Part shown: positions 1 to 64,000 of the stretch, one piece after another | Layout: the number at the start of each line of letters is the position of its first letter | Position numbering within the stretch: the first letter of the stretch is position 1 | Assembly: GCA_038244765.1 (NCBI GenBank) | Contig: JBBRTC010000001.1 | Span: forward strand, 629 to 64,628 | Direction: 5' to 3' | Origin: Candidatus Nanopelagicales bacterium | GTDB lineage: Bacteria > Actinomycetota > Actinomycetes > S36-B12 > JBBRLC01 | DNA: 64,000 nt | The notes under the pieces: generated by a model | Told to the model about the DNA's origin: nothing | The model's input: only the letters and a program-made list of their open reading frames with translations | Databases searched by the model: none | Made by a program: the position numbers and the translations under genes

Positions 1-354
1 CGCATTCACCCCGACGGTTTGCTCGCATACAAACAGTTGCGACCCGTCAATACGTTGATCCGACGACTGACCGGCCGAACAGCTACCTGCCTGCGTCCCC
101 CGTACGGTTCCTATGACACGCGTGTACGTCGCATCGCTGGCGGTTTTGGTTTGCACATCGCGATGTGGACTCTCGACACTCTCGACTGGTCACATCCCGG
201 CGTCGCCAGAATCGTTCACGTCGCCACCCGGGCGCGAGGTGGCTCGATTGTGCTGATGCACGATGGCATCGGCGGAGTCCAGACGTACCGAGCACTGCGG
301 ACGATCTTGGCTCGCCTGTCGGCGCGCGGATTTGTCTTCCGCTCGCTCTGCTAA
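1..354 (+). CDS. polysaccharide deacetylase (NodB-homology) family protein, 3' part; 5' end lies outside the window
   Basis: Frame is open from base 1. NodB-type motifs RPPYG and IVLMHDG are present. Stop at 352-354. Confidence 0.6.
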   Translation, partial: RIHPDGLLAYKQLRPVNTLIRRLTGRTATCLRPPYGSYDTRVRRIAGGFGLHIAMWTLDTLDWSHPGVARIVHVATRARGGSIVLMHDGIGGVQTYRALRTILARLSARGFVFRSLC

Positions 355-551
355 TGCGCCAACTCACCTGACTCGAGTTCGCCGCCTCAAGAAATCCACC
401 CAATTGGCCGATAGGGGGACAGACGCGTGGCCGAAACGCCACCGGAGGTCACCCATCCGGCGGAGTCCTGACCACAATGTCACGTGAGGTAATGGACCAA
501 CACGCACAGTAGCCAAGGCGAGGGCCTTGGCGTACACCTGGAGGCTTCCCC

Positions 552-926
552 ATGCCGCAGCAGCCACTCGCCCAAGTGCCCGTCGACTCCTTATGGGATT
601 GGCAGGAGCACGGATCGTGCCGCGAGGCCGATACCGAGTTGTTCTTCCACCCGCAGCACGAACGTGGCTCCACTCGGTCCCGGCGCGACCAGGCCGCCAA
701 AGCGGTATGCGCTCGCTGCGAGGTACGTCTTCAGTGTGCCGACTATGCAATTCGGGCCCGTGAGCCATTCGGCGTGTGGGGCGGGCTCACCGAAGAAGAG
801 CGCGAGCGCATCTACGTCCGGATCGCGTTGACCGAGTACCCCCGCACGCGCGGTGACGGTGCGCGCATGTGCGCCGACGACATCGAGGCAGCTATTACTC
901 CAGCAAAGCTGGGAATCAGCGCCTAG
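552..926 (+). CDS. whiB: WhiB-family (WhiD/WhiB3-like) Fe-S transcriptional regulator
   Basis: LWDWQEHGSC...LFFHPQHERG...AKAVCARCEVRLQC...PFGVWGGLTEEER gives four Cys plus the GVWGG turn typical of Wbl proteins. GGAGG lies 7 nt upstream of the ATG. Confidence 0.85.
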   Translation: MPQQPLAQVPVDSLWDWQEHGSCREADTELFFHPQHERGSTRSRRDQAAKAVCARCEVRLQCADYAIRAREPFGVWGGLTEEERERIYVRIALTEYPRTRGDGARMCADDIEAAITPAKLGISA

Positions 927-985
927 TTCATAGCCGCGAACCTCAACTCAATAGGCTCATTCCCTATCGAGTTGAGAGGACCACG

Positions 986-2017
986 ATGCGCTACACGCTG
1001 CTCGGCGACTCGGGCTTGCGAGTCTCTGAAATCTCCCTGGGGACGATGACGTTCGGTCCCGACTGGGGATTTGGTGCAGACGCACCGAACAGTCGCGCTC
1101 AATTCGAGTTCTACGCAGAAGCCGGCGGCAACTTCATCGACACCGCCGTCAACTACACCAACGGCACGGCAGAGTCGTACGTCGGGGAATTGATTGCCGA
1201 GGACCGCGACCGTTGGGTCGTCGCAACGAAGTACACCCTGTCGACGAATCCCAATGATCCCAACGCTGGTGGTAATTCGCGCAAGAATCTGCGGAACTCC
1301 CTCGAGATGTCATTGCGTCGACTCAACACTGACTACATCGATGTGCTGTGGTTGCATGCTTGGGACTTCGTCACCTCTCCCGTGGAAGTTATGAGGGCTC
1401 TCGATGACGCGGTGCGAAGCGGCAAGGTTCTTTACGTTGGCATTTCAGATTCCCCCGCGTGGGTGGTTGCCCGATTGCAGACAATTGCTGAGTTGCGCGG
1501 ATGGTCCCCCTTCATCGGTCTGCAGGTTGAGTACTCGTTGGCTCAACGCGAACCTGAGCGCGAACTCCTTCCGATGGCCCATGCGCTCGGCCTCGGCGTC
1601 ACCGCGTGGGGGCCACTGGCCGGCGGAATTCTGACCGGCAAATACCGCTCCGCTGCGATGGCGGACGAACCACGTCGTCACGGGGACAGCCCGGATGAGG
1701 CCCGTGTCCGCATCGGCGATGCCGTCGTCGAAGTTGCGACCGACACCGGGGTTACCCCGGCGCAGGTGGCCCTGGCCTGGCTGCGTACTCGCGACGTGAT
1801 CCCCATCATCGGCGCTCGAACCACGGCTCAACTCGCCGACTCGTTGGGATCGCTGGAGGTGACGCTGTCGCCCGAACACATCGCGGGTCTGGATGAGGCC
1901 TCTGCACCCACCCTGGGTTTCCCCCATGACTTCCTGGCACGAGACGACATCAGCGGCTTGATCTACGGCGCCAACCGACACCTCATCGACATACCTCGCG
2001 GTCGCCGGCCTCACTAG
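986..2017 (+). CDS. aldo/keto reductase
   Basis: MRYTLLGDSGLRVSEISLGTMTFG start is typical of the AKR11/12 family. The internal ATG at 986 is preceded by GAGAGGA, so the longer ORF from 869 was rejected. Confidence 0.85.
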   Translation: MRYTLLGDSGLRVSEISLGTMTFGPDWGFGADAPNSRAQFEFYAEAGGNFIDTAVNYTNGTAESYVGELIAEDRDRWVVATKYTLSTNPNDPNAGGNSRKNLRNSLEMSLRRLNTDYIDVLWLHAWDFVTSPVEVMRALDDAVRSGKVLYVGISDSPAWVVARLQTIAELRGWSPFIGLQVEYSLAQREPERELLPMAHALGLGVTAWGPLAGGILTGKYRSAAMADEPRRHGDSPDEARVRIGDAVVEVATDTGVTPAQVALAWLRTRDVIPIIGARTTAQLADSLGSLEVTLSPEHIAGLDEASAPTLGFPHDFLARDDISGLIYGANRHLIDIPRGRRPH

Positions 2018-2222
2018 TCAACAAGGCATCGCCACGCCAAGTCCCCCAACTGTCCAGGCGCATCTGGGATTCGCGCATTGCCCGGTTGCGGGCCCACCGG
2101 TTCAGCGCAGCGACGCTAGCAATCCCGTTCGACACCTTGGCCACCCAACAAACTCATCCAAGATCAAAGTTTGAGGGCAAAATCCGAAGTTAAACTTCAG
2201 GTTCGTACCACTAAGGCGAGCA

Positions 2223-4034
2223 CTAGCGGGAGAGGCGGGTACGCAGGTCCGCTAATTCGGCCGTCATCTCCGCAGGCAGGTGCGAGCCGAATTGAGCGAA
2301 GTACTCCTCGGTCAGATCCGCCTCGGCCAACCACGTCGCTGGATCAACAGCGAAGAGTTCTTCGAGTGCCGCGTCGGTGATGTCGAGCCCGTCGGTGTAG
2401 AGCGCACCTGGGGCAGGGGCACGACCAATCGCGGTGTCTACCGACTCGCCCCGACCTTCGAGGCGGTCAACGATCCACGCGAGTACCCGAGAGTTTTCGC
2501 CGAAGCCTGGCCAGATGAACTTGCCATTGGAGTCCTTGCGGAACCAGTTGACCTGGTAGATGCGAGGCAGTTTCTCGGGCGTACTCGCCTCGCCAATCGA
2601 CAACCAGTGCGCCCAGTAGTCACCCATGTTGTAGCCGCAGAAGGGCAGCATTGCGAAGGGGTCGCGACGTAGTTGCCCCATTTGGCCGACCGCAGCGGCC
2701 GTCGTCTCCGAGGACACTGTCGCCCCAAGGAAGACACCGTGCTGCCAGTCGAGCGACTCATTGACCAGCGGAACGTTAGTCGCGCGGCGTCCGCCGAAAA
2801 GGATCGCCGAGATCGGTACGCCGGCGGGGTCCTCCCAGTTGTCGGCGATCGACGGGCACTGCGACGCGGGGGCCGTGAACCGAGAGTTCGGGTGCGACGA
2901 CAACTCCGCCGAGTCCGTAGTCCAGTCCTGGCCCTTCCAGTCGATCAGGTGCGCCGGTGGCTCATCGGTGAGGCCTTCCCACCAAATGTCGCCGTCATCG
3001 GTCAGGGCGACGTTGGTGAAGATCGAGTTGGCATAGAGCGTCTTGATCGCGTTCGCGTTTGTCTTCAGGGAGGTGCCCGGAGCAACTCCGAAGAAGCCAG
3101 CTTCGGGGTTGATCGCGTAGAGACGACCATCTTCACCGAAGCGCATCCAACAAATGTCATCGCCCACGGTCTCTACCGTCCAACCTGGAACGGTGGGTTC
3201 AAGCATTGCGAGGTTGGTCTTTCCGCAAGCAGAGGGGAAGGCGGCCGCGATGTACTTCACTCCCCCATTTGGAGAGGTCAATTTGAGGATGAGCATGTGC
3301 TCGGCCAGCCAGCCCTCGTCGCGCGCCATAGCCGATGCGATCCTCAGCGCAAAGCACTTCTTGCCAAGCAGTGCATTGCCGCCGTATCCGGAGCCGTAGG
3401 ACCAGATCTCGCGTGACTCGGGGAATTGCACGATGTACTTCGTGTCGCTGCAGGGCCAAACCACGTCAGCAGCGCCGTCGACGAGCGGGTATCCAACCGA
3501 ATGCAACGCCGGAACAAAGTCCCCGTCTTCGCCGATGAGGTCCAGGGCCGCCTGACCCATCCGCGTCATGATCTTCATATTGACCACGACGTACGGCGAA
3601 TCGGTGAGTTCCACTCCGAGCTGCGAGATCCGGGACCCCAGCGGCCCCATCGAGAATGGCACGACGTACATGGTGCGTCCGGCCATCGAGCCGGCAAAAA
3701 GTGCACGCAGAGTGTTGCGCATCTCGACAGGATCACGCCAGTTGTTCGTCGGGCCAGCGTCCTCTTCGCGTAGCGCGCAGATGTACGTGCGGTCTTCCAC
3801 ACGTGCGACATCGGACGGGCTCGAGCGGGCCAGGAATGAATTGGGCCGGATTGATTCGTTGAGGCGGATAAACGTTCCGCCGGCAACGAGCAGCGATGTG
3901 AGTCGGTCCCACTCTTCGTCGGAACCGTTGCACCATTCGACCCGGTCCGGGGTGGTGAGGGCGGCTACCTCTTCGACCCACTCCAGCAACTTCTTGTTCT
4001 TGGTGGGAGCGTTTTCGAGACCGGGAATTGACAT
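2223..4034 (-). CDS. pckG: phosphoenolpyruvate carboxykinase (GTP)
   Basis: Full-length similarity to GTP-PEPCK (FPSACGKTN kinase-1a motif, WMRF, NSRFTAP). Start chosen at [10 protein letters not shown] (ATG 4034). Confidence 0.95.
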
Positions 4035-4167
4035 GGCGCGGACTCCTCGGCGGGCACGGGTGGACGAGAGGAGTACAGGGTGCCCTAAGAACCCTCTCAA
4101 GAGCCATCGAGGGCGGCAAAATCAGCCCTCGGTGGGCGATTTGTGACCAAGCACATAGGCCGTTGGA

Positions 4168-5172
4168 TCAGATCTTCACGATGTAGTAGTCCAGCAGTAC
4201 GAGGGCAACTTGGGAGTTCGACGGCGGATTGCCGTGCTTCTTCTTCTTGCACTCCTTCTTTTTCTTGTCGTCGTGCTTTTTCTGGTCCTCTTTCGTCTTC
4301 TCGCTGGTCTTTACGCCGCTGCGTTTCGAGTCATGGCTCTTGGCGTCGCTGTGGGTTGCGTCGTATTGGTTGCAGTGGCCATGACCAGAGTCGTACTCGC
4401 CGTCATCGCAGTCACCGTCAGTCTCGCCGTCCGGGTCGTCGTATTTACAGCCTGGTACGACGCCGGTGACTTGTAGGCCCGCCGTCACGTCAACGAGCCC
4501 GCCCGCGAGGGAGCCACTCGAGGCGGTGGTCACCTTGCACAAGGTCGCCTTGTCACCTACACCTGCGTTGCTCACCGGTGACGTTGTCAGGGTCAATGGA
4601 CCGGCCGTCTTGGTGCACGTCGGAGTGATCATCAGCTTGCCGCCCTTGAACGGCTGACCCGTCACGGAGTCCAACAACCCGCGGTAGCGAATCTGTAGCT
4701 TCCAGCCGGAGTCTTGGCCACGCAAGTCGCGGACATGCACCGTGAATGCACCGGTGCGAATCGCACCCCCGCTGACATAGACCGGGGCAACACCATCGAG
4801 ATGGATGCCACCAGAGACAAGCACGACGTTGATTTGCTGCTGAGTCGTGCACGCTGCGACGCAGCGATCGGGGCCGACCGCTTGTTGCGGTGAGGGCTTT
4901 GACGGGACGTCGAGGGTGGGGTCGATGTACACCCGGCCCTTGTTGCCGCCGTCGAGCACCATCGGTCCGTTGTCGTGGCCGTCGTGGCCGTCGTGGCCGG
5001 ACGTGTGATGTTCAGAGTCGTGATGCCAACTTGAGGCAACAGCACCCGTGGGGAGCAGAATCAATGCGGCCGTCACGACGCCGACGGCACTGCGGCGCGT
5101 CCCGAAGGACGTACGCCGGCGAGCGCATCTGGCCGGCCGGGCATGACGAGGTCGAGCTGGCACGAAGTGCAT
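4168..5172 (-). CDS. secreted protein of unknown function with a His/Asp-rich N-terminus, a possible WxL-type central domain and a Lys/Asp/His-rich C-terminus
   Basis: N-terminal signal-like segment (RRSAVGVVTAALILLPTGAVASS). Mature end reads WHHDSEHHTSGHDGHDGHDNG. FTVHVRDLRGQDSGWKLQIRY resembles a WxL domain core. The tail reads KKHDDKKKKECKKKKHG. Confidence 0.55.
   Translation of the reverse strand: MHFVPARPRHARPARCARRRTSFGTRRSAVGVVTAALILLPTGAVASSWHHDSEHHTSGHDGHDGHDNGPMVLDGGNKGRVYIDPTLDVPSKPSPQQAVGPDRCVAACTTQQQINVVLVSGGIHLDGVAPVYVSGGAIRTGAFTVHVRDLRGQDSGWKLQIRYRGLLDSVTGQPFKGGKLMITPTCTKTAGPLTLTTSPVSNAGVGDKATLCKVTTASSGSLAGGLVDVTAGLQVTGVVPGCKYDDPDGETDGDCDDGEYDSGHGHCNQYDATHSDAKSHDSKRSGVKTSEKTKEDQKKHDDKKKKECKKKKHGNPPSNSQVALVLLDYYIVKI
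4972..4998 (-). repeat. three perfect tandem copies of a 9-bp unit (gtcgtggcc) encoding (GHD)3
   Basis: Read directly: 4972-4980, 4981-4989 and 4990-4998 are identical. Confidence 0.9.
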
Positions 5173-5328
5173 GCCGCTCCTCCCAGGGCGACACCCGCTG
5201 GTTAGTGCTTCGGCCCGCCGGAATGGCGACCTTGAGGCCGGGGTCCAATTCGTTGCTCATGCCATCTAGGTTGAGCCACCGCGACGCTCTAGCGCGCGTG
5301 ACTGCTCCCCGACCGAAGGGCACGTGAC

Positions 5329-6174
5329 ATGAGATTGATGGTGCTGGGCTGCGGAAACGTGGGCCTTGAGGTGACCGAGCGGGCGAAGGCACGCGGCTGG
5401 GAGGTCGTCGCGACCACGACCTCTCCTGGCCGGGTGGAAGAGCTCTCCAAGTACGCCGACGACGTTGTCGTACTCCAGGGCAAGGACGCCGCCGCTGTTG
5501 CGGCCGCGGCCGAGGGATGCGACGCGATCTTGGTCTCCGCCAGTCCCCGCATCATGTCCTCAGTCACGGTCGAGGACCGAGCCAACTCTTATCGCGAAGT
5601 CCTCGTTGCATCGTGTGAGAGCGCTGCCGCCGCGTGCGACCAAGTGATCTTCATGTCGTCGGTGTCGGTCTACGGCGATGGCACTCAGGAATCGCGCGAA
5701 TTTCTCGACGAAGAGACTCCCCGCACTAAGAGCGATGAACCGTCGAGCGTCTACTTCGCGATCGCCGAAGACGCTGCGCTGAGTGCGCCGCAGGGAGTCG
5801 TACTGCGGCTGGCAGATGTGCACGGAGGTCCCAACGACATGGACTACACCGCGCGCGTCAAAATGGTTCATCAGTACATGGGCGGCGGGACCGACTTCGC
5901 TCCCGATGGCAAACTGCACCGAGTGCACGTCGACGATGTTGCCAACGCGGTGATCTACGCCCTGGAGAACAAGCTCACCGGTGCCTACAACTGCGTGCCC
6001 GACGTCGTCCCCGCTCCGACGAACAAGGAAGCGTTCGACGCAATCGCTGACAACGCCGGCCTGGAGCGCATCGAATTTCGCGACAAGTTGCGCACGCCGA
6101 CCCAGCAGGTGAGTTCAGCGAAGTTGCGTGCTGCTGGTTTCGTGTTCGAGCACCCGAACGATCCGCTGTTCTAA
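5329..6174 (+). CDS. NAD(P)-binding Rossmann-fold protein (SDR/epimerase-like)
   Basis: N-terminal MRLMVLGCGNVGLEV glycine-rich dinucleotide-binding motif. Length and layout fit atypical SDR/NmrA-like proteins. Confidence 0.65.
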   Translation: MRLMVLGCGNVGLEVTERAKARGWEVVATTTSPGRVEELSKYADDVVVLQGKDAAAVAAAAEGCDAILVSASPRIMSSVTVEDRANSYREVLVASCESAAAACDQVIFMSSVSVYGDGTQESREFLDEETPRTKSDEPSSVYFAIAEDAALSAPQGVVLRLADVHGGPNDMDYTARVKMVHQYMGGGTDFAPDGKLHRVHVDDVANAVIYALENKLTGAYNCVPDVVPAPTNKEAFDAIADNAGLERIEFRDKLRTPTQQVSSAKLRAAGFVFEHPNDPLF

Positions 6175-6282
6175 CTAGCCGGATCGAGCCAAATCAAGCG
6201 GCACCTGAAGTGTCGTTTTCGGCCCAGATTGGGGGGCGGAAGCAACGATCCAGGTGGCGCGGGGGCGTAGTCGCGGTGGGGG

Positions 6283-6417
6283 TCAGTGGTTCTTGGTGGC
6301 CGGCATGATCACCGAATCACCGTTGGCACCTGACTTGGCCTTCTTGTCAGCGCGCTTCTCCTTGAGAGATTTGCCGGGCTTCTTTGACATCGTTTTTCGG
6401 GGGGATTTGTCTGACAT
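6283..6417 (-). CDS. small (44 aa) lysine-rich basic protein, function unknown
   Basis: MSDKSPRKTMSKKPGKSLKEKRADKKAKSGANGDSVIMPATKNH. The ATG is preceded by GGGAG at about 5 nt. It occupies the gap between flanking genes. Confidence 0.4.
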   Translation of the reverse strand: MSDKSPRKTMSKKPGKSLKEKRADKKAKSGANGDSVIMPATKNH

Positions 6418-6609
6418 GGTCGCTCCCTGCGCAGGGAACCTGTAGGGCTCCGTCGATTCGACAGTACGCCTACTTCGCGCGAGCACAAGGAGTTGCGAGC
6501 AGTCGCGGCGTACTTTCGTTTGCGATTCCCGCCAGTATTGCGCGCAGAGCACCCGGTGAGGGTGTCCGATTCGTACATCATGGGCTCGACGACGCGGAGG
6601 GAGGAACAG

Positions 6610-7773
6610 ATGACCGCGATCGGCGGCGCCGCCAACAACCCTGAGCCGCGATCGAGTGCTGGGCGAGAAGAATTCACCGAGAAATCGATTCGCAGTGAAT
6701 TCCAAAAGGCCTCAGACCAGATCGGTCGCTTCAATCTCGCAATCTTCGGGAAGACCGGCGTGGGCAAGAGCACGCTCATCAACGCAATCTTCGGCAAAGA
6801 CATCGCGGCGACAGGGATTGGAAAACCGGTCACCGCCGGTCGCCACTTCTATCTGCATGAGACACGACGTCTCGGCATCCTGGACAACCGCGGCCTCGAA
6901 ATCACCGACGAACCCAAGAAGCTGCTCAAGGAATTCGCGAAGTATCTCGATGATGCGCGCGGCAGGCCCCTCAACACACAGTTGCATCTCGTTTGGTACT
7001 GCGTCGCAGCCCCGAGTGGTCGGCTCGAGGCAGGTGAAGAGGAATTCATTCGAGGGCTACACAAACTCGGGCTCCCTGTCATTCTGGTGATGACTCAGAC
7101 CAGTCGTAAAGCTGGCGCCCTTCACCCCGACCACGAGCAACTTGCTCATTTCATCGCCCAACGTGGACTCCCGATCTATCTCGGGCGCGTCTTCCCAGTT
7201 TTTGCTCTCGCTGACAATTTTTCCGGCCAAGAAGTCTTTGGCCTTCAGGAGCTCTTGGATGCCACGTTTCGCCTTGCACCCGAGAGCGTAGAAGCGGCAA
7301 TCACCGCGGCTCAGGTCGTGGACAAGAAACGCAAGAGCGATGCGGCGCAAGCAGCAATCGCGCTGGCGACGACACTCGCGGCTGGTGCCGGAGCTACGCC
7401 GATCCCGCTTTCTGATGCCGCCCTACTCGTCCCGATTCAACTCGCGATGATGGGAAAGATCGCCGCGATCTACAACATCGAACTTGAAACGGCCACCATG
7501 GCAGCCCTTGCTGCGACCACGGCCGCGACCCAAGTCGGCCGCAGCGCAGTCGCCGGCCTTTTCAAGGTGATTCCGGTCGTCGGCTGGGTGGTGGGAGGAG
7601 CGATCAGCGCCAGTGTTGCGTCCGCTATCACCATCGCCATGGGTGGCGCGTGGCTCGTCATCTGCAAGCGCGCCGCTGCCGGTGAAATCGACCTGAAGGC
7701 GATGAGCGCAAGTGCGCTCGGCGACCTTTTCAAGAGCGAGGTCCGCAACAAGTTGCCCCGTACGGCGAAGTAA
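6610..7773 (+). CDS. GTPase-domain protein fused to a C-terminal DUF697-like membrane domain
   Basis: P-loop GKTGVGKS and G3-like DNRG. Ala/Gly-rich hydrophobic C-terminal third. Start ATG 6610 is preceded by GGAGGGAGGA. Confidence 0.75.
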   Translation: MTAIGGAANNPEPRSSAGREEFTEKSIRSEFQKASDQIGRFNLAIFGKTGVGKSTLINAIFGKDIAATGIGKPVTAGRHFYLHETRRLGILDNRGLEITDEPKKLLKEFAKYLDDARGRPLNTQLHLVWYCVAAPSGRLEAGEEEFIRGLHKLGLPVILVMTQTSRKAGALHPDHEQLAHFIAQRGLPIYLGRVFPVFALADNFSGQEVFGLQELLDATFRLAPESVEAAITAAQVVDKKRKSDAAQAAIALATTLAAGAGATPIPLSDAALLVPIQLAMMGKIAAIYNIELETATMAALAATTAATQVGRSAVAGLFKVIPVVGWVVGGAISASVASAITIAMGGAWLVICKRAAAGEIDLKAMSASALGDLFKSEVRNKLPRTAK

Positions 7774-7811
7774 GTCCTGGTTCGATTGATGAGAGGCTTG
7801 GTCCCATCGCG

Positions 7812-8795
7812 ATGCGCTACTTAGAAGGTATTGACTCCCCCAAGCGGATTTCTCGCATTGGGCTTGGTACGTGGCAGTTCGGATCGAGAGAGTGGGGGTA
7901 CGGAGCGGATTATGCGTCGCGCGACGCCCACCTCATTGTCGCTCGCGCTGCCGAGCTCGGCATCACAGTCTTCGACACGGCGGAAGCCTATGGGTTAGGT
8001 CGAAGCGAGCGAATACTCGGCTCTGCATTGAGCGAATGCGGAGCGCTCGACGATGCGTTCATCGCGACGAAAGTCTTTCCGCTGTTCCCCATTGCACCGG
8101 TCGTGCGGCAGCGAGCGCGAGCCAGCGCCGCTCGGCTCGGCGTCAACACCATCGATCTGTACCAAGTGCACTGGCCCAATCCAGCCGTACGAGACGGCAC
8201 GATCATGGACGGAATGCGCGACCTGCAAAACAGCGGAGTTATCGCCGACGTTGGCGTGAGCAACTACTCCCTCGATCGTTGGCAAGGTGCCGAGCGTCGA
8301 CTTGGGCGGCGAGTTCTCTCGAATCAAGTCCAGTTCAGTCTCGCCCACCCCAGTCCGCTCGATGACCTCGTGCCCTTCGCGCAAACTCAGGGTCGAGTCG
8401 TCATCGCGTGGAGTCCACTCGCGCAAGGGTTTCTGTCCGGGCGGTATGACGCAGACAACAAACCCAGCGGCAACGTACGGCGCATGAACCCGCTCTTCCA
8501 ACCGGTCAACATCGAGCTGGCGAGCGGCCTTCTCGAGACGTTGCGCGATGTCGCCGCCACCCATGATGTGACACCGTCACAAGCTGCGCTGGCATGGCTC
8601 ATTCATCATCCGTCAGTGATTGCCATCCCCGGCGCTTCAAGCGTCGCTCAAGTCGAAGCCAACGCCGCCGCCGCCGACATCGCATTGACCGATGACGAAG
8701 CAACCGAACTGACGAACCAAGCCCGCCGCTTCCACCCCATCAGCGGTCTCAATGCTGCGACGAATCGCATCAAGGATCGCCTACACCGCGGCTAG
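7812..8795 (+). CDS. aldo/keto reductase
   Basis: ISRIGLGTWQFG...FDTAEAYG...LYQVHWPNP are typical AKR motifs. Confidence 0.85.
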   Translation: MRYLEGIDSPKRISRIGLGTWQFGSREWGYGADYASRDAHLIVARAAELGITVFDTAEAYGLGRSERILGSALSECGALDDAFIATKVFPLFPIAPVVRQRARASAARLGVNTIDLYQVHWPNPAVRDGTIMDGMRDLQNSGVIADVGVSNYSLDRWQGAERRLGRRVLSNQVQFSLAHPSPLDDLVPFAQTQGRVVIAWSPLAQGFLSGRYDADNKPSGNVRRMNPLFQPVNIELASGLLETLRDVAATHDVTPSQAALAWLIHHPSVIAIPGASSVAQVEANAAAADIALTDDEATELTNQARRFHPISGLNAATNRIKDRLHRG

Positions 8796-8845
8796 CGACT
8801 CGACTTCATCGTCATCTTGTCTGGGTTGCGAACGATGGAAATGAA

Positions 8846-9769
8846 ATGAGAGCGCATGTGACAAATACTGAAGTAGTGATCGATGTCCAAGGTCTCACGA
8901 AGTCCTTCTGCAAATTTCAGGCGCTCCGAGGATTAGACCTGCAAGTGGAGCGCGGTCAGGTCCATGGCTTCCTAGGACCCAACGGTTCGGGGAAATCCAC
9001 CACCATCCGAGTGCTGCTCGGGCTGCTGAAGGCGGACGGCGGGCGCGTACATCTCCTGGGTAAGGACCCATGGGCGGACGTTGTTGAACTGCACCGTCGA
9101 CTTGCTTATGTCCCCGGCGAAGTGTCCCTCTGGCCGGGTATGTCCGGAGGGGAGGCGATCGACCTACTGGGCACGCTGCGCGGTGGCCTGAATGAGAAGA
9201 GGCGGGCGGAGCTGATCCAGCGATTCGAGTTGGACCCGACCAAACGCGGTCGGCAGTACTCCAAAGGGAACCGCCAGAAGGTCGCCTTGGTCGCTGCACT
9301 GGCTTCAGACGTGGAATTGCTAATCCTGGACGAGCCCACCAGCGGCCTCGACCCATTGATGGAGAACGTTTTCCAGGAAGTTGTTGGCGAGGCCACGCAG
9401 CAGGGCGCCACCGTCCTGCTCAGCAGTCACATCTTGGCTGAACTCGAGTCTCTTGCCGACCGCCTGAGCATCATCCGGGATGGCCAGACAGTCGAGCACG
9501 GCACCCTCACGGAACTACGTGGCCGCGCCAAGACGAGTATTCACGCCGAAGTCGAACGCATCCCGGAGCCCGCCGATCTCGCCGCGCTGCAAGACGTCCA
9601 CCTTGACGGGAAGAGGTTGAGCGCAACCGTTGAGTCCGACCGCATCGGACAAGCCATGGCACTGCTCACCGGCTACGGATTCAAGTCCCTCACGGTGGAA
9701 CCACCGTCGCTGGAGAGTTTGTTCCTGCGCATGTACGAGGACGACGAGACCACCGGAGTGAAGGAGTGA
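8846..9769 (+). CDS. ABC transporter ATP-binding protein
   Basis: Walker A GPNGSGKST, signature YSKGNRQK, Walker B LLILDEPTSGLD. Confidence 0.9.
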   Translation: MRAHVTNTEVVIDVQGLTKSFCKFQALRGLDLQVERGQVHGFLGPNGSGKSTTIRVLLGLLKADGGRVHLLGKDPWADVVELHRRLAYVPGEVSLWPGMSGGEAIDLLGTLRGGLNEKRRAELIQRFELDPTKRGRQYSKGNRQKVALVAALASDVELLILDEPTSGLDPLMENVFQEVVGEATQQGATVLLSSHILAELESLADRLSIIRDGQTVEHGTLTELRGRAKTSIHAEVERIPEPADLAALQDVHLDGKRLSATVESDRIGQAMALLTGYGFKSLTVEPPSLESLFLRMYEDDETTGVKE

Positions 9770-11358
9770 GCGCGAGCGTAACCGGCACGACGCCGCTGCT
9801 GCGTACTTCTCTCAAACACGATGGCCGTCTCATTGCGCCGTGGATCGTATTGGCGACGGCCCTTTCCGCTTCCTCGGTATTGGTTTATCCAAGTGTCTTT
9901 CCCACCGCGCAGGATCGGGCCGGCCTGGCTGCGGCCATCGGCGCGAATCCGGCGCTCGGTCTGATTTTTGGACCCGCCTCCAACTTGACGACCGTTGACG
10001 GCTTCAATGCCTGGCGCAGCCTCGCGCTCGGCGGCTTTCTGGCTGCGCTGATGTCGATCTTCACCGTGACCCGCGCGACCCGCGGACAAGAGGATTCCGG
10101 CCAGGCCGAGTTGCTCGCCTCGGGAGTCCTCGGCCGATCGAGCCGCCTGCTGACCGCCGTCGCCATGGGCGTCATCGGCTCCCTCGTACTCGGCATCGTC
10201 GCCGGGTTCGTCACTGTCGTGTTCGGGGGCGGTGCGGAGTCGTCGCTTCTGCTCGGGGCGACATTTACCGCCACCGGTTGGATGTTCGCTGCCTTCGCGG
10301 CTGTCACTGTGCAACTCGGCTCCGACGCACGTACTGCCAACTCGATGGCGATCGGCCTGCTCGGGGTGCTATTCCTGCTGCGCGGATTCTTGTACTCAAT
10401 CGGAGCACCGGCTTGGACCTCGTGGGCCAACCCATTGGGTTGGATGACCGAGACCAGGCCAGCGTCCGGGAACCATTGGGGGCCGCTCCTACCCGCGGTC
10501 GCACTCGCCGGGATCGTCCTCGCCATCGCGTTCAAGTCGCAGGCTCACCGCGACTTCGGCCAGGGGGCGATCGCGCCCGGACCTGGCCCGGCGCGCGGCG
10601 GCAACCCCAGTCCGTTACGGCTCGCCCTCCGGTTGAACCGCGGGTCGTTCACAACGTGGACCGTGGCATTCGTCGCTCTCGGCCTCGTTTTCGGATACTT
10701 CACGACGTCGGTAACCACGATCCTCGGGGCGAACAGTGGCGTCGCTCATTTCCTCGCTTCCGGTGCGGTTACGCCAGCGCAGTTAACTGGCGCATTTCTC
10801 GTCACCGTGCTCGCCTTGGTCGGGATCGTGGCCTCGATCTCGGGCGTCCAAGTGATGCTCAAGGTTCGCTCGGAGGAGATGGAGGATCGCGTTGAACCGG
10901 TCCTCGCCACCGCCATTAGCCGTAGACGGTATTACGCGAGCAACGTCGTCGTCGCTCTTGGCAGCCCCGCGATCTATGTACTCCTCGCCGGCACCCTCAT
11001 CGCGCTAATTGCGTCGCATGCCGACCTCGGCGTCAGCTTCGGCGGGGTGCTGCGACAAGTGCTGGCCACTGTGCCAGCTGTCTGGACCGTCGTCGCTATG
11101 TCGGTGACCGTGATCGGTGCCCGCCCACATTTCCGACTTGTCGCATGGATTGGTGTCCTAGCGTCCTTTGTCCTCACCCTGCTTGGCCCAACCTTCGGCC
11201 TGCCCAATTGGATCCTTGGGATCAGCCCTTACTGGCATGTGCCGAACACGACGGCACCCGTTCACGCCAACACAGGCCTGCTGTGGATCTCGTTCGTGAC
11301 AGCGCTGTTCCTCGTCGTCGGCTTTGCCGGCTTCGGTCGCCGCGACGTGGCGCGGTAA
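9766..11358 (+). CDS. ABC-2 type exporter permease (about 12 TM)
   Basis: GTGA overlap with the upstream ATPase gene. Long, highly hydrophobic protein. Confidence 0.75.
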   Translation: MSASVTGTTPLLRTSLKHDGRLIAPWIVLATALSASSVLVYPSVFPTAQDRAGLAAAIGANPALGLIFGPASNLTTVDGFNAWRSLALGGFLAALMSIFTVTRATRGQEDSGQAELLASGVLGRSSRLLTAVAMGVIGSLVLGIVAGFVTVVFGGGAESSLLLGATFTATGWMFAAFAAVTVQLGSDARTANSMAIGLLGVLFLLRGFLYSIGAPAWTSWANPLGWMTETRPASGNHWGPLLPAVALAGIVLAIAFKSQAHRDFGQGAIAPGPGPARGGNPSPLRLALRLNRGSFTTWTVAFVALGLVFGYFTTSVTTILGANSGVAHFLASGAVTPAQLTGAFLVTVLALVGIVASISGVQVMLKVRSEEMEDRVEPVLATAISRRRYYASNVVVALGSPAIYVLLAGTLIALIASHADLGVSFGGVLRQVLATVPAVWTVVAMSVTVIGARPHFRLVAWIGVLASFVLTLLGPTFGLPNWILGISPYWHVPNTTAPVHANTGLLWISFVTALFLVVGFAGFGRRDVAR

Positions 11359-11414
11359 ACAACCCAACCGGTCCACTCAGGCTTGGTGGAGCCGAGTGTC
11401 GTTGAAAGTTCACG

Positions 11415-11779
11415 TAGTGGAGGTGGGGGGAATCGAACCCCCGTCCTATGGAGCAAATCAGGGACTTCTCCGGGCGCAGTCTGCTGTGGTTTTCTCAGCC
11501 CCGACAGTCACGCAGACAAGCTGTCGCCGGGCTCAGTCACTGTTTGGTGTTCCTCAGGACTCCGTGACCGGGTCCGTCGGTGAGTCCCTTAGTTGACGCC
11601 AGAAACCGGAGCAGGGACGCCCCCGGACTGACGGATTTCGAGGCTCGCTTATGCAGCGAGGGCGAAATCAGTGCGCTGTGTATTGGCACTTATATTTTTG
11701 CTGGGTCGTTCACGAGATGACCAGCATCCTCGGCCCGCTTCTCCCGTCTCGACATCCACAGTCGAAACCGTTCACCCCC
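11415..11779 (-). ncRNA. ssrA: tmRNA (SsrA)
   Basis: Minus strand runs 5' GGGGGUGAACGGUUUCGAC ... GGGGGUUCGAUUCCCCCCACCUCCA 3'. The acceptor stem has a G3:U pair and there is a T-arm. The internal tag ORF at 11649-11687 is GCC AAU ACA CAG CGC ACU GAU UUC GCC CUC GCU GCA UAA, giving ANTQRTDFALAA*. It lies immediately downstream of smpB. Confidence 0.9.
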
Positions 11780-11869
11780 CTGTTCAGTTGTAGGGACAGG
11801 GTAACGGGCCGGACCGACATTTGACGAGTCAATACCGCCGCGCCGACGCTGTAGGCGGCGTGAGCCGAA

Positions 11870-12346
11870 CTAGTCGTCCATCCCTTTGGCCCGCCGACCC
11901 ACGACCCGGCGCGTCTCCCGCTCAGCATCGCGCGCGGCCAGGGCCTGCCGTTTGTCGTAGTTCTTCTTGCCCTTGCCCAGACCGATCTCGACCTTCGCGT
12001 TACCGTCGGAGAAGTACATCGACATGGGCACGAGAGTCAGTCCGCTCTCGCGCGTCTTGGAGACTAACCGCGCGATTTCCTCTCGATGTAGCAACAACTT
12101 GCGGGGCCGACGAGGCTCGTGATTCGTCCACGTCCCTTGGGTGTATTCGGGAATGTGTACGCCCATCAACCATGCTTCGCCGTCGCGTATGACGGCGTAC
12201 CCGTCAACGAGAGACGCACGCCCGGCGCGCAACGACTTCACTTCCGTACCGACGAGGACAAGACCAGCTTCGTACGTCGCTTCAATGTGATAGTCGTGCC
12301 GCGCTTTCTTGTTTTGGGCAACGAGTTTGCGCCCACGCTCTTTCAC
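11870..12346 (-). CDS. smpB: SsrA-binding protein SmpB
   Basis: [16 protein letters not shown]...GTEVKSLR...[12 protein letters not shown] start at 12346 is preceded by AAGGAG. Confidence 0.95.
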
Positions 12347-12383
12347 GATGACTCCTTGCTCATGCGGCCGGATCCCCACCGAA

Positions 12384-13703
12384 TCAGGCGCAGGACACCT
12401 TGACCTTGCGGCCGCCGTACCAACCCAGCGGATCGAACGGCACACCATTGACGTGAATCTCGAAGTGCAGATGCGGACCGGTTACCCACCCCGAAGACCC
12501 GACCTCACCAATGATCTCGCCCTTGGCCACGCGCTCGCCGACTTGGACGCTGACGTGTGATTGGTGGGCGTACATCGTGACAAGTCCGTTGCCGTGGCTG
12601 ATAAACGTGTGCAGACCATACGGGCCACCGGACTGAATGGCGATGACGATTCCTGGCTGCGGGGAGTGAATGGACGTCCCGTACCAGCCGCGAATGTCGA
12701 TGCCGGTATGGCAGGAGCGATAGCCGTACACGGGATGGATACGAGGCCCAACAAACGCCGAAATCCCCGCGCCGGGGATGGGCCAGAACCAATCACCCGA
12801 TGGCGGCGGTCCGTCCCAACCACCGGGACTTTGCGACGCTGCCCGCGCGCGATCCTGCTCAGCTTTGAGCGCCTTGTACTCCGCGAGAACGCGTGCCTTT
12901 TCCCGCTTCGCCACACCCAGCGCGTTCCCGCGGACTCGGACGAGCGCATCGACATGGGCCTTCGCCGCAGTTGCCGTCGCCTGCAACTCCCGCGCTGCCA
13001 TAAATCGTTGTGCGATCTCGTTGCGTCGCGCGAGCACTTGGGCCTGTAGCGCGTCGGCTTGCGCGCTCTTGAGAGCGAAGTCGGCTTTCGCGGCAATGAG
13101 GTCGGCGAAAGTACGAATGTTCGACTTTGAGGCGCTATCAACGGCATGGATGCTGGCCGCAAAGTCGGTGGGATCTTGCGCCTCCAAGATAACCGCGAGG
13201 TTGGCGAGCGGTCCTTCCATATAGAGCTGACTGGCAAAACGGTCGACTCGAGCGTGCATCAGATCGATACGTGCTTGGGCGGCGTCGAGTTGCTGTTGTG
13301 ACCTCAACGACGCTGTCGTTGCACGTTCAAGTTCGGCCTCGACGATGCGATCTTGTTCCTGCGCCTTCCGGTACGCCTGCAGCGCACTCGCCGCCGCGGC
13401 CTCAGCCGCTGGGAGAGCCGCGGTGGCATCGCGCAACTGAGCGGCTGCACGCGCTACGGATTTGTTGGCGGCAGCAACATCGTCGCTCGCGTTGTTGACT
13501 TGCTTGTTGATGTCATCGCGCGCAACTGCCGGCGTCGGCAACGTCGCAACGCTCAGAGCAGCCACAATCGCGAGAAGCAGCGCAAGAGTCGAACCGCGCA
13601 CGGTCGGTGGGCGCGCGGAAACGCAGTCACCAGAAGTCGAGTGCGCAGAAGTGCCGCGTACGTGGGGAAGGGGGCGCACGCGTGCTCCTCTCGTGAGCGC
13701 CAC
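12384..13703 (-). CDS. M23-family peptidoglycan endopeptidase with an N-terminal coiled coil (EnvC/RipC-like partner of FtsEX)
   Basis: C-terminal HTGIDI...[11 protein letters not shown]23 metal-binding motifs. Long Ala/Gln-rich coiled coil and a signal/TM segment. Sits downstream of ftsEX. Confidence 0.85.
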
Positions 13704-13802
13704 GGATCGTACGGACCTATGAGGCTACCCCGGGAGGGCATGCGACCTCGGGACCAACGCAGACTCGAGTCGCGGAACCACCGCCCCAGCACGCCTAAGC
13801 AG

Positions 13803-14711
13803 TTAGACCTTCAAGTATCGGAGCAAGGTGAAGAAGGCCGAGATCACGCTCAGTCCGATCCCCACCACGAACAAGACGGGGATGATCACCCACACCGACT
13901 CCCAGCCAATAAAGGGAGTGAACTTAAAAGTACTCGTCAATTTGTCATCAATAACAAAGTGTTTAAAGAGAATGAGTGACAACGAGGCGAGAACGCAGCC
14001 CAGCGCCGCAGCAATGGCGGCCTCCAATAAGAACGGTAACTGGATATAGAAGTTGCTCGCACCGACGAGTCGCATGACACCGGTCTCGCGTTTTCGACTC
14101 GCGGCTGCTAGTTGCATGGCGTTGGCGACCAACAGAAGTGTGACCAGGAGCATCACGCCAGCGACCACGAAGGCCAGGGCCTTCGCGCCGCCAAGAACGT
14201 CGAAGAGATTTTGTAAAAGCGCGCGTTCGTCTTGGACTTGGTCGACGCCGGGTCTGCCTTGGAAGGCGGAGGCGATCACCGCGAACTTGGTTGGGTCCGA
14301 GAGTTTGATTCGGAACGACTCCGGCAAGGCATCGGCGGTTACCGTGTCCAGAATCGGTGAGTTCTTATAGCGGTCCTTGAAGCGTTGAAAGGCTTCCTGA
14401 GACGACTCGTAGAAGATGTCTTCCACCAAGGGCTTCAGCGAGTTCAAGTCGGTACGGATTTGCTCACGTTGCGCAGGCGTCACCTGACCGCCCTTGCACG
14501 AAGGCGTGTCAGAAGTCTTGTTGCACAGGAAGACGGACACTTCGACGCGGTCGTACCAGAAGTCTTTCATTGTGTTGACCTGAGAAACCATCAGAAGGCC
14601 CCCACCGAACAGGCCCAGCGACACGGCGACCGTCAGCGTCACGGCGATGGACATGCCGAGGTTGCGAAGGAGGCCAATCTTGACCTCGCTGGCTACAAAC
14701 CGTGCCCGCAT
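13803..14711 (-). CDS. ftsX: cell division permease-like protein FtsX
   Basis: Four-TM FtsX layout with an extracellular domain. Immediately follows ftsE. Confidence 0.9.
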   Translation of the reverse strand: MRARFVASEVKIGLLRNLGMSIAVTLTVAVSLGLFGGGLLMVSQVNTMKDFWYDRVEVSVFLCNKTSDTPSCKGGQVTPAQREQIRTDLNSLKPLVEDIFYESSQEAFQRFKDRYKNSPILDTVTADALPESFRIKLSDPTKFAVIASAFQGRPGVDQVQDERALLQNLFDVLGGAKALAFVVAGVMLLVTLLLVANAMQLAAASRKRETGVMRLVGASNFYIQLPFLLEAAIAAALGCVLASLSLILFKHFVIDDKLTSTFKFTPFIGWESVWVIIPVLFVVGIGLSVISAFFTLLRYLKV

Positions 14712-14780
14712 GCTGGGGGGTTTCCTTCTGGTCGGGTGGCGTGGATTGCGTGGACGAGGTCGTGACTCTCGCTACGGGAA

Positions 14781-15470
14781 TTAGCGCGAATAGCCGTACA
14801 CGCCGCGCGATTGGTCTCGCACGAGATGTCCGCCATCGAGCTCGACCACCCGTTTGCGCATCTGGTCGACGATGGCCGCGTCATGGGTGGCCATGACGAC
14901 GGTGGTGCCCGTGCGGTTGATGCGGTCGAGAAGTTTCATGATGCCGACGCTCGTGTTGGGGTCGAGGTTTCCCGTCGGCTCATCCGCAATCAAGATCATC
15001 GGGCGATTGACGAAGGCTCGAGCTACGGCCACACGCTGCTGCTCGCCACCGGAGAGCTCACTGGGCATGCGTTGCTCTTTGCCGGCCAGCCCGACCAGGT
15101 CCAGGACCTCGGGCACGGTCTTGGCGATGTGGTTGTCGGACTTGCCGAGCACTTCAAGGGCGAAAGCCACGTTCTGAAAGACGGTCTTGTTGGGGAGCAG
15201 ACGGAAGTCCTGGAAAACGGTGCCGATTTGGCGCCTCAGCGTGGGGACTCGCCAGCGGGACAGCGTGTTGAGGTTCTTGCCCGCGACATTGACGGTGCCC
15301 TTTGTGGGCCGCTCTTCCTTGAGGCAAAGCCGCAGAAATGTCGACTTACCGGAGCCGGAGGTGCCGACCAGGAAGACGAACTCGCCCTTCTCGATCTCAA
15401 CAGAAACGTCGTCGAGAGCGGGGCGGGTCTGGTTCGGGTACAACTTGCTCACACCGTCGAAGCGGATCAC
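14781..15470 (-). CDS. ftsE: cell division ATP-binding protein FtsE
   Basis: [11 protein letters not shown]..., Walker [10 protein letters not shown], signature LSGGEQQR, Walker [13 protein letters not shown]. Confidence 0.95.
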
Positions 15471-15721
15471 GAGGGGGAACTCCGAAGATTGGGAAGGCGG
15501 ACTCGGCGAGTGTACGTGCCGAATCTGGGTGAAACGCCCTGCGACTCCTTTACCAATTCTTTACTAAAGTCCCCCTGTCAATCGCTTTAGGAACGCGAGG
15601 TTCTGGCCGATAGCAGGAACGAGGCAAGGAACGTGCCCACGGTTGGGGATTCCCCGCCCGCACCCGCTGCGGGACCCACGTCGCATCCGCGACACGACCT
15701 CGGGCGGCACCGGTCTCTCGC

Positions 15722-15833
15722 AACATGCGCCTCCCTCCCCCTTTGGCGCACCTCCAGGTAGTGGCCCCGAGATCCCCCTCTCGGGGCTTCCTGGCGTCTA
15801 GGACCTCTCCCTCACCAGGAAACGAGGGGTTTA
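15722..15833 (+). ncRNA. candidate 6C-type small RNA (two hairpins with C-rich loops plus a terminal hairpin)
   Basis: Hairpin 1: stem 15726-15731/15745-15750, loop UCCCUCCCCCUUU. Hairpin 2: 9-10 bp stem 15763-15772/15779-15788, loop UCCCCC. A third hairpin CCCUC-N10-GAGGG is followed by GUUU at 15809-15833. All lie in the 360-nt ftsE-prfB gap. Ends are approximate. Confidence 0.45.
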
Positions 15834-16937
15834 CGACTGCTGTTGGCGTCGCCAGCGGATGCCGCTCTCAATGAAGTCGTCGATCTCGCCGTCGAGTACG
15901 GCCGTGGTGTTGCCGGTCTCATATTCGGTGCGCAGGTCCTTGACCATCTGGTACGGATGCAGGACGTAGGACCTCATCTGGTTGCCCCACGAGCCGGAGT
16001 TGTCGCCCTTGAGGGCATCCATCTTTTCACGATCTTCCTGACGCTTGCGTTCCAACAACTTCGCCTGCAGCACGGCCATCGCGGTTGCCTTGTTCTGCAG
16101 CTGTGAGCGTTCGTTTTGGCAGGACACGACGATCCCAGTCGGAATGTGAGTGAGGCGTACGGCGGAGTCAGTCGTGTTGACGCCTTGGCCGCCAGGTCCG
16201 CTCGATCGATAGACGTCGACTCGCAAATCGTCCTCGGGGATCTCGATTGAGTCGGTCTGCTCGACAACCGGGATCACTTCGACACCGGCGAACGATGTCT
16301 GACGTCGACCCTGATTGTCGAAGGGGGAGATACGTACGAGCCGATGGGTGCCTTGCTCAATCGACAGAGTTCCATACGCGTACGGCGCCTTGACTGCGAA
16401 CGTGGCCGACTTGATCCCGGCCTCCTCTGCCCACGACGTTTCGTAGACCTCAAACTTCCAGTTATGACGCTCGCAGTATCGCGTGTACATGCGGAGGAGC
16501 ATCTCGGCCCAGTCCGCGGCATCCACCCCGCCTGCCTCCGAGCGAATGGTCATGAGGGCTTCGCGAGCGTCGTACTCGCCCGACAACAGCGTTCGGACTT
16601 CGAGTTCGCCGATCGACTTGGTCATCGCTTCGAGCTCTCGCTCAGCCTCGGCGGTGCTGTCCGCGTCGCCTTCGGCCTCAGCCAGTTCAAAAAGAACGCC
16701 GAGGTCGTCGAGACGAGATCGCAGTGTGCGTACTCGCGCGGATTCAGACTGAAGAAACGACAATCGCGACGTGATTGTTTGCGCTTTTGCCTGGTCGTCC
16801 CACAAGTCGGGCGCCGATGCTTGCACCTCAAGGTCGGCGATGTCGCGCTCCATTTGAGGTACGTCGAGCACCGTTTCCACACTGCTCAGGGTGGAATCCA
16901 GGGCCTTGAGGGCTTCTGAGTATTCGATCGTCGACAC
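15831..16937 (-). CDS. prfB: peptide chain release factor 2
   Basis: SPF ([15 protein letters not shown]) and GGQ ([12 protein letters not shown]) motifs. One continuous frame with no internal frameshift site. GTG start at 16937 ([11 protein letters not shown]). Confidence 0.95.
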
Positions 16938-16985
16938 GAGTCGCAGGGTAGTGGGCAAGCCGAGCTCGAGTCGGGCGTGGGCGCG
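16800..16985. repeat. copy A of a diverged direct repeat (functional prfB 5' end plus upstream region)
   Basis: Aligns by eye with 19478-19665. A 32-nt perfect core, 16831-16862, equals 19509-19540. The flanks are about 80% identical. Confidence 0.8.
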
Positions 16986-17214
16986 GATTGTCGTCGTGAC
17001 TTCGCACCTCGGGATTAGCAGGAATTGCCGCTGATGCAGGACTAGGCTCGGCGTCAACTTCCCCAGCAACTGACGCGATGGAGCGCTCGTCGAGGCTGCC
17101 AGCGACGACCACCCGGTTGCCCCTGGCTGTTGCGTTGGGTTCACCGCCTCCACGGCGTGGCCACCTCACCTGTGGAATCCCTGGAAACCCGGTCAGAATT
17201 CTGAGGAACGATTC

Positions 17215-19452
17215 GTGAAACATCGCAGACCCAAGCACCGTACGAGGCAATTGCTCTTGACAGGTGTCGTGATTGCGTCGGCCACGCTGGCATTGCAAAC
17301 CATCGCGCGGGGAGTCACGCCGGCCCCTTCTGGACCCAGCACAGTCAGCCCGATCAAGCACGTGTTCATCATCATGGAAGAGAACACGAGTTGGTCTTCG
17401 GTGAAGGGCCGGTCGGCGTATTCGTACGTGAACAAGACCCTCCTGCCGAACTACGCCCACACAGAGAACTACGTCACGCACAACCATCCGAGCCTGCCCA
17501 ACTACGTATCGCTCGAAGCCGGTGACAACCTCGGAATGACCACTGGTTCCTACCTTCCTTCGGACCACAGCCTTGCCACCACCAGCCACCTCACCACCCA
17601 ACTCAACGACGCCGGTATCTCGTGGAAGTACTACGCCGAGAATCTGCCCGGTGGCGGGACGACCTGCAACACCAGCGACCCTGGTACGCCGTACTCGCAG
17701 GACCACAATCCCTTCACCTACTTCGATGACGTAAAGAACAACGCGCCGTACTGCATTGCACACGAGCGCCCATTCTCAGAACTGCTGGCTAGTCCCAGCA
17801 CTATCCCGCAGTACTCCTTCATCGTCCCGAACGACTACAACCAGGGCGAGAAGTCGAACTCAACCTGCAAGGCGTGCCAGGCCGACGCGTTCCTCAAGAC
17901 GACGGTCCCGGCGATCCAGGCAACCCCCGCCTACGCCGACGGCGGCCTGATCTTGGTGCTGTGGGATGAGGCCGGGATCTCGGCTGACCCAGACATCACG
18001 CCGAGTGGCTTGATCGCGATCTCCCCCCTAGCCAAGCGGGGTTACGCAGGGAACGCCGTCTACAGCCACGGTTCAACGTTGCGCTCGGTCCAAGAGATTT
18101 TCGGCGTCGGACCTCTCCTTGGCTCAGCAGCAACGGCGACAGACCTCTCGGACTTGTTCACCGTGCCACTTGTCGACCCCGGCTCTGTCGTCCCCCCGGT
18201 TGCGTCGTTCACAGCGACAACGACCTACGGTCTGGCCCCTCTGTCGGTGAGCCTCACCGACACGTCCACGGGGACACCAACGTCGTGGGTGTGGGACTTC
18301 GGTGATGGGTCACCCACCGAGACCACCCAGAACCCCAACCACACTTTCACTACGTTGGGGGCCCACACCGTGACGTTGACCGCCAGCAATGCTGGCGGAC
18401 CCTCCAGCACCACCAGCACGATCACGGTGAACCCGGTCGTGACGACTGCGCCGGTGGCGTCGTTCACTGGCACGCCACTCATCGGTACGCCGCCCTTGAC
18501 AGTCAGTTTCACCGACACATCTACCGGGGTACCAACGTCGTGGGCCTGGGACTTCGGTGACGCCACCGGTTCGACGTTGCAGAACCCCAGTCATGCTTTT
18601 GCCGCTGCCGGGATCTACACGGTTACGTTGACCGCCAGCAACGCCAGCGGCCCATCAACACCGGTGGCGGCCACCATCACCGTCAATCCGGTGGTCGTAT
18701 CCGCACCGGTGGCGTCATTCACCGCGGCCACGACGACGGGCTCTGTGCCGTTGGCCGTGGCGTTCGCTGACACCTCGACCGGGGTACCCACGTCGTGGGT
18801 TTGGGATTTCGGCGATGGGACTAGCTCGACTTCGCAGAACCCCAGTCACACCTTTACCGCTCAAGGGACGTATACGGTCGCTATGACCGCTAGCAATAGT
18901 GGCGGCCCATCAACGCCTGTTACCACCACCATCACCGTCACCCCGGTGGTCGTGACAGCACCGTGGTCGCTGCGCATCAACACGGGCGGGGCGACCCTCG
19001 GGGGCAGTTGGACAGGTGACCTCTCGCCCACCTCGGCCTACGGCAACGCATTCGCTGCTAAAACGTGGACGGTAAGCGCTTCCTCGTCGATCACAACGAC
19101 TGACCCGAGCATCCCGGCCGGGACGCCTGCCTCGATCTTCCAGTCCGCTCGGTACGACGGAAGTGCTGGCGCGAACATGACCTATACCGTGCCAGTGCCT
19201 CAAACGGGGCAGTACGTCGTACGTCTTTACTTTGCCGAGTATTCCTTCACCGCCGTCGGGAAACGCAAGTTCAGCGTCGCCGTCAACGGCACGAACGTTC
19301 TCACAAACTTCGACATCTTCGCGGCAGCAGGCGGCAACGCGCGAGGCATCGCGCGAACCTTCACGGTCAGCGCAACTGGGTCGATCGTGATTGGCTTCAC
19401 GCGCGGCAACGAGAACCCTGTCATCCAGGGCATTGAAGTCGTCGAACAGTGA
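17215..19452 (+). CDS. secreted multidomain protein: phosphoesterase-family (acid phosphatase/PLC-like) domain + 3 PKD domains + C-terminal malectin-like carbohydrate-binding domain
   Basis: Signal peptide. IKHVFIIMEEN and HPSLPNYVSLEAG are phosphoesterase-like motifs. Three ~85-aa repeats carry WxWDFGDG...NPxHxF (PKD). The C-terminus LRINTGG...RYD...YVVRLYFAE...FSVAVNG...F is malectin-like. GTG start with GAGGAA upstream. Confidence 0.8.
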   Translation: MKHRRPKHRTRQLLLTGVVIASATLALQTIARGVTPAPSGPSTVSPIKHVFIIMEENTSWSSVKGRSAYSYVNKTLLPNYAHTENYVTHNHPSLPNYVSLEAGDNLGMTTGSYLPSDHSLATTSHLTTQLNDAGISWKYYAENLPGGGTTCNTSDPGTPYSQDHNPFTYFDDVKNNAPYCIAHERPFSELLASPSTIPQYSFIVPNDYNQGEKSNSTCKACQADAFLKTTVPAIQATPAYADGGLILVLWDEAGISADPDITPSGLIAISPLAKRGYAGNAVYSHGSTLRSVQEIFGVGPLLGSAATATDLSDLFTVPLVDPGSVVPPVASFTATTTYGLAPLSVSLTDTSTGTPTSWVWDFGDGSPTETTQNPNHTFTTLGAHTVTLTASNAGGPSSTTSTITVNPVVTTAPVASFTGTPLIGTPPLTVSFTDTSTGVPTSWAWDFGDATGSTLQNPSHAFAAAGIYTVTLTASNASGPSTPVAATITVNPVVVSAPVASFTAATTTGSVPLAVAFADTSTGVPTSWVWDFGDGTSSTSQNPSHTFTAQGTYTVAMTASNSGGPSTPVTTTITVTPVVVTAPWSLRINTGGATLGGSWTGDLSPTSAYGNAFAAKTWTVSASSSITTTDPSIPAGTPASIFQSARYDGSAGANMTYTVPVPQTGQYVVRLYFAEYSFTAVGKRKFSVAVNGTNVLTNFDIFAAAGGNARGIARTFTVSATGSIVIGFTRGNENPVIQGIEVVEQ
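18196..18960 (+). repeat. three tandem 255-bp coding repeats (PKD domains)
   Basis: Units start at 18196, 18451 and 18706, each opening with ccg-gt(t/g)-gcg-tc(g/a)-ttc (PVASF). Confidence 0.85.
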
Positions 19453-19477
19453 CGCACCGGCCACCCATGCGCTCGGA

Positions 19478-19615
19478 CGCAAGGTCGAGGGCTGACTTCT
19501 GCACCCTGAGGTCGGCGATGTCGCGCTCCATTTGAGGTACCTCCAGCATGGTTTCCCTCCGGCTCAGCGTGGAAACCAGGGCGTTGAGGGCTCCGGCGTA
19601 CTCGATCATCGACAC
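19478..19615 (-). pseudogene. prfB 5' fragment (duplicated remnant, about 45 codons of RF2 similarity)
   Basis: [45 protein letters not shown] compares with genuine RF2 [46 protein letters not shown]. There is no RF2 body downstream. Confidence 0.7.
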
Positions 19616-19665
19616 GAGTCACAGGGCAGTTGGCTAGTTGAGCGCGAGGCGGGCATGGGCCTCGG
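19478..19665. repeat. copy B of the diverged direct repeat (prfB-like fragment plus the true 3' end of the tadE-like gene)
   Basis: See copy A. The right end overlaps the last ~30 nt of CDS 19634-20146. Confidence 0.8.
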
Positions 19666-20146
19666 CGATGATATCGACACCGTCGGATGCCGTCAGGTCG
19701 GCAAGCACCGACATAAACGGCGGCTTGGACCGCGCCTTGAATACGACGACAACGGAATCGCCATCGCTTCGCACGGAGATGACTTGGAAATGCGAGAACA
19801 CGGTCGCCAGTCGGACATCCTTGACGTAACGCAGCACTCGGGTGCTGACCTGATTGCGATCGAGCGGCAGAACGTCGACACCATCGCTCGTGTGCGTCGT
19901 CTGGCCGCCGTACACCGCAGCGAGGTCGACGGCCTGGGCCGCAGCGAGAGCAGCAGCGTCAGCGGCGTCGTTGAGCGCGCGACGGCTTAGCCACAATGAC
20001 GACACGTCGGTGACGACAGCGATGAGAGCGACCGTGATCGCGACCATGCCAAGGGCGAGGAGCATGACTGTGCCGCTCTCCCCAGAACGGCGAGCTGCCG
20101 AGCCGCAAATCCGAGTGCGGACTTCATCGGCGAGCCGGGGCGTCAT
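19634..20146 (-). CDS. TadE-like pilus assembly protein (Rv3654c family)
   Basis: N-terminal GESGTVMLLALGMVAITVALIAVV hydrophobic segment followed by AADAAALAAAQ. ATGA overlap with the upstream gene. Confidence 0.7.
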   Translation of the reverse strand: MTPRLADEVRTRICGSAARRSGESGTVMLLALGMVAITVALIAVVTDVSSLWLSRRALNDAADAAALAAAQAVDLAAVYGGQTTHTSDGVDVLPLDRNQVSTRVLRYVKDVRLATVFSHFQVISVRSDGDSVVVVFKARSKPPFMSVLADLTASDGVDIIAEAHARLALN

Positions 20147-20592
20147 TGCGGCTCGCGGTAGGTGTCGACGACCTCCACGTGGTCCGCGCTCACCGGAATG
20201 GCGAGGTCGGTTCCTGCACTGAGGTTCTGTGGCAGGAACGGTAGCGGAACAGAAAGGCTCAGCGAGACCTCGACGCGCGATCCCGGTGTCAAGCACGGGC
20301 CACCAGCACATCGCAGGTGAAGGCCGCCAGCGGGAAGTTCGAGGCCGTGGTCGGCGAGCGCAATTTCCGCAGCGGAAAGTGCACGCTGTCGACCCTCCAC
20401 GTCAGATCCCGACGTCGCATATACACGGCCGGCTTCCCGGACTGCCGTCGTCACGGCGTACGCCGCGGACTGAACTCTCGCGACCGCCATCACCATGTAG
20501 ATCATCGGAACCAAGACAAGGAGCGCGAGCGCCACAAATTCGACGAGCGCCGAACCCTCATCATCTTGGTTGCTGCGACGGCGTGCATGCAT
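20143..20592 (-). CDS. TadE family pilus assembly protein / pseudopilin
   Basis: DDEGSALVEFVALALLVLVPMIYMVMAV is a TadE-type N-terminus. Confidence 0.7.
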   Translation of the reverse strand: MHARRRSNQDDEGSALVEFVALALLVLVPMIYMVMAVARVQSAAYAVTTAVREAGRVYATSGSDVEGRQRALSAAEIALADHGLELPAGGLHLRCAGGPCLTPGSRVEVSLSLSVPLPFLPQNLSAGTDLAIPVSADHVEVVDTYREPQ

Positions 20593-20996
20593 CAGCCCTC
20601 CTCCACGGCATGCCCGGTGACCTCAAGGGTTTCCGGGCCGAGGAGACCCAGCAACGGGAGTCGACCGCGAACTTCGATCGTCACAACGATCACACCACCG
20701 CGTGGCTCGCTGTGGGCGGTGACCGAATCCACTACCGAACCGGCGAGGTTGTTGGCGAGGACCTCCCTCGTTTTGGCCACGCCGTCTTGCGGACCTCGAT
20801 CTGCCGCCGCCGCGACCCTCGCACCTTCGGCCGCAGCTGCTATCAAGGTCGTCCGGATGTGGAACGTCAACGCAAGTTGTATGACCGCGAGCACCACCAA
20901 CAAGATCAGCGGTGCGACGAGGACAAACTCGACGGGCGCAGATCCGTTGTCGCTGCGGCGCAATCGCCTATCGGTTCGTGACTGAATCGAAGGCAC
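20592..20996 (-). CDS. TadE family pilus assembly protein / pseudopilin
   Basis: DNGSAPVEFVLVAPLILLVVLAVIQLAL is a TadE-type N-terminus. Confidence 0.7.
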   Translation of the reverse strand: MPSIQSRTDRRLRRSDNGSAPVEFVLVAPLILLVVLAVIQLALTFHIRTTLIAAAAEGARVAAAADRGPQDGVAKTREVLANNLAGSVVDSVTAHSEPRGGVIVVTIEVRGRLPLLGLLGPETLEVTGHAVEEG

Positions 20997-21207
20997 GGCG
21001 CAGAATCGAACTGAGTTGATCGTCGGCGATGACCCACAGCGCGGTCACTAGCCCGGCCGTCATGACGGTCACGAGGACCCAACCAGGGACGTCGCCCCGT
21101 TCGCGATCCGCCATGGTCGTAACCGTTTGCCAGCGGCGTACGAACGTCGTTGTGATGCGGTCGACCAAGCCTCGCCTTTCGCGCGACACTGAATATCGGT
21201 GCAACAT
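20968..21207 (-). CDS. small Flp/DUF4244-like putative pilin (atypical)
   Basis: Position matches Rv3656c between tadC and tadE. ERGDVPGWVLVTVMTAGLVTALWVI is the hydrophobic core. Start is uncertain; the ATG at 21207 has GGGGGAG upstream. Confidence 0.45.
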   Translation of the reverse strand: MLHRYSVSRERRGLVDRITTTFVRRWQTVTTMADRERGDVPGWVLVTVMTAGLVTALWVIADDQLSSILRRAFDSVTNR

Positions 21208-21250
21208 GTGCTCCCCCTTGATTTCGGCCACTACACCGGTGAAGTGACTC

Positions 21251-22195
21251 TTACGTCGAACCCAACGAAAGACCCCAAAACCCTGGAAATACAGCGATCA
21301 CGATGATCGTCGGCAAGATCAGAAATACCACAGGAATCAACATGGCGATCTCGCGCCGACCTGCACTGGCCAACAATTCTCGTACCCCATCAGCTCGGAC
21401 GTCGACTGCCTGCGCACGCAAAACCTCGGCCATCGGCGTTCCTCGTTCGACCGCCACGACCACGCCATCAACAAAGCGAGTGAGCGCGGGAAGTTCGATT
21501 CGCGTCGACATGGATCGCAGAGCGTCAACCAGGTTCACTCCCGTGCGAGTGAGCGCGACGCTGCTAGCAATTTCTTGGGCCAGGTCACCGTGACAGGTAC
21601 GCGCGATGCGCTCCAAAGCCGTGCCTGTCCCCTCGCCCGCGGCCACGGCGAAGGCAAGCAGTTCGGCGATCGTCGGTAACTCCACAGCCATGCGTCGATG
21701 TCGCCGCTTGATGTCAGCGGATAGCGACTGATCACGCCACAGGGCGGCGCCGATCGCGGTGCACAGCGACAAGATCAGCCACGGGGCGAATTGCACGCGA
21801 TACCCCGTCGCCACAGCGAGGAACGCGACGCCCATGGCAACGGCGAGGCCCGTCGCCGCTGCAATTACTTGCTCCACGCGGAAGTCTTCCGGCGATTGTC
21901 GGCGTCCTGCGCGGTCGAGTCGTCGGCGCAACGACTCGTTGCCACCGAGAAGGCCAGCGAGTTGACGGCCGGCGGCTTTGACTGATGGAGCAACGATGCG
22001 CTCGAGTGTCGGAAACGGCGTGCTCGCGGCGGTCCCATTGCGTCGATGACCGCTGAGATCGGACGCGCTTCCTAGGTACGGCGCAATCCGAGTGGGCAGG
22101 TCCGCGCGACGAAACAACAGGAGGTGGCGCGCGATAAGCAGGAGACCTGCGGCGGTTGCGGCCCCTAGGAGAGCACCGAGGGCGCCCGTGCTCAT
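21251..22195 (-). CDS. tadC: type II secretion system F family protein (TadC-like)
   Basis: Polytopic membrane protein. ATGA overlap with tadB. The long upstream extension of the ORF was rejected. Confidence 0.75.
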   Translation of the reverse strand: MSTGALGALLGAATAAGLLLIARHLLLFRRADLPTRIAPYLGSASDLSGHRRNGTAASTPFPTLERIVAPSVKAAGRQLAGLLGGNESLRRRLDRAGRRQSPEDFRVEQVIAAATGLAVAMGVAFLAVATGYRVQFAPWLILSLCTAIGAALWRDQSLSADIKRRHRRMAVELPTIAELLAFAVAAGEGTGTALERIARTCHGDLAQEIASSVALTRTGVNLVDALRSMSTRIELPALTRFVDGVVVAVERGTPMAEVLRAQAVDVRADGVRELLASAGRREIAMLIPVVFLILPTIIVIAVFPGFWGLSLGST

Positions 22196-23067
22196 GCGAG
22201 CACTCGTGGCTCTTGAGGTAGCCGCCCGATACGCAACATCAATCGATAGGCAACAAGGGTGACTCCGGCGCACACCAGCAACACGACGAATCCAGTGGGC
22301 GAGGAGTAGGCGCGAACGGCTTCGTGGCGAAGCGACAGCAGCACAAGGGTTACCCACGGGGCCGCAACGGCGAGGCGCGCGGCATTGACGGTCCAGCCTT
22401 GTCGAGTCTCCACTTCGGCACGGATGCGTGACTCTTCGCGAAGAAACGTCGACAACGTGCGCAGAAGTCGGCCGAGATCCGTCCCGCCGACTTGACGGGC
22501 GAGTCGCAACGCCTCGATGACGCGGTCGGCAACTGGATCAGCGAGGTCGGCCTTCAGTCGATCCAGTGAGTTCTCGAACCGCCCCGTAACTTGGTAGTCG
22601 GAGGCGAAGCGGGAAAACGCCGGGCGGAGCAGAAGCGGTCCGCGTGCAGCAAGTTCGGCAACACCCTCTGGCAGAGACATTCCCGCCCGTACGGCGGAGG
22701 CGAGATCGTCGATAACTTCTGGCCACGCCGCTCTCAAGTCGCGAGCCCGCTGATCGCGTTGACGCCGCAAGAGCGTGATGGGCGTCCATGCCGCCGCTGC
22801 GCCAAGGACAAGAGCAACCGCTGGCGACGCGCTGACGATGAGGGCGACCAAGGCACCCGAGAAACCCAGGCCAGCGCACGTACATCCCACTCGCAGGGGC
22901 GACAAGTCGGCGTGACCCGAGTCAGCCACCAACCTTGCCAACCGCCCGGGACGCTTGACGATCGCGAGCCCTGTTGCCGATCGCGACAGGGCTCGGGAGT
23001 CTTCGGTGAACGCGGACCCGATCAGAAGCGCACCGATCCCGACGACCAGCCCGAGAAGCACGCCCAT
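22192..23067 (-). CDS. tadB: type II secretion system F family protein (TadB-like)
   Basis: Polytopic membrane protein directly downstream of tadA. Confidence 0.75.
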   Translation of the reverse strand: MGVLLGLVVGIGALLIGSAFTEDSRALSRSATGLAIVKRPGRLARLVADSGHADLSPLRVGCTCAGLGFSGALVALIVSASPAVALVLGAAAAWTPITLLRRQRDQRARDLRAAWPEVIDDLASAVRAGMSLPEGVAELAARGPLLLRPAFSRFASDYQVTGRFENSLDRLKADLADPVADRVIEALRLARQVGGTDLGRLLRTLSTFLREESRIRAEVETRQGWTVNAARLAVAAPWVTLVLLSLRHEAVRAYSSPTGFVVLLVCAGVTLVAYRLMLRIGRLPQEPRVLA

Positions 23068-23069
23068 GG

Positions 23070-24362
23070 CTAGTTCGCCGTGCCCTCGAGTAGCGCAAGA
23101 AGGTCAATTCCGCAGGCGGCGAAGCGCTCTCGGTGAGGCGGAAATCCGTCCGCTCGACACAACTGCCCCTCGACCGTGCGAAAGACGTCTGCTGTCTCGA
23201 CCGCGCCAGATCCACCGTCTGACATTTCGGCCCGACCAGGAACCGCAACGATCTCACGCACGCGGCGACGCCCATCGTTGAGTGTCTCGGCATGAACGAC
23301 AAGGTCGATCGCAGTCGCCACCGTCGGTGTGACGAATTGTGAGGAAACGTTCGGACCAGCAAGCAGAGGCAGGGTGCACAACTTCGTGATCGCTTCGCGG
23401 GCCCCATTTGCGTGAATGCTGCACATTCCCGGCATCCCAGAATTGAGCGCAATCAACAGATCAAGGCTCTCCTGCTGGCGTACCTCGCCGACGATGAGCC
23501 GATTGGGTCGCATCCGTAGCGCTTCTTTGATCAACCTCCGAAGCGGAATCTCGCCCGTACCTTCGAGGCTGACCTGTCGGGTCTGCATCGCAACCCAGTC
23601 TGGGAGCTGGAGTTGAATCTCAAATACTTCCTCACAGGTGATGACACGTTCGGTGGGTGGTACGGCGTTGATCAAGCAATTGAGGAGGGTCGTCTTTCCG
23701 GCCTGCGTACCACCCGAGACGAGGATGTTGAGGCCCGCAATGACTGCGGCATCTAAGAATTGCGCCGAATGCAGGGAAAGAGTCCCCAGCGCGACCAAGT
23801 CGCTCAAGTTATGTGCCGGGGCGACGAACTTACGCACGTTCACCGCCCAGTGCTGGCGCGTTACGTCCGGGATCACCACATGAAGTCGAGATCCATCCGG
23901 GAGTACTGCATCGACAAACGGTTGGGACAAATCGACGCGACGGCCTGAGGTACTCAGCATTCGTTCGACCAGGTTTGCCACCTGTCCCGATCGGAGTACG
24001 ACATTGGTGAGTTCACTACGTCCGCGGCGCGCGACGAAGACGCGTCCAGGTTCGTTGATCCAGAGCTCCTCGACTTCCGGGTCGTCGAGAAAACGTTGAA
24101 GCGGTCCAAGCCCCCCCACGATGTCAACGACTTGCACGGTGATGCGGTCGAGTTCGTCCGCGATCCGGACCGGACCGCTCCAATTGCGGGCATAACCCGC
24201 CACGACGTCGGCGACGACTGAGGTGAGCTCAGCGGTGCTGGTCGGTCCGTGATCGGGACTATCGGCAAGCCGCGCACGGACTTCGTCCACAAGGGCGTCG
24301 ATGAAGTCCGCCTCTGGGTTCGAAGCGGGTCGCGCATCGGCGTACGCAAAAGCAGTGACCAT
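23070..24362 (-). CDS. tadA: TadA/CpaF-family secretion ATPase
   Basis: Walker A GGTQAGKTT, LIVGEVR, HANGAREA. VirB11/CpaF-like layout. Confidence 0.9.
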   Translation of the reverse strand: MVTAFAYADARPASNPEADFIDALVDEVRARLADSPDHGPTSTAELTSVVADVVAGYARNWSGPVRIADELDRITVQVVDIVGGLGPLQRFLDDPEVEELWINEPGRVFVARRGRSELTNVVLRSGQVANLVERMLSTSGRRVDLSQPFVDAVLPDGSRLHVVIPDVTRQHWAVNVRKFVAPAHNLSDLVALGTLSLHSAQFLDAAVIAGLNILVSGGTQAGKTTLLNCLINAVPPTERVITCEEVFEIQLQLPDWVAMQTRQVSLEGTGEIPLRRLIKEALRMRPNRLIVGEVRQQESLDLLIALNSGMPGMCSIHANGAREAITKLCTLPLLAGPNVSSQFVTPTVATAIDLVVHAETLNDGRRRVREIVAVPGRAEMSDGGSGAVETADVFRTVEGQLCRADGFPPHRERFAACGIDLLALLEGTAN

Positions 24363-24444
24363 GCGTCGTCCCCCCGTTTCCCTCGTGACGCGTCGAGAGA
24401 GAGCGAGACCGTAGGGGGCATTAGCCCATTCGGACTACCCCCAA

Positions 24445-24461
24445 TGTCCACATTGTGGACA
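24445..24461. promoter_or_regulatory. candidate operator TGTCCA-CATTG-TGGACA (core of the perfect 19-bp palindrome 24444-24462) upstream of tadA
   Basis: Read directly. The same half-sites and spacing recur at 40176-40192. Confidence 0.4.
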
Positions 24462-24490
24462 TCTCCCTGATAAGTCACCCTTCGGAGGAA

Positions 24491-27400
24491 CTAGGCCGTG
24501 GATTGGGTGACCAGGGTCCGGATGGTGCGCAGTGCCACGGACAGGGTCGCTAGGTCGAAAGTCTCCAACTCGCTGATCTCGGTGAGCGTCGTACGGGCGC
24601 GTGCGAGACCTTCGGCATTGGCTTGTTCCCATTGTTCGATGCGTGCCTGCGGCGAGTCCGCTGGCGAAGTCACGGCATTGACTCGTTCGGTGAGGCCAGC
24701 AAGCGCGCCATAGAGGTCGCTGCGCAACGCCGATCGCGCCAACGTCGACCAGCGATCCCCTCGCGGCAGTCCCGAAATACGACTGAGCATTCGGTCAACT
24801 TCGTACCGCTCAGAAAGCGCAAAGTACAACTGCGCCAACGGTTCTGGATCTGTGATCGCGACGCGCGCAATGGTGATGACATCGAGCATGGAGAAGAGAT
24901 CGAGCACGGCAGCGACGTCTCGCGCGAGTTCGCGCGGCGCACCTGCAGCTGCGAATTCAGCCTGCCTGCGCTGGAAGCGTTCTTGCTCGGAGCCGAGCAA
25001 CATCCCCGAGACCAACGGTGCAAGTCGGGTTACGTCGTTTCCGAACCGTTCGATCTCGTTTGCTACATCGATTGCGCCACCACGGTTCTGCAGCAACCAG
25101 CGCGTCGCACGATCGATGAACCGCCGAATCTCCAACAACAACGCGGTCTGCACGGACGTCGGGGCGAGGTTGTCGAGCGCTTCAATACGCCGCCACAAGA
25201 CGGGAAGGTTGAACACCTCGCGTACGACGACAAAGGCCCGCGCGACTTCGGCGGCACTGGCACCGGTGTCCTCATTCGCGCGGAAGGCGAAGGTGATTCC
25301 GCCCCGGTTGACGACCTCGTTGGCGACGACTGTGGTGATGATGTCCCGGCGCAATGGATGCTCATCAAGCCGATCGTTATATCGAGCGACGAGTGCAGCC
25401 GGGAAGTACGTTCGCAACGCACTGCCAAACCACATTTCATCTGGCAAATTCGACGTCGGGATGGCCCGCATCAACGTCATCTTGGAATACGCGACGAGCA
25501 CGCACATCTCCGGTGACGTCAGGCCGGTGCCGGCCGCCTCCCGCGCATCGATGTCGGCGTCGGTGGGAAGAAATTCGAGTGCGCGATCAAGTTCACCGCG
25601 TTCTTCGAGTTGCCGGATGAGTCGCTGATGCACCGAGAGCATCGAATGGACCTGCGCACGCGCGTTCGACAACAAGATGTTCTGCGTGTAGTTATCCGCC
25701 AGCACGTCATGGGCCACTTCGTCAGTCATTTCTTCGAGCAGAGCATTTCGGCCGGCCTCATCAAGTTCACCGCTGAGCACCACCGCGTCGAGCAAGATCT
25801 TGATGTTGACCTCGTGGTCGGAGGTGTCGACACCAGCAGAGTTATCGATGGCATCGGTATTGATGCGTACACCGGACTGCGCGGCCTCGACCCGGCCGAG
25901 TTGAGTGAGGCCGAGGTTCCCGCCCTCGCCTACGACCTTGCAGCGCAGTTGCGCTCCATCGACGCGGATCGAATCGTTGGCCTTGTCGCCGACGTCAAGT
26001 GAAGTTTCGCGCGCTGACTTCACGTACGTGCCAATGCCACCGTTCCACAACAAGTCCACCGGCGAACACAGAATCGATTTCATCAGGGCTGCAGGCGTCA
26101 TCGAGTCGACCCGGTCGGGGAGTCCCAAGGCGAGCCGTACTTGCGGTGTTAGCGAAATCGATTTGGCTGCGCGCGGGAAGATACCGCCGCCTTCGCTGAT
26201 CAGGGCCGCGTTGTAGTCCGCCCATGACGATCGCGGGAGTTCAAACAGGCGCTGCCTTTCAGCGAGCGACTTGGCCGCATCCGGTTGCGGGTCAAGGAAA
26301 ATATGGCGATGATCGAACGCGGCGAGGAGTTGGATATGCGGGGACAACAACATGCCATTGCCGAAGACGTCACCGCTCATGTCGCCAATCCCGACGACAG
26401 TGAAGTCGTGGGTTTGAATGTCGAGATTCATCTCACGGAAGTGCCGCTTCACTGACTCCCAGGCGCCCCGAGCGGTGATTCCCATCGCCTTGTGGTCATA
26501 TCCCTCGGACCCACCAGATGCGAAGGCATCACCGAGCCAGAAGTTGTAGGACTTGGAGATCTCGTTGGCGATGTCGGAGAAAGTCGCCGTGCCCTTGTCT
26601 GCAGCAACAACGAGATACGGATCATCGCCGTCATGGCGTACGACTGAGGGCGGCGGCACGATCTGGCCAGACACGAGATTGTCGGTGATGTCGAGCATCG
26701 CACTCACAAACGCGCGGTAACCGGCGATGCCTGCCGCGAGATAGCGCTCCCGATCGGAAGGATCGGGTGCACCCTTGAGCACGAAGCCACCCTTGGCTCC
26801 GACTGGCACGATGACCGCGTTCTTCACCGCTTGGGCCTTCACCAAACCGAGTACTTCGGTGCGGAAATCCTCACGTCGGTCCGACCAGCGAAGACCGCCT
26901 CGGGCCACCGCACCAAATCGCAAATGCACACCCTCGACGGCTGGTGCGTAGACCCAGATCTCGTATTTCGGTCGGGGCGCCGGCAAGTCGGGTACTGCAG
27001 CCGGGTCGAACTTGAACGACACCGTCGTCTTGTAGTGACCGTCACGAAGCCGCTGATAGGCGTTGGTGCGAAGTGTCGCCAACACCAGCGCGAGGAATCC
27101 ACGAACGATTCGATCCTGATCAAGACTGGCGACTTCGTCGAGCGCCGCCTCGATCTCCCGAGAAAGATGCGCCGACTGTTCACTGCGATGGCCCAGGAAG
27201 TCCGGATCACACCGAGTCTCAAAGAGACTGACGAGTAGTCGCGCGATTGCCACATTGGCGATGAAACAACTCTCAATGTATTCCTGGCTAAACGACGAAC
27301 CAGCTTGACGCTGATAACGCGAATAGGCCCGGATCAACATCGCCTGGCGCGACGTCAAACCCGCCGCAACCACAAGGGAATTGAAGCGATCAGATTCAAC

Positions 27401-29440
27401 TCGCCCGGCCCAAGCAGCAAGGAAGGACTCTTCAAATCGCGCAGGCAGGGTGTCGAGGTCGACAACGTTCTTCGGGTCGAATCGCAGGCCAAAGTCGTAG
27501 ATCCAGGCCGAATCGTGGGCTGATTGAACACTGCCGGACTGTTCCTCGCCCTCATGGTGATCGCGCTCAAATTCGTACGGGCGCTCATCGACGACCTCGA
27601 CACCAAGATTCTGCAGAACCGGCAAGACCTCACTCAAGGACAAAGCAGATCCGACTCGGTAAAGCTTGAATCGTCGAGTGGCTTCATCATCTTCATCAAT
27701 GGGGTGGTAGAACGACACCGAGATTCCCGTCATTCGGCTCGCCAGCACTTGGTCCTCGTCACCGCGGTGGAAGTGCTCAAGCCACAAGGCGTCGATGCGT
27801 TGCAGGTCAGTGAGCGCGCTCACTGGTCCGAAGTCCTCTTTGTATCCCTCCGGCACGCTTTCAGCCCACTGTGCCAACAACCTGGTGCTCGCGCCGTTGC
27901 TGACGCTGGAGGTGACCGCGTCGACGAAGTCGTCATCCCACGACCTGGTCGCCTGCGCTAACTCGGCTTGCAATGACTCCGCATCAACTTGCGGAATCGG
28001 TGTACCGGAAGGAACTCGAACGACGAAGTGCAAGCGGGCCAGAATCGATTCCGACACTCGCGCGGTGTAGTCGACACCGTCAGCGCCGTATGCCTCCGCC
28101 AGGATCTGTTCCATCCGCAGTCGCACGGTGGTCGTGTAGCGATCGCGCGGAAGATAGACCAGCGCGGAGACGAAGCGCTCATAGCGATCAGCCCGCACGA
28201 ACAGTCGCGTCTGCCGACGTTCGCGCATGTGATGGACGGCCATCGCCACATCGGCAAGTTCGGGGACCTCGACTTGGAACAATTCATCGCGTGGATAGGT
28301 CTCAAAAAACTCCAGCAAGTCCTTGCCGCCGTGACTATCTTGGGTGAAGCCGACCCATGCCAACACATCGTGAACTTTGCGTCGCAGCACGGGAATTGTC
28401 AGCACTGATTGGTTGTACGCCGATGACGTGAACAACCCGAGGAAGCGACGTTCGCCATCCACGTTGCCACTGGCGTCAAAACGCTTCACGCCGATGTAGT
28501 CAAGGTACGCCGCGCGGTGAACCGTCGACCGCGAATTCGCTTTGGTGACAACCAATACATGGCGTTCGCGAGCCGCCGTACGAGCCCGCTGAGGCAACTT
28601 AGCGAATGCGGACGACACCGCTTGATCGGCGCGAAGAATGCCGAGACCACTGCCCGTGATGGGACTCAACTTTTCCTCACCGGGATTGCCTACCAAGTCG
28701 TATTCGCGATAACCCAAGAACGTGAAGTGGTCGTTGGCCAGCCATCGCAACAGAGCCGCAGCCTCATGATCTTCTTCCGCGTCCACACCGGAGGGGGGGT
28801 TGAGAATCAATGCATCCGAGAGATCATTGGCGCGCTGTCGCATCCGTGGCCAGTCTTCGACGGCTTCTCGTACGTCGCGAAGCACATCATTGAGTTCGGT
28901 GACGAGAGCGGTAGCGTCCTGCTCCGGCGTCTCACCATCAAGCTCGATGCTCATCCATGATTCGACCAGCGTGTCGTGACTACGAGCCACTTTGCCGGTC
29001 TTCCCCAAGTCGAGTGGATCGGCGGCGGACACTTCAAGCAATAACCCGGCGATGTCGCGACGTACAACCATCTGCGGGTGCACGACCAGGGTGATGGTCC
29101 GCTTGAGACGAGTGAGCGCCGACACAACAGAGTCGACGAGGAAGGGCATGTCGTCGGTGACGACTTGGACCATCGAGGCCCCGTCAAGCCACTTGCGTTC
29201 GTCACTCGGATTCAGGAGTCGTACAAGTGCCCGTCCGGCCGGACGAACGTTGGCGAAGCGGCGCAAGTCCCGAGGGGGTTCGAGGATTTCCTCCGCCGTC
29301 CTCACTTGGAGGTCTTCTTCGGCGACGTGCCGGTAGAACCTCGCGATGAGAATGTCGTCTTCGGTTGAGAGTCCGGCTCGAAGCTCGGGAAGTACGTCGG
29401 GACGCGCGACGACTGGTGGGTCGACATGGATCTCGGTCAC
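24491..29440 (-). CDS. gdh: NAD-specific glutamate dehydrogenase, large (about 180 kDa) type
   Basis: 1649 aa with the catalytic core region (GGLRWSDR...VPVGAKGGF...ADKGTATFSD) characteristic of the large bacterial NAD-GDH family. Confidence 0.95.
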   Translation of the reverse strand: MTEIHVDPPVVARPDVLPELRAGLSTEDDILIARFYRHVAEEDLQVRTAEEILEPPRDLRRFANVRPAGRALVRLLNPSDERKWLDGASMVQVVTDDMPFLVDSVVSALTRLKRTITLVVHPQMVVRRDIAGLLLEVSAADPLDLGKTGKVARSHDTLVESWMSIELDGETPEQDATALVTELNDVLRDVREAVEDWPRMRQRANDLSDALILNPPSGVDAEEDHEAAALLRWLANDHFTFLGYREYDLVGNPGEEKLSPITGSGLGILRADQAVSSAFAKLPQRARTAARERHVLVVTKANSRSTVHRAAYLDYIGVKRFDASGNVDGERRFLGLFTSSAYNQSVLTIPVLRRKVHDVLAWVGFTQDSHGGKDLLEFFETYPRDELFQVEVPELADVAMAVHHMRERRQTRLFVRADRYERFVSALVYLPRDRYTTTVRLRMEQILAEAYGADGVDYTARVSESILARLHFVVRVPSGTPIPQVDAESLQAELAQATRSWDDDFVDAVTSSVSNGASTRLLAQWAESVPEGYKEDFGPVSALTDLQRIDALWLEHFHRGDEDQVLASRMTGISVSFYHPIDEDDEATRRFKLYRVGSALSLSEVLPVLQNLGVEVVDERPYEFERDHHEGEEQSGSVQSAHDSAWIYDFGLRFDPKNVVDLDTLPARFEESFLAAWAGRVESDRFNSLVVAAGLTSRQAMLIRAYSRYQRQAGSSFSQEYIESCFIANVAIARLLVSLFETRCDPDFLGHRSEQSAHLSREIEAALDEVASLDQDRIVRGFLALVLATLRTNAYQRLRDGHYKTTVSFKFDPAAVPDLPAPRPKYEIWVYAPAVEGVHLRFGAVARGGLRWSDRREDFRTEVLGLVKAQAVKNAVIVPVGAKGGFVLKGAPDPSDRERYLAAGIAGYRAFVSAMLDITDNLVSGQIVPPPSVVRHDGDDPYLVVAADKGTATFSDIANEISKSYNFWLGDAFASGGSEGYDHKAMGITARGAWESVKRHFREMNLDIQTHDFTVVGIGDMSGDVFGNGMLLSPHIQLLAAFDHRHIFLDPQPDAAKSLAERQRLFELPRSSWADYNAALISEGGGIFPRAAKSISLTPQVRLALGLPDRVDSMTPAALMKSILCSPVDLLWNGGIGTYVKSARETSLDVGDKANDSIRVDGAQLRCKVVGEGGNLGLTQLGRVEAAQSGVRINTDAIDNSAGVDTSDHEVNIKILLDAVVLSGELDEAGRNALLEEMTDEVAHDVLADNYTQNILLSNARAQVHSMLSVHQRLIRQLEERGELDRALEFLPTDADIDAREAAGTGLTSPEMCVLVAYSKMTLMRAIPTSNLPDEMWFGSALRTYFPAALVARYNDRLDEHPLRRDIITTVVANEVVNRGGITFAFRANEDTGASAAEVARAFVVVREVFNLPVLWRRIEALDNLAPTSVQTALLLEIRRFIDRATRWLLQNRGGAIDVANEIERFGNDVTRLAPLVSGMLLGSEQERFQRRQAEFAAAGAPRELARDVAAVLDLFSMLDVITIARVAITDPEPLAQLYFALSERYEVDRMLSRISGLPRGDRWSTLARSALRSDLYGALAGLTERVNAVTSPADSPQARIEQWEQANAEGLARARTTLTEISELETFDLATLSVALRTIRTLVTQSTA

Positions 29441-29698
29441 GAGGTCACGCCTCTTGCTTCCCGGTCGAAGAACGGGTCAGCCGCATGGTCCACCGTCGCA
29501 GCTGCGTCCGCACGCCATTGTGCAGACAGATTAAGCCTAGCCCGAGTACGGGGTTGAGGGCCGGACCTGGACGACGCATTCGCGGTATTCGCGTGCGTAG
29601 GGTCGCGATGCGGCATGCTTGCCCTTCAATTGGGCTTTGGTTCGACGTCCAGCCGACATACGCAGCTTTTTTCACGCTTGTGGGACGGAGAGGATCGC

Positions 29699-30211
29699 AT
29701 GGCGACCAGTTTCGAGGTCGAAATGACCTTCGGGTCGAGCGCCGACGAGGTATTCGCCATGTTTTGCGATCCGAAATACCTAGAGTTGCGATGTTCCGAG
29801 ACGGGCGGGTCAGACATCGAGGTCTCGTCGGTCGTCGACGCCGAGGGTGGGGCCGTACTCACCATGAAACGTAGCGTGCCAGCGGAGGTTCCTTCATTTG
29901 CGAAGTCTTTCGTCGGGGACACGATCGAAATCGACGAGACGCACACGTGGAGTCCGCCCACTGCTGACGGATCGCGCGAAGCGGCGATCACATGTTCATT
30001 CGGTGGCCTCCCTGTCGGCTTCTCCGGAAAGGCCACTCTGGCCGATAGCGGCGACGCTAGCGCTGACGACCGAACGACCTTCCACTTGGAAGCGGCTGTG
30101 AAGGCCGCGATACCGCTGATGGGCGGCAAGATCGAAGGCGTCGTACGCGACCAGACGATGCGCGCGACTGGCAAGGAGAACAAAGTGGCCCGCGGTTGGC
30201 TCGCGAAGTAA
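29699..30211 (+). CDS. DUF2505 (SRPBCC-fold) family protein
   Basis: Sequence pattern ...VPSFAKSFVGD...IPLMGGKIEG... ATG 29699 is preceded by GGAGAGGA. Confidence 0.6.
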   Translation: MATSFEVEMTFGSSADEVFAMFCDPKYLELRCSETGGSDIEVSSVVDAEGGAVLTMKRSVPAEVPSFAKSFVGDTIEIDETHTWSPPTADGSREAAITCSFGGLPVGFSGKATLADSGDASADDRTTFHLEAAVKAAIPLMGGKIEGVVRDQTMRATGKENKVARGWLAK

Positions 30212-30233
30212 CGCGTCGATGAATGCACCCCAA

Positions 30234-30264
30234 GTTCAATAGAGACTGACGGAACTCCCTTTCA
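30234..30264. repeat. intergenic repeat element, copy 1 (18-mer core + 14-mer flank)
   Basis: gttcaatagagactgacg and ggaactccctttca (they overlap by 1 nt). Compare 60862-60893. Confidence 0.6.
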
Positions 30265-30280
30265 CGAGAACAACCTCGGT

Positions 30281-31306
30281 TTAGCGGGCGAGGCGGTGGG
30301 AGAGCCAGGTGAGCGCGAGGGGGTAGCGGTAGTCGATGCCACCATGAGCGGCATCAAATAGTTCGAATTGCACGCGCTCGTCCGGTAGGCCGACACGGGC
30401 GATCTGGTCGCGAAACGCGGTGGCACCCAAGTCGAGAAACCACTCATCGCGAGTACCGGCGTCAATCCAGACCGCGCGCAGGGAACGAATCGCATCGGCG
30501 TACGGCTCAACCATGCGGACCGGATCCCACTCAAGCCAACGCTGCCACACCTCAGGAATGAGGGCCCCCGTGCGCGGATTGAAGGGCAACTGCGGAGTGC
30601 CGTCGGGAGCAGCAGAGAAGCAGGCGGTACAGCCCAGCGTCATCAGCAAGATCTCGTCGGCTTTCTTCGTAAACGACGGTCGCGAGTTGAAGTCCGCCCA
30701 CCACCCCATGATGTCGAAGTCATAGTCGCGCAGGTGTCGGGCGGCGGAACCGAACTCGGGGACATAGCAGAGCTCATAGAGCGAATCCCCGGCATGAGTT
30801 GCGAGCGCAGAGAAGAGGTCCGGGCGCAACATCGGTGTGATCATCGCTCCGAAGCCACCCGACGATTTGCCTGAGATTGCACGCGAATCGCGATGATCAA
30901 TCGTTCGGTAGTGCTCATCCACCCACGGCACAACTTCGTTGCACAGGTATGAGTGGTACGCCCCCGTGCCGGGCGAATCCACGAACTGCGAACCGCCGTA
31001 CGCCGTCCACGCGTCGACGAAGACCACCACGCAGGGCAGCGCCTGACCGGAGGAAAACACATCATCGGCAGTTTCAATGAATGGTTTGCGGTAGGCCGAA
31101 CGGTTCCCCCACATGGCCACGTGCCCGGTGTATCCCTGGATCACGTACACCGTCGGATATCGCGTCGCGTCGCTGTCGTATCCCGGCGGGACGTAGACCC
31201 ACAGCGGTCGCTCATGGGGGTCGCCCAGCGGGTTCTCGCGCAGCAAGTCGGACACGATGATGTGGTGGTCGACACGGCCAGCCAGTTCTGAATCCCAAGG
31301 CAACAT
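30281..31306 (-). CDS. alpha/beta hydrolase, putative esterase family
   Basis: WVYVPPGYD...YPTVYVIQGYTG...GKSSGGFGA (GxSxG nucleophile elbow). Confidence 0.7.
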   Translation of the reverse strand: MLPWDSELAGRVDHHIIVSDLLRENPLGDPHERPLWVYVPPGYDSDATRYPTVYVIQGYTGHVAMWGNRSAYRKPFIETADDVFSSGQALPCVVVFVDAWTAYGGSQFVDSPGTGAYHSYLCNEVVPWVDEHYRTIDHRDSRAISGKSSGGFGAMITPMLRPDLFSALATHAGDSLYELCYVPEFGSAARHLRDYDFDIMGWWADFNSRPSFTKKADEILLMTLGCTACFSAAPDGTPQLPFNPRTGALIPEVWQRWLEWDPVRMVEPYADAIRSLRAVWIDAGTRDEWFLDLGATAFRDQIARVGLPDERVQFELFDAAHGGIDYRYPLALTWLSHRLAR

Positions 31307-31330
31307 GGGGCTTAGTCAACCGTACGTGCA

Positions 31331-32965
31331 TCAATCCATGTGCGGATAGCGATGATCGACGGCGGGCACGAACGTTTCCTTGATCACTCGCGCACTTGTC
31401 CATCGCAACAAGTTCATTGGCGCGCCAGCCTTGTCATTGGTGCCGCTCGCACGGCCGCCGCCGAAGGGTTGTTGCCCGACGACGGCCCCGGTTGGTTTGT
31501 CATTGATATAGAAGTTTCCCGCCGTGAATCTCAGTCGCTCGCTCGCCAAGGCGACGGCGTCGCGATCCTGGGCGATGATCGCGCCGGTCAAGCCGTAGGG
31601 CGCCGCTCCATCCACCTCTGCCATCACTGATTCAAAAGCACCCGGGCGTGAGTCGTCGTAGATGTGAACAGACAAGAGCGGACCGAAGTATTCCGTGGAA
31701 AAGAACTCGCGCGATGGGTCTCGACCGACCACCACGGTGGGTCGGATGAAATATCCCTCGGTCTGGTCATACGTCCCGCCGGCGACAACGTCGACGGTGT
31801 CATCGGCATGGGCTCGATCAATCGCACCGGAGACCCGAGCAAACGCTCGTTCGTCTATCACTGCCCCCATAAAGTTTCCGAAGTCGGTAACCGGACCCAT
31901 CGACAGAGACTCCACCTGCGCCAAGAAGTCATCACCCATGTCGTTCCACACACTTCGCGGGATGTAGGCACGGGACGCCGCCGAACACTTCTGACCCTGG
32001 TATTCAAAGGATCCACGCACCAAGGCAGTCGTCAGTGCCGCGCGATCCGCCGACGCATGGGCGAGCACAAAATCCTTGCCACCGGTCTCCCCCACTAGAC
32101 GCGGGTAGCTTCGATACCCCGCAATTCGATCACCGACGCCCTTCCACAGCGACTGAAAGACGGCCGTGGATCCGGTGAAATGAATGCCAGCAAGATCTGG
32201 CTGATCCAGTACGACGTCTGACACCGATGGACCGTGACCAGTCACCATGTTGATCACGCCCGGGGGCAAGCCCGCCTCGATCAATAACTGCATCACGAAG
32301 TGCGCCGCAAGTTGTTGCGTGCGGGCTGGCTTCCACACGACGACGTTGCCCATCAATGCTGGCGCTGTCGGCAAATTGCCGGCGATCGCGGTGAAGTTGA
32401 ACGGTGTGACGGCGTAGACGAAACCTTCCAGCGGTCGATAGTCGAGCCGATTCCACACGCCCGGTGAACTGATGGGTTGCTCGGCCAATATCCGTCGCGC
32501 GAAGGCGACGTTGAAACGCCAAAAATCAATCAATTCGCAGGCCGCATCGATCTCCGCCTGAATCGCGGTCTTGCTCTGGCCCAACATCGTGGCCGCATTG
32601 AGGACGTCTCGCCACGGCCCGGCGAGCAGGTCAGCCGCCTTCAGCACAATGGCCGCTCGGTCATCAAATGACATCGCGCGCCAGCCCGGCGCCGCAGATC
32701 GAGCAGCGTCAACGGCGGCGGACGCGTCGTCGTGAGTTGCGTCGGCGGCCGTACCGAGGATCGAGGCATGCGCATGAGGCTGTACGACGTCAATGCGATC
32801 GCCGCTGGCCATTCGCGTCACACCACCGATCGACATCGGCAAGTCGATCGTCGCAGCGGCCATCGACTTCAGTCGCGACTCCAGGCCGGCGCGATCCACT
32901 GACCCAGGGCCATACTGACGGACCGGTTCATTAACGGGCGCTGGCACATTCGTGGCTGAATCCAT
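31331..32965 (-). CDS. pruA: L-glutamate gamma-semialdehyde (1-pyrroline-5-carboxylate) dehydrogenase
   Basis: Aldehyde dehydrogenase family with EYQGQKCSA catalytic Cys and ETGGKD. ATG 32965 is preceded by GGAGGG. Confidence 0.88.
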   Translation of the reverse strand: MDSATNVPAPVNEPVRQYGPGSVDRAGLESRLKSMAAATIDLPMSIGGVTRMASGDRIDVVQPHAHASILGTAADATHDDASAAVDAARSAAPGWRAMSFDDRAAIVLKAADLLAGPWRDVLNAATMLGQSKTAIQAEIDAACELIDFWRFNVAFARRILAEQPISSPGVWNRLDYRPLEGFVYAVTPFNFTAIAGNLPTAPALMGNVVVWKPARTQQLAAHFVMQLLIEAGLPPGVINMVTGHGPSVSDVVLDQPDLAGIHFTGSTAVFQSLWKGVGDRIAGYRSYPRLVGETGGKDFVLAHASADRAALTTALVRGSFEYQGQKCSAASRAYIPRSVWNDMGDDFLAQVESLSMGPVTDFGNFMGAVIDERAFARVSGAIDRAHADDTVDVVAGGTYDQTEGYFIRPTVVVGRDPSREFFSTEYFGPLLSVHIYDDSRPGAFESVMAEVDGAAPYGLTGAIIAQDRDAVALASERLRFTAGNFYINDKPTGAVVGQQPFGGGRASGTNDKAGAPMNLLRWTSARVIKETFVPAVDHRYPHMD

Positions 32966-32982
32966 GGGCCCTCCGAGTCTCA

Positions 32983-33966
32983 CTATCCGACGAGCCAATC
33001 CTGCCCTGATTCCAATGCGCGGCGGGTGGTCTTCAACGATGTCTCGAGTACGTCGAGACGACGACGCGAATCCATAGAGTTCCCACCCATGACCGCAAGG
33101 TCCTCACCACCAGGGGCGAGCACCGTCACACGTACGCCGCTAGCCCTCAACTTCTGGACCTCACGGCGACATCGGCGAGTGGCAGCCGATCGCCACAATC
33201 GCTCGGCGCGTTCGAGCACGCCGTTGGATTTCGAGATATCAAACGACACCATCGGTGCTAACACGATGACCTCGTCGAGTTCGCGTCCGACCAGAACATC
33301 GGCCGATGTCACCGAACACGCTCCCCCGTCGACGTAGCGAACCCCATCGATCGTTACCGGAGAGAACCAGCCCGGAATTGCACATGACGCCATCACGGCC
33401 TGAGCCAAGGACGCTGGCGGGGAATCGAGACGTCCGAGAACGACGCGCCGGCCATGATCGAAGTCCATAGCGACAACCCACACGTTGTCGTGTGTCGACC
33501 ATTGACCATCCGGGACAAGATCCTCGATGAGGGTACCTACGTTCGCCATTGAACGACTGCCGCGCGGCAGGATCGCTGACATCACCGCTGTCGGCGGCAT
33601 TCTCAGCCACAGGGGCACCCCGGAACGCAAGATCCGCACAGAACCGGGAATCGGCGTGACCGCGAATCGGGGCCGACGACCTCCCGACGAGCGGTCGTGA
33701 TCCCAGGAAAAATCCGCTAATGGGCCCGAGTCTTCAGCGACGCCGCGCTGATGGGCAAGCATCTGCTCGGGCGAGTATCCCTCTCCTAGAATGGATCCAA
33801 TGATTGATCCCGACGATGTCCCGACGATGATGTCGGACTCGCGGGCGTCGATTCCCAGTACAGCTTTCACTGCGTTCAGGGCGCCGACTGTCCATGCGGC
33901 CCCCAGGACTCCGCCGGCGCCAAGGACAAGCCCCCGCCGCGATTTCGGTGCGCGCGCCTTTGTCAT
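32983..33966 (-). CDS. patatin-like phospholipase family protein
   Basis: GAGGVLGAAW oxyanion motif, GTSSG (GxSxG), and a downstream DGG catalytic Asp motif (VDGGACS). Confidence 0.85.
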   Translation of the reverse strand: MTKARAPKSRRGLVLGAGGVLGAAWTVGALNAVKAVLGIDARESDIIVGTSSGSIIGSILGEGYSPEQMLAHQRGVAEDSGPLADFSWDHDRSSGGRRPRFAVTPIPGSVRILRSGVPLWLRMPPTAVMSAILPRGSRSMANVGTLIEDLVPDGQWSTHDNVWVVAMDFDHGRRVVLGRLDSPPASLAQAVMASCAIPGWFSPVTIDGVRYVDGGACSVTSADVLVGRELDEVIVLAPMVSFDISKSNGVLERAERLWRSAATRRCRREVQKLRASGVRVTVLAPGGEDLAVMGGNSMDSRRRLDVLETSLKTTRRALESGQDWLVG

Positions 33967-35408
33967 TCGGGTAACAACTTGGGACGTGAGCGTCGACGCG
34001 CTTTCGTATCAACGGTTGCGAGCAACTCGGCGAGCGAGTCGGCCAAGCATTGGGCCAGGACGTCAAGGTCGGGCATGGCATCACGATCGGCATTGAGCCC
34101 GAAGTAGATGCCTCCGTCATAGGACGTTAAGCCGATACTCACCGCTTGACCCTTGGCTAACGGCACTACTGGGTACGCGGCCAACATGCGCGCGCCGCCG
34201 GCGTACAAGGGATATTGGGGACCGGGCACGTTGGTCACGACAACGTTGAAGACGCGACGCGACAGACCGCTGGCAGCACGAGAACCGAGCGAATGAATCG
34301 TCGAAGGTGCAAAGCCGGCGAGACTCACCAACGCATCGGCCCCCAATAACTGCCCCGACTCTTTGTGCGCAGCCATCTCAAACGACACTCGCTGCAGCCG
34401 CATGACCGGAGCTGCCTCACCAACAGGCAAATCAACCAGGATCGCGGCGATGCGGTTGCCGGACAGCGCGCCGTCATCAGAGCCGTCAGCGGGGGGGCGC
34501 ACGCTCACCGGGACCAACGCCCGAATCGTCGTGCGCGACGTCACAGATTCGCCCCGAGTCATCAACCACGCACGCAAACCGCCTGCCACCACGGCAAGTA
34601 CGACGTCATTTATCGTTCCGCCGTGCGCACGACGGATCTTCTTGTAGTCCTCGAGCGGCGTGTCGGCTGTCGCAAATCGTCGTGCCTCACCGATCGGGGC
34701 ATTCAGAGCGCTACCGGCCGCTGGACGGGCCACCGTCCACGCAGCCGATGCCACGCCGCTGGCGAATGTCCCAATTTGAGCGACGATTCGTTCGAAGTCT
34801 TCAAGACCCGAGCGGGCGGCCCCGACGATCGAGGCCGGCCGGCGTACGACGTCGGACAATGCACTCGCGACCATCGTGATGCCACTGGGTTCTTTGACCG
34901 GCTTCCACGGCTCCACCACCGTGCGACGCGGAGATGGAGTGCTGTCCAGAATCACCTGGGCGATGTCGACCGCGGCGACACCGTCGACCATCGCGTGATG
35001 CGTCTTTGTCAACACCGCGAAGTGGCCGCCCTGGAGTCCTTCGACCAAGTACATCTCCCACAGCGGCCTACTTCGATCGAGCGGGCGCGCCATGATGCGG
35101 GCCACGAGTTCGCGCAGCTGGCCCTCGGTTCCCGGTTTGGGTAGCGCGGAACGGCGTACGTGATAGGCCGCGTCGAAGTTTTCATCATCGATCCATACCG
35201 GGCTGGCTATTCGACCCGGAACCCATTTCACTCGTTGCCGGTAGCGCGGCACGAGCGAAATCCGCTCCTCGATGAGCGCGACCAGGCGCTCATAGTCAAA
35301 ACCGCCCTCGGGCACTTCGAAGATCGCCACTGCACCAACATGCATCGGGGTTGATGTGCTTTCCATATAGAGGAAGGAGACGTCGAGGGGGCTGAGGCGA
35401 TCCGCCAC
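33963..35408 (-). CDS. wax ester synthase/diacylglycerol acyltransferase (WS/DGAT)
   Basis: HHAMVDG active-site motif and an LSPLDVSFL N-terminus. GTG 35408 is preceded by GGAGGAGGGGAG. ATGA overlap with the patatin gene. Confidence 0.9.
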   Translation of the reverse strand: MADRLSPLDVSFLYMESTSTPMHVGAVAIFEVPEGGFDYERLVALIEERISLVPRYRQRVKWVPGRIASPVWIDDENFDAAYHVRRSALPKPGTEGQLRELVARIMARPLDRSRPLWEMYLVEGLQGGHFAVLTKTHHAMVDGVAAVDIAQVILDSTPSPRRTVVEPWKPVKEPSGITMVASALSDVVRRPASIVGAARSGLEDFERIVAQIGTFASGVASAAWTVARPAAGSALNAPIGEARRFATADTPLEDYKKIRRAHGGTINDVVLAVVAGGLRAWLMTRGESVTSRTTIRALVPVSVRPPADGSDDGALSGNRIAAILVDLPVGEAAPVMRLQRVSFEMAAHKESGQLLGADALVSLAGFAPSTIHSLGSRAASGLSRRVFNVVVTNVPGPQYPLYAGGARMLAAYPVVPLAKGQAVSIGLTSYDGGIYFGLNADRDAMPDLDVLAQCLADSLAELLATVDTKARRRSRPKLLPE

Positions 35409-35509
35409 CGTGCTCCCCTCCTCCACGCGCCGATCCAGAGACTGACATCTACCGTTGCCGTTTGCCATCTGCCCCCGGGAACAATCATGGTGACACGAAC
35501 GTCAGCAAA

Positions 35510-35523
35510 GTTGCGTACGCAAC
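35510..35523. promoter_or_regulatory. perfect 14-bp palindrome GTTGCGTACGCAAC in a divergent intergenic region
   Basis: Read directly. Lies between WS/DGAT (minus) and the cupredoxin-like lipoprotein gene (plus). Confidence 0.3.
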
Positions 35524-35583
35524 CCTTTGTAGTCTCTGCGGGAACTCCCGCACGGACCGCGCGGTACCCCTGGAGGATTCTCG

Positions 35584-36060
35584 ATGACGCTGCCCCGCCC
35601 AGACACCGACCGACGTGCGCTGCTCGGACTCGGCGCAGCCCTCGCGCTCAGTGTCCTCGCCCTGGGTGCCTGCTCGTCTGGAACAGCCGCCGCCCCGGGG
35701 GCCAGTACGCGCGGTGTTGCGACCAACTCCGGGTCCTCGACACCGGGCACCCCTGATGCGTCGACGAGCGGCTCGGGCAGTGCCTCTAGCGCGGTCAACA
35801 CCGTCGTCATCAATGTCGCCCAAGCTAACGACAACATCACGCCTGCCCCATCGAAGGTCCCCGTTCCGCTGGGTTCGCGCGTCCTGCTCACAGTCACGTC
35901 CGACGTCGCTGACCGAGTCCACCTCCACGGCTACGACATCGAGAAGCCGGTGGCGCGCGGCGGTAGCGTCACCTTTGATTTCATCGCTAACCAGGGCGGT
36001 CTCTTTCCGGTCGAAACGCACGGAACCGAAAAGTTGTTGCTTCAGCTTCAGGTGTCGTGA
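35584..36060 (+). CDS. Tat/lipobox-type secreted cupredoxin-like domain protein
   Basis: TDRRALLGLGAALALSVLALGAC (twin-Arg plus lipobox Cys). The C-terminal ~90 aa beta-rich domain contains VHLHGYD. Confidence 0.6.
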   Translation: MTLPRPDTDRRALLGLGAALALSVLALGACSSGTAAAPGASTRGVATNSGSSTPGTPDASTSGSGSASSAVNTVVINVAQANDNITPAPSKVPVPLGSRVLLTVTSDVADRVHLHGYDIEKPVARGGSVTFDFIANQGGLFPVETHGTEKLLLQLQVS

Positions 36061-37409
36061 CACCGACCCTGGTTGCTCACGGTGTCGGGGGTCGAAGTGA
36101 CCTTCCGGTCCCCTTCGCATTGGCTGTTACTGCCGCCGCGCTTGCCATTGTCGTGTCGTTTGTCGCGCTGGTGTTGTTGTGGCGCGAGCCACGAATCCAC
36201 GGCTCGCGTGCTGGCCGACCACTGCCAGCATGGCTTGCCGCCGGGCTGGACAGTCAAGTCTTCCGATGGATTCTGCGACTCTGCGGAATCGCGGGCACAA
36301 CTCTGATCGCTCTCGCCGCGTGGGGCGGACCTGATGATGCCCTCAACCCCACGGCTGGCACTGTCTACGTGCTGTTTTGGGTTGGCCTTCTCGTCGTCGC
36401 ATCGCTGATCTTTGGGCCGGTGTGGCGTCAACTCAACCCGCTCCGAACCTTGCACCTCATGATCTGTGGCGCCGTAGGTCGCGAGCCGTCGTCGTCACTA
36501 CTGAACGGTGCGTTGCGCTATCCACGCTGGTTGGGCTATTGGCCAGCCGCCGCGTGGCTGTTGGCTTTCGTATGGCTCGAATTGGTCGCACCGAATCGCG
36601 ATACGACCGCGACACTGCGGTGGTGGTTTACGACGTACGCCGTCGTGACGTTGATGGGCGCGTTCACGTGCGGTTCGGGGTGGTTTAACCGCGCTGATGG
36701 CTTCGAAGTCTATTCCACGATCGTGGGTCGACTGTCGATCCTTGGACGGCGCGATGACGGTGTGCTCGTCGTACGGAGTCCGCTCGCCGGACTGGATTCA
36801 TTTCCGGTGCGCGCCGGTATCGCCGCCGTGATCGTGGTGCTCATCGGCTCAACGGCGTACGACGGACTCACGAGTTGGGTGCCATTTGCTGCCTGGGTCC
36901 AGGAGAGCAATCTGTCTGCTCAGGCAAGTGGGACGTTGGGCCTTGGCATCGCAGTCCTTGTCGTCGCGGTTATTTACTGCGGTGCCTGCATACTCGCCGC
37001 GGTGTTGGGCCGGAGCAAGGAAGACATGTCAATTCGCCCGACCCGAATGCCGGCCGTGTTTGCCGCATCGATGATTCCGATCGCAGCTGGGTACGCCCTC
37101 GCGCACTACTACTCGCTGCTGATCATCGTCGGGCAACAGACGATTGGGTTGCTCTCCGACCCCTTAGGGACGGGGGCCAATTGGTTCCACACGGCTGAGC
37201 GGGGCGTGAACTATAGCCCAGTATCACCTACTCTCACAGCGACTTTGCAGGTTTTGTTCGTCGTTGTCGGACACGTCGTCGCGGTGTTCGCGGCTCACGA
37301 ACGGGCGGTGTCTATCTTCCCGCGGCGCACCGCGATCGTGGCGCAAATACCGCTGCTCGTCACCATGGTGGGGTTCACGATTGCGGCACTGCTCCTCTTG
37401 ATGTCCTAG
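36057..37409 (+). CDS. polytopic integral membrane protein, function unknown
   Basis: GTGA overlap with the upstream lipoprotein gene. Roughly 10-12 hydrophobic segments. Confidence 0.6.
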   Translation: MTPTLVAHGVGGRSDLPVPFALAVTAAALAIVVSFVALVLLWREPRIHGSRAGRPLPAWLAAGLDSQVFRWILRLCGIAGTTLIALAAWGGPDDALNPTAGTVYVLFWVGLLVVASLIFGPVWRQLNPLRTLHLMICGAVGREPSSSLLNGALRYPRWLGYWPAAAWLLAFVWLELVAPNRDTTATLRWWFTTYAVVTLMGAFTCGSGWFNRADGFEVYSTIVGRLSILGRRDDGVLVVRSPLAGLDSFPVRAGIAAVIVVLIGSTAYDGLTSWVPFAAWVQESNLSAQASGTLGLGIAVLVVAVIYCGACILAAVLGRSKEDMSIRPTRMPAVFAASMIPIAAGYALAHYYSLLIIVGQQTIGLLSDPLGTGANWFHTAERGVNYSPVSPTLTATLQVLFVVVGHVVAVFAAHERAVSIFPRRTAIVAQIPLLVTMVGFTIAALLLLMS

Positions 37410-37470
37410 CAATGATGTCCTAGCGACGTCTTGATGTCTTCGCGACGCTGCCTGTCGCCCACCGCCGCGA

Positions 37471-38112
37471 TTAGGCGAGATTGCGATCAAAGAGCACATC
37501 GATCTGCAAGGCAGTGTCGCCGTATGACGTGTGCTTGATCCCCACCATGCCGAGACGAACCGCCGCCTCAATGTTGTGGTTGAGGTCGTCGACGAAGACG
37601 CACTCGCTAGGTTCGAGTCCGATCAGCGCGGCGGTGTGTAAATAGATCTCCGGTTCTGGTTTGCGCATTCCGACTTCCCCGGAAATGACCACGGCGTCAA
37701 ACATCTCATCCCATCCATCGCGCGGATAGTCGTTGCCCCACGAGTTCGACAGAAGTGCGGTCTTGACGCCGTCCGCGTGCGCGCGGTGGACCAGACCCAC
37801 CATGTCGTGAGCATGCTCAAATCGATCGAACATCCTGGTGAGCAGTCCGTCTGGTGCGACAAAGGTGCCGGCACGGGCACTGAGTTCCCCCGCCAGCCGA
37901 TTCTCGAAGTCGGGGACGGTGATCTCGCCACGCTCAAGCGCGTGAATCGGATTGACGACCGCCTCCAAGCCGTAGGGCTCGCCGAGCCAGTCGCGCATGA
38001 CCGAGGCGTACACGTCCATGTCAATGCCGTCGTCGCGAGCCCACGCGTCCATCACGACACTAAAGTCATTGGTGAGGACACCGCCCCAATCAACAACTAA
38101 CCCACGCATCAC
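37471..38112 (-). CDS. HAD-superfamily hydrolase (subfamily IA-like)
   Basis: VVDWGGVLT (motif I variant), LLSNSWG (motif II), VFVDDLNHNIEAA (motif IV). Confidence 0.8.
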   Translation of the reverse strand: MMRGLVVDWGGVLTNDFSVVMDAWARDDGIDMDVYASVMRDWLGEPYGLEAVVNPIHALERGEITVPDFENRLAGELSARAGTFVAPDGLLTRMFDRFEHAHDMVGLVHRAHADGVKTALLSNSWGNDYPRDGWDEMFDAVVISGEVGMRKPEPEIYLHTAALIGLEPSECVFVDDLNHNIEAAVRLGMVGIKHTSYGDTALQIDVLFDRNLA

Positions 38113-38140
38113 CTGCGCATCCTCGCAGACCTCACTCCGC

Positions 38141-38198
38141 CGAGTCGTCAGTTTTTGGTCACTTCGGAGCCGGTTGGTGACTACAAACTGACGACTCG
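38141..38198 (-). terminator. long hairpin at the end of ssd (14-bp perfect arms plus an inner 5-bp stem)
   Basis: cgagtcgtcagttt (38141-38154) pairs with aaactgacgactcg (38185-38198). The inner gtcac/gtgac also pair. The hairpin overlaps the ssd stop codon. Confidence 0.4.
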
Positions 38199-39419
38199 AC
38201 GAGTGGGGGTGAGGATGTCGGCGGCGAAGGATTGCAGGGCGAGACGCGCGGGCGATCGCGGCATCGCTTCTGCCACCGTACGACCGTCCCGTGCGGCGCG
38301 GTCGTAGGCCAATCTGTCATCGGGGATGCACACCACGTCGTTGATGCCCGCGTGGCGCGCGAGTGCGGCGCGAATCTGTCGCTCGGGCTGGGCGCCGATG
38401 GGGTCCGGGCGTACACGAGTCACTACTACCCGGATCTCGGTGTCAGGTACGACGTCTCGCAAATCCAACAAGCCGCGCACGAGCCGGGCGATTCCGATCG
38501 GCTCACCCCCACCCACTGCCACCACCACATCGGCGTTTTCCAGCGCCGTCAGCGTCGCGGCATTGCGTCGCGGCGCCAACGTGTCAAAGAGCACGTCCTC
38601 GTCGTGATCCAACGCGAATCCACAATCAACAATCACCGTCGAACTCAGTGAGCGTGCGGCCTCCCACAACCGGACCAGCCCCGACGGTCTCAATTCCATC
38701 CAACGATCAGGTCGCGGAAGACCGGTGAGAACGCGGGGACCGTTACGTACCTGCGCGCACAATTGCGCCAACCCCGCTGCATCCAGGGTTCCCGAGTCGG
38801 CTCGACGACACGCGGCCGCGATCCCTGGCGCGTCATCAACGATCCCGAGCGATTGGGCGATCGACGACGAATAGACATCGGCGTCGATCAGAAGTGAATC
38901 GATCCCAACGCGCGCGGCTTCGTCGGCGAGCGCGAGCGCCACCGACGTACGACCCGGAGACCCCACCGGGCCCCAGACAGCGACCAGCAAACCATCTGAT
39001 GTGCCGACATCGGCAACTGGTCGCATCACACCGACGCCAGCTGGCACTGCTTGAGATAGAGACTCGATCGTGGCGAACACGCCCGCGAGCGATTCTGCGA
39101 TGCCGACGACCTCGTCAACCCCGATTGCGCGCAACCGCTCGGCTTCGGGGTCGGCGTCGTCGTCGACGCAACCGACGACGGCCACGTCATGGCTATGCAG
39201 TTGTAGGACCACGTTCGCGTCGAGGCGAGACAATCCGCCAGACACAACGGCGACTCGTGCGACCCCCGCTGAGGCGACCGCGACGAGATCCGCCACGTCA
39301 AGACAACGGCGTACGACGAGAACTGACGACGCGGGATGCGTCAACGCTGCGATGAGCGCGGACTCCCACGGCGCCGATGCCAACGCCACCACGATGGGTG
39401 TCGGCGAACCGGGGGTCAC
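38181..39419 (-). CDS. ssd: CpaE/MinD-like ATPase-fold protein (septum site-determining protein Ssd, Rv3660c-like)
   Basis: N-terminal receiver-like region plus a ParA/MinD-like domain (VAVWGPVGSPGRTSVALALA deviant P-loop). Adjacent to the SAF-domain gene. Confidence 0.75.
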   Translation of the reverse strand: MTPGSPTPIVVALASAPWESALIAALTHPASSVLVVRRCLDVADLVAVASAGVARVAVVSGGLSRLDANVVLQLHSHDVAVVGCVDDDADPEAERLRAIGVDEVVGIAESLAGVFATIESLSQAVPAGVGVMRPVADVGTSDGLLVAVWGPVGSPGRTSVALALADEAARVGIDSLLIDADVYSSSIAQSLGIVDDAPGIAAACRRADSGTLDAAGLAQLCAQVRNGPRVLTGLPRPDRWMELRPSGLVRLWEAARSLSSTVIVDCGFALDHDEDVLFDTLAPRRNAATLTALENADVVVAVGGGEPIGIARLVRGLLDLRDVVPDTEIRVVVTRVRPDPIGAQPERQIRAALARHAGINDVVCIPDDRLAYDRAARDGRTVAEAMPRSPARLALQSFAADILTPTRRVVSL

Positions 39420-40102
39420 GACGACGTCGTGGGCAGTCGTACCAGGTCAATATCGCCGTGATGTAGCGCGGACACCAACCGCGCAACGTCGGCATTTGGT
39501 ACGTCGAGCACGACCGGCACCAGCGAGGCAACGCCCACGGATTCAATCGTGGGGATCTCGTCAACGACAGCGCCAGCGAGTACCAAGTGAGGTGCAGCAT
39601 TCCCCGCTAGCGAGGCCGCATCGTCTTTGGGAGTCACCCATACGTCGACGCGCTCACCATGACTCAAACCCGACGGCGCATGCGCAACATCGACAGAGAC
39701 GGTCACCAATCGACGATCGGTTGCTGCCTCCGTCGCCAGCGACGACGCGGAGACCAACTGTCCGCTCACGACGCGGTGCGACAACCGAGAGCCAACGGGT
39801 GAATGATCCGAATTGAGATAGTCACCGCCGTCAATGCGAACGGCGCTCACGACAACGTCATCGTCGGTCACTACCGTGCCCGCGCTGAGGTCGCGCGCAA
39901 AAGACCACACCTGGGTACGCGAGTCAGCTCCCGAGAGCAGTCGCGACCCGGCCACCATCGCGACCACGATCAACACGACGCCGACGAGAACGCGTCCATC
40001 GCGCCAACGCGGCGACCCCTGTCGGACGGCTTCGGGCGAAGGCGTTCCCGCCGAATTACCAGGCGCTGTCGACCCAGAACGTGTCAGAACAAATTGCGCC
40101 AC
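39416..40102 (-). CDS. SAF-domain protein (CpaB/RcpC-like Flp pilus assembly protein)
   Basis: TM segment VLVGVVLIVVAMVAG followed by VWSFARDLSAGTVVTDDDV (SAF). GTG 40102 is preceded by GGAGGA. The longer ORF would overlap the HTH gene. Confidence 0.7.
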   Translation of the reverse strand: MAQFVLTRSGSTAPGNSAGTPSPEAVRQGSPRWRDGRVLVGVVLIVVAMVAGSRLLSGADSRTQVWSFARDLSAGTVVTDDDVVVSAVRIDGGDYLNSDHSPVGSRLSHRVVSGQLVSASSLATEAATDRRLVTVSVDVAHAPSGLSHGERVDVWVTPKDDAASLAGNAAPHLVLAGAVVDEIPTIESVGVASLVPVVLDVPNADVARLVSALHHGDIDLVRLPTTSS

Positions 40103-40175
40103 AGGTCCTCCCCCGTTATTCGGACGTGACGGCCTGCCGAGGGTGCGGGACGAGACGAGGACGCGACCAGCGAAG

Positions 40176-40192
40176 TGTCCAAGGGGTGGACA
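40176..40192. promoter_or_regulatory. candidate operator TGTCCA-AGGGG-TGGACA in the SAF-ssd / HTH divergent region
   Basis: Read directly. Half-sites and 5-nt spacing are identical to 24445-24461. Confidence 0.4.
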
Positions 40193-40250
40193 CCCTTTCG
40201 AGTGGTTGCACCAAACTGCATCATCTGGGCGCAACTGCCATGATGCATAC

Positions 40251-40472
40251 GTGACTCCACGTTTCCTCACCCTCGCCGATGTCGCTGAGGTGCTCAACAC
40301 ATCGTCGGCCCAGGTGTACGCACTGGTGCGATCCGGCGAGCTGCGCGCTCTGAAAATGGGGGGCCGCGGTCAGTGGAGGGTGCAAAGCAGCGATCTCGAG
40401 GAGTACATCGCGACGGCGTACGCCGCGACCGAAAAGTTCCTCCAGAGCCATCCCTTCGGCAAATCCGACTGA
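40251..40472 (+). CDS. small excisionase-family/MerR-like helix-turn-helix DNA-binding protein (73 aa)
   Basis: FLTLADVAEVLNTSSAQVYALVRSGELRALKMGGRGQWRV is typical of the excisionase-type HTH. In-frame GTG at 40251. Confidence 0.75.
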   Translation: MTPRFLTLADVAEVLNTSSAQVYALVRSGELRALKMGGRGQWRVQSSDLEEYIATAYAATEKFLQSHPFGKSD

Positions 40473-40499
40473 GCGACGCTGACCCGCGGGGCGCCGGCC

Positions 40500-41087
40500 C
40501 TAGCGTCGCTTGATCCAGCGAATCGCGTCATAGGAAATCGTGTGGATTTCAGCGACGCCCGTTGTGCGCCGAAAAATGTCGGCCGGATGGACGGCGACGT
40601 CCACGTGGTCGCGGCCCGCTCGATTCAAGGTACCCGTCACGTCGCCCAGTCCCGCGACGCCTAGCGTGACCGTGCGACGGTCACGAACCCAACGTCTCAC
40701 GACTGCCGAGATACCGTAGCGCTGACCCACGAAACTTTTGGTATCAGTACTTTCCGATGATTGGCCTAAATCTGTAACTGAGATTATCGACCTCAGGGGA
40801 AGCAACCATTCCGCGCCCGACTCCGTCTCAGATCCAACGAGCCATTCCGGACCCACATCGTTGATCAACAAACTCACGATGCGAAACCCGTTCGACGAAT
40901 CGAGGATGCGTAGCGATACAACTCGGTGACGCGCGGCAGTGAGTCGATCAATGAGAGAGATCTGCGCCCACTCGCGTCGAGTTCGATCGGCGATCTCATC
41001 GGCCAGATTCTCGTCCGCAATCGTCTGAGCCTGGGCCTCCAGATCTGCAAAGACCCCGTCCCATCGATCTGGCTCGGCGTTGACCAA
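40500..41087 (-). CDS. hypothetical protein
   Basis: ORF of coding character. The TTG at 41087 is preceded by GGGGGAG. No recognisable motifs. Confidence 0.5.
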   Translation of the reverse strand: MVNAEPDRWDGVFADLEAQAQTIADENLADEIADRTRREWAQISLIDRLTAARHRVVSLRILDSSNGFRIVSLLINDVGPEWLVGSETESGAEWLLPLRSIISVTDLGQSSESTDTKSFVGQRYGISAVVRRWVRDRRTVTLGVAGLGDVTGTLNRAGRDHVDVAVHPADIFRRTTGVAEIHTISYDAIRWIKRR

Positions 41088-41253
41088 CGACCCACTCCCC
41101 CCGTGAGGATCGCAACGTAGGTCAGGCCAGGAGAGCGTGACAACGCCTTCGGTCCAAAAGCACCTAGACGTGCCCCTTGACATAATCGCTAATCTCCGCA
41201 TACTTCATCAAACACAAGCAAACAGGCATTAAGGCATCACTCCAGGGGGAACG

Positions 41254-41946
41254 ATGTGGGTCGAAGCAATGCTGAACGACCGTGCTGCGGGTTCGGGAGG
41301 TCTCGTTGCGGGTCCCCTCGCTGCGGGAGGCGAGCCGGTGGACCGCGTTGGACTGTGGAGTGCCGTCCTCCTCGCGGGGGTTTACCTCGTGCGTCTCGCT
41401 CTCGCATGGATCGTCCTCGGCCTCGCCCGACTTGGTCGGCCTGGGAACCGGAACGCCTGGCGTTGCGGCCTGGCCACGATGGCCGTTCGGCTAGCTCCGC
41501 AACACTCACGCGCTCGGATGCTGCGCTGGTCCGGCGTTGCCCTCACGACAGGGGTCGTGCTCGGCGCGAGCACTGCAACCATGGCCGGCGCCGCCGAACC
41601 TCCATGGCCCAGTTTGGATCGGGGAACTGTTCAGGTCACCAGTGCAATGGCGATCCGCAACCTGGTGGCGCGAGCGCCTACCGTTCGACCGAGTGTGGGG
41701 TCTCTACACACGAATCGCCATGTGAGGTCTGAGTCGAGAATTCGCGGCTCCGTGGTTGTACGTCGCGGCGACACCTTGTGGGATATCGCCGCTCAACATC
41801 TCCACAGTCGCCGAACCAATGCGGGAATCGCGCGAGCATGGCCGCAGTGGTATCGCCTCAATCGAACGGTTATTGGTGCTGACCCGAACTTGATCCTCCC
41901 AGGGATGCGCCTGCGAATCCCCACTTCGTCGGACCAGGTGACCTGA
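41254..41946 (+). CDS. LysM peptidoglycan-binding domain protein with N-terminal membrane segments
   Basis: C-terminal VVVRRGDTLWDIAAQHL...NLILPGMRLRIP (LysM). Confidence 0.7.
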   Translation: MWVEAMLNDRAAGSGGLVAGPLAAGGEPVDRVGLWSAVLLAGVYLVRLALAWIVLGLARLGRPGNRNAWRCGLATMAVRLAPQHSRARMLRWSGVALTTGVVLGASTATMAGAAEPPWPSLDRGTVQVTSAMAIRNLVARAPTVRPSVGSLHTNRHVRSESRIRGSVVVRRGDTLWDIAAQHLHSRRTNAGIARAWPQWYRLNRTVIGADPNLILPGMRLRIPTSSDQVT

Positions 41947-42632
41947 TGAGCGAGGCGCCCATTGTTGCTCTGGTCAAAGAAGTCTCCGACTACGAAATCC
42001 GCATCTCGCGCCCGCCGAACTGGCTGGAACCCACCCACACTGAGCGATGGACCGGCTACGACGACGAAGTACCTGACGACGAGAGTTTCGGGCGGCTGAT
42101 CGGGCTACCTCATCGCGACGGTCGCTACATCCAGGGAACTCTTCCCTTGCCCTGGACACGCGAGGCAATCACGCCGCGGCTGGCACGACCGAGCCTGCGT
42201 CTCGTCGGTTCGGCCACCAACGCTCCGGTCAGACCGCTCGCTAACGATGACACTGATCCGTTGTTCGCCACTCAACGAACACCGAGCGATGCGCTTCCCG
42301 ATCCGGCCAAGTGGGCCGCGCAATTGGGTCAAGCAGTCATCGAAGTGCTTGATGGTCGGAGATCCCCGAGCCAACTTCTGCGCTGGACCACACCGGAAAT
42401 CCATCGGGCGTTACGAACACGGGCCGCCGCATTGCACCACCGCAGCGAGTCAGTCGCGGCATCAACTGGTCCGAGCCGATTGCAGGTCCGCAGCGTGCAC
42501 GTCTGTGAACCCGAAACTGGGATCGCCGAAGTATCGGTCGTGCTGAGCGCCCCGCGTCGGTCGCGTGCGATGGCCATGCGCCTAGAAGGGATGGACGGTC
42601 GCTGGCGAGCGACCGTGTTGATGATGGCGTAA
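41946..42632 (+). CDS. Rv3235-family protein (conserved actinobacterial protein found near secA)
   Basis: AAQLGQAVIEVLDGRRSPSQLLRWTTPEI...AEVSVVL...RSRAMAMRLEGMDGRWRATVL. The start overlaps the LysM gene stop (TGATG). Confidence 0.65.
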   Translation: MSEAPIVALVKEVSDYEIRISRPPNWLEPTHTERWTGYDDEVPDDESFGRLIGLPHRDGRYIQGTLPLPWTREAITPRLARPSLRLVGSATNAPVRPLANDDTDPLFATQRTPSDALPDPAKWAAQLGQAVIEVLDGRRSPSQLLRWTTPEIHRALRTRAAALHHRSESVAASTGPSRLQVRSVHVCEPETGIAEVSVVLSAPRRSRAMAMRLEGMDGRWRATVLMMA

Positions 42633-42655
42633 TGGTGTGGAGCTTCTGAGCTGGA

Positions 42656-45451
<2,796 letters not shown>

Positions 45452-45687
45452 CAGTGACGTCCTTGTCAGTTCGCCGGCCTTAGGGCCGGTGGGTCCCATC
45501 CCCGCGGCACGGGCATGGCAGTAAGAGCGTTCACACGCCCAGACGGTCATGGTAACCGTTCGGTCACGATAGGCCGATCGACGCGAGGTCCGTTTGGCCG
45601 GTTGGCTGGGTTTTGGATTGCGGTTGAGCACCGCGGCCAAGCCGGGTCGAGAAATCCGGGTGCGGGCCGGGGCCGACGTAAGGTCTG

Positions 45688-46281
45688 ATGGCTTCCATGA
45701 GCGTTGCCCAGAAGCCCGATCCCCTTGCGGTGCCCATCCGCGTCGACCTCGACGACGGAGTGGTGCGAATGCGCGCACCGGCTGCCGGCGATCGAGACGC
45801 GATCGTCATCGCTGCCAATGACCCTGACGTTGCGCGCTACACGATGGTTCCGTCGCCATACACCCTCTCCGACGCCGAAGAGTTCATCGCCGGACGTAGC
45901 GACGCGTGGGCCGAAGGGAACTTCACCTTCGCCATTGTGGACGCCGTGACAGATGAGTTTCTGGGCATGTGCGGGGTTCACAACAGCCAGCCAGGGGGTC
46001 TCGCGGGCGGCGCCGCTGAAGTCGGCTATTGGTTGGCGCCGGGCGCGCGTGGACGCGGCGTCATGACTCGCGCGCTCACGCTCCTGTGTCGGTGGTGCTT
46101 CGAGTCGATGCCTCTTGAACGGCTCACCTGGTACACCCTCGAGGGCAACACTGCCTCGCGTGCTGTAGCGGAGCGCGTCGGCTTCCAGATCGAGGGCTAC
46201 GTTCGCCTCGGCATAATTCACCGCGGCACGCGCGTTGACTGTTGGATGGGCGGACTGCTGCGCGCAGACATGGCATCGTGA
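45688..46281 (+). CDS. GNAT family N-acetyltransferase (RimJ/RimL-like)
   Basis: [19 protein letters not shown] acetyl-CoA-binding motif. Confidence 0.85.
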
Positions 46282-46327
46282 CGCGCCCCGTGCTCACGGC
46301 CGTGTCGCCTAGCTTCAGGAGTGAACG

Positions 46328-46879
46328 GTGACGGCGTTTGAACCCGTCGAGATCGCAGCGGGGCCCTACCAACTGCGGCCCTGGCCGGTCGCCAACGCCG
46401 ATCTTGATGAGGTACTCACCGAGTTCTGTCGTGACGATGACACCAAAGCGGGCATCGCCGCGTTTCAGGGACCACTCGGCGAAACGGTTGCCGGTTTGCG
46501 CGAGCGTCGACTGACGGGCTGGGAGACCGGGCTCTACCTCGGGTGGGGCATCCGAGACGTGACAACTGGACGCTGCCTCGGCGAAGTCACGTTGATCCAC
46601 ACGAACTTGACCCACCAGGTCGCTGAGATCGGTTACGCCACTCGACCCGGTCACCGAGGGCAAGGGGTCATGTCACTCGCGGTTCCCGCGGCGTACCGCT
46701 GGGGCTTTGAGGGGTTAGGTCTACATCGCATCGCGTTGGGTCACATGGTCGAGAACGCCGGATCGCGGCGGATCGCGGAGAAGTGCGGCTTTACCTTCGA
46801 GGGGCGGTTTCGAGGGGACTACATCAACAATGGTGAGCACGTCGACACCATGTGGTGGTCCCGCCTCGCTACCGACTGA
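46328..46879 (+). CDS. GNAT family N-acetyltransferase (RimJ/RimL-like), tandem paralogue
   Basis: EIGYATRPGHRGQGVMSLA motif. Same family as the upstream gene. Confidence 0.85.
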   Translation: MTAFEPVEIAAGPYQLRPWPVANADLDEVLTEFCRDDDTKAGIAAFQGPLGETVAGLRERRLTGWETGLYLGWGIRDVTTGRCLGEVTLIHTNLTHQVAEIGYATRPGHRGQGVMSLAVPAAYRWGFEGLGLHRIALGHMVENAGSRRIAEKCGFTFEGRFRGDYINNGEHVDTMWWSRLATD

Positions 46880-46888
46880 ACTCGGAAT

Positions 46889-46935
46889 ATGAATGTGCAG
46901 GTGGTCCGGTCTGGTGGGACCAATGTGACATTCAT
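46889..46935. terminator. compound hairpin between convergent genes (possible bidirectional terminator)
   Basis: atgaatgt (46889-46896) pairs with acattcat (46928-46935). The inner tggtcc (46902-46907) pairs with ggacca (46917-46922). Confidence 0.35.
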
Positions 46936-46960
46936 GCAGAGATCGCGGAGGTGAGTGGAG

Positions 46961-48265
46961 TCACGGCCTAGGAGGGGAGGTGCGGGCGATGTGTACGTCA
47001 GTGCAGCCCACCCACGTCGCAGCTTCGCGAAGTGCGGTCATCGTTGCAGCGACGGCTGACTCTGGAACGTGACCTCGCTGATTCACCTCGTACACCACGT
47101 GTTTGGCCACCAAAGTCGAGCCTTCGCGTTTCGGGTCAACGCGCGCAACCAGACGACCGCCGTGGAGCACCGGCATAGCGAAGTAGCCATGTTCGCGCTT
47201 TGCCGCGGGGGTGTACGCCTCAAGGCGGTGATCAAAACCGAAGACTCGCGCCGTACGACCGCGGTGCCAGACAAGTGAGTCGAACGGACTCAGCAAAGTC
47301 GTGCGAGATCGACCCGTCAATGTCGAATTGGCCCACTTCTCCAACAATTCGGGATCGGCGAACACCGGGCTGGCCCACTCATCGACATCGACGCCGACGA
47401 GCAACCCAGCGTCTGCGAGTTCGCGGATCGCGAACAAGACCTCGCTTCGTGACGCCGCATGAGTCGTCAACCGATGGACATCGACAATGTCGGCGACGGT
47501 TCCCACCCCGAGCGAGCGAATCGATCGGCGTACCAGTTCGCGAAGGCACTCGTGATCACTAGGACCGAGGACGCCGTCATCGTCAGTCCAGTTGTTGGCG
47601 CTGGGGGCGACTCGATGCTCGTCTGGTATCGCGCGCTCCGCCAGGTCGTACACGCGGCGGAAGCCAACTCGGCGTACACACACCACGTCACCGACATCGA
47701 GCAGCCATTCGATCGCGATTTTGTTCTCCGACCAGTCCCACCATTGGCTGCCGCGCTTCGCGCCACCTAATTCGCGAGTAGTGAGGGGACCAACGTCTCG
47801 AAGCCGCTGTCGAATCCCCTCAAGCGCTGCCGTTGGTACGTCATGCCAACGCACCCCGCGTCGGCGATAAGACCTGCGGCGAAAGGCAAACAGCGGCCAT
47901 TGATCGACGGGCAAGATGCACGCTGCATGGCTCCAATACTCAAATGTGCGCGCTGCTTCGGTGGTGTGAATATCGCCGGGACCTTTCGCACCGATTCCCC
48001 AATAGCACGCCTCGATTGCGTCCCTTCCGACCGCGCCTAGCCGAGCGTACGGAACCAATTCGTGATTGCGAGCAAGGACACTGATCGTGTCGATCTGGAC
48101 AGCACCCAGGTGCTCGAGGGTTTGGCCGACCGCGTCAACGCGTGTGCTGAGACGGGCCTGCGGTGACTGTGCCGGGGACAGCACGTACGGCCGACCCGCG
48201 AGACCTTGCGCGTGAAGCGCCAACAGCCGTACGTCAGCGCGCTTCAGCCTGGGGATTTCGCTCAC
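46961..48265 (-). CDS. winged-helix DNA-binding protein, YcaQ/AlkZ-like (DUF1006) putative interstrand-crosslink DNA glycosylase
   Basis: FEYWSHAACILP and the overall length and pattern fit the YcaQ family. Confidence 0.7.
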   Translation of the reverse strand: MSEIPRLKRADVRLLALHAQGLAGRPYVLSPAQSPQARLSTRVDAVGQTLEHLGAVQIDTISVLARNHELVPYARLGAVGRDAIEACYWGIGAKGPGDIHTTEAARTFEYWSHAACILPVDQWPLFAFRRRSYRRRGVRWHDVPTAALEGIRQRLRDVGPLTTRELGGAKRGSQWWDWSENKIAIEWLLDVGDVVCVRRVGFRRVYDLAERAIPDEHRVAPSANNWTDDDGVLGPSDHECLRELVRRSIRSLGVGTVADIVDVHRLTTHAASRSEVLFAIRELADAGLLVGVDVDEWASPVFADPELLEKWANSTLTGRSRTTLLSPFDSLVWHRGRTARVFGFDHRLEAYTPAAKREHGYFAMPVLHGGRLVARVDPKREGSTLVAKHVVYEVNQRGHVPESAVAATMTALREAATWVGCTDVHIARTSPPRP

Positions 48266-48277
48266 CGGTTGGCTTGG

Positions 48278-48946
48278 TTAGGCGATTTGAAGGACGCCTT
48301 CGCGTACGGCGCGGATGACCGCTTCCATCCGCGAGTGAACCCCCAGTTTTTCGTGGATGTTGCGGACATGGTTTTTCACGGTGTTCTCGCTGATGTAGAG
48401 GCGCTCAGCGATGCTGCGGTTGTTCAGCCCCTCCGCGACGAGGGAGAGGACTTCACGCTCACGGTGCGACAACGCGATGGCGCCGGCGGACTGGCGTTCA
48501 CGGCGGGCCGACAGAGAGACAAGTTCATCCAAGAGTTGGCTCACCAACGCCGGTGACAGCAAAGACTCGCCAGCTGACACGGCCTGGATCGCTTCACGCA
48601 ACTCGTCAACTGAACATGAGCGGGACAGGTAGCCGCGAGCACCCGCGCGTACGGCGTCAGCGAGACCGGCGTCCTCAGCTCCCTCGGCCAGCACCAGCAC
48701 GTGCGGAGCAGGGTCACAGTCTCGCAATGCACGACATGCCGCGGCCCCGCCTTGTGCAGGTAATTGCAGATCGACCAGAACAATGTCGATGGGATCGCCC
48801 GCAGTCGATTGGTGGAGAACGGCGGCACATGCTGAGGCAGAATCCCCTACTTCGCCGACGACGGTGACGGCGGAAACTCCGGAGAGCGCCTCGATCAGAC
48901 CGCGCCGAAAGATTGGCGCACGATCCGCCACGAGTACTCGAACCAT
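48278..48946 (-). CDS. LuxR/NarL-family response regulator (orphan, atypical receiver)
   Basis: Receiver (VLVADR...IVLVDLQLP) plus C-terminal LuxR HTH (LSHREREVLSLVAEGLNNRSIAERLYISENTVKNHV). ATG 48946. Confidence 0.85.
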   Translation of the reverse strand: MVRVLVADRAPIFRRGLIEALSGVSAVTVVGEVGDSASACAAVLHQSTAGDPIDIVLVDLQLPAQGGAAACRALRDCDPAPHVLVLAEGAEDAGLADAVRAGARGYLSRSCSVDELREAIQAVSAGESLLSPALVSQLLDELVSLSARRERQSAGAIALSHREREVLSLVAEGLNNRSIAERLYISENTVKNHVRNIHEKLGVHSRMEAVIRAVREGVLQIA

Positions 48947-49001
48947 GAAGCAAGCCTCCCGCGGCGCATCATGGCACGCGCACGCTCGGCGCGAACTCAC
49001 T

Positions 49002-49730
49002 TCAGCCGTTCTCGGCGAATTCCTCTGTCTCACCTTCGTCGTGCAAGCGAATGAGCCCGTAGTCGAAACCACGTCGGCAATACACCACGCTCGCGCGGCC
49101 ATCGTCACTGTCCATGAAGAGGAAGAAGTCGTGCCCGACGAGTTCCATCGCGTGGAGGGCCTGCTCAACGGTCATGGGTCCGGCGGCGTGGGTCTTTTCT
49201 CGTACGACGACAGGCCCAGCGGAGTAGACCACGTCATCCACGTCGTCTTGAGCGGGAGTCCCAGTAACAGTGCCATTCCGGGCACCAGCAGCAGCTGTCG
49301 AGCCCGACACTTTCGGCATGTCATCGACAACTGACAATCGCGCGCCCAAACCCTGCGCGGGGTCCAACTCCGGCGCGGCCGCGGTCACGGACGCCGTGGA
49401 CGCGCGCCCGTGCCGATGGAAGCGGCGACGTTCGCCCGCCCGCCGAAGCCTCTCCTCGAGCCGAGAGTAGGCGACGTCCAGCGCCGCGTACTTGTCGTTT
49501 GCTGATGCTTCTGCACGAATCACTGGACCTCGTCCACGGCAGGTGAGTTCGACTTCGTACGCGCGGTCAGATTGGCGTGGATTCACTTCTTTTGTTACTT
49601 CGACATCGATACGCATCAGTGGGACGCCGAAGCGATCCAAACGCGAAAGTTTTTCAGTGACGTGGTCGCGGAAGCGAGAGGAGACCTCAAGGTGGCGGCC
49701 ACGTACAACGATGTCGACGTTTTGGTTCAC
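49002..49730 (-). CDS. hpf: ribosome hibernation promoting factor, long form
   Basis: N-terminal S30AE/RaiA domain (VVRGRHLEVSSRFRDHVTEKL). C-terminal dimerisation domain (MTVEQALHAMELVGHDFFLF...VVYCRRGFDYGLI). Confidence 0.9.
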   Translation of the reverse strand: MNQNVDIVVRGRHLEVSSRFRDHVTEKLSRLDRFGVPLMRIDVEVTKEVNPRQSDRAYEVELTCRGRGPVIRAEASANDKYAALDVAYSRLEERLRRAGERRRFHRHGRASTASVTAAAPELDPAQGLGARLSVVDDMPKVSGSTAAAGARNGTVTGTPAQDDVDDVVYSAGPVVVREKTHAAGPMTVEQALHAMELVGHDFFLFMDSDDGRASVVYCRRGFDYGLIRLHDEGETEEFAENG

Positions 49731-50133
49731 GGCATCTCCCCTCGCATTACCTGGACAACGACGGTCACACCTGAAGTCGGCTCACACCGAAACTGACTAC
49801 CTCGGCGTTGGTAGACACCCACCCGGCCGACCTGGTCTTCGACCCCACATTCGCCTGCTGAGACGTTCGCAGCTTCCTTGCCACTACTGGCCTTCTCTCG
49901 ACACGACAGTCATCTGGACTGTTGCTGAGGCAGGACTTACTTCTAAGCCGCACCGTGATCGAACGACAAGAAGTCGCCTTACGTGGACCGTTTCGCCTGC
50001 GGCTGGCATCGGCTTGTCCGACCTGACTTTCCGCCCGCTCTTCGCGACGAAAAGTCCGGTGGACGCAACCACGGACCCGGGCGGGTGCCATGGACTCACG
50101 GTAGTCCCGAATTCTGGGAAATGCTCATCAATG

Positions 50134-50868
50134 TCACACGTCCGCATTGCCGAACCGCCTCCGAGTGGCCGCGATCGTGCAAGCTCGGACATCGGTCAAC
50201 CCGACCGCCCTCAAGACGCGCGCTGCCTCGGTCAGGGTCGCCCCCGTCGTCACGACGTCGTCAACGATCACTATCGGCCGCGGCAGTGACGTCACCGGGT
50301 CGAAGAGGGCTTCCAACCCGCCGGACACCAGCGTCATCGACCCGGTGATGTTGGTAAACCGCGAGATCGCCGACAGCCCCGACTGATCAGCGACCCGCGT
50401 GTTCATCGCCAGCGGGGTGGCTAGATCAACTAGCAAACCACGTCTATCCAATTCACGAAGGGCATGTGTTGCGAGACCCTGCATGGTGTCGTTTCCTCGG
50501 GTTTGCACGGACTTTGGATTAGAAGGCGCGGGAATCACGATCCATCGCTGCTTAGCCGAGCTGGCAGAGACCGCATGTTGAATCGAATCGGCGAGGGCTC
50601 GCCCCAGTGGCAATGCCAAGGGGCGTTGCCCGCGATCTTTGTACGCACTGATCGCGCGTTTTAACGGGCCGGCGTACTCCCCAACGGACCAACACGCCGG
50701 GAAGGCGGTCGGTCGTGGCGTGGGGGCCACGGAGCGAGGTGAACGTTCCAGGGATCGTGCACAGCGACCACACCAGAGCACGCCAAACTCCCCGCACCCG
50801 ACACAGTCGCGGGCGGCCACAAGGTCTACCGCTACTCCCCACCACGTGCGGGCATCACGCGGTTTCAC
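50134..50868 (-). CDS. comF: ComF family protein (phosphoribosyltransferase-like)
   Basis: N-terminal Cys cluster CVGCGE...CGRC and a PRTase motif IVIVDDVVTTGATL. Confidence 0.8.
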   Translation of the reverse strand: MKPRDARTWWGVAVDLVAARDCVGCGEFGVLWCGRCARSLERSPRSVAPTPRPTAFPACWSVGEYAGPLKRAISAYKDRGQRPLALPLGRALADSIQHAVSASSAKQRWIVIPAPSNPKSVQTRGNDTMQGLATHALRELDRRGLLVDLATPLAMNTRVADQSGLSAISRFTNITGSMTLVSGGLEALFDPVTSLPRPIVIVDDVVTTGATLTEAARVLRAVGLTDVRACTIAATRRRFGNADV

Positions 50869-51041
50869 GGCATCAGGATTGGGGTCCCGTCGATCGGTTC
50901 AGGCTCATCGCGACAGATCCGTGGACGGCAACCCGGCCCCGGGTGGTGTGGACAACAACGCGCCGACGGCGGCGTAGCCGGGCAGTTCCGCGCCGCTGTT
51001 TCCGAACTGGTGGCCGCGCCGGAACTAGTAGCAGCGCCCAA

Positions 51042-52829
51042 CTAGTAGCTGGGGTCGTTGCCGCGTGACCGCGCTACCCAACTGCCAGCGACTTGCGCCC
51101 ACAGTTGACCTTCGCCAACTCGGCCAGCCACACCCCCGCTTGCCACACCAATCACCAGGGGACGCCCAGGTGCCGCAGCAATCGACACGGCCCCTGCAGG
51201 CGGCGATGCGATTCGGCGACTCGACGGTCCAAAGTCGACAAGTGACAGCGAGGGCGCGGCCGCTCCAAACGTGCCGAGCACAGCCAACTCCGTCGTCGAG
51301 GTCCAGGCTGCGTCGAGGACGTCGGTGAGCGTCGATTCAACTCGTCGTGGATCAGCGACTCGGACGTCATCTCCACGTCTCTCGACGCGTGCCACCAGGA
51401 GCAATGTGTGTCCGTCACGCTGAACTCGAAGGGCGGCGCGCATTCCGTCCGACGAGATCGCGACCGAGATGATGTTGGCGGCACTGAGAGTGCCAAGGCC
51501 CTGACGCGAATTGATCGACGCTAACGGAACATCAAGGACAGGCCCGCTGGCACGAGCCAGGCGAACCCCTCGACCTCGATCCACGGTCCAGAGGCCACCA
51601 AACCGATCCCAACTCGGCGCCGACAATTGCACGCCACTGACCCGTCGCGTCAGCAACTGGCCGAGTCCGACTTTCCCGCTCCACAACGTGGTGGCGTTTC
51701 GATCGAGGACGGCGACTAGCCGGCTGTCGGCGCTGACGGCCGGATTCGACCAGCTGGAGCCGACCTTGCCCGCTGCACCTGCCACGGCGACGGGAGGCGT
51801 ACGAGGTCCGCTCGCTTGGCCCGCGAGCCCAAGGTCCAGTCGGTTCACCGCGCCGCGGATCGAGGCGTACAACGGTGAGTTGGACGCATTGTTTGCGTCG
51901 TCGGAGTACGTCGACCACGCGGACGTCGGTTGCACCGCGCCGACACCGGAGACCGCAAATGGCTGTCCCCCGACCGTAATCCGCACACCGGTAATCTCCG
52001 GCAGCGATCGCAGGCTCCAAATTAGCTGCGCTGACAGGGCCTGACGAGTCTTGTCATCGGCGTTCAAGACTTCGGGGGTCAATTCGATCTGGGCGATTCC
52101 CGATTCCACTGGGACCGAATCGATTGCCAGCGCAGTGCCCTCAGGAAATGCGGTCTTCACCGACGGCGCCAACCACGCCGTGGGGCCAGCGAGCAACGAA
52201 CGGACGACTGTGGTGGCCAATCCGGCACCCACCACCGGCACCGTGATCGGATTTGGAACGAGAGTGGCAAAGGTCGGATCGAAGAAGTACGTCGGTAGCG
52301 TTCGGAATCCTCGTGCCACATCGCCGCTGGACAGAATCAACCCATCGGGACAGCCATCGATGCGCCACTCGCCGGCAACCTTGATCAGCGAGTAGGTACC
52401 GCGCAGGACTTGGGTCGGGGCCGCCAGCGAGAAATCCCCACGATTGTCGATCTGCCCCGCCAAACCGCCTGACAGATCAACGACTTGGGTCAACTTGTCA
52501 TCGAAACTCAGACCCGAATCGTCGTAAACCTGGACCCCGACATCGGGTGCCCACGTCGTCGCACGCGGCGTCGTGAGGTACTGGCGGGCGATGGTGAGAC
52601 CTTCGACGCCTCCAGCACTGGCTTCGAGAAAGCCGCGGACAAGTTCGACCGGCGTCATACCGGCCCGAGGTGGCCGAGCGATAACACGAATGAACTGATC
52701 ATCGCGACCGGAATCCAGCACGGCACCTTGCTGAATTGGGCCCGATGTGGGAATCGATGCGCAGCCGCTCACGATTAAGGCGCACAGCGCACACAACGCC
52801 GTACCAACATTTCTACGCACGCGGCTCAC
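51042..52829 (-). CDS. lpqB: LpqB family beta-propeller lipoprotein
   Basis: Lipobox LIVSGCAS. Sits downstream of and overlaps mtrB. GTG start at 52829 or 52820. Confidence 0.85.
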   Translation of the reverse strand: MSRVRRNVGTALCALCALIVSGCASIPTSGPIQQGAVLDSGRDDQFIRVIARPPRAGMTPVELVRGFLEASAGGVEGLTIARQYLTTPRATTWAPDVGVQVYDDSGLSFDDKLTQVVDLSGGLAGQIDNRGDFSLAAPTQVLRGTYSLIKVAGEWRIDGCPDGLILSSGDVARGFRTLPTYFFDPTFATLVPNPITVPVVGAGLATTVVRSLLAGPTAWLAPSVKTAFPEGTALAIDSVPVESGIAQIELTPEVLNADDKTRQALSAQLIWSLRSLPEITGVRITVGGQPFAVSGVGAVQPTSAWSTYSDDANNASNSPLYASIRGAVNRLDLGLAGQASGPRTPPVAVAGAAGKVGSSWSNPAVSADSRLVAVLDRNATTLWSGKVGLGQLLTRRVSGVQLSAPSWDRFGGLWTVDRGRGVRLARASGPVLDVPLASINSRQGLGTLSAANIISVAISSDGMRAALRVQRDGHTLLLVARVERRGDDVRVADPRRVESTLTDVLDAAWTSTTELAVLGTFGAAAPSLSLVDFGPSSRRIASPPAGAVSIAAAPGRPLVIGVASGGVAGRVGEGQLWAQVAGSWVARSRGNDPSY

Positions 52830-54504
52830 CCACCGGTAGCGCTTTGGTCTCCTCCGCGACAAACTGCGGACGCGATGACTGACCCTTCGGCAACGGCACT
52901 CGCGTCGATGCATCGAGCGGTTCGAGTGGCAACGGCGACGAGGTGAGTTCAGTACCCGCAACACGCGGCAACGTCAGTCGGAACTGCGAGCCACCGCCGG
53001 CGACGCCCCACGCTTCCAGCCAACCCCCGTGCAGGTGGGCGTCTTCCAATGAAATCGCCAAGCCCAAGCCGGTCCCACCAATGGTCCGAGCGCGGGCAGG
53101 ATCAGCACGCCAGAAACGGTTGAACACCAGCGACGTGTCCCCTGGGCGCAATCCCACTCCGCGGTCTCGCACCGTGACGGCGATAGACGAGTCGTCCATT
53201 CCCAGCGCGATCGTCACCGGACGTCCTTGACCGTGCTCAATGGCATTGATCAGGAGATTGCGAATGATGCGCTCGACTCTTCGGGTATCAACTTCGGCGA
53301 CACACGCGAAGTCGGGTTCGTCGAAGACGCATGTCGTGGATCGCTTGTCCACCAGAGGTTGCGACGCCTCTAACGATCGGTGAATGGACAACCGTACGTC
53401 GATGGGCTCGACATCCAAGACAACAGCGCCGGCGTCAAAGCGACTGATCTCCAATAGGTCGGTGAGCAACGATTCAAAGCGGTCCAACTGATTTTGCAAC
53501 AACTCGGCCGACCGCGCCGTAGCGGCATCGAACGACTCTCGATCCTCGTACAACAAATCGGCGGCCATCCGAATTGTGGTCAGCGGTGTTCGGAGTTCAT
53601 GCGAGACATCGGAGACGAATCGCTGCTGGACTCGCGACAGTGACTCGAGCCTGCGGATTTGCTCCTGCAGTCCCGCCGCCATTCCATTGAACGAACGGGC
53701 CAACCGAGCCAAGTCGTCGTCCCCGCGCACGGCCATTCGCTCCTGCAAGTGACCCGACGAAAGTCGGTCGGCCGTTCGGGCGGCCTGGCGTACCGGGGTA
53801 ACAACCTGCCGTGTCACCAGCCAGGCCAAGGCGACCAAGCCAATGATCAACAACAATGCGATCACAGCGAGAACACGGCGAACGAGATCGAGGGTCCCTT
53901 GCTCCTGGGTCAACGGGAAGAGTTGGTACAACTCGTACAGACCGACACCGGGCACAGACAGCGTTGATCCCACGACGAGTCCCGGCACGACGCGTCCGTC
54001 GAGATAGCGCAACTCGGTGTACGTCCATGCGATGCGTCGATCGGCCAGCACTCGCTCGCGCAAATCGGTCGGCACACTGGACTCCGATACCAAGTTGGTG
54101 CCGCGCTCGGGCGCCGCGGCCCCAGTTCGGCTCCCACCGGAGAGCAGCAGAACTTCGTAGAGACCGGGATTTCCGGCACGAGCAGCCAGACTGGACGCAA
54201 CCGCGTCCACCAGCTGAGTCGCTGACCGCGTCGACGCGCCGGTGTCGGACGCGTCCAGAATGCGCTGGGATTCGGCATGCCCTGCATCGGCCTCGGCTAC
54301 TGACGTGCGTTCTTTCGCGTCCACAACACCAGCGCTCACGCGGGCTAGCAACAGTGCGCCGAGCAGACCCACCACAAGCACGGAGAAAAGAAACGTCGTC
54401 GAGATGACGCGCATCTGCAGCGATTGACGCCAGGCCGCGCGCACCCGGCGTACGGCCGCGACGATGCCCGGATCAACTGGGGGCGGCGCCGCGGCCTTGC
54501 TCAC
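52813..54504 (-). CDS. mtrB: sensor histidine kinase MtrB
   Basis: HAMP plus the H-box FVSDVSHELRTPLT plus the ATPase domain (GTGLGLAI). 4-nt overlap with mtrA. Confidence 0.9.
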   Translation of the reverse strand: MSKAAAPPPVDPGIVAAVRRVRAAWRQSLQMRVISTTFLFSVLVVGLLGALLLARVSAGVVDAKERTSVAEADAGHAESQRILDASDTGASTRSATQLVDAVASSLAARAGNPGLYEVLLLSGGSRTGAAAPERGTNLVSESSVPTDLRERVLADRRIAWTYTELRYLDGRVVPGLVVGSTLSVPGVGLYELYQLFPLTQEQGTLDLVRRVLAVIALLLIIGLVALAWLVTRQVVTPVRQAARTADRLSSGHLQERMAVRGDDDLARLARSFNGMAAGLQEQIRRLESLSRVQQRFVSDVSHELRTPLTTIRMAADLLYEDRESFDAATARSAELLQNQLDRFESLLTDLLEISRFDAGAVVLDVEPIDVRLSIHRSLEASQPLVDKRSTTCVFDEPDFACVAEVDTRRVERIIRNLLINAIEHGQGRPVTIALGMDDSSIAVTVRDRGVGLRPGDTSLVFNRFWRADPARARTIGGTGLGLAISLEDAHLHGGWLEAWGVAGGGSQFRLTLPRVAGTELTSSPLPLEPLDASTRVPLPKGQSSRPQFVAEETKALPVGEPRA

Positions 54505-55187
54505 GGAGGTCCCGCTTTGTAGCCCACGCCTCGGACCGTTATCACGATCACCGGATTCTCCGGATCAATTTCAATCTTCGAACGCAAACGTTGAACATGG
54601 ACATTGACCAGGCGGGTATCCGCAGCATGTCGATATCCCCAGACATCGGAGAGAAGGACATCGCGGGTAAAGACCTGCCACGGTTTGCGTGCAAGTGCCA
54701 CAAGCAGGTCAAACTCGAGAGGAGTTAGTGAGATCAGACTCTCCTCGCGCTTCACGGTGTGCCCAGCCACGTCGATCGTCAGATCTCCGATGGCGAGATG
54801 TTGCGGACCAGGTTCTTCGTTGTGTCGCAGCCGCGCACGCACACGAGCGACAAGCTCTTTAGCTTTGAATGGCTTGACCACGTAGTCATCTGCACCGCTC
54901 TCGAGTCCGACCACAACGTCGATCGTGTCGTTCTTCGCCGTGAGCATCACGATGGGCACTCCGCTTTCAGCCCGAATTGCCCGACACACGTCGATTCCAT
55001 CGCGGCCCGGCAACATCAGATCGAGCAACACCAAATCGGGACGGGACTCGCGGAAGACGGCCAATGCCCGGGAGCCGTCCGCGCAATGGACGGCTTCGAA
55101 ACCTTCCGCGCGCAGCACGATGCCCAACATCTCCGCCAGAGCGACGTCATCGTCGACGACTAGCACCCGACCCTTCACGCCGGTCAT
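54501..55187 (-). CDS. mtrA: OmpR-family response regulator MtrA
   Basis: RVLVVDDD...LVLLDLMLPG...TAK..., and a winged-helix C-terminus. 228 aa from ATG 55187. Confidence 0.95.
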   Translation of the reverse strand: MTGVKGRVLVVDDDVALAEMLGIVLRAEGFEAVHCADGSRALAVFRESRPDLVLLDLMLPGRDGIDVCRAIRAESGVPIVMLTAKNDTIDVVVGLESGADDYVVKPFKAKELVARVRARLRHNEEPGPQHLAIGDLTIDVAGHTVKREESLISLTPLEFDLLVALARKPWQVFTRDVLLSDVWGYRHAADTRLVNVHVQRLRSKIEIDPENPVIVITVRGVGYKAGPP

Positions 55188-55425
55188 CGTGCCACCTAGT
55201 CGCGTCTTCTCGCGGAACATGAGGGCATTCATCGGCACTAGGCGTGCATTCATGGGGGCCATGGCTAGTTAACGCTCCATCGTGAACGCGAGTTCCGCAC
55301 TCCCCACCGGCGTTGAGGCATCCGGGTAGAGCCATCGCGGTGTCCGGCGCGAATCTCTGGCACGATGCCGGAAAACGACCGAGTCTCCTGGTTGCTCAGC
55401 GATCCAGACGTACGGACAGGGTGGC

Positions 55426-56664
55426 GTGATGACCGACCAACCGGCTGAAACGCCTCCCGAGGCAACACCGCCGATCGGGGGTTGGTCGCCCATTCAGCCA
55501 CCGATCTGGACCGATCCCAGCGGCTACGTCCCGTCCGAACCACCCGGGCCGGTCGGCTCCTCCGCGGCTACGCCGATTCCGGCGCCGGTCCCGGCGGGAT
55601 CCAGACCCCCTCCCGGCTATGCACCGTCGGGATGGGGACCCCCTCCCAGCTATGGCCAGCAGTACGCCGCATACGCGCCAGCTCCCCCAGCACCAAAGCC
55701 GGGCATCGTTGCGTTGCGACCGCTCGGGCTCGGCGAAATTCTGGATGGCGCAGTCACGTACATCCGGGCAAATCCGCGGGCTGTTCTAGGTGTCTCAGTC
55801 GTGCTGGCGCTGGTGTCCGCGATCGTAACTTTCATCACCAACGCGTTGACCTGGGGCGCTTTCCAGGGCTCGCTCAACGACTTGAGCAGTCAACTCGACA
55901 GCCTCGATTCGGGTGGGTCCTCTGTGGACACCACCGCGCAGTTGGGGTCAAGCCTGGGGCAGTTCGCCTCGTCCGGAGTGAGTGCGCTCCTCGGCGTCGT
56001 CGCGACCGGGATGTTTACGGTGTTGATTGGTCACGCCGTCCTGGGACGACGTATTAGTGCTGGTCAGGCGTGGTCGGAGGCGCGTGGGCGACTGATTAGC
56101 CTGCTCGGTTTGTTGGTGCTAATCGTCATCGCCACGGTTGGCCTCCTGGTTGCTGGCGTCGTGGTCCTCCTCGTGTTGGCCGCTCTCCTCGGGGCACCAG
56201 GCGCGGTGATCGGGGCCATCGCGATCTTGGGCCTGATCCCGGTATGTATCTGGTTGTGGGTGTCATGGTCTTTGGCCGCACCCGCGCTGATGCTTGAGCG
56301 GGTGGGAGTCGTCGAATCGATGCGACGCTCCTTCCGTTTAGTGCGTACGGCGTGGTGGCGGATATTCGGCATTCAGATATTGGCCGCGATCATCGCCAGC
56401 GTCATCGGAGGCGTACTTACAGTTCCGTTTGCACTCATCGGTGGAATCAGTCTGTTGAACTCATCCGGTTCGACAGCGACTCCCTGGCTCTATCTCATCG
56501 GGACCGCAATCGGCACCCTGGTGGCAACGACCGTCGTCCAGCCATTTTCCGCCGGGGTGACGGCATTGCTCTATGTTGATCAACGAATCCGCCGTGAAGC
56601 CCTCGACTTGGTCTTGCTCGACGCGGCCAATAAGCAGCCTCCGACGCACGAGTCTCGGCGCTGA
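55426..56664 (+). CDS. Pro-rich N-terminus plus a multi-TM membrane protein (GP-PDE membrane-domain-like)
   Basis: About 95 aa Pro/Gly/Tyr-rich region followed by about 6 hydrophobic segments. Confidence 0.65.
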   Translation: MMTDQPAETPPEATPPIGGWSPIQPPIWTDPSGYVPSEPPGPVGSSAATPIPAPVPAGSRPPPGYAPSGWGPPPSYGQQYAAYAPAPPAPKPGIVALRPLGLGEILDGAVTYIRANPRAVLGVSVVLALVSAIVTFITNALTWGAFQGSLNDLSSQLDSLDSGGSSVDTTAQLGSSLGQFASSGVSALLGVVATGMFTVLIGHAVLGRRISAGQAWSEARGRLISLLGLLVLIVIATVGLLVAGVVVLLVLAALLGAPGAVIGAIAILGLIPVCIWLWVSWSLAAPALMLERVGVVESMRRSFRLVRTAWWRIFGIQILAAIIASVIGGVLTVPFALIGGISLLNSSGSTATPWLYLIGTAIGTLVATTVVQPFSAGVTALLYVDQRIRREALDLVLLDAANKQPPTHESRR

Positions 56665-56665
56665 C

Positions 56666-57310
56666 TTGGTCCCAATCGATCTGGGACGCGACGACGCAGC
56701 CGCTGCGGCGCGTCTCGAACTCACTAACCCCGCGTACCACCGCGATGACCAGCCTTGGTACACCCGGATCTTGAATTGGGTTACTGACCATATCCAATCG
56801 GCCCTCGATCAGTTGTCGTCAAAGGCGCCCGGAGGTTGGTTGGGGATCGCTATCGCAATCGTGATCCTGGTGGGGCTCATCGCGGTTCTGCGAATGAGGC
56901 TCGGGCCGGTGCGGCGCCGTGAAACGTTGGACCCGATGCTGTTCGGCGATACGGAGGTCCTGACGTCCACGGCGCACCGTACGGCGGGCGACGAATACGC
57001 ACGTACCGGCCGCTACCACGATGCACTTCGGGAGCGGATGCGAGCGATCGTGCGCTGCTTGGAAGAACGAGCAATATTCGAGCCGCGACAAGGGCGTACC
57101 GCTGACGAAGCCGCCAACGACGCGGCACGAGTCCTTCCCGATGTCGCGATCCCCCTTCATGAAGCTGCCCGTACGTTCGACGCAGTCTGGTACGGACGCC
57201 ATCGCGCCGACGCGTCTACTTACACTCGCATGGTCGATCTTGACGCAACGATCACCGAGGCCGCGACTCAGCGCCCGCGAGCCACCACGAGGTCTGTGAG
57301 CCCCCGGTGA
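56666..57310 (+). CDS. DUF4129 domain protein
   Basis: One TM followed by RYHDALRERMRAIVRCLEERAI...GRTADEAA...FDAVWYG. Start is uncertain (TTG 56666). Confidence 0.65.
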   Translation: MVPIDLGRDDAAAAARLELTNPAYHRDDQPWYTRILNWVTDHIQSALDQLSSKAPGGWLGIAIAIVILVGLIAVLRMRLGPVRRRETLDPMLFGDTEVLTSTAHRTAGDEYARTGRYHDALRERMRAIVRCLEERAIFEPRQGRTADEAANDAARVLPDVAIPLHEAARTFDAVWYGRHRADASTYTRMVDLDATITEAATQRPRATTRSVSPR

Positions 57311-58539
57311 GCAGCATCAGCGGTCCGTCGAGTGAGAGGGCACGTGAAGCGACAAGCACGGTGCTTGAACCCACATTTGGGACTCGGGTTCGAGGCAACC
57401 GTGGGTTGCTACTCGCCCTGGCCGCCATCGTCGTGCTCGCGATCCTGTCCGCCTGGGCTGCCTCGGCGACTCGACGTGGCTATCTCGACCCGGACGCGAC
57501 AGATCCCACCGGGGCCCGTGCGCTGCGAAACGTGGTCACAGACCAGGGCCTCAGCGTGCACAAAGTCGCGACCGTTCGCGAGGCTAACGACGCGTTGCGC
57601 CGATTCCACGACGCGACCCTGCTCGTCGTGGCTGCCGGGCTTCGATCAGACCCCGACGCGAATCGGCGATTGGGTCAACTCTTGGCCTCCGCGCCACGGG
57701 CCACCACCGTGCTCATCGCCCCTGACGTCGAACTATTGAAGGAACTCGCGCCGGGCGTCGAGCTCGCGGGCGGGGGTCCCCCTGACGTCACCGAACCGCA
57801 GTGCTCCTGGTCGGTCGCAGGCCGGGCCGGCAACGCACTCACCGGGGGAACTACCTACGTTGACTCCACTCGATCACTCGCCGCCGAGTCGTACGCCTGC
57901 TATCCACTCGCCGGAGCTGGCTCCGTGCTCGTCCGCGGTCGCGCCAGCGGTGAAAGCGGCATCACTATTTTCGGATCGGGCGACGCCTTCACCAATGACC
58001 ACCTGGGCGAGAACGGCAATGCGGCACTGACGATAGGCGCGATCGGTCAGCGCCATGACGTGGTGTGGTTCATCGCCTCGCGCACTGACCCGGATCTCCT
58101 TCCCGCCGTCGAGGCTTCCGTCAGTGACCTGACCCCCAAATGGGTGGGCCTGGCACTAGCTCAAGTCATGCTGATGGTGCTCGCCCTCGCGTGGTGGCGC
58201 GGACGTGGACTTGGACCCGTTGTTACTGAGCCCCTTCCGGTTGTAGTCCGGGCTGCTGAGGCAACAGAGGGTCGGGCGCGGCTCTACCGAAAAATCGCGG
58301 CACGCGGACACGCCGCTCAGGCTCTGCGAATATCCACTATGTCGTTGCTGCGGGCGGACTTGCATCTGCCGGCAGCGGCCGACATGTACGTCATTGCCCA
58401 CGCAATCGAAACCCGCGGTAGTCGCGACACACTGAGCGTCATTCGACTGCTCACCCATTCTGAACCCAGAACTGACGACGAACTTGTCAAACTCGCCGAT
58501 GAGTTAGACAAGCTCGAACGGGAGGTACGCCGATCGTGA
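57307..58539 (+). CDS. DUF4350 domain protein
   Basis: N-terminal TM plus a GATase1-like DUF4350 pattern and a late TM. GTGA overlaps at both ends. Confidence 0.65.
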   Translation: MSSISGPSSERAREATSTVLEPTFGTRVRGNRGLLLALAAIVVLAILSAWAASATRRGYLDPDATDPTGARALRNVVTDQGLSVHKVATVREANDALRRFHDATLLVVAAGLRSDPDANRRLGQLLASAPRATTVLIAPDVELLKELAPGVELAGGGPPDVTEPQCSWSVAGRAGNALTGGTTYVDSTRSLAAESYACYPLAGAGSVLVRGRASGESGITIFGSGDAFTNDHLGENGNAALTIGAIGQRHDVVWFIASRTDPDLLPAVEASVSDLTPKWVGLALAQVMLMVLALAWWRGRGLGPVVTEPLPVVVRAAEATEGRARLYRKIAARGHAAQALRISTMSLLRADLHLPAAADMYVIAHAIETRGSRDTLSVIRLLTHSEPRTDDELVKLADELDKLEREVRRS

Positions 58540-59537
58540 CCAACTCACCCGCCGCTCCTGCGGCCACGAGTTACTCGACAAGCGCAGTCACAAATCCACG
58601 CGCGGCTCTCCTCGCGATACGTGCCGAAGTCGCCAAGGCCGTCGTTGGCCAAGATGCTGCCGTCACCGGACTAGTCATCGGCTTGCTCTGCCGCGGCCAC
58701 GTGTTAGTTGAAGGCGTCCCCGGGACGGCCAAGACTCTGCTCGTACGCGCCCTCGCAGCGTCATTGAGCCTCGACACCAAGCGAATCCAATTCACGCCCG
58801 ACCTGATGCCCGGAGATGTGACGGGTTCGTCGGTCTGGGATCCACGTAGCGCGGAGTTTGTCTTCAAGCCGGGTCCCGTATTCACCAACATCTTGTTGGC
58901 GGACGAAATCAACCGCACACCGCCTAAAACACAAGCTGCACTGCTGGAATCTATGGAAGAACGTCAAGTTTCGATGGACGGAACCACTCGGGCGCTCCCC
59001 GATCCATTCATCGTCGCCGCAACCCAAAACCCCGTCGAGTACGAGGGCACGTACAACTTGCCTGAAGCGCAATTGGATCGCTTCCTGCTCAAACTCACGG
59101 TGCCGATTCCGAGCCGGGACGAAGAACATGCGGTCCTGACTCGGCACATGAACGGTTTCGATCCGCGTGACCTGGCGGGTGCCGGAATCCACCCTGTCGC
59201 CACGGCCTCCCATCTCGAAACTGCCCGCCAGGCGATTTCTACCGTGACTGTCGCGAGCGAAATCGCGGCGTACACCGTCGACCTCGCCCGCGCCACTCGA
59301 CAAAGTCCCTCACTTCGGCTCGGTGTGTCCCCGCGTGGCGCGGTGGCACTGCTCAATGCGGCGCGTGCGTGGTCCTGGCTAGCTGGCCGCGACTTCGTCA
59401 CTCCCGACGACGTCAAGGCCTTGGCACGACCGGCCCTTCGACACCGAATTGTGCTCCGACCCGAGGCTGAGCTTGATGGCGTGACCACGGATTCGGTCTT
59501 GGAGACAGTGTTGGCGAGCGTCGCCGTACCTCGATGA
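58536..59537 (+). CDS. MoxR-family AAA+ ATPase
   Basis: GHVLVEGVPGTAKT (Walker A), LLADEINR (Walker B), ATQNPVEYEGTYNLPEAQLDRF. Confidence 0.92.
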   Translation: MTNSPAAPAATSYSTSAVTNPRAALLAIRAEVAKAVVGQDAAVTGLVIGLLCRGHVLVEGVPGTAKTLLVRALAASLSLDTKRIQFTPDLMPGDVTGSSVWDPRSAEFVFKPGPVFTNILLADEINRTPPKTQAALLESMEERQVSMDGTTRALPDPFIVAATQNPVEYEGTYNLPEAQLDRFLLKLTVPIPSRDEEHAVLTRHMNGFDPRDLAGAGIHPVATASHLETARQAISTVTVASEIAAYTVDLARATRQSPSLRLGVSPRGAVALLNAARAWSWLAGRDFVTPDDVKALARPALRHRIVLRPEAELDGVTTDSVLETVLASVAVPR

Positions 59538-60829
59538 CTATCACCGGAAGATTCGTCGCCCTGATGGCTGGTGCGATCGCCGTAGTCGCGCTCGGCGTCC
59601 ACTCGTGGGCCGGATTCTGGTTGGTGAACACCGTTCTCGGCGCCATCGCGTTGCTCGACGTCGCTCTTGCCGGATCACCGAGAACGATGACCATGCGGCG
59701 ATCCGGTGCACCCGCCGTGCGGCTGGGCGAAAGTGCCGACGTTTTCCTCCACGTCACGAACGACGGTGGCCGCCCCATCCGTGGACTGCTTCGAGACGCC
59801 TGGCCCCCGACCGCGGGAGCGGCGATCACACGACACCGACTTGAACTGCCACCTGGGACTCAGGTCGAAATACCCACCACGTTGACCCCGGTTCGGCGAG
59901 GCGTACGCCGCCCTGACCGGGTGACTGTTCGGTCCTACGGCCCATTGGGCTTAGCGGCCCGGCAGGCAACTCACCGGGCGAACTGGGAATTGCGGACCCT
60001 GCCACGCTTCTCCTCACGCAAACACCTGCCATCGCGACTCGCTCGGTTGCGGGAGCTCGACGGCAGTACGACAACACATATCCGCGGTCAGGGCACAGAG
60101 TTCGATTCGCTGCGCGATTTCGTTCAGGGCGATGACGTGCGCTCAATCGACTGGCGAGCAACAGCTCGCGCAAGCAACGTCGTTGTTCGTACCTGGAGAC
60201 CGGAGCGAGACCGGCACGTCTTGATTGTGCTGGATACCGGGCGAAGTAGCACTGCTCGAATCGGTACCGGCACTCGACTTGACGATGCCATGGACGCATC
60301 GCTGTTGCTCGCCGTACTCGCATCGCGCGCAGGCGATCGGGTCGACCTGTTGGCTTACGACCGCGACGTTCGCGCCGACGTTCGCGGTCGGGCAGCCAAC
60401 GAACTGCTGGGGGCACTCAGTGACGCGCTCACCAACGTTGAGCCCGAACTTGCCGAAACGGACGCGCGCGGGCTGGTCTCGCAGATTCTGCGGCGCACAC
60501 CGCACCACGCCCTGATTGTGATGTTGACGTCGATCGAACCTGCGGTGATCGAAGTGGGACTGATGCCATTTATCGCTCCCCTCGTGACCCGACACACAGT
60601 CGTCGTGGCGTCCGTTGCCGATCCCCGGCTCGCCGAGATGTCTCGCGCACGAGGTGGGATCGAGGAGGTCTATGACGCTGCCTCGGCCGCAACCGCAGGG
60701 GCCGCACGCGCCCGAGTGGCAACGAGGCTCACACGGATGGGGGTCACCGTGATCGATGAATCCCCCGACCTCATCGCGCCGCGACTCGCAGACACGTACA
60801 TCGCGCTCAAAACCAGCGGCCGCCTCTAA
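59534..60829 (+). CDS. DUF58 domain protein (vWA-like partner of MoxR)
   Basis: EFDSLRDFVQGDDVRSIDWRATAR is the DUF58 signature. ATGA overlap with moxR. Confidence 0.85.
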   Translation: MTITGRFVALMAGAIAVVALGVHSWAGFWLVNTVLGAIALLDVALAGSPRTMTMRRSGAPAVRLGESADVFLHVTNDGGRPIRGLLRDAWPPTAGAAITRHRLELPPGTQVEIPTTLTPVRRGVRRPDRVTVRSYGPLGLAARQATHRANWELRTLPRFSSRKHLPSRLARLRELDGSTTTHIRGQGTEFDSLRDFVQGDDVRSIDWRATARASNVVVRTWRPERDRHVLIVLDTGRSSTARIGTGTRLDDAMDASLLLAVLASRAGDRVDLLAYDRDVRADVRGRAANELLGALSDALTNVEPELAETDARGLVSQILRRTPHHALIVMLTSIEPAVIEVGLMPFIAPLVTRHTVVVASVADPRLAEMSRARGGIEEVYDAASAATAGAARARVATRLTRMGVTVIDESPDLIAPRLADTYIALKTSGRL

Positions 60830-60844
60830 AAGCACTATCTGTTT

Positions 60845-60897
60845 TGCATGAAAGGTCTGTTCGTCAGTCTCTATTGAACGGAACTCCCTTTCATGCA
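60845..60897. repeat. intergenic palindromic element, copy 2 (11-bp arms tgcatgaaagg/cctttcatgca enclosing the 18-mer core and 14-mer flank)
   Basis: Read directly. The core cgtcagtctctattgaac (60862-60879) is the reverse complement of 30234-30251. ggaactccctttca (60880-60893) is in direct orientation to 30251-30264. Confidence 0.6.
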
Positions 60898-60913
60898 AAT
60901 CAAATCGGTGGGG

Positions 60914-61915
60914 TTAGGCGGCATACGGCGCAAGATCGGTGGTGGTGCCACTCCCGGTGACATCGCCCGTGTAGCCCGCCCGTACGGCGCGACCCCCCAG
61001 CACCACGACGTAGGCGATAAAGCCAACCCACGCGCTGACTCCGATGCCGATGCGGATCCCCGTGGGTAGCCCCGACGGGGTCACGAAAGCTTCGATGACC
61101 CCCGACACGAACAACACGAGAACCAGTCCGATGGCAATCGTCGCCGCCGCGCGACCCTCCTCGGCCATGGCGACCGCGCGCGGCCGCCCGCCGGGGGCGA
61201 CGATGCACCAGCCAAGCCGCATCCCAGCCGCGGCGGCGAGAAACACCGCTGTCAATTCCAACAACCCGTGCGGGGCGATGAGGCCGAAGAAAACGTCGAG
61301 TCGACCCGCCGATGCCATCAGACCCGCCACCGCCGCAGTATTGAGAGCATTCGTCCATAGGACGTAGACCGCGGGCAAACACAGCATGGCGCCGAGGACT
61401 AGGACCATCGCGGCCAGCAATGCGTTGTTCGTCCACACCTGGGCCGCGAAAGAACTCGCCGGGCTCGACGTGTAGTAGTCGGCGAAGTCTTGGTTCACCA
61501 GCGATGACACTTCGTCAGGAGTGGCGATCGCATCTCGTACGTCTGGATTGGCGGCGATCCACCACGCGACGAGGGTGACCACGGCGATGAACAGAAGCCC
61601 AGTGACTAACCACCACCGGCCCGCGCGATAGGCCGCGGCGGGGAAACTCACCGCAAAGAAACGCCCGACGTCGGACCAGGTCGAGGTGTGAGCCCCCGTT
61701 ACCGCGGCGCGTGCTCGAGCGATTGACGACGACAGCGACGACACCAACGCCGGGTCAGGCGCTCCCGATCGCAAGGTGGACAGATCCGTGGAGGCTCGCT
61801 GATAAAGGTGGACGAGTTCGTCGACCTCGTGGGGCCTGAGTCGGCGCCTTGAGGCCAAGTCGTTGAGTCGCTGCCAATCCGGACGCCGACGTGCGACGAA
61901 CCCATCAAGATCCAC
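60914..61915 (-). CDS. SpoIIM-like (DUF95) integral membrane protein
   Basis: N-terminal FVARRRPDWQRLNDL...LYQRASTDLS followed by about 6 TM segments. Confidence 0.7.
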   Translation of the reverse strand: MDLDGFVARRRPDWQRLNDLASRRRLRPHEVDELVHLYQRASTDLSTLRSGAPDPALVSSLSSSIARARAAVTGAHTSTWSDVGRFFAVSFPAAAYRAGRWWLVTGLLFIAVVTLVAWWIAANPDVRDAIATPDEVSSLVNQDFADYYTSSPASSFAAQVWTNNALLAAMVLVLGAMLCLPAVYVLWTNALNTAAVAGLMASAGRLDVFFGLIAPHGLLELTAVFLAAAAGMRLGWCIVAPGGRPRAVAMAEEGRAAATIAIGLVLVLFVSGVIEAFVTPSGLPTGIRIGIGVSAWVGFIAYVVVLGGRAVRAGYTGDVTGSGTTTDLAPYAA

Positions 61916-61966
61916 CCGGGACAGTCCTTCCGTGCATCACGGCCTGGTAGCGGCGACACTAGCCCG

Positions 61967-62926
61967 ATGAGCACAGCAATGCCCGACCAACGCGGGCCAT
62001 TCGATGGATCCACGCCCCTAAGTCTCGGCGGCGATGTCGTCGTTGGTGAGGGCGTCATTCTCGATCTCCGATTGGCTCGTATCCCATCGCGATCGCTGGC
62101 TTTGCTCATCGACGTGTCGATTCAGTTCGCCGTCTTTTTCGCCTTGCTCGTTGGCTCGAGTTGGGTCGTGAGCGGTTTGGACGGCGCTTCGAGCGCTGCT
62201 TATGCGATTCTCTTGATCGTTGTCGTGTTGATTGTCATGCCGACCGTGATCGAGATGCTCTCCCACGGTCGCTCGGTCGGAAAGCTTGCGATGGGGTTGC
62301 GCGTTGTCCGAGACGACGGCGGTCCGGTGCGGTTTCGCCACTCTCTCGTTCGCGCGCTCGCCATGGTCTTCGCTGATCTGTGGATGACCTCAGGCGTCGT
62401 CGGGTTGCTCTGTTCGCTGACGTCGATCAAGGCGAAACGATTCGGCGATCACTTGGCCGGAACACTCGTCATTCGTGAGCGCATCCCCTCCGCTGCGTCG
62501 CCTGCTCTGGGTTTCATCCCTATGCCGCCACCGCTTGTTGGTTGGGCTGCGCGCTTGGATTTCACCGCGGTGTCCGACGCCTCGATGGCTGGGGCTCGCG
62601 CCTTCTTCTTCCGCGCCGCCGCTCTCGCGCCCGATGTACGCGCGCAGATGGGTGGCGACATCGCCGTCCGCCTATGCCAGCAGCTCGCCGTCGAGTACCC
62701 CGCGGGGGCGCCACCGGAAGCTGCGATTGCGGCGGTGCTCGCCGAGCGCGCGCGTCGCTCGTACCCCGCGACTACGCCACTTATGCCGATGACCGCTCAA
62801 CCATCAGTCCCCCAACCGACGGTCCTCCCACCGGGACCGCCTCCAATTCCACCGACTCCCCAGACTCCACCGAGTCCGACGCCGCCGGGCACTCCGCCCG
62901 ACGGTGGGTTCATCCCGCCGAGTTAG
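61967..62926 (+). CDS. RDD family membrane protein with a Pro-rich C-terminus
   Basis: RDD-domain layout (ARIPSRSLALLIDVSIQF...VVRDDG...). Tail reads PPGPPPIPPTPQTPPSPTPPGTPP. Confidence 0.75.
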   Translation: MSTAMPDQRGPFDGSTPLSLGGDVVVGEGVILDLRLARIPSRSLALLIDVSIQFAVFFALLVGSSWVVSGLDGASSAAYAILLIVVVLIVMPTVIEMLSHGRSVGKLAMGLRVVRDDGGPVRFRHSLVRALAMVFADLWMTSGVVGLLCSLTSIKAKRFGDHLAGTLVIRERIPSAASPALGFIPMPPPLVGWAARLDFTAVSDASMAGARAFFFRAAALAPDVRAQMGGDIAVRLCQQLAVEYPAGAPPEAAIAAVLAERARRSYPATTPLMPMTAQPSVPQPTVLPPGPPPIPPTPQTPPSPTPPGTPPDGGFIPPS

Positions 62927-62953
62927 GTACCCACAAACGGGTCCCCGCGAAAG

Positions 62954-64000
62954 TCAGTAGCGGTAGTGGTCACTCTTGTACGGCCCACCCACCGGGATTC
63001 CTAGGTAGTCGGCTTGCTCCGTGCTCAGTTCAGTGAGGTGTACGCCGAGTGCGTCAAGATGCAATCGCGCAACCTCTTCGTCCAGCGCCTTGGGGAGGAC
63101 GAAGACGCCAACGGGGTAGTTGGCCGTTTTCGTGTACAACTCAATCTGGGCCAACACTTGGTTGGTGAACGAATTCGACATGACGAACGACGGGTGTCCG
63201 GTGGCGTTGCCGAGGTTGAGCAGTCGACCCTCGCTGAGCAAGATGATCGAGTGTCCATCGGCGAAGGTCCATTCATCGACCTGTGGCTTGATGTTGACGT
63301 GAGTCACGTCGCTGGCCGTCATGAGGCCGGCCATGTCGATCTCATTGTCGAAGTGTCCGATGTTTCCGACGATCGCTTGGTGCTTCATGGCTCGCATGTG
63401 CTCTGCCGTGATGACGTCGTAGCAACCGGTCGCGGTGATGAAAATGTCCGCCTGCCCAACGACGTCGGCAAGTGTCGCAACCTGGAAGCCGTCCATCGCT
63501 GCTTGGAGCGCACAGATCGGATCAATTTCGGTCACGATGACGCGAGCGCCCTGGCCCCGGAGCGAGTCGGCGCAACCCTTTCCCACGTCCCCGTAGCCGC
63601 AGACGACCGCAACCTTGCCGCCAATCAGGACATCAGTCGCTCGGTTGATTCCATCGATTAGTGAGTGGCGGCAGCCGTACTTGTTGTCGAACTTGCTCTT
63701 CGTCACCGAATCGTTGACATTGATCGCGGGGAAAAGCAAAGCCTGGCTCTTGTGCATCTCGTAGAGGCGATGAACACCTGTTGTCGTTTCTTCGGTGACC
63801 CCCTTGATCGCCGAGGCGATCCGGGCCCAGCGAGTCGCATCTTCGGTGAGTGAGCGGGCCAGTACGCCGAGAATGACGCGGTACTCCTGTGAGTCAGAGT
63901 CGGTGGGGGCGGGCACCTCACCGGCCTTTTCGAACTCAACGCCCTTGTGCACCAGCAAAGTGGCATCGCCGCCGTCGTCGAGGATCATGTTTGGGCCGTC
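62954..64000 (-). CDS. ahcY: adenosylhomocysteinase, 3' part (N-terminus lies beyond the window end)
   Basis: [10 protein letters not shown]...GYGDVGKG (NAD-binding)...GHFDNEID...YRY C-terminus. The frame stays open to base 64000. Confidence 0.95.

Follow-up and report, generated by a model that had tools for sequence, protein, structure and literature searches.

In an uncultured actinobacterium, the 5′ region of the release factor 2 (RF2) gene, prfB, very likely (about 80% in our estimate) received an insertion that duplicated its own target, with the essential gene surviving by means of a copied start codon and promoter. An insertion of this kind, with prfB rescued by duplication of its start and promoter, had been put forward in the initial annotation of the 64-kb window (the whole stretch of DNA analyzed here), and it is supported by the arrangement of the locus in relatives, by the sister relationship of the two copies, and by the contrast in dN/dS between them. 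Coordinates are collected in Table 1.

Table 1. Features of the prfB locus, in window coordinates.
Feature	Start	End	Strand	Description or basis
prfB (release factor 2), 368 aa	15831	16937	-	Pfam PCRF 7e-57, RF-1 4.9e-41
Copy A	16806	16982	-	27-nt Tad-gene relic, 18-nt spacer with -10 box, working prfB codons 1-44
Perfect 32-nt core, copy A	16831	16862	-	prfB codons 26-36; alignment
-10-like hexamer TACCCT, putative leaderless prfB promoter	16945	16950	-	7 nt upstream of GTG
Inserted segment, 2,501 bp	16983	19483	+	one gene; absent from 17 sister-clade contigs
Inserted gene, 745 aa	17215	19452	+	signal-like N-terminus, PF04185 phosphoesterase, three PKD, malectin (Pfam)
64-codon ORF of copy B	19421	19615	-	RF2 N-terminal relic plus ~20 unrelated codons running into the antisense of the 3′ end of inserted gene
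Copy B	19484	19660	-	true Tad-gene 3′ end (19634-19660), spacer, decaying relic of prfB codons 1-44
Perfect 32-nt core, copy B	19509	19540	-	alignment
Mutated -10 hexamer TGCCCT, copy B	19623	19628	-	invariant A to G
Tad/Flp pilus operon	19634	24362	-	Pfam; synteny with L082-L098

A repeat search of the window returned a direct repeat of 177 nt at 80% identity and a spacing of 2678, one copy of which (A) is joined to the body of prfB and the other (B) to the upstream Tad gene. The initial annotation had described a diverged duplication of the prfB 5′ end, about 80% identical, and had called for a formal alignment; blastn comparison of copies A and B gave 142 identities over 177 positions with no gaps and was highly significant (E = 2e-46), while no third copy was found by blastn within the window. 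Homology may extend a further 3 to 4 nt, to about position 19481. The perfect 32-nt core noted earlier is likewise present, with the repeat reaching beyond it by 25 nt in one direction and by 120 nt in the other. When the same 35 mismatches were shuffled, an identical run of at least 32 nt arose in 1.4% of shuffles (P = 0.014), and since the corresponding stretch is only ~69% identical between the outgroup pair (judged by eye in the alignment), conservation does not explain the core. It is best read as a short patch that gene conversion between the copies may have produced, or as chance.

Relatives retain the arrangement expected before such an event. All 17 contigs of the closest relatives (RF2 90 to 93% identical) are collinear with the window apart from the insert, and in each a gene ends 25 to 31 nt before prfB; wherever this gene is complete on its contig, it is a PF13400 Tad gene. 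One of these contigs (L088) is collinear with the window over ~18 kb at 72 to 81% nucleotide identity, with the insert as the only break. Seven of the more distant genomes likewise have a gene ending before prfB and lack the insert, such that the ancestral contiguity of tad and prfB, surmised earlier from the window itself, is borne out in near and distant genomes. Relatives that have both copies but lack an intervening gene, which the initial annotation had named as counter-evidence, were not seen: a second prfB 5′ end was present in 0 of 95 related loci. The nearest relatives are only ~80% identical in DNA, and the searches yielded no genome sufficiently close to bracket the event; a metagenome scan with the TadG-like protein confirmed no relative. 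In the window, the gene upstream of prfB matches Pfam PF13400 (Tad, TadE/G-like), so that its earlier designation as tadE-like holds for the Tad family but not for TadE proper. The operon encodes a TadA ATPase, two T2SSF membrane proteins and a small ORF, together with two TadE-like genes and a TadG-like gene.

Copies A and B are each other's closest relatives. The spacer between the Tad gene and prfB measures 18 nt in both, as compared to 31 and 25 nt in two outgroups, and nine informative sites group copy A with copy B, versus 0 and 3 for the alternative groupings. The shared spacer and these nine sites indicate that the duplication arose in this lineage, and the closeness of the copies to each other fits duplication in place. 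Differences between the copies that could be assigned (n = 29) fell predominantly on the B branch (20, versus 9 on the A branch), and three-taxon branch lengths were 12, 23, and 24. Purifying selection acts on copy A (dN/dS 0.08), and copy B is neutral (dN/dS 0.94, with 9 nonsynonymous and 3 synonymous changes), estimates that rest on few changes (5 for branch A, 12 for branch B); full-length prfB gave a dN/dS of 0.072 against L088. Somewhat unexpectedly for a neutral relic of 177 nt, copy B combines 23 substitutions with zero indels. The event is ancient rather than recent: its age corresponds to about one quarter of the synonymous distance that separates this lineage from its nearest relatives.

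The working prfB begins with GTG (first base 16937, minus strand) inside copy A and is a single uninterrupted ORF of 368 codons. A programmed +1 frameshift near codon 26 occurs in the prfB of many bacteria, although it is no requirement for membership in the family, and none is present in this gene or in its relatives. The product shares 92 to 93% identity with RF2 from the closest metagenome relatives, and its assignment to release factor 2 rests on full length, the PCRF and RF-1 domains, and a conserved neighborhood (prfB-ftsE-ftsX-smpB serving as the reference), with ftsE, ftsX, and an M23 peptidase gene downstream as in relatives. As had been proposed, the distal part of copy A is homologous to the 3′ end of the upstream Tad gene: positions 16956 to 16982 correspond to its last 27 nt and read ..AHARLELGL, as compared to ..AHARLALN-stop at the true gene end, the relic having drifted and lost the stop codon. 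An in-frame extension of 72 codons upstream of prfB is spurious.

Sequence features suggest that prfB is probably transcribed leaderless from the -10 box in copy A, since each of 81 distinct actinobacterial loci has a TANNNT motif 6 to 9 nt before its prfB start codon, a motif found at 0.8% of random positions. An SD-like tetramer precedes prfB in only 7 of the 81, and copy A shows the two sequence features expected of a leaderless gene, a TANNNT motif and the absence of an SD. A literature search for leaderless prfB returned nothing specific. In copy B, the invariant A of the hexamer is mutated, and this copy's own promoter is probably inactive. The earlier suggestion that copy B could drive antisense transcription into the inserted gene thus holds as to the retained start codon but probably not as to the promoter, and read-through from the tad operon is the more likely source of any such transcription. 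A scan with the sigma-70 consensus gave one promoter-like site, located in the Tad gene (19696-19668) and not conserved in relatives. A promoter and terminator scan identified no terminator between the convergent genes, nor any terminator-like site between the stop codon of the inserted gene and the core.

The minus-strand ORF of copy B (reading MSMIEYAGALNALVSTLS..) is 60% identical to the RF2 N terminus by tblastn (E = 2.6e-14), in agreement with its earlier description as a prfB-like ORF of 64 codons that keeps its start codon; the frame also remains open. Protein similarity past codon 45 was dismissed as coincidental, as it overlaps the stop codon of the inserted gene. The ORF has no Pfam match. 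With homology to prfB only over codons 1 to 44 and a neutral dN/dS, copy B has the properties of a pseudogene fragment, and the ORF should not be annotated as a gene. Its predicted RNA structure was unremarkable (z-scores +0.5 and +0.9), and no Rfam match was found for copy B. On the other side of the insert's target, the last nine codons of the Tad gene were also kept intact, and "rescue" in this sense extends to both neighbors of the insert.

The insert consists of a 232-nt 5′ flank with a GAGGAA ribosome-binding site, a single gene, and a 31-nt 3′ flank. The initial annotation had described this gene as the only plus-strand gene in a minus-strand block of ~13 kb; it is indeed alone, but the block of minus-strand genes extends over roughly 24 kb. 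Its PF04185 match (phospholipase C/acid phosphatase family) scored 74.3 bits against a Pfam gathering cut-off of 23 and covered profile positions 113 to 355 of 356, and the product is predicted to be, probably, a secreted or surface phosphoesterase; the catalytic domain had no sequence match among solved structures. No integrase, transposase, or other mobility gene was found in the insert, whose sole ORF carries the phosphoesterase, PKD, and malectin domains, and no inverted repeat links its ends (16983-17050 with 19420-19483). The comparison of GC and codon usage that the initial annotation had proposed did not mark the gene as foreign: GC3 (0.77) and codon-usage distance (0.063) lie inside the range of window genes, and the GC profile is no outlier either. 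This native composition neither supports nor dates a foreign origin. A candidate PHO-box in the 5′ flank was rejected, the one GTTCACC there being unremarkable among 15 in the window.

The best homologue of the inserted protein (P0004) is 66% identical overall and 75% identical in the catalytic domain, and is encoded in an unrelated context. Its locus (L081, identical to L100) and a further locus of the same organism (L101) share 75 to 78% nucleotide identity with the inserted gene in the coding region only. Their flanks are unrelated, with PD40-repeat genes to one side and a small monooxygenase-like gene to the other, and neither prfB nor tad genes occur there. When L081 was compared with the entire window by tblastx, only noise resulted. 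No link of this organism to the sister clade was found, and an exact look-up returned no record encoding precisely the inserted protein.

These observations are consistent with the following course of events. In the ancestor, the Tad pilus operon would have run directly into prfB. A 2.5-kb segment carrying one phosphoesterase-PKD-malectin gene would have inserted after about codon 45 of prfB, in an event that duplicated ~180 bp of the target and left one copy on each side; the duplicated stretch would have comprised the final 27 nt of the Tad gene, the spacer of 18 nt including its -10 box, and the first 132 to 135 nt of prfB. Copy A, joined to the prfB body, would have kept everything needed to express the essential gene, as the -10 box of its promoter, apparently of the leaderless type, is just 7 nt away from the GTG. 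Copy B, joined to the Tad gene, would have kept the true end of that gene, and its prfB part would then have decayed by neutral drift, with loss of the key -10 base. We infer a single event, for which two mechanisms may be considered: either a staggered break was filled in and a DNA fragment captured by end joining, or replication switched template and returned ~180 bp behind. Template switching (MMBIR/FoSTeS) and Ku/LigD capture in Actinobacteria can bring in cargo without mobility genes and leave flanking duplications of tens to hundreds of bp, and the present insert may be likened to such cases in its lack of mobility genes, its native composition, and its flanking duplication. Direct repeats of the target around an insert, as from staggered-break repair, are also reminiscent of transposable elements. 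However, transposon target duplications typically measure 2 to 14 bp, whereas that at the prfB locus measures 177 to 180 bp, and the insert, with neither terminal inverted repeats nor a transposase domain, does not classify as a transposon or insertion sequence.

A perfect core amid ~80% identity, and diverged direct repeats that bracket cargo, would also be expected had an integrative element, or circular DNA entering by single crossover, brought in the prfB 5′ end of a related donor, with the core as the crossover site and the integrase and remaining sequence since deleted. The analogy is the icd/icdC pair that flanks e14 (or phage 21) in E. coli icd, where, as outlined in PMC13626634 (citing Hill et al. 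1989), the two copies recombine to excise the insert and yield a hybrid gene. In both cases, an insertion inside an important gene is bracketed by diverged direct copies, with one working gene and one leftover fragment. The icd element, however, carries a replacement end together with an integrase and targets the 3′ end, whereas at prfB the duplication covers the 5′ end and promoter, and the insert holds no integrase or other mobility gene. An att-type replacement further predicts repeat similarity on one side of the identical core only, in contrast to the homology found here on both sides, and neither this one-sidedness nor the terminal integrase that define icd/e14-type islands is present. 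The copies also share lineage-specific states (the common 18-nt spacer and nine synapomorphies) that point to duplication in place and would require any donor to be a closer relative than those now known, and changes on the B branch are neutral rather than synonymous-rich as for two working orthologues. Campbell-type single crossover, as with suicide plasmids, produces direct repeats as long as the homologous fragment and leaves the gene functional if that fragment includes promoter and start. The prfB locus shares both properties, but such an origin needs a circular donor that already joined the cargo to a fragment of the tad-prfB junction, and neither such a donor nor any vector-like DNA could be traced. 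Altogether, we consider acquisition from a donor improbable. A two-step history, in which 180 bp at the tad-prfB junction were first duplicated in tandem and the gene entered between the copies later, appears slightly less probable again. With a unit of 180 nt and a spacer of 18 nt, the stop codon of the Tad gene falls in frame with prfB, such that a tandem duplicate would have been viable; on the other hand, the insert sits exactly at the unit junction with no residual tandem joint, which is unlikely for an independent second event, and none of the 95 related loci contains the bare duplicate.

We also consider it very unlikely that copy B has been co-opted, whether through a small protein from its ORF or through the transcript of the inserted gene acting antisense to prfB mRNA, with selection maintaining the core. 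The core is longer than expected, the start codon and open frame are retained, and no terminator-like site separates the stop codon of the inserted gene from the core; against this stand the neutral dN/dS of the relic, its mutated -10 box, the unremarkable RNA structure and lack of an Rfam match, and the absence of the arrangement from all relatives. In its antisense form, which we regard as equally doubtful, the phosphoesterase mRNA, with no recognizable terminator before copy B, would run on and end antisense to the first 130 nt of prfB mRNA, with 32 bases perfectly complementary, and selection for pairing rather than gene conversion would preserve the core. If true, the level of an essential translation factor would be tied to expression of an acquired gene. 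Least probable of all is an assembly artefact, namely a chimeric join at a shared k-mer. The nearest relatives found are all metagenome assemblies, as the window may be too, and an exact repeat of 32 nt could mislead an assembler. However, in each copy homology extends to either side of the core, copy B continues without a break into the Tad gene and bears pseudogene-type changes absent from the prfB of any relative, and a chimera would still need an organism in which a prfB fragment adjoins the inserted gene.

Under the favored reading, an insertion with duplication of its own target, the locus is a natural example of an essential gene surviving a direct hit, with both neighbors keeping complete ends because the target was duplicated. 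It would also constitute a natural deletion experiment, as at most 45 nt upstream of the prfB start derive from the original upstream sequence. These 45 nt would suffice to express prfB, provided that the flank of the insert adds no promoter, in agreement with the position of the -10 box 6 to 9 nt from the start at all loci examined. Together, the two copies offer a side-by-side view of constrained and neutral evolution of the same 177 nt, and the inserted gene would represent an ancient, fully ameliorated acquisition or relocation of a kind that composition-based island finders would miss.

A repeat search of the window returned two direct copies of a 177-nt sequence that are 80% identical, which confirms the duplicated prfB 5′ end proposed in the initial annotation. 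Copy A is joined to the body of prfB and copy B to the last gene of the Tad/Flp operon; they align without gaps in blastn (142/177, E 2e-46), and no third copy was detected by blastn in the 64-kb window. The repeats enclose the sole plus-strand gene in this block of minus-strand genes.

Features of the prfB locus in the window and intervals interrupting tad–prfB in four distant relatives
Feature	Position	Strand	Description
prfB (release factor 2)	15831-16937	-	GTG start; PCRF and RF-1 domains; no frameshift
ftsE, ftsX, M23 peptidase	downstream of prfB
Tad/Flp pilus operon	upstream of prfB	all -
Last gene of Tad/Flp operon	19634-20311	-	PF13400 match
Copy A	16806-16982
Insert	16983-19483		2,501 bp
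Inserted gene	17215-19452	+	745 aa; phosphoesterase (PF04185), three PKD domains, malectin domain
Copy B	19484-19660
64-codon ORF in copy B	19421-19615		no Pfam match
-10-like hexamer, copy A	16945-16950		TACCCT
-10-like hexamer, copy B	19623-19628		TGCCCT, invariant A lost
tad–prfB interruption, L001	6778-10001
tad–prfB interruption, L004	3036-10001
tad–prfB interruption, L072	8049-9983
tad–prfB interruption, L073	6241-9989

Searching species-representative genomes yielded distant relatives only (RF2 at most 78% identical), seven of which carry the tad operon directly before prfB, and a protein search yielded closer metagenome relatives (RF2 90-93% identical). Gene order was the same in 17/17 sister-clade contigs, namely glutamate dehydrogenase, tadA, tadB, tadC, a small ORF, two TadE-like genes, the Tad (PF13400) gene, prfB, ftsE, ftsX, M23 peptidase, and smpB, with 25-31 nt between the Tad gene and prfB and no insert at that junction in any of them; the PF13400 assignment covers those contigs that include the whole gene. 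The window is collinear with one such contig, L088, over ∼18 kb (72-81% nucleotide identity), with one interruption, where the window has 2.7 kb and L088 has 91 nt. Comparison with relatives was the check proposed in the initial annotation, and the contiguity of tad and prfB in them supports an insertion. In another relative (L099 4967-11051; RF2 83% identical), prfB directly follows glutamate dehydrogenase and the entire tad operon is missing, so the presence of the operon at this position varies as well. Unrelated genes spanning 2-7 kb in total separate the tad operon from prfB in four distant relatives (L001, L004, L072, and L073), with sigma-factor-like, NlpC/P60-like, and HNH-like appearance as read from translations only; no second prfB 5′ end occurs in any of the four. 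The tad–prfB junction seems prone to insertions. In Micromonospora sp. CPCC 205556 (L043), the 44 nt directly preceding prfB recur without mismatch 54 nt further upstream (9887-9930, 9941-9984), a separate and much younger duplication of sequence ahead of prfB.

Both copies were aligned with two outgroup clades. In both window copies a spacer of 18 nt separates the Tad stop codon from the GTG, compared with 31 and 25 nt in the outgroups, and across the initial 132 nt of prfB nine parsimony-informative sites group A with B, as against 0 and 3 for the alternatives. Together these features make the copies sisters and place the duplication in the window's lineage, after it diverged from the relatives sampled here. 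Synonymous sites show an uncorrected divergence of 0.143 along the A branch since that event, compared with 0.61 for the window versus L088; Jukes-Cantor correction puts the duplication roughly one quarter of the way back to the L088 split, with a wide error because the estimate uses only four synonymous changes. Copy B has accumulated ∼13% substitutions and zero indels. The locus is an old, lineage-specific structural scar.

When A/B differences were polarized with an outgroup, 20 fell on the B branch and 9 on the A branch, with 6 ambiguous. The A branch carries four synonymous changes and one nonsynonymous change (dN/dS 0.08), equal to the level of full-length prfB versus L088 (0.072); the B branch carries three and nine, respectively (dN/dS 0.94). 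Judged by these substitutions, the prfB part of copy B is a neutrally decaying relic. Symmetrically to the retention of prfB by copy A, the true Tad C terminus is kept in copy B, and the 27-nt Tad remnant in copy A has drifted in sequence and no longer ends in a stop codon.

Because the insert sits at the exact boundary of the two units, the most economical account is a single event, with insertion of the segment and duplication of 180 bp occurring together. Two candidate routes are a staggered double-strand break that was filled in before a DNA fragment was captured by end-joining, or a replication template switch in which the gene was copied and synthesis resumed 180 bp behind its departure point. 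An integrase- or Campbell-type element could instead have brought its own prfB 5′ end, as in the e14/icd model (PMC13626634), but the insert has no integrase, homology flanks the core on both sides, and lineage-specific states are common to both copies. The evidence likewise weighs against tandem duplication followed by a separate insertion, given the placement of the insert exactly at the unit junction, against co-option of copy B, given its neutral substitution pattern, and against mis-assembly.

The perfect 32-nt core reported in the initial annotation is present (16831-16862 = 19509-19540). Shuffling the same 35 mismatches produced runs of at least 32 nt in 1.4% of cases, so the core exceeds its expected length, and by eye in the alignment this region is ∼69% identical between the two outgroups, marking a stretch without general conservation. 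The simplest reading is a short patch of gene conversion between copies A and B, followed by chance; selection on the relic is a remote possibility. RNA folding of copy B was ordinary on both strands, and an Rfam search of copy B gave no family match.

Neither copy contains a Shine-Dalgarno motif. TANNNT is the -10 consensus, and leaderless genes are prevalent in Actinobacteria; such a hexamer lies just upstream of the prfB start codon in copy A and relatives. Among 81 distinct actinobacterial loci (30 nt upstream of the prfB start, drawn from L001-L099 and including Streptomyces, Micromonospora, and several MAG lineages), TANNNT occurs 6-9 nt upstream of the start in 81/81, versus 0.8% at random positions, and SD-like tetramers occur in only 7/81, which is why prfB looks leaderless across these loci. 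The 45 nt that precede the start and were duplicated plausibly contain the whole core promoter, which would explain how copy A sustains the essential prfB. Copy B's own promoter is probably dead, and the initial annotation is amended accordingly on this point: insertion with duplication is supported, and antisense transcription into the inserted gene, if any, would more likely be tad operon read-through than output of copy B, as a scan found no terminator-like site where read-through would enter that gene. The region's sole sigma-70-type promoter-like match (19668-19696, minus strand; CTGACG and TATCAT separated by 17 nt) falls within the Tad gene, a short distance upstream of copy B, and is probably fortuitous, since TATCAT is not conserved in the sister clade. 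Upstream of the true GTG, the prfB frame has no stop codon for 72 codons (16938-17153, minus strand), giving a 440-aa ORF from a GTG at 17153, to which gene callers may over-extend prfB; the extension falls within the flank of the insert, and nothing comparable exists in relatives (368 aa).

GC content, GC3 (0.77), and codon usage (distance 0.063) of the insert are inside the range of window genes, and neither inverted termini nor a mobility gene was found in it. The best homologue of the inserted gene (locus L081, another organism) shows 75% amino acid identity in the catalytic domain and 75-78% nucleotide identity; its neighborhood is unrelated, and homology ends at the coding region. This divergence matches that between the window and its sister clade, and the homologue's contig comes from the same sample as sister-clade contig L093, so the inserted gene could be of native origin and have been relocated, instead of being foreign. 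Its three PKD domains form a 255-nt tandem repeat (18196-18963; 69-75% nucleotide identity), versus two in the homologue, indicating that domain number changed since the genes diverged.

The locus does not represent a new type of system; it is an unusually clear example of long target duplication, which preserved an essential, predicted leaderless gene plus its neighbor. Recombination between the direct repeats could still remove the insert precisely.

What the first reader, a model, noticed from the sequence alone, without database searches (positions are those of the whole stretch)
40175..40247. Operator-like palindromes next to a 73-aa HTH gene: candidate dedicated regulator of the Tad locus
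The 148-nt divergent region between SAF-ssd (minus) and the excisionase-type HTH gene (plus) contains GTGTCCA-AGGGG-TGGACAC at 40175-40193. This is the same TGTCCA-N5-TGGACA as upstream of tadA. A second inverted repeat, TGCATCAT-N15-ATGATGCA (40217-40247), abuts the HTH start codon. The simplest model is that the small HTH protein autoregulates and co-regulates both Tad blocks. I know of no published evidence for such a circuit at this locus.
Basis: partly seen in the sequence, partly recalled or inferred. Interest (0 to 1): 0.6.

Follow-up and report, generated by a model that had tools for sequence, protein, structure and literature searches.

The report
Shared DnaA-box-like operator of Tad genes
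The palindrome beside the small HTH gene is real and recurs in front of the unlinked pilus ATPase gene; it is the local form of a 10-bp box, identical in sequence to the binding site of the replication initiator DnaA, that precedes the Tad/competence-pilus genes and this HTH gene across Actinobacteria.

Summary
The first matters. The exact pattern TGTCCA-N5-TGGACA occurs only twice in 64 kb (0.01 expected). One copy lies between the SAF/CpaB-TadZ operon and the HTH gene, the other upstream of tadA.

In an 80%-identical relative the same palindrome geometry is kept at both promoters, with different spacers. In about 150 other actinobacterial loci a single box, TT(G/A)TCCACAG, takes its place:
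- upstream of the HTH gene in 73 of 81 loci, usually 38-42 nt from a conserved TG-extended -10 of a leaderless promoter;
- upstream of tadA in 40 of 57 loci (6% in control windows);
- often upstream of a LysM/DUF6459 operon and of the pilin genes.

So one shared cis-element and regulon are strongly supported.

The second repeat is not. Its right arm is the -10 element, its left arm is replaced in the relative, and such repeats are common in the window.

The binding protein is unresolved. The 73-aa BldC/Xis-like HTH is my first choice. Its Micrococcus luteus counterpart (same divergent SAF/CpaB-CpaE arrangement) is genetically tied to com-gene expression and could not be deleted. However, the box equals the actinobacterial DnaA box, so DnaA is a strong rival.

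The parts
40175..40193 (.). Palindrome GTGTCCA-AGGGG-TGGACAC: two inverted box-like half-sites (GTGTCCAAG, 6/9 to TTGTCCACA; reverse complement GTGTCCACC, 7/9). Candidate operator shared by the divergent SAF-TadZ and HTH promoters.
   Evidence: Identical in L001. Arms conserved and spacer changed (CTTTG) in L166/L167.
24444..24462 (.). Palindrome ATGTCCACA-T-TGTGGACAT: two inverted 8/9 DnaA-box-like 9-mers upstream of tadA.
   Evidence: Conserved as TGTCCACGATGTGGAC in L081 within a 77%-identical region.
40217..40247 (.). Second inverted repeat TGCATCAT-N15-ATGATGCA. Probably fortuitous: the right arm overlaps the -10.
   Evidence: One mismatch in L001, and its spacer is the most variable stretch. 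In L166/L167 the left arm is replaced by a canonical box, GATGTCCACAGGC.
40236..40244 (+). Extended -10 (TG-c-CATGAT) of the HTH promoter, 6 nt before the GTG start. This implies a leaderless mRNA with TSS near 40251 (inferred).
   Evidence: TGn-NANNNT lies 6-8 nt before the start codon in 75 of 81 loci, with T in 73/75 and G in 75/75.
40251..40472 (+). 73-aa HTH_17 (excisionase/MerR-like winged helix) protein with an added C-terminal helix (residues 46-66).
   Evidence: 70-75% identity to Nocardioides. AF2 model pLDDT 88.6. Closest folds are Pukovnik Xis and BldC.
39416..40102 (-). SAF/RcpC-CpaB-like gene (228 aa), first gene of the divergent operon.
   Evidence: Start supported by alignment to L166.
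38181..39419 (-). ParA/CbiA-type ATPase (TadZ/CpaE/'Ssd'-like). A distant relative of the Mtb Ssd family.
   Evidence: TIGR03815 at 30 bits against a cut-off of 154.
40140..40145 (-). Candidate -10 (CACCCT on the minus strand) of the SAF-TadZ promoter, 29 nt from the palindrome. Inferred only.
   Evidence: The block GCCGAGGGTG is conserved between window and L166/L167. The spacing mirrors that at tadA (30 nt).
24408..24413 (-). Candidate -10 (TACGGT on the minus strand) of the tadA promoter. A -35-like TAGTCC lies at 24432-24437.
   Evidence: Both blocks are conserved in L081. A TANNNT lies about 45 nt, or in some loci about 34 nt, downstream of the box in many tadA loci (read).
23070..24362 (-). 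tadA (T2SSE ATPase, 430 aa).
19634..23067 (-). tadB (22192-23067); tadC (21251-22357, start uncertain); a small hydrophobic pilin-like ORF (20968-21231); two TadE-like genes (20592-20996 and 20143-20592); a TadG-like gene (19634-20311).

Best explanation
The 19-bp palindrome is a protein-binding operator made of two inverted TGTCCAC half-sites whose centres lie 10-11 bp apart. It is the lineage-specific, doubled form of a 9-10 bp box, TT(G/A)TCCACAG. Across Actinomycetota that box precedes the small HTH gene, the divergent SAF/CpaB-TadZ operon, the unlinked tadABC-pilin operon and often a LysM/DUF6459 operon.

In the window the palindrome is centred about 67 bp upstream of the leaderless HTH start. 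It is also about 51-52 bp upstream of the predicted starts of the SAF-TadZ and tadA transcripts. One factor can therefore control all three units.

I take the 73-aa BldC/Xis-like winged-helix protein to be that factor. Two copies would bind the palindrome and one would bind single boxes. It would regulate its own gene and hold the Tad/competence-pilus genes under control, probably by repression as M. luteus genetics suggests.

What is shown: the element, its conservation and its placement. What is inferred: the promoters, the sign of regulation and the identity of the binder. Because the box is the DnaA box in sequence, DnaA is expected to compete for it or to be the true binder.
For: 1. Two exact copies against 0.01 expected.
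2. A sister organism keeps TGTCCA-N5-TGGAC at both promoters, with different spacers (L166/L167 and L081).
3. A forward TCCACA lies upstream of the HTH gene in 73 of 81 loci from several orders. TCCACAG was found in 46 of 60 regions against 0.9 expected. The box sits 38-42 nt from the -10 in 57 of 69 loci.
4. The box lies upstream of tadA in 40 of 57 loci against 5.6% of control windows.
5. Most of the 68 perfect TT[GA]TCCACA 9-mers in 1.86 Mb of fetched loci lie upstream of units of this module.
6. The box stays with the HTH gene where SAF-TadZ is absent (L054, L057, L069).
7. The HTH gene is the only DNA-binding gene conserved in the module, and it is 70-75% identical across orders, matching an invariant motif.
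8. In M. luteus, mutations S27L, S46F and R64W in Mlut_14660 and SNPs in its upstream region raise comEA/EC promoter activity, and the gene could not be deleted (PMC8467076).
9. A 10-11 bp half-site spacing suits a dimeric winged-helix protein, and the model has an extra conserved helix that could pair two copies (inference).
Against: 1. The motif equals the DnaA box TTGTCCACA (PMC4285127). This extends to the trailing G found at E. coli sites bound by DnaA in vivo (PMC11317965). A chance match for an unrelated protein is very unlikely.
2. MerR-like winged helices such as BldC make few base contacts and read low-information sites (PMC5859096). A 10-bp high-information asymmetric box is unusual for a domain of about 50 aa.
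3. In most lineages the site is single and asymmetric, with no second half-site.
4. No DNA-binding data exist for this family.
5. The promoters and transcription start sites in the window are predictions. The E. coli-type promoter scan found nothing.
Confidence: 0.45

Rival explanations
1. The boxes are true DnaA boxes. The replication initiator DnaA, acting as a transcription factor, directly controls the HTH gene and the Tad/competence-pilus operons. The HTH protein is then a regulated member of the regulon and acts through other, unseen sites.
For: 1. Sequence identity with the M. tuberculosis and S. coelicolor high-affinity DnaA box TTGTCCACA.
2. The observed degeneracy, y-y-(G/A/C)-TCCACA, matches what I recall of the Streptomyces oriC consensus (from memory, not checked here).
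3. The trailing G is present in most in-vivo E. coli DnaA sites.
4. The M. tuberculosis rpmH-dnaA spacer carries a head-to-head pair, CTGTCCACAttTGTGGATAG. This is the window's tadA palindrome geometry plus 1 bp.
5. DnaA specificity is universal, which would explain a motif invariant across orders.
6. The information content fits DnaA domain IV better than a MerR-like wing.
Against: 1. In E. coli almost all in-vivo DnaA sites need two direct boxes 2-3 bp apart, and only 13 of 32 perfect single boxes are bound. Here the boxes are single, with no partner at that spacing.
2. The boxes precede every unit of one functional module that encodes its own conserved regulator-like protein. This is the usual signature of a pathway-specific factor.
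3. The fixed orientation (68 forward, 1 reverse) and spacing at the HTH promoter suggest a dedicated geometry.
4. In the window's spacer palindrome the arms are perfect, but positions 8-9 deviate from the DnaA-box consensus in both half-sites. From memory these are important DnaA contacts.
5. M. luteus genetics maps the com-gene phenotype to the HTH locus.
6. No link between DnaA and Tad genes turned up in the literature searches.
Confidence: 0.33
2. Another, unlinked transcription factor binds the box. One candidate is the GerE-type response regulator conserved a few kb away, beside secA.
For: A GerE-type regulator (48278-49168) is conserved in the neighbourhood. Nothing shown here proves who binds.
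Against: 1. Dimeric GerE and OmpR regulators need two half-sites, but most sites are single.
2. MtrA, encoded in the window, recognises direct GTnACc repeats, not this box (PMC6265350).
3. This rival does not explain the identity with the DnaA box.
Confidence: 0.08
3. The palindromes act as RNA hairpins: a 5'-UTR structure for the SAF-TadZ mRNA and a terminator or stabiliser after gdh.
For: Each folds into a 7-9 bp stem of -11 to -12 kcal/mol, with z-scores of -2.3 and -2.7. The tadA copy lies 29 nt after the gdh stop codon.
Against: 1. There is no U-tract and no terminator call, and no Rfam match.
2. In other taxa the sequence is conserved as a single box that cannot pair.
3. Changes between window and L166 are not compensatory.
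Confidence: 0.03
4. The second repeat (40217-40247) is a functional operator overlapping the HTH core promoter.
For: It is a perfect 8-nt-arm repeat spanning the -35 to -10 region. The sister lineage carries a real box at the same place, so this position can host a site.
Against: 1. The right arm is the conserved -10 itself.
2. The left arm is not conserved in L166/L167, and L001 has a mismatch.
3. Such repeats occur about once per 1.3 kb in the window.
4. Its sequence is unrelated to the box.
Confidence: 0.1

Closest known systems
Micrococcus luteus Mlut_14660 (HTH-17) / Mlut_14650-40-30 (SAF RcpC/CpaB, CpaE) locus; Torasso Kasem et al. 2021, PMC8467076
   Same: The arrangement matches: a small excisionase-family HTH gene divergent from a SAF/CpaB-CpaE operon, separate from the tadA clusters. 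That paper also notes synteny conserved across Actinobacteria. Point mutations in the HTH gene and in the spacer raise comEA/EC promoter activity, and the SAF gene is needed for transformation.
   Different: No operator, motif or DNA binding was described there. The authors propose transcriptional interference between overlapping divergent transcripts. The M. luteus HTH mRNA has a 5' UTR, whereas here and in most loci the gene looks leaderless. Orthology rests on synteny and family membership; I could not obtain the M. luteus sequence.
DnaA box and DnaA as transcription factor (TTGTCCACA in Mycobacterium and Streptomyces; autoregulated dnaA promoters)
   Same: The sequence is identical over 9-10 bp, including the trailing G of in-vivo E. 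coli sites. Head-to-head box pairs also occur in the M. tuberculosis dnaA upstream region.
   Different: The boxes sit at pilus and competence-related promoters, not at replication or nucleotide-metabolism genes. They are mostly single, without the 2-3 bp direct double-box arrangement. DnaA binding was not tested.
BldC of Streptomyces (68-aa MerR-like developmental regulator; PDB 6AMA, 6AMK; PMC5859096)
   Same: It is the best cellular structural match: rmsd 1.2-1.6 A over 51-53 residues at 23-25% identity. It is also a small actinobacterial regulator that is little more than a winged helix.
   Different: BldC is a monomer that binds AT-rich direct repeats, AATTxxxx(C), head-to-tail. The candidate site here is GC-rich, and either single or an inverted pair. 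This protein has an extra conserved 21-residue C-terminal helix. No sequence-level match to BldC was found.
Phage and ICE excisionases (Pukovnik Xis 4J2N, RdfS 8DGL; TIGR01764)
   Same: The fold and the Pfam/TIGRFAM domain match.
   Different: There is no integrase, att site or mobile element nearby. The gene sits in a chromosomal neighbourhood (gdh ... secA-mtrAB) that is conserved across orders.

Membership tests
HTH_17 / excisionase-family DNA-binding domain (PF12728, TIGR01764) | Profile match above the curated cut-off | tested here: met
   PF12728 scores 52.4 bits against 27; TIGR01764 scores 44.4 against 28.8.
Recombination directionality factor (true excisionase) | Association with an integrase or mobile element | tested here: not met
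   There is no integrase in the 64-kb window. The context is a conserved chromosomal synteny in more than 80 genomes.
BldC-like minimal MerR-type regulators | Winged-helix fold of MerR/Xis type without an effector domain | tested here: met
   AF2 model has pLDDT 88.6. Foldseek finds BldC at rmsd 1.2-1.6 A.
BldC-like minimal MerR-type regulators | Binds AT-rich direct repeats AATTxxxx(C) head-to-tail as a monomer | tested here: not met
   The conserved element is TT(G/A)TCCACAG, either single or inverted. No direct repeats at fixed spacing were found. Actual binding cannot be tested with these tools.
Classical MerR regulators | Long coiled-coil plus effector domain; operator inside a 19-20 bp -35/-10 spacer | tested here: not met
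   The protein is 73 aa with one 21-residue C-terminal helix. The palindrome lies 45 nt or more upstream of the -10.
DnaA box | 9-mer matching TTGTCCACA / TTATCCACA | tested here: met
   The window's tadA site has two 8/9 matches; the spacer site has 6/9 and 7/9. Orthologous sites are often perfect 9/9 with a trailing G. The consensus is from PMC4285127.
DnaA box | Paired direct boxes 2-3 bp apart (in-vivo rule in E. coli) | tested here: not met
   No enrichment of a second box at any fixed offset in 120 sites. The rule is from PMC11317965 and may not hold in Actinobacteria.
DnaA box | Bound by DnaA | not testable with these tools
   This needs EMSA or ChIP.
Tad/Flp (type IVc) pilus machinery | TadA ATPase, TadB/TadC platform, TadZ/CpaE ATPase, CpaB/RcpC SAF protein, TadE/TadG pseudopilins | tested here: met
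   Pfam finds T2SSE, two T2SSF, CbiA (below its Pfam gathering cut-off), SAF, RcpC (just below cut-off), two TadE (one just below cut-off) and Tad. A prepilin peptidase and an Flp pilin were not identified by profile.
Mtb-type 'helicase/secretion neighbourhood' Tad system (Ssd TIGR03815, TIGR03819) | Equivalog score above the cut-off | tested here: not met
   TIGR03815 scores 30 against 154; TIGR03819 scores 249.5 against 373. This is a different Tad-like subfamily, so the label 'ssd' is loose.
MtrA operator | Direct repeats of GTnACc | tested here: not met
   The motif is from PMC6265350. The sites here are single or inverted and read GTCCAC.
Intrinsic terminator / known RNA element | GC-rich stem plus U-tract, or an Rfam match | tested here: not met

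The most novel reading that the evidence does not exclude
Replication initiation and the DNA-uptake/Tad pilus are wired together through DnaA boxes in Actinobacteria. This could work in either of two ways. DnaA itself may switch the competence-pilus regulon. Alternatively, the small and possibly essential HTH protein may be a DnaA-box-binding mimic that also occupies oriC and dnaA-promoter boxes and competes with DnaA. The second version would resemble what Spo0A does at the B. subtilis origin (from memory). It would also explain why the M. luteus gene could not be deleted.
Probability: 0.3. Interest if true: 0.85.

Novelty: new variant of a known kind. Interest (0 to 1): 0.64.

Why it matters
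The papers read here state that competence regulation in Actinobacteria is unresolved, and none names a regulator of their Tad pili. The only genetic handle found, in M. luteus, points to this HTH/SAF locus but lacks a cis-element.

This work supplies that element: a precise, phylum-wide 10-bp box in front of the HTH, SAF-TadZ, tadABC, pilin and LysM/DUF6459 units. The circuit can now be tested with a few gel shifts and reporter mutants.

The box is also the DnaA box. Either outcome would be new biology. DnaA may control a pilus and DNA-uptake regulon, or a 73-aa protein may share DnaA's specificity. Both would link the chromosome replication state to horizontal gene transfer.

Tried and rejected
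1. Searching the 80 orthologous loci for the exact palindrome. It is absent from nearly all. This led to the single-box reading instead of refuting the site.
2. The trailing G as a feature separating the motif from DnaA boxes. It is rare in the few mycobacterial boxes read. I dropped the argument because E. coli in-vivo DnaA sites mostly carry it.
3. A second DnaA box at 2-3 bp direct spacing. None was found.
4. The MtrA motif. It is a different sequence.
5. Rfam, E. coli-type promoter and terminator scans. All were empty.
6. PDB sequence searches. Only noise-level hits.
7. Obtaining the M. luteus locus, to see whether SNP G1607081A (44 nt before the annotated start) falls in a box. A third homologue search seeded with a Micrococcales sequence returned no Micrococcus, and the paper and its supplement print no sequence.
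8. Literature searches on bare oligomers. These returned only PCR-primer noise.
9. TCCACAG hits 197-254 nt upstream of the HTH anchor and at window 41353. These are coding coincidences.
10. Testing comEA/comEC promoters for the box.

Full report
**Observation**

The window is a 62% G+C actinobacterial chromosome segment. Its closest public relative is a 'Ca. Nanopelagicales' MAG contig, L001. The sequence at 40175-40193 reads GTGTCCA-AGGGG-TGGACAC, and 40217-40247 reads TGCATCAT-N15-ATGATGCA.

The HTH gene is 40251-40472. It has a GTG start, encodes 73 aa and matches PF12728 and TIGR01764. The divergent gene is a 228-aa SAF/RcpC-CpaB protein starting at 40102, so the spacer is 148 nt. A ParA-type TadZ/CpaE-like ATPase follows it.

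tadA-tadB-tadC, a pilin-like ORF, two TadE genes and a TadG-like gene lie 16 kb away at 19634-24362, directly downstream of the large NAD-glutamate dehydrogenase gene.

The exact TGTCCA-N5-TGGACA occurs twice in 64 kb against 0.01 expected. The second copy, ATGTCCACA-T-TGTGGACAT at 24444-24462, lies 82 nt upstream of the tadA ATG. Palindromes of this shape are not over-represented in general: 7 occur against 6.9 expected. The shared arm sequence and promoter placement are the signal.

**Conservation in close relatives**

- L001 (HTH 97-99% identical) has the identical palindrome. That region is 97% identical overall, so this carries little weight.
- L166/L167 (HTH 81% identical) are informative. 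The arms are kept and the spacer is changed: GTGTCCA-CTTTG-TGGACGC.
- L081 (TadA 80% identical, from the same metagenome as L167) keeps TGTCCA-CGATG-TGGACC upstream of tadA. The surrounding region is only 77% identical, and the TAGTCCGA and TACGGT blocks are also conserved.

The shared consensus is TGTCCAC-N3-GTGGACA.

**Conservation at depth**

The exact palindrome is absent from almost all of the 80 genome loci fetched with the HTH protein. A single asymmetric box takes its place.

- *HTH gene.* TCCACA in the forward orientation lies within 200 nt upstream of the HTH gene in 73 of 81 loci. TCCACAG occurs in 46 of 60 upstream regions against 0.9 expected. The logo reads y-y-(G/A/C)-T-C-C-A-C-A-G-g-c. 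The loci cover Nocardioides, Nanopelagicales-like MAGs and Actinopolymorpha, and separately fetched Micrococcales loci also carry the box.
- *HTH promoter.* The gene is preceded by a conserved extended -10 (TGn-NANNNT) 6-8 nt before its start codon in 75 of 81 loci, which implies a leaderless mRNA. The box ends 38-42 nt upstream of that -10 in 57 of 69 loci.
- *tadA.* In 80 metagenomic tadA loci, tadABC is never preceded by SAF-TadZ. The box, often a perfect TTGTCCACAGG or TTATCCACAGG, lies within 200 nt upstream of tadA in 40 of 57 non-identical loci. Control windows give 5.6%.
- *Other units.* Further conserved positions are upstream of the LysM-like/DUF6459 operon beside the HTH gene and, in a few loci, between tadC and the pilin genes.
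- *Overall.* Most of the 68 perfect TT[GA]TCCACA 9-mers in the 1.86 Mb of fetched loci lie upstream of a unit of this module. The box remains with the HTH gene where SAF-TadZ is missing (L054, L057, L069).

The window's palindromes are therefore a doubled, inverted version of a widely conserved regulon box.

**The second repeat**

- Its right arm (40240-47) overlaps the conserved -10 (CATGAT, 40239-44; TG at 40236-7).
- In L001 the right arm has a mismatch, and the interval between the arms is the most variable stretch of the spacer.
- In L166/L167 the left-arm position is occupied by a canonical forward box, GATGTCCACAGGC, 9 nt from the -10.
- Perfect 8-nt-arm repeats occur 50 times in the window.

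I regard this repeat as fortuitous. The comparison does show that a box can sit over the HTH core promoter in a close relative, which would repress it.

**Predicted architecture in the window (inferred)**

- HTH transcription start near 40251, placing the palindrome centre at about -67.
- Candidate SAF -10 (CACCCT, 40140-45), 29 nt from the palindrome, placing its centre at about -51.
- tadA -10 (TACGGT, 24408-13), 30 nt from the palindrome, placing its centre at about -52.

The E. coli-type promoter scan finds nothing. That says little, because the scan requires close matches to the E. coli -35 and -10 consensus.

**The protein**

The family is very conserved. The Nocardioides homologues are 70-75% identical, and there are invariant residues throughout, including the C-terminal Y57, T60, H67 and P68.

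The AF2 model (pLDDT 88.6) shows a strand, two helices, a wing and a long helix at residues 46-66. The nearest solved folds are mycobacteriophage Pukovnik Xis and Streptomyces BldC, followed by RdfS, RacA and MerR N-domains. Sequence-level PDB searches are at noise level. Nothing in the neighbourhood suggests a mobile element.

**Who binds the box**

Two facts pull in opposite directions.

*First, the box is the DnaA box.* TTGTCCACA is the high-affinity DnaA box of M. tuberculosis and S. coelicolor (PMC4285127). E. coli sites bound by DnaA in vivo mostly read TTATCCACAg (PMC11317965). The M. tuberculosis rpmH-dnaA spacer contains the head-to-head pair CTGTCCACAttTGTGGATAG. A chance match for an unrelated protein is implausible. 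MerR-like wings such as BldC read low-information sites (PMC5859096).

*Second, the distribution is that of a pathway-specific regulon with its own regulator gene.* In M. luteus, almost all mutants with raised comEA/EC promoter activity map to a 550-bp region covering the counterpart HTH gene (Mlut_14660: S27L, S46F, R64W), its upstream region and the SAF gene. The HTH gene could not be deleted, and loss of the SAF gene cut transformability about 10^4-fold (PMC8467076). From the reported codon positions, Mlut_14660 numbering is about +9 relative to the window protein. That would place S27 at invariant S18, at the start of the second helix, and R64 in the C-terminal helix. This mapping is an inference.

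Against DnaA, E. coli DnaA needs paired direct boxes in vivo, and no partner box is present here. MtrA, whose gene lies in the window, has a different motif. RNA-hairpin and terminator readings fail because the sequence, not the pairing, is conserved.

**Verdict**

| Claim | Assessment |
|---|---|
| The cis-element and the regulon | Solid |
| The HTH protein is the binder | 0.45 |
| DnaA is the binder | 0.33 (the two are not exclusive) |
| The second repeat is an operator | Not supported |

The M. luteus paper shows that part of the circuit was already suspected. It describes no operator, and it is the only paper in the library that mentions the gene.

Noticed in passing
L166:3935-4000 and L167:1342-1407: The sister lineage has three boxes in the SAF/HTH spacer. 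The third, GATGTCCACAGGC, lies 9 nt upstream of the HTH -10, a position that should repress the promoter. The gene caller started the HTH ORF at the ATG inside this box (86 aa). The conserved -10 suggests the GTG used in the window is the true start.
   Followed up: partly
window 17170-17176: CTGTGGA (reverse complement ATTCCACAGG, a 6/9 box plus GG) lies 45 nt upstream of the GTG start of a PKD/malectin/phosphoesterase protein (17215-19452). It may be a further regulon member or a chance match.
   Followed up: no
window 11755-11761 and 45936-45942: Two further intergenic box-like sequences. GACATCCACAGTCG lies 66 nt before a 123-aa ORF with no Pfam match. GCGTCCACAAT (minus strand) lies about 158 nt upstream of secA.
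   Followed up: no
L012, L013, L022, L024, L026, L030, L036, L062, L066, L067, L075-L077, 750-1010 nt downstream of the HTH anchor codon: A conserved box lies directly upstream of a TTGACA-like -35, for example CCTGTGGACAAacgtTTGACA. It precedes the LysM-like/DUF6459 operon, which therefore looks like part of the regulon in many taxa. The window itself lacks this box; CTGTGGA at 41353 is coding.
   Followed up: partly
L124:7228, L140:7322, L143:7363, L147:6955: Perfect 9-mer boxes lie about 3.2-3.6 kb after the tadA start, downstream of tadC. This suggests a separate box-controlled promoter for the pilin and pseudopilin genes in some lineages.
   Followed up: no
L161:2393-2420 (M. tuberculosis rpmH-dnaA spacer): Head-to-head DnaA boxes CTGTCCACAttTGTGGATAG, plus a third inverted box 12 nt away. 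The geometry resembles the window's tadA palindrome.
   Followed up: partly
window 38181-39419 and 23070-24362: The TadZ-like and TadA proteins score far below the NCBIfam cut-offs for the M. tuberculosis-type Ssd and 'helicase/secretion neighbourhood' families. This Tad-like system is a different subfamily from Rv3654c-Rv3660c.
   Followed up: partly
window 35485-37409 and 40500-41201: Two ORFs of 450 and 233 aa with no Pfam match are conserved in synteny with the module across orders (the second is o233, next to the HTH gene); a 211-aa ORF beside them (35485-36120) gave no match in the fetched loci. Their functions are unknown.
   Followed up: no
window 46961-55262: An AlkZ-like glycosylase, a GerE-type response regulator, lpqB and mtrA place the locus in the conserved actinobacterial secA-mtrAB-lpqB neighbourhood. 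The GerE regulator is also conserved next to secA in Micrococcales loci L163 and L165.
   Followed up: partly
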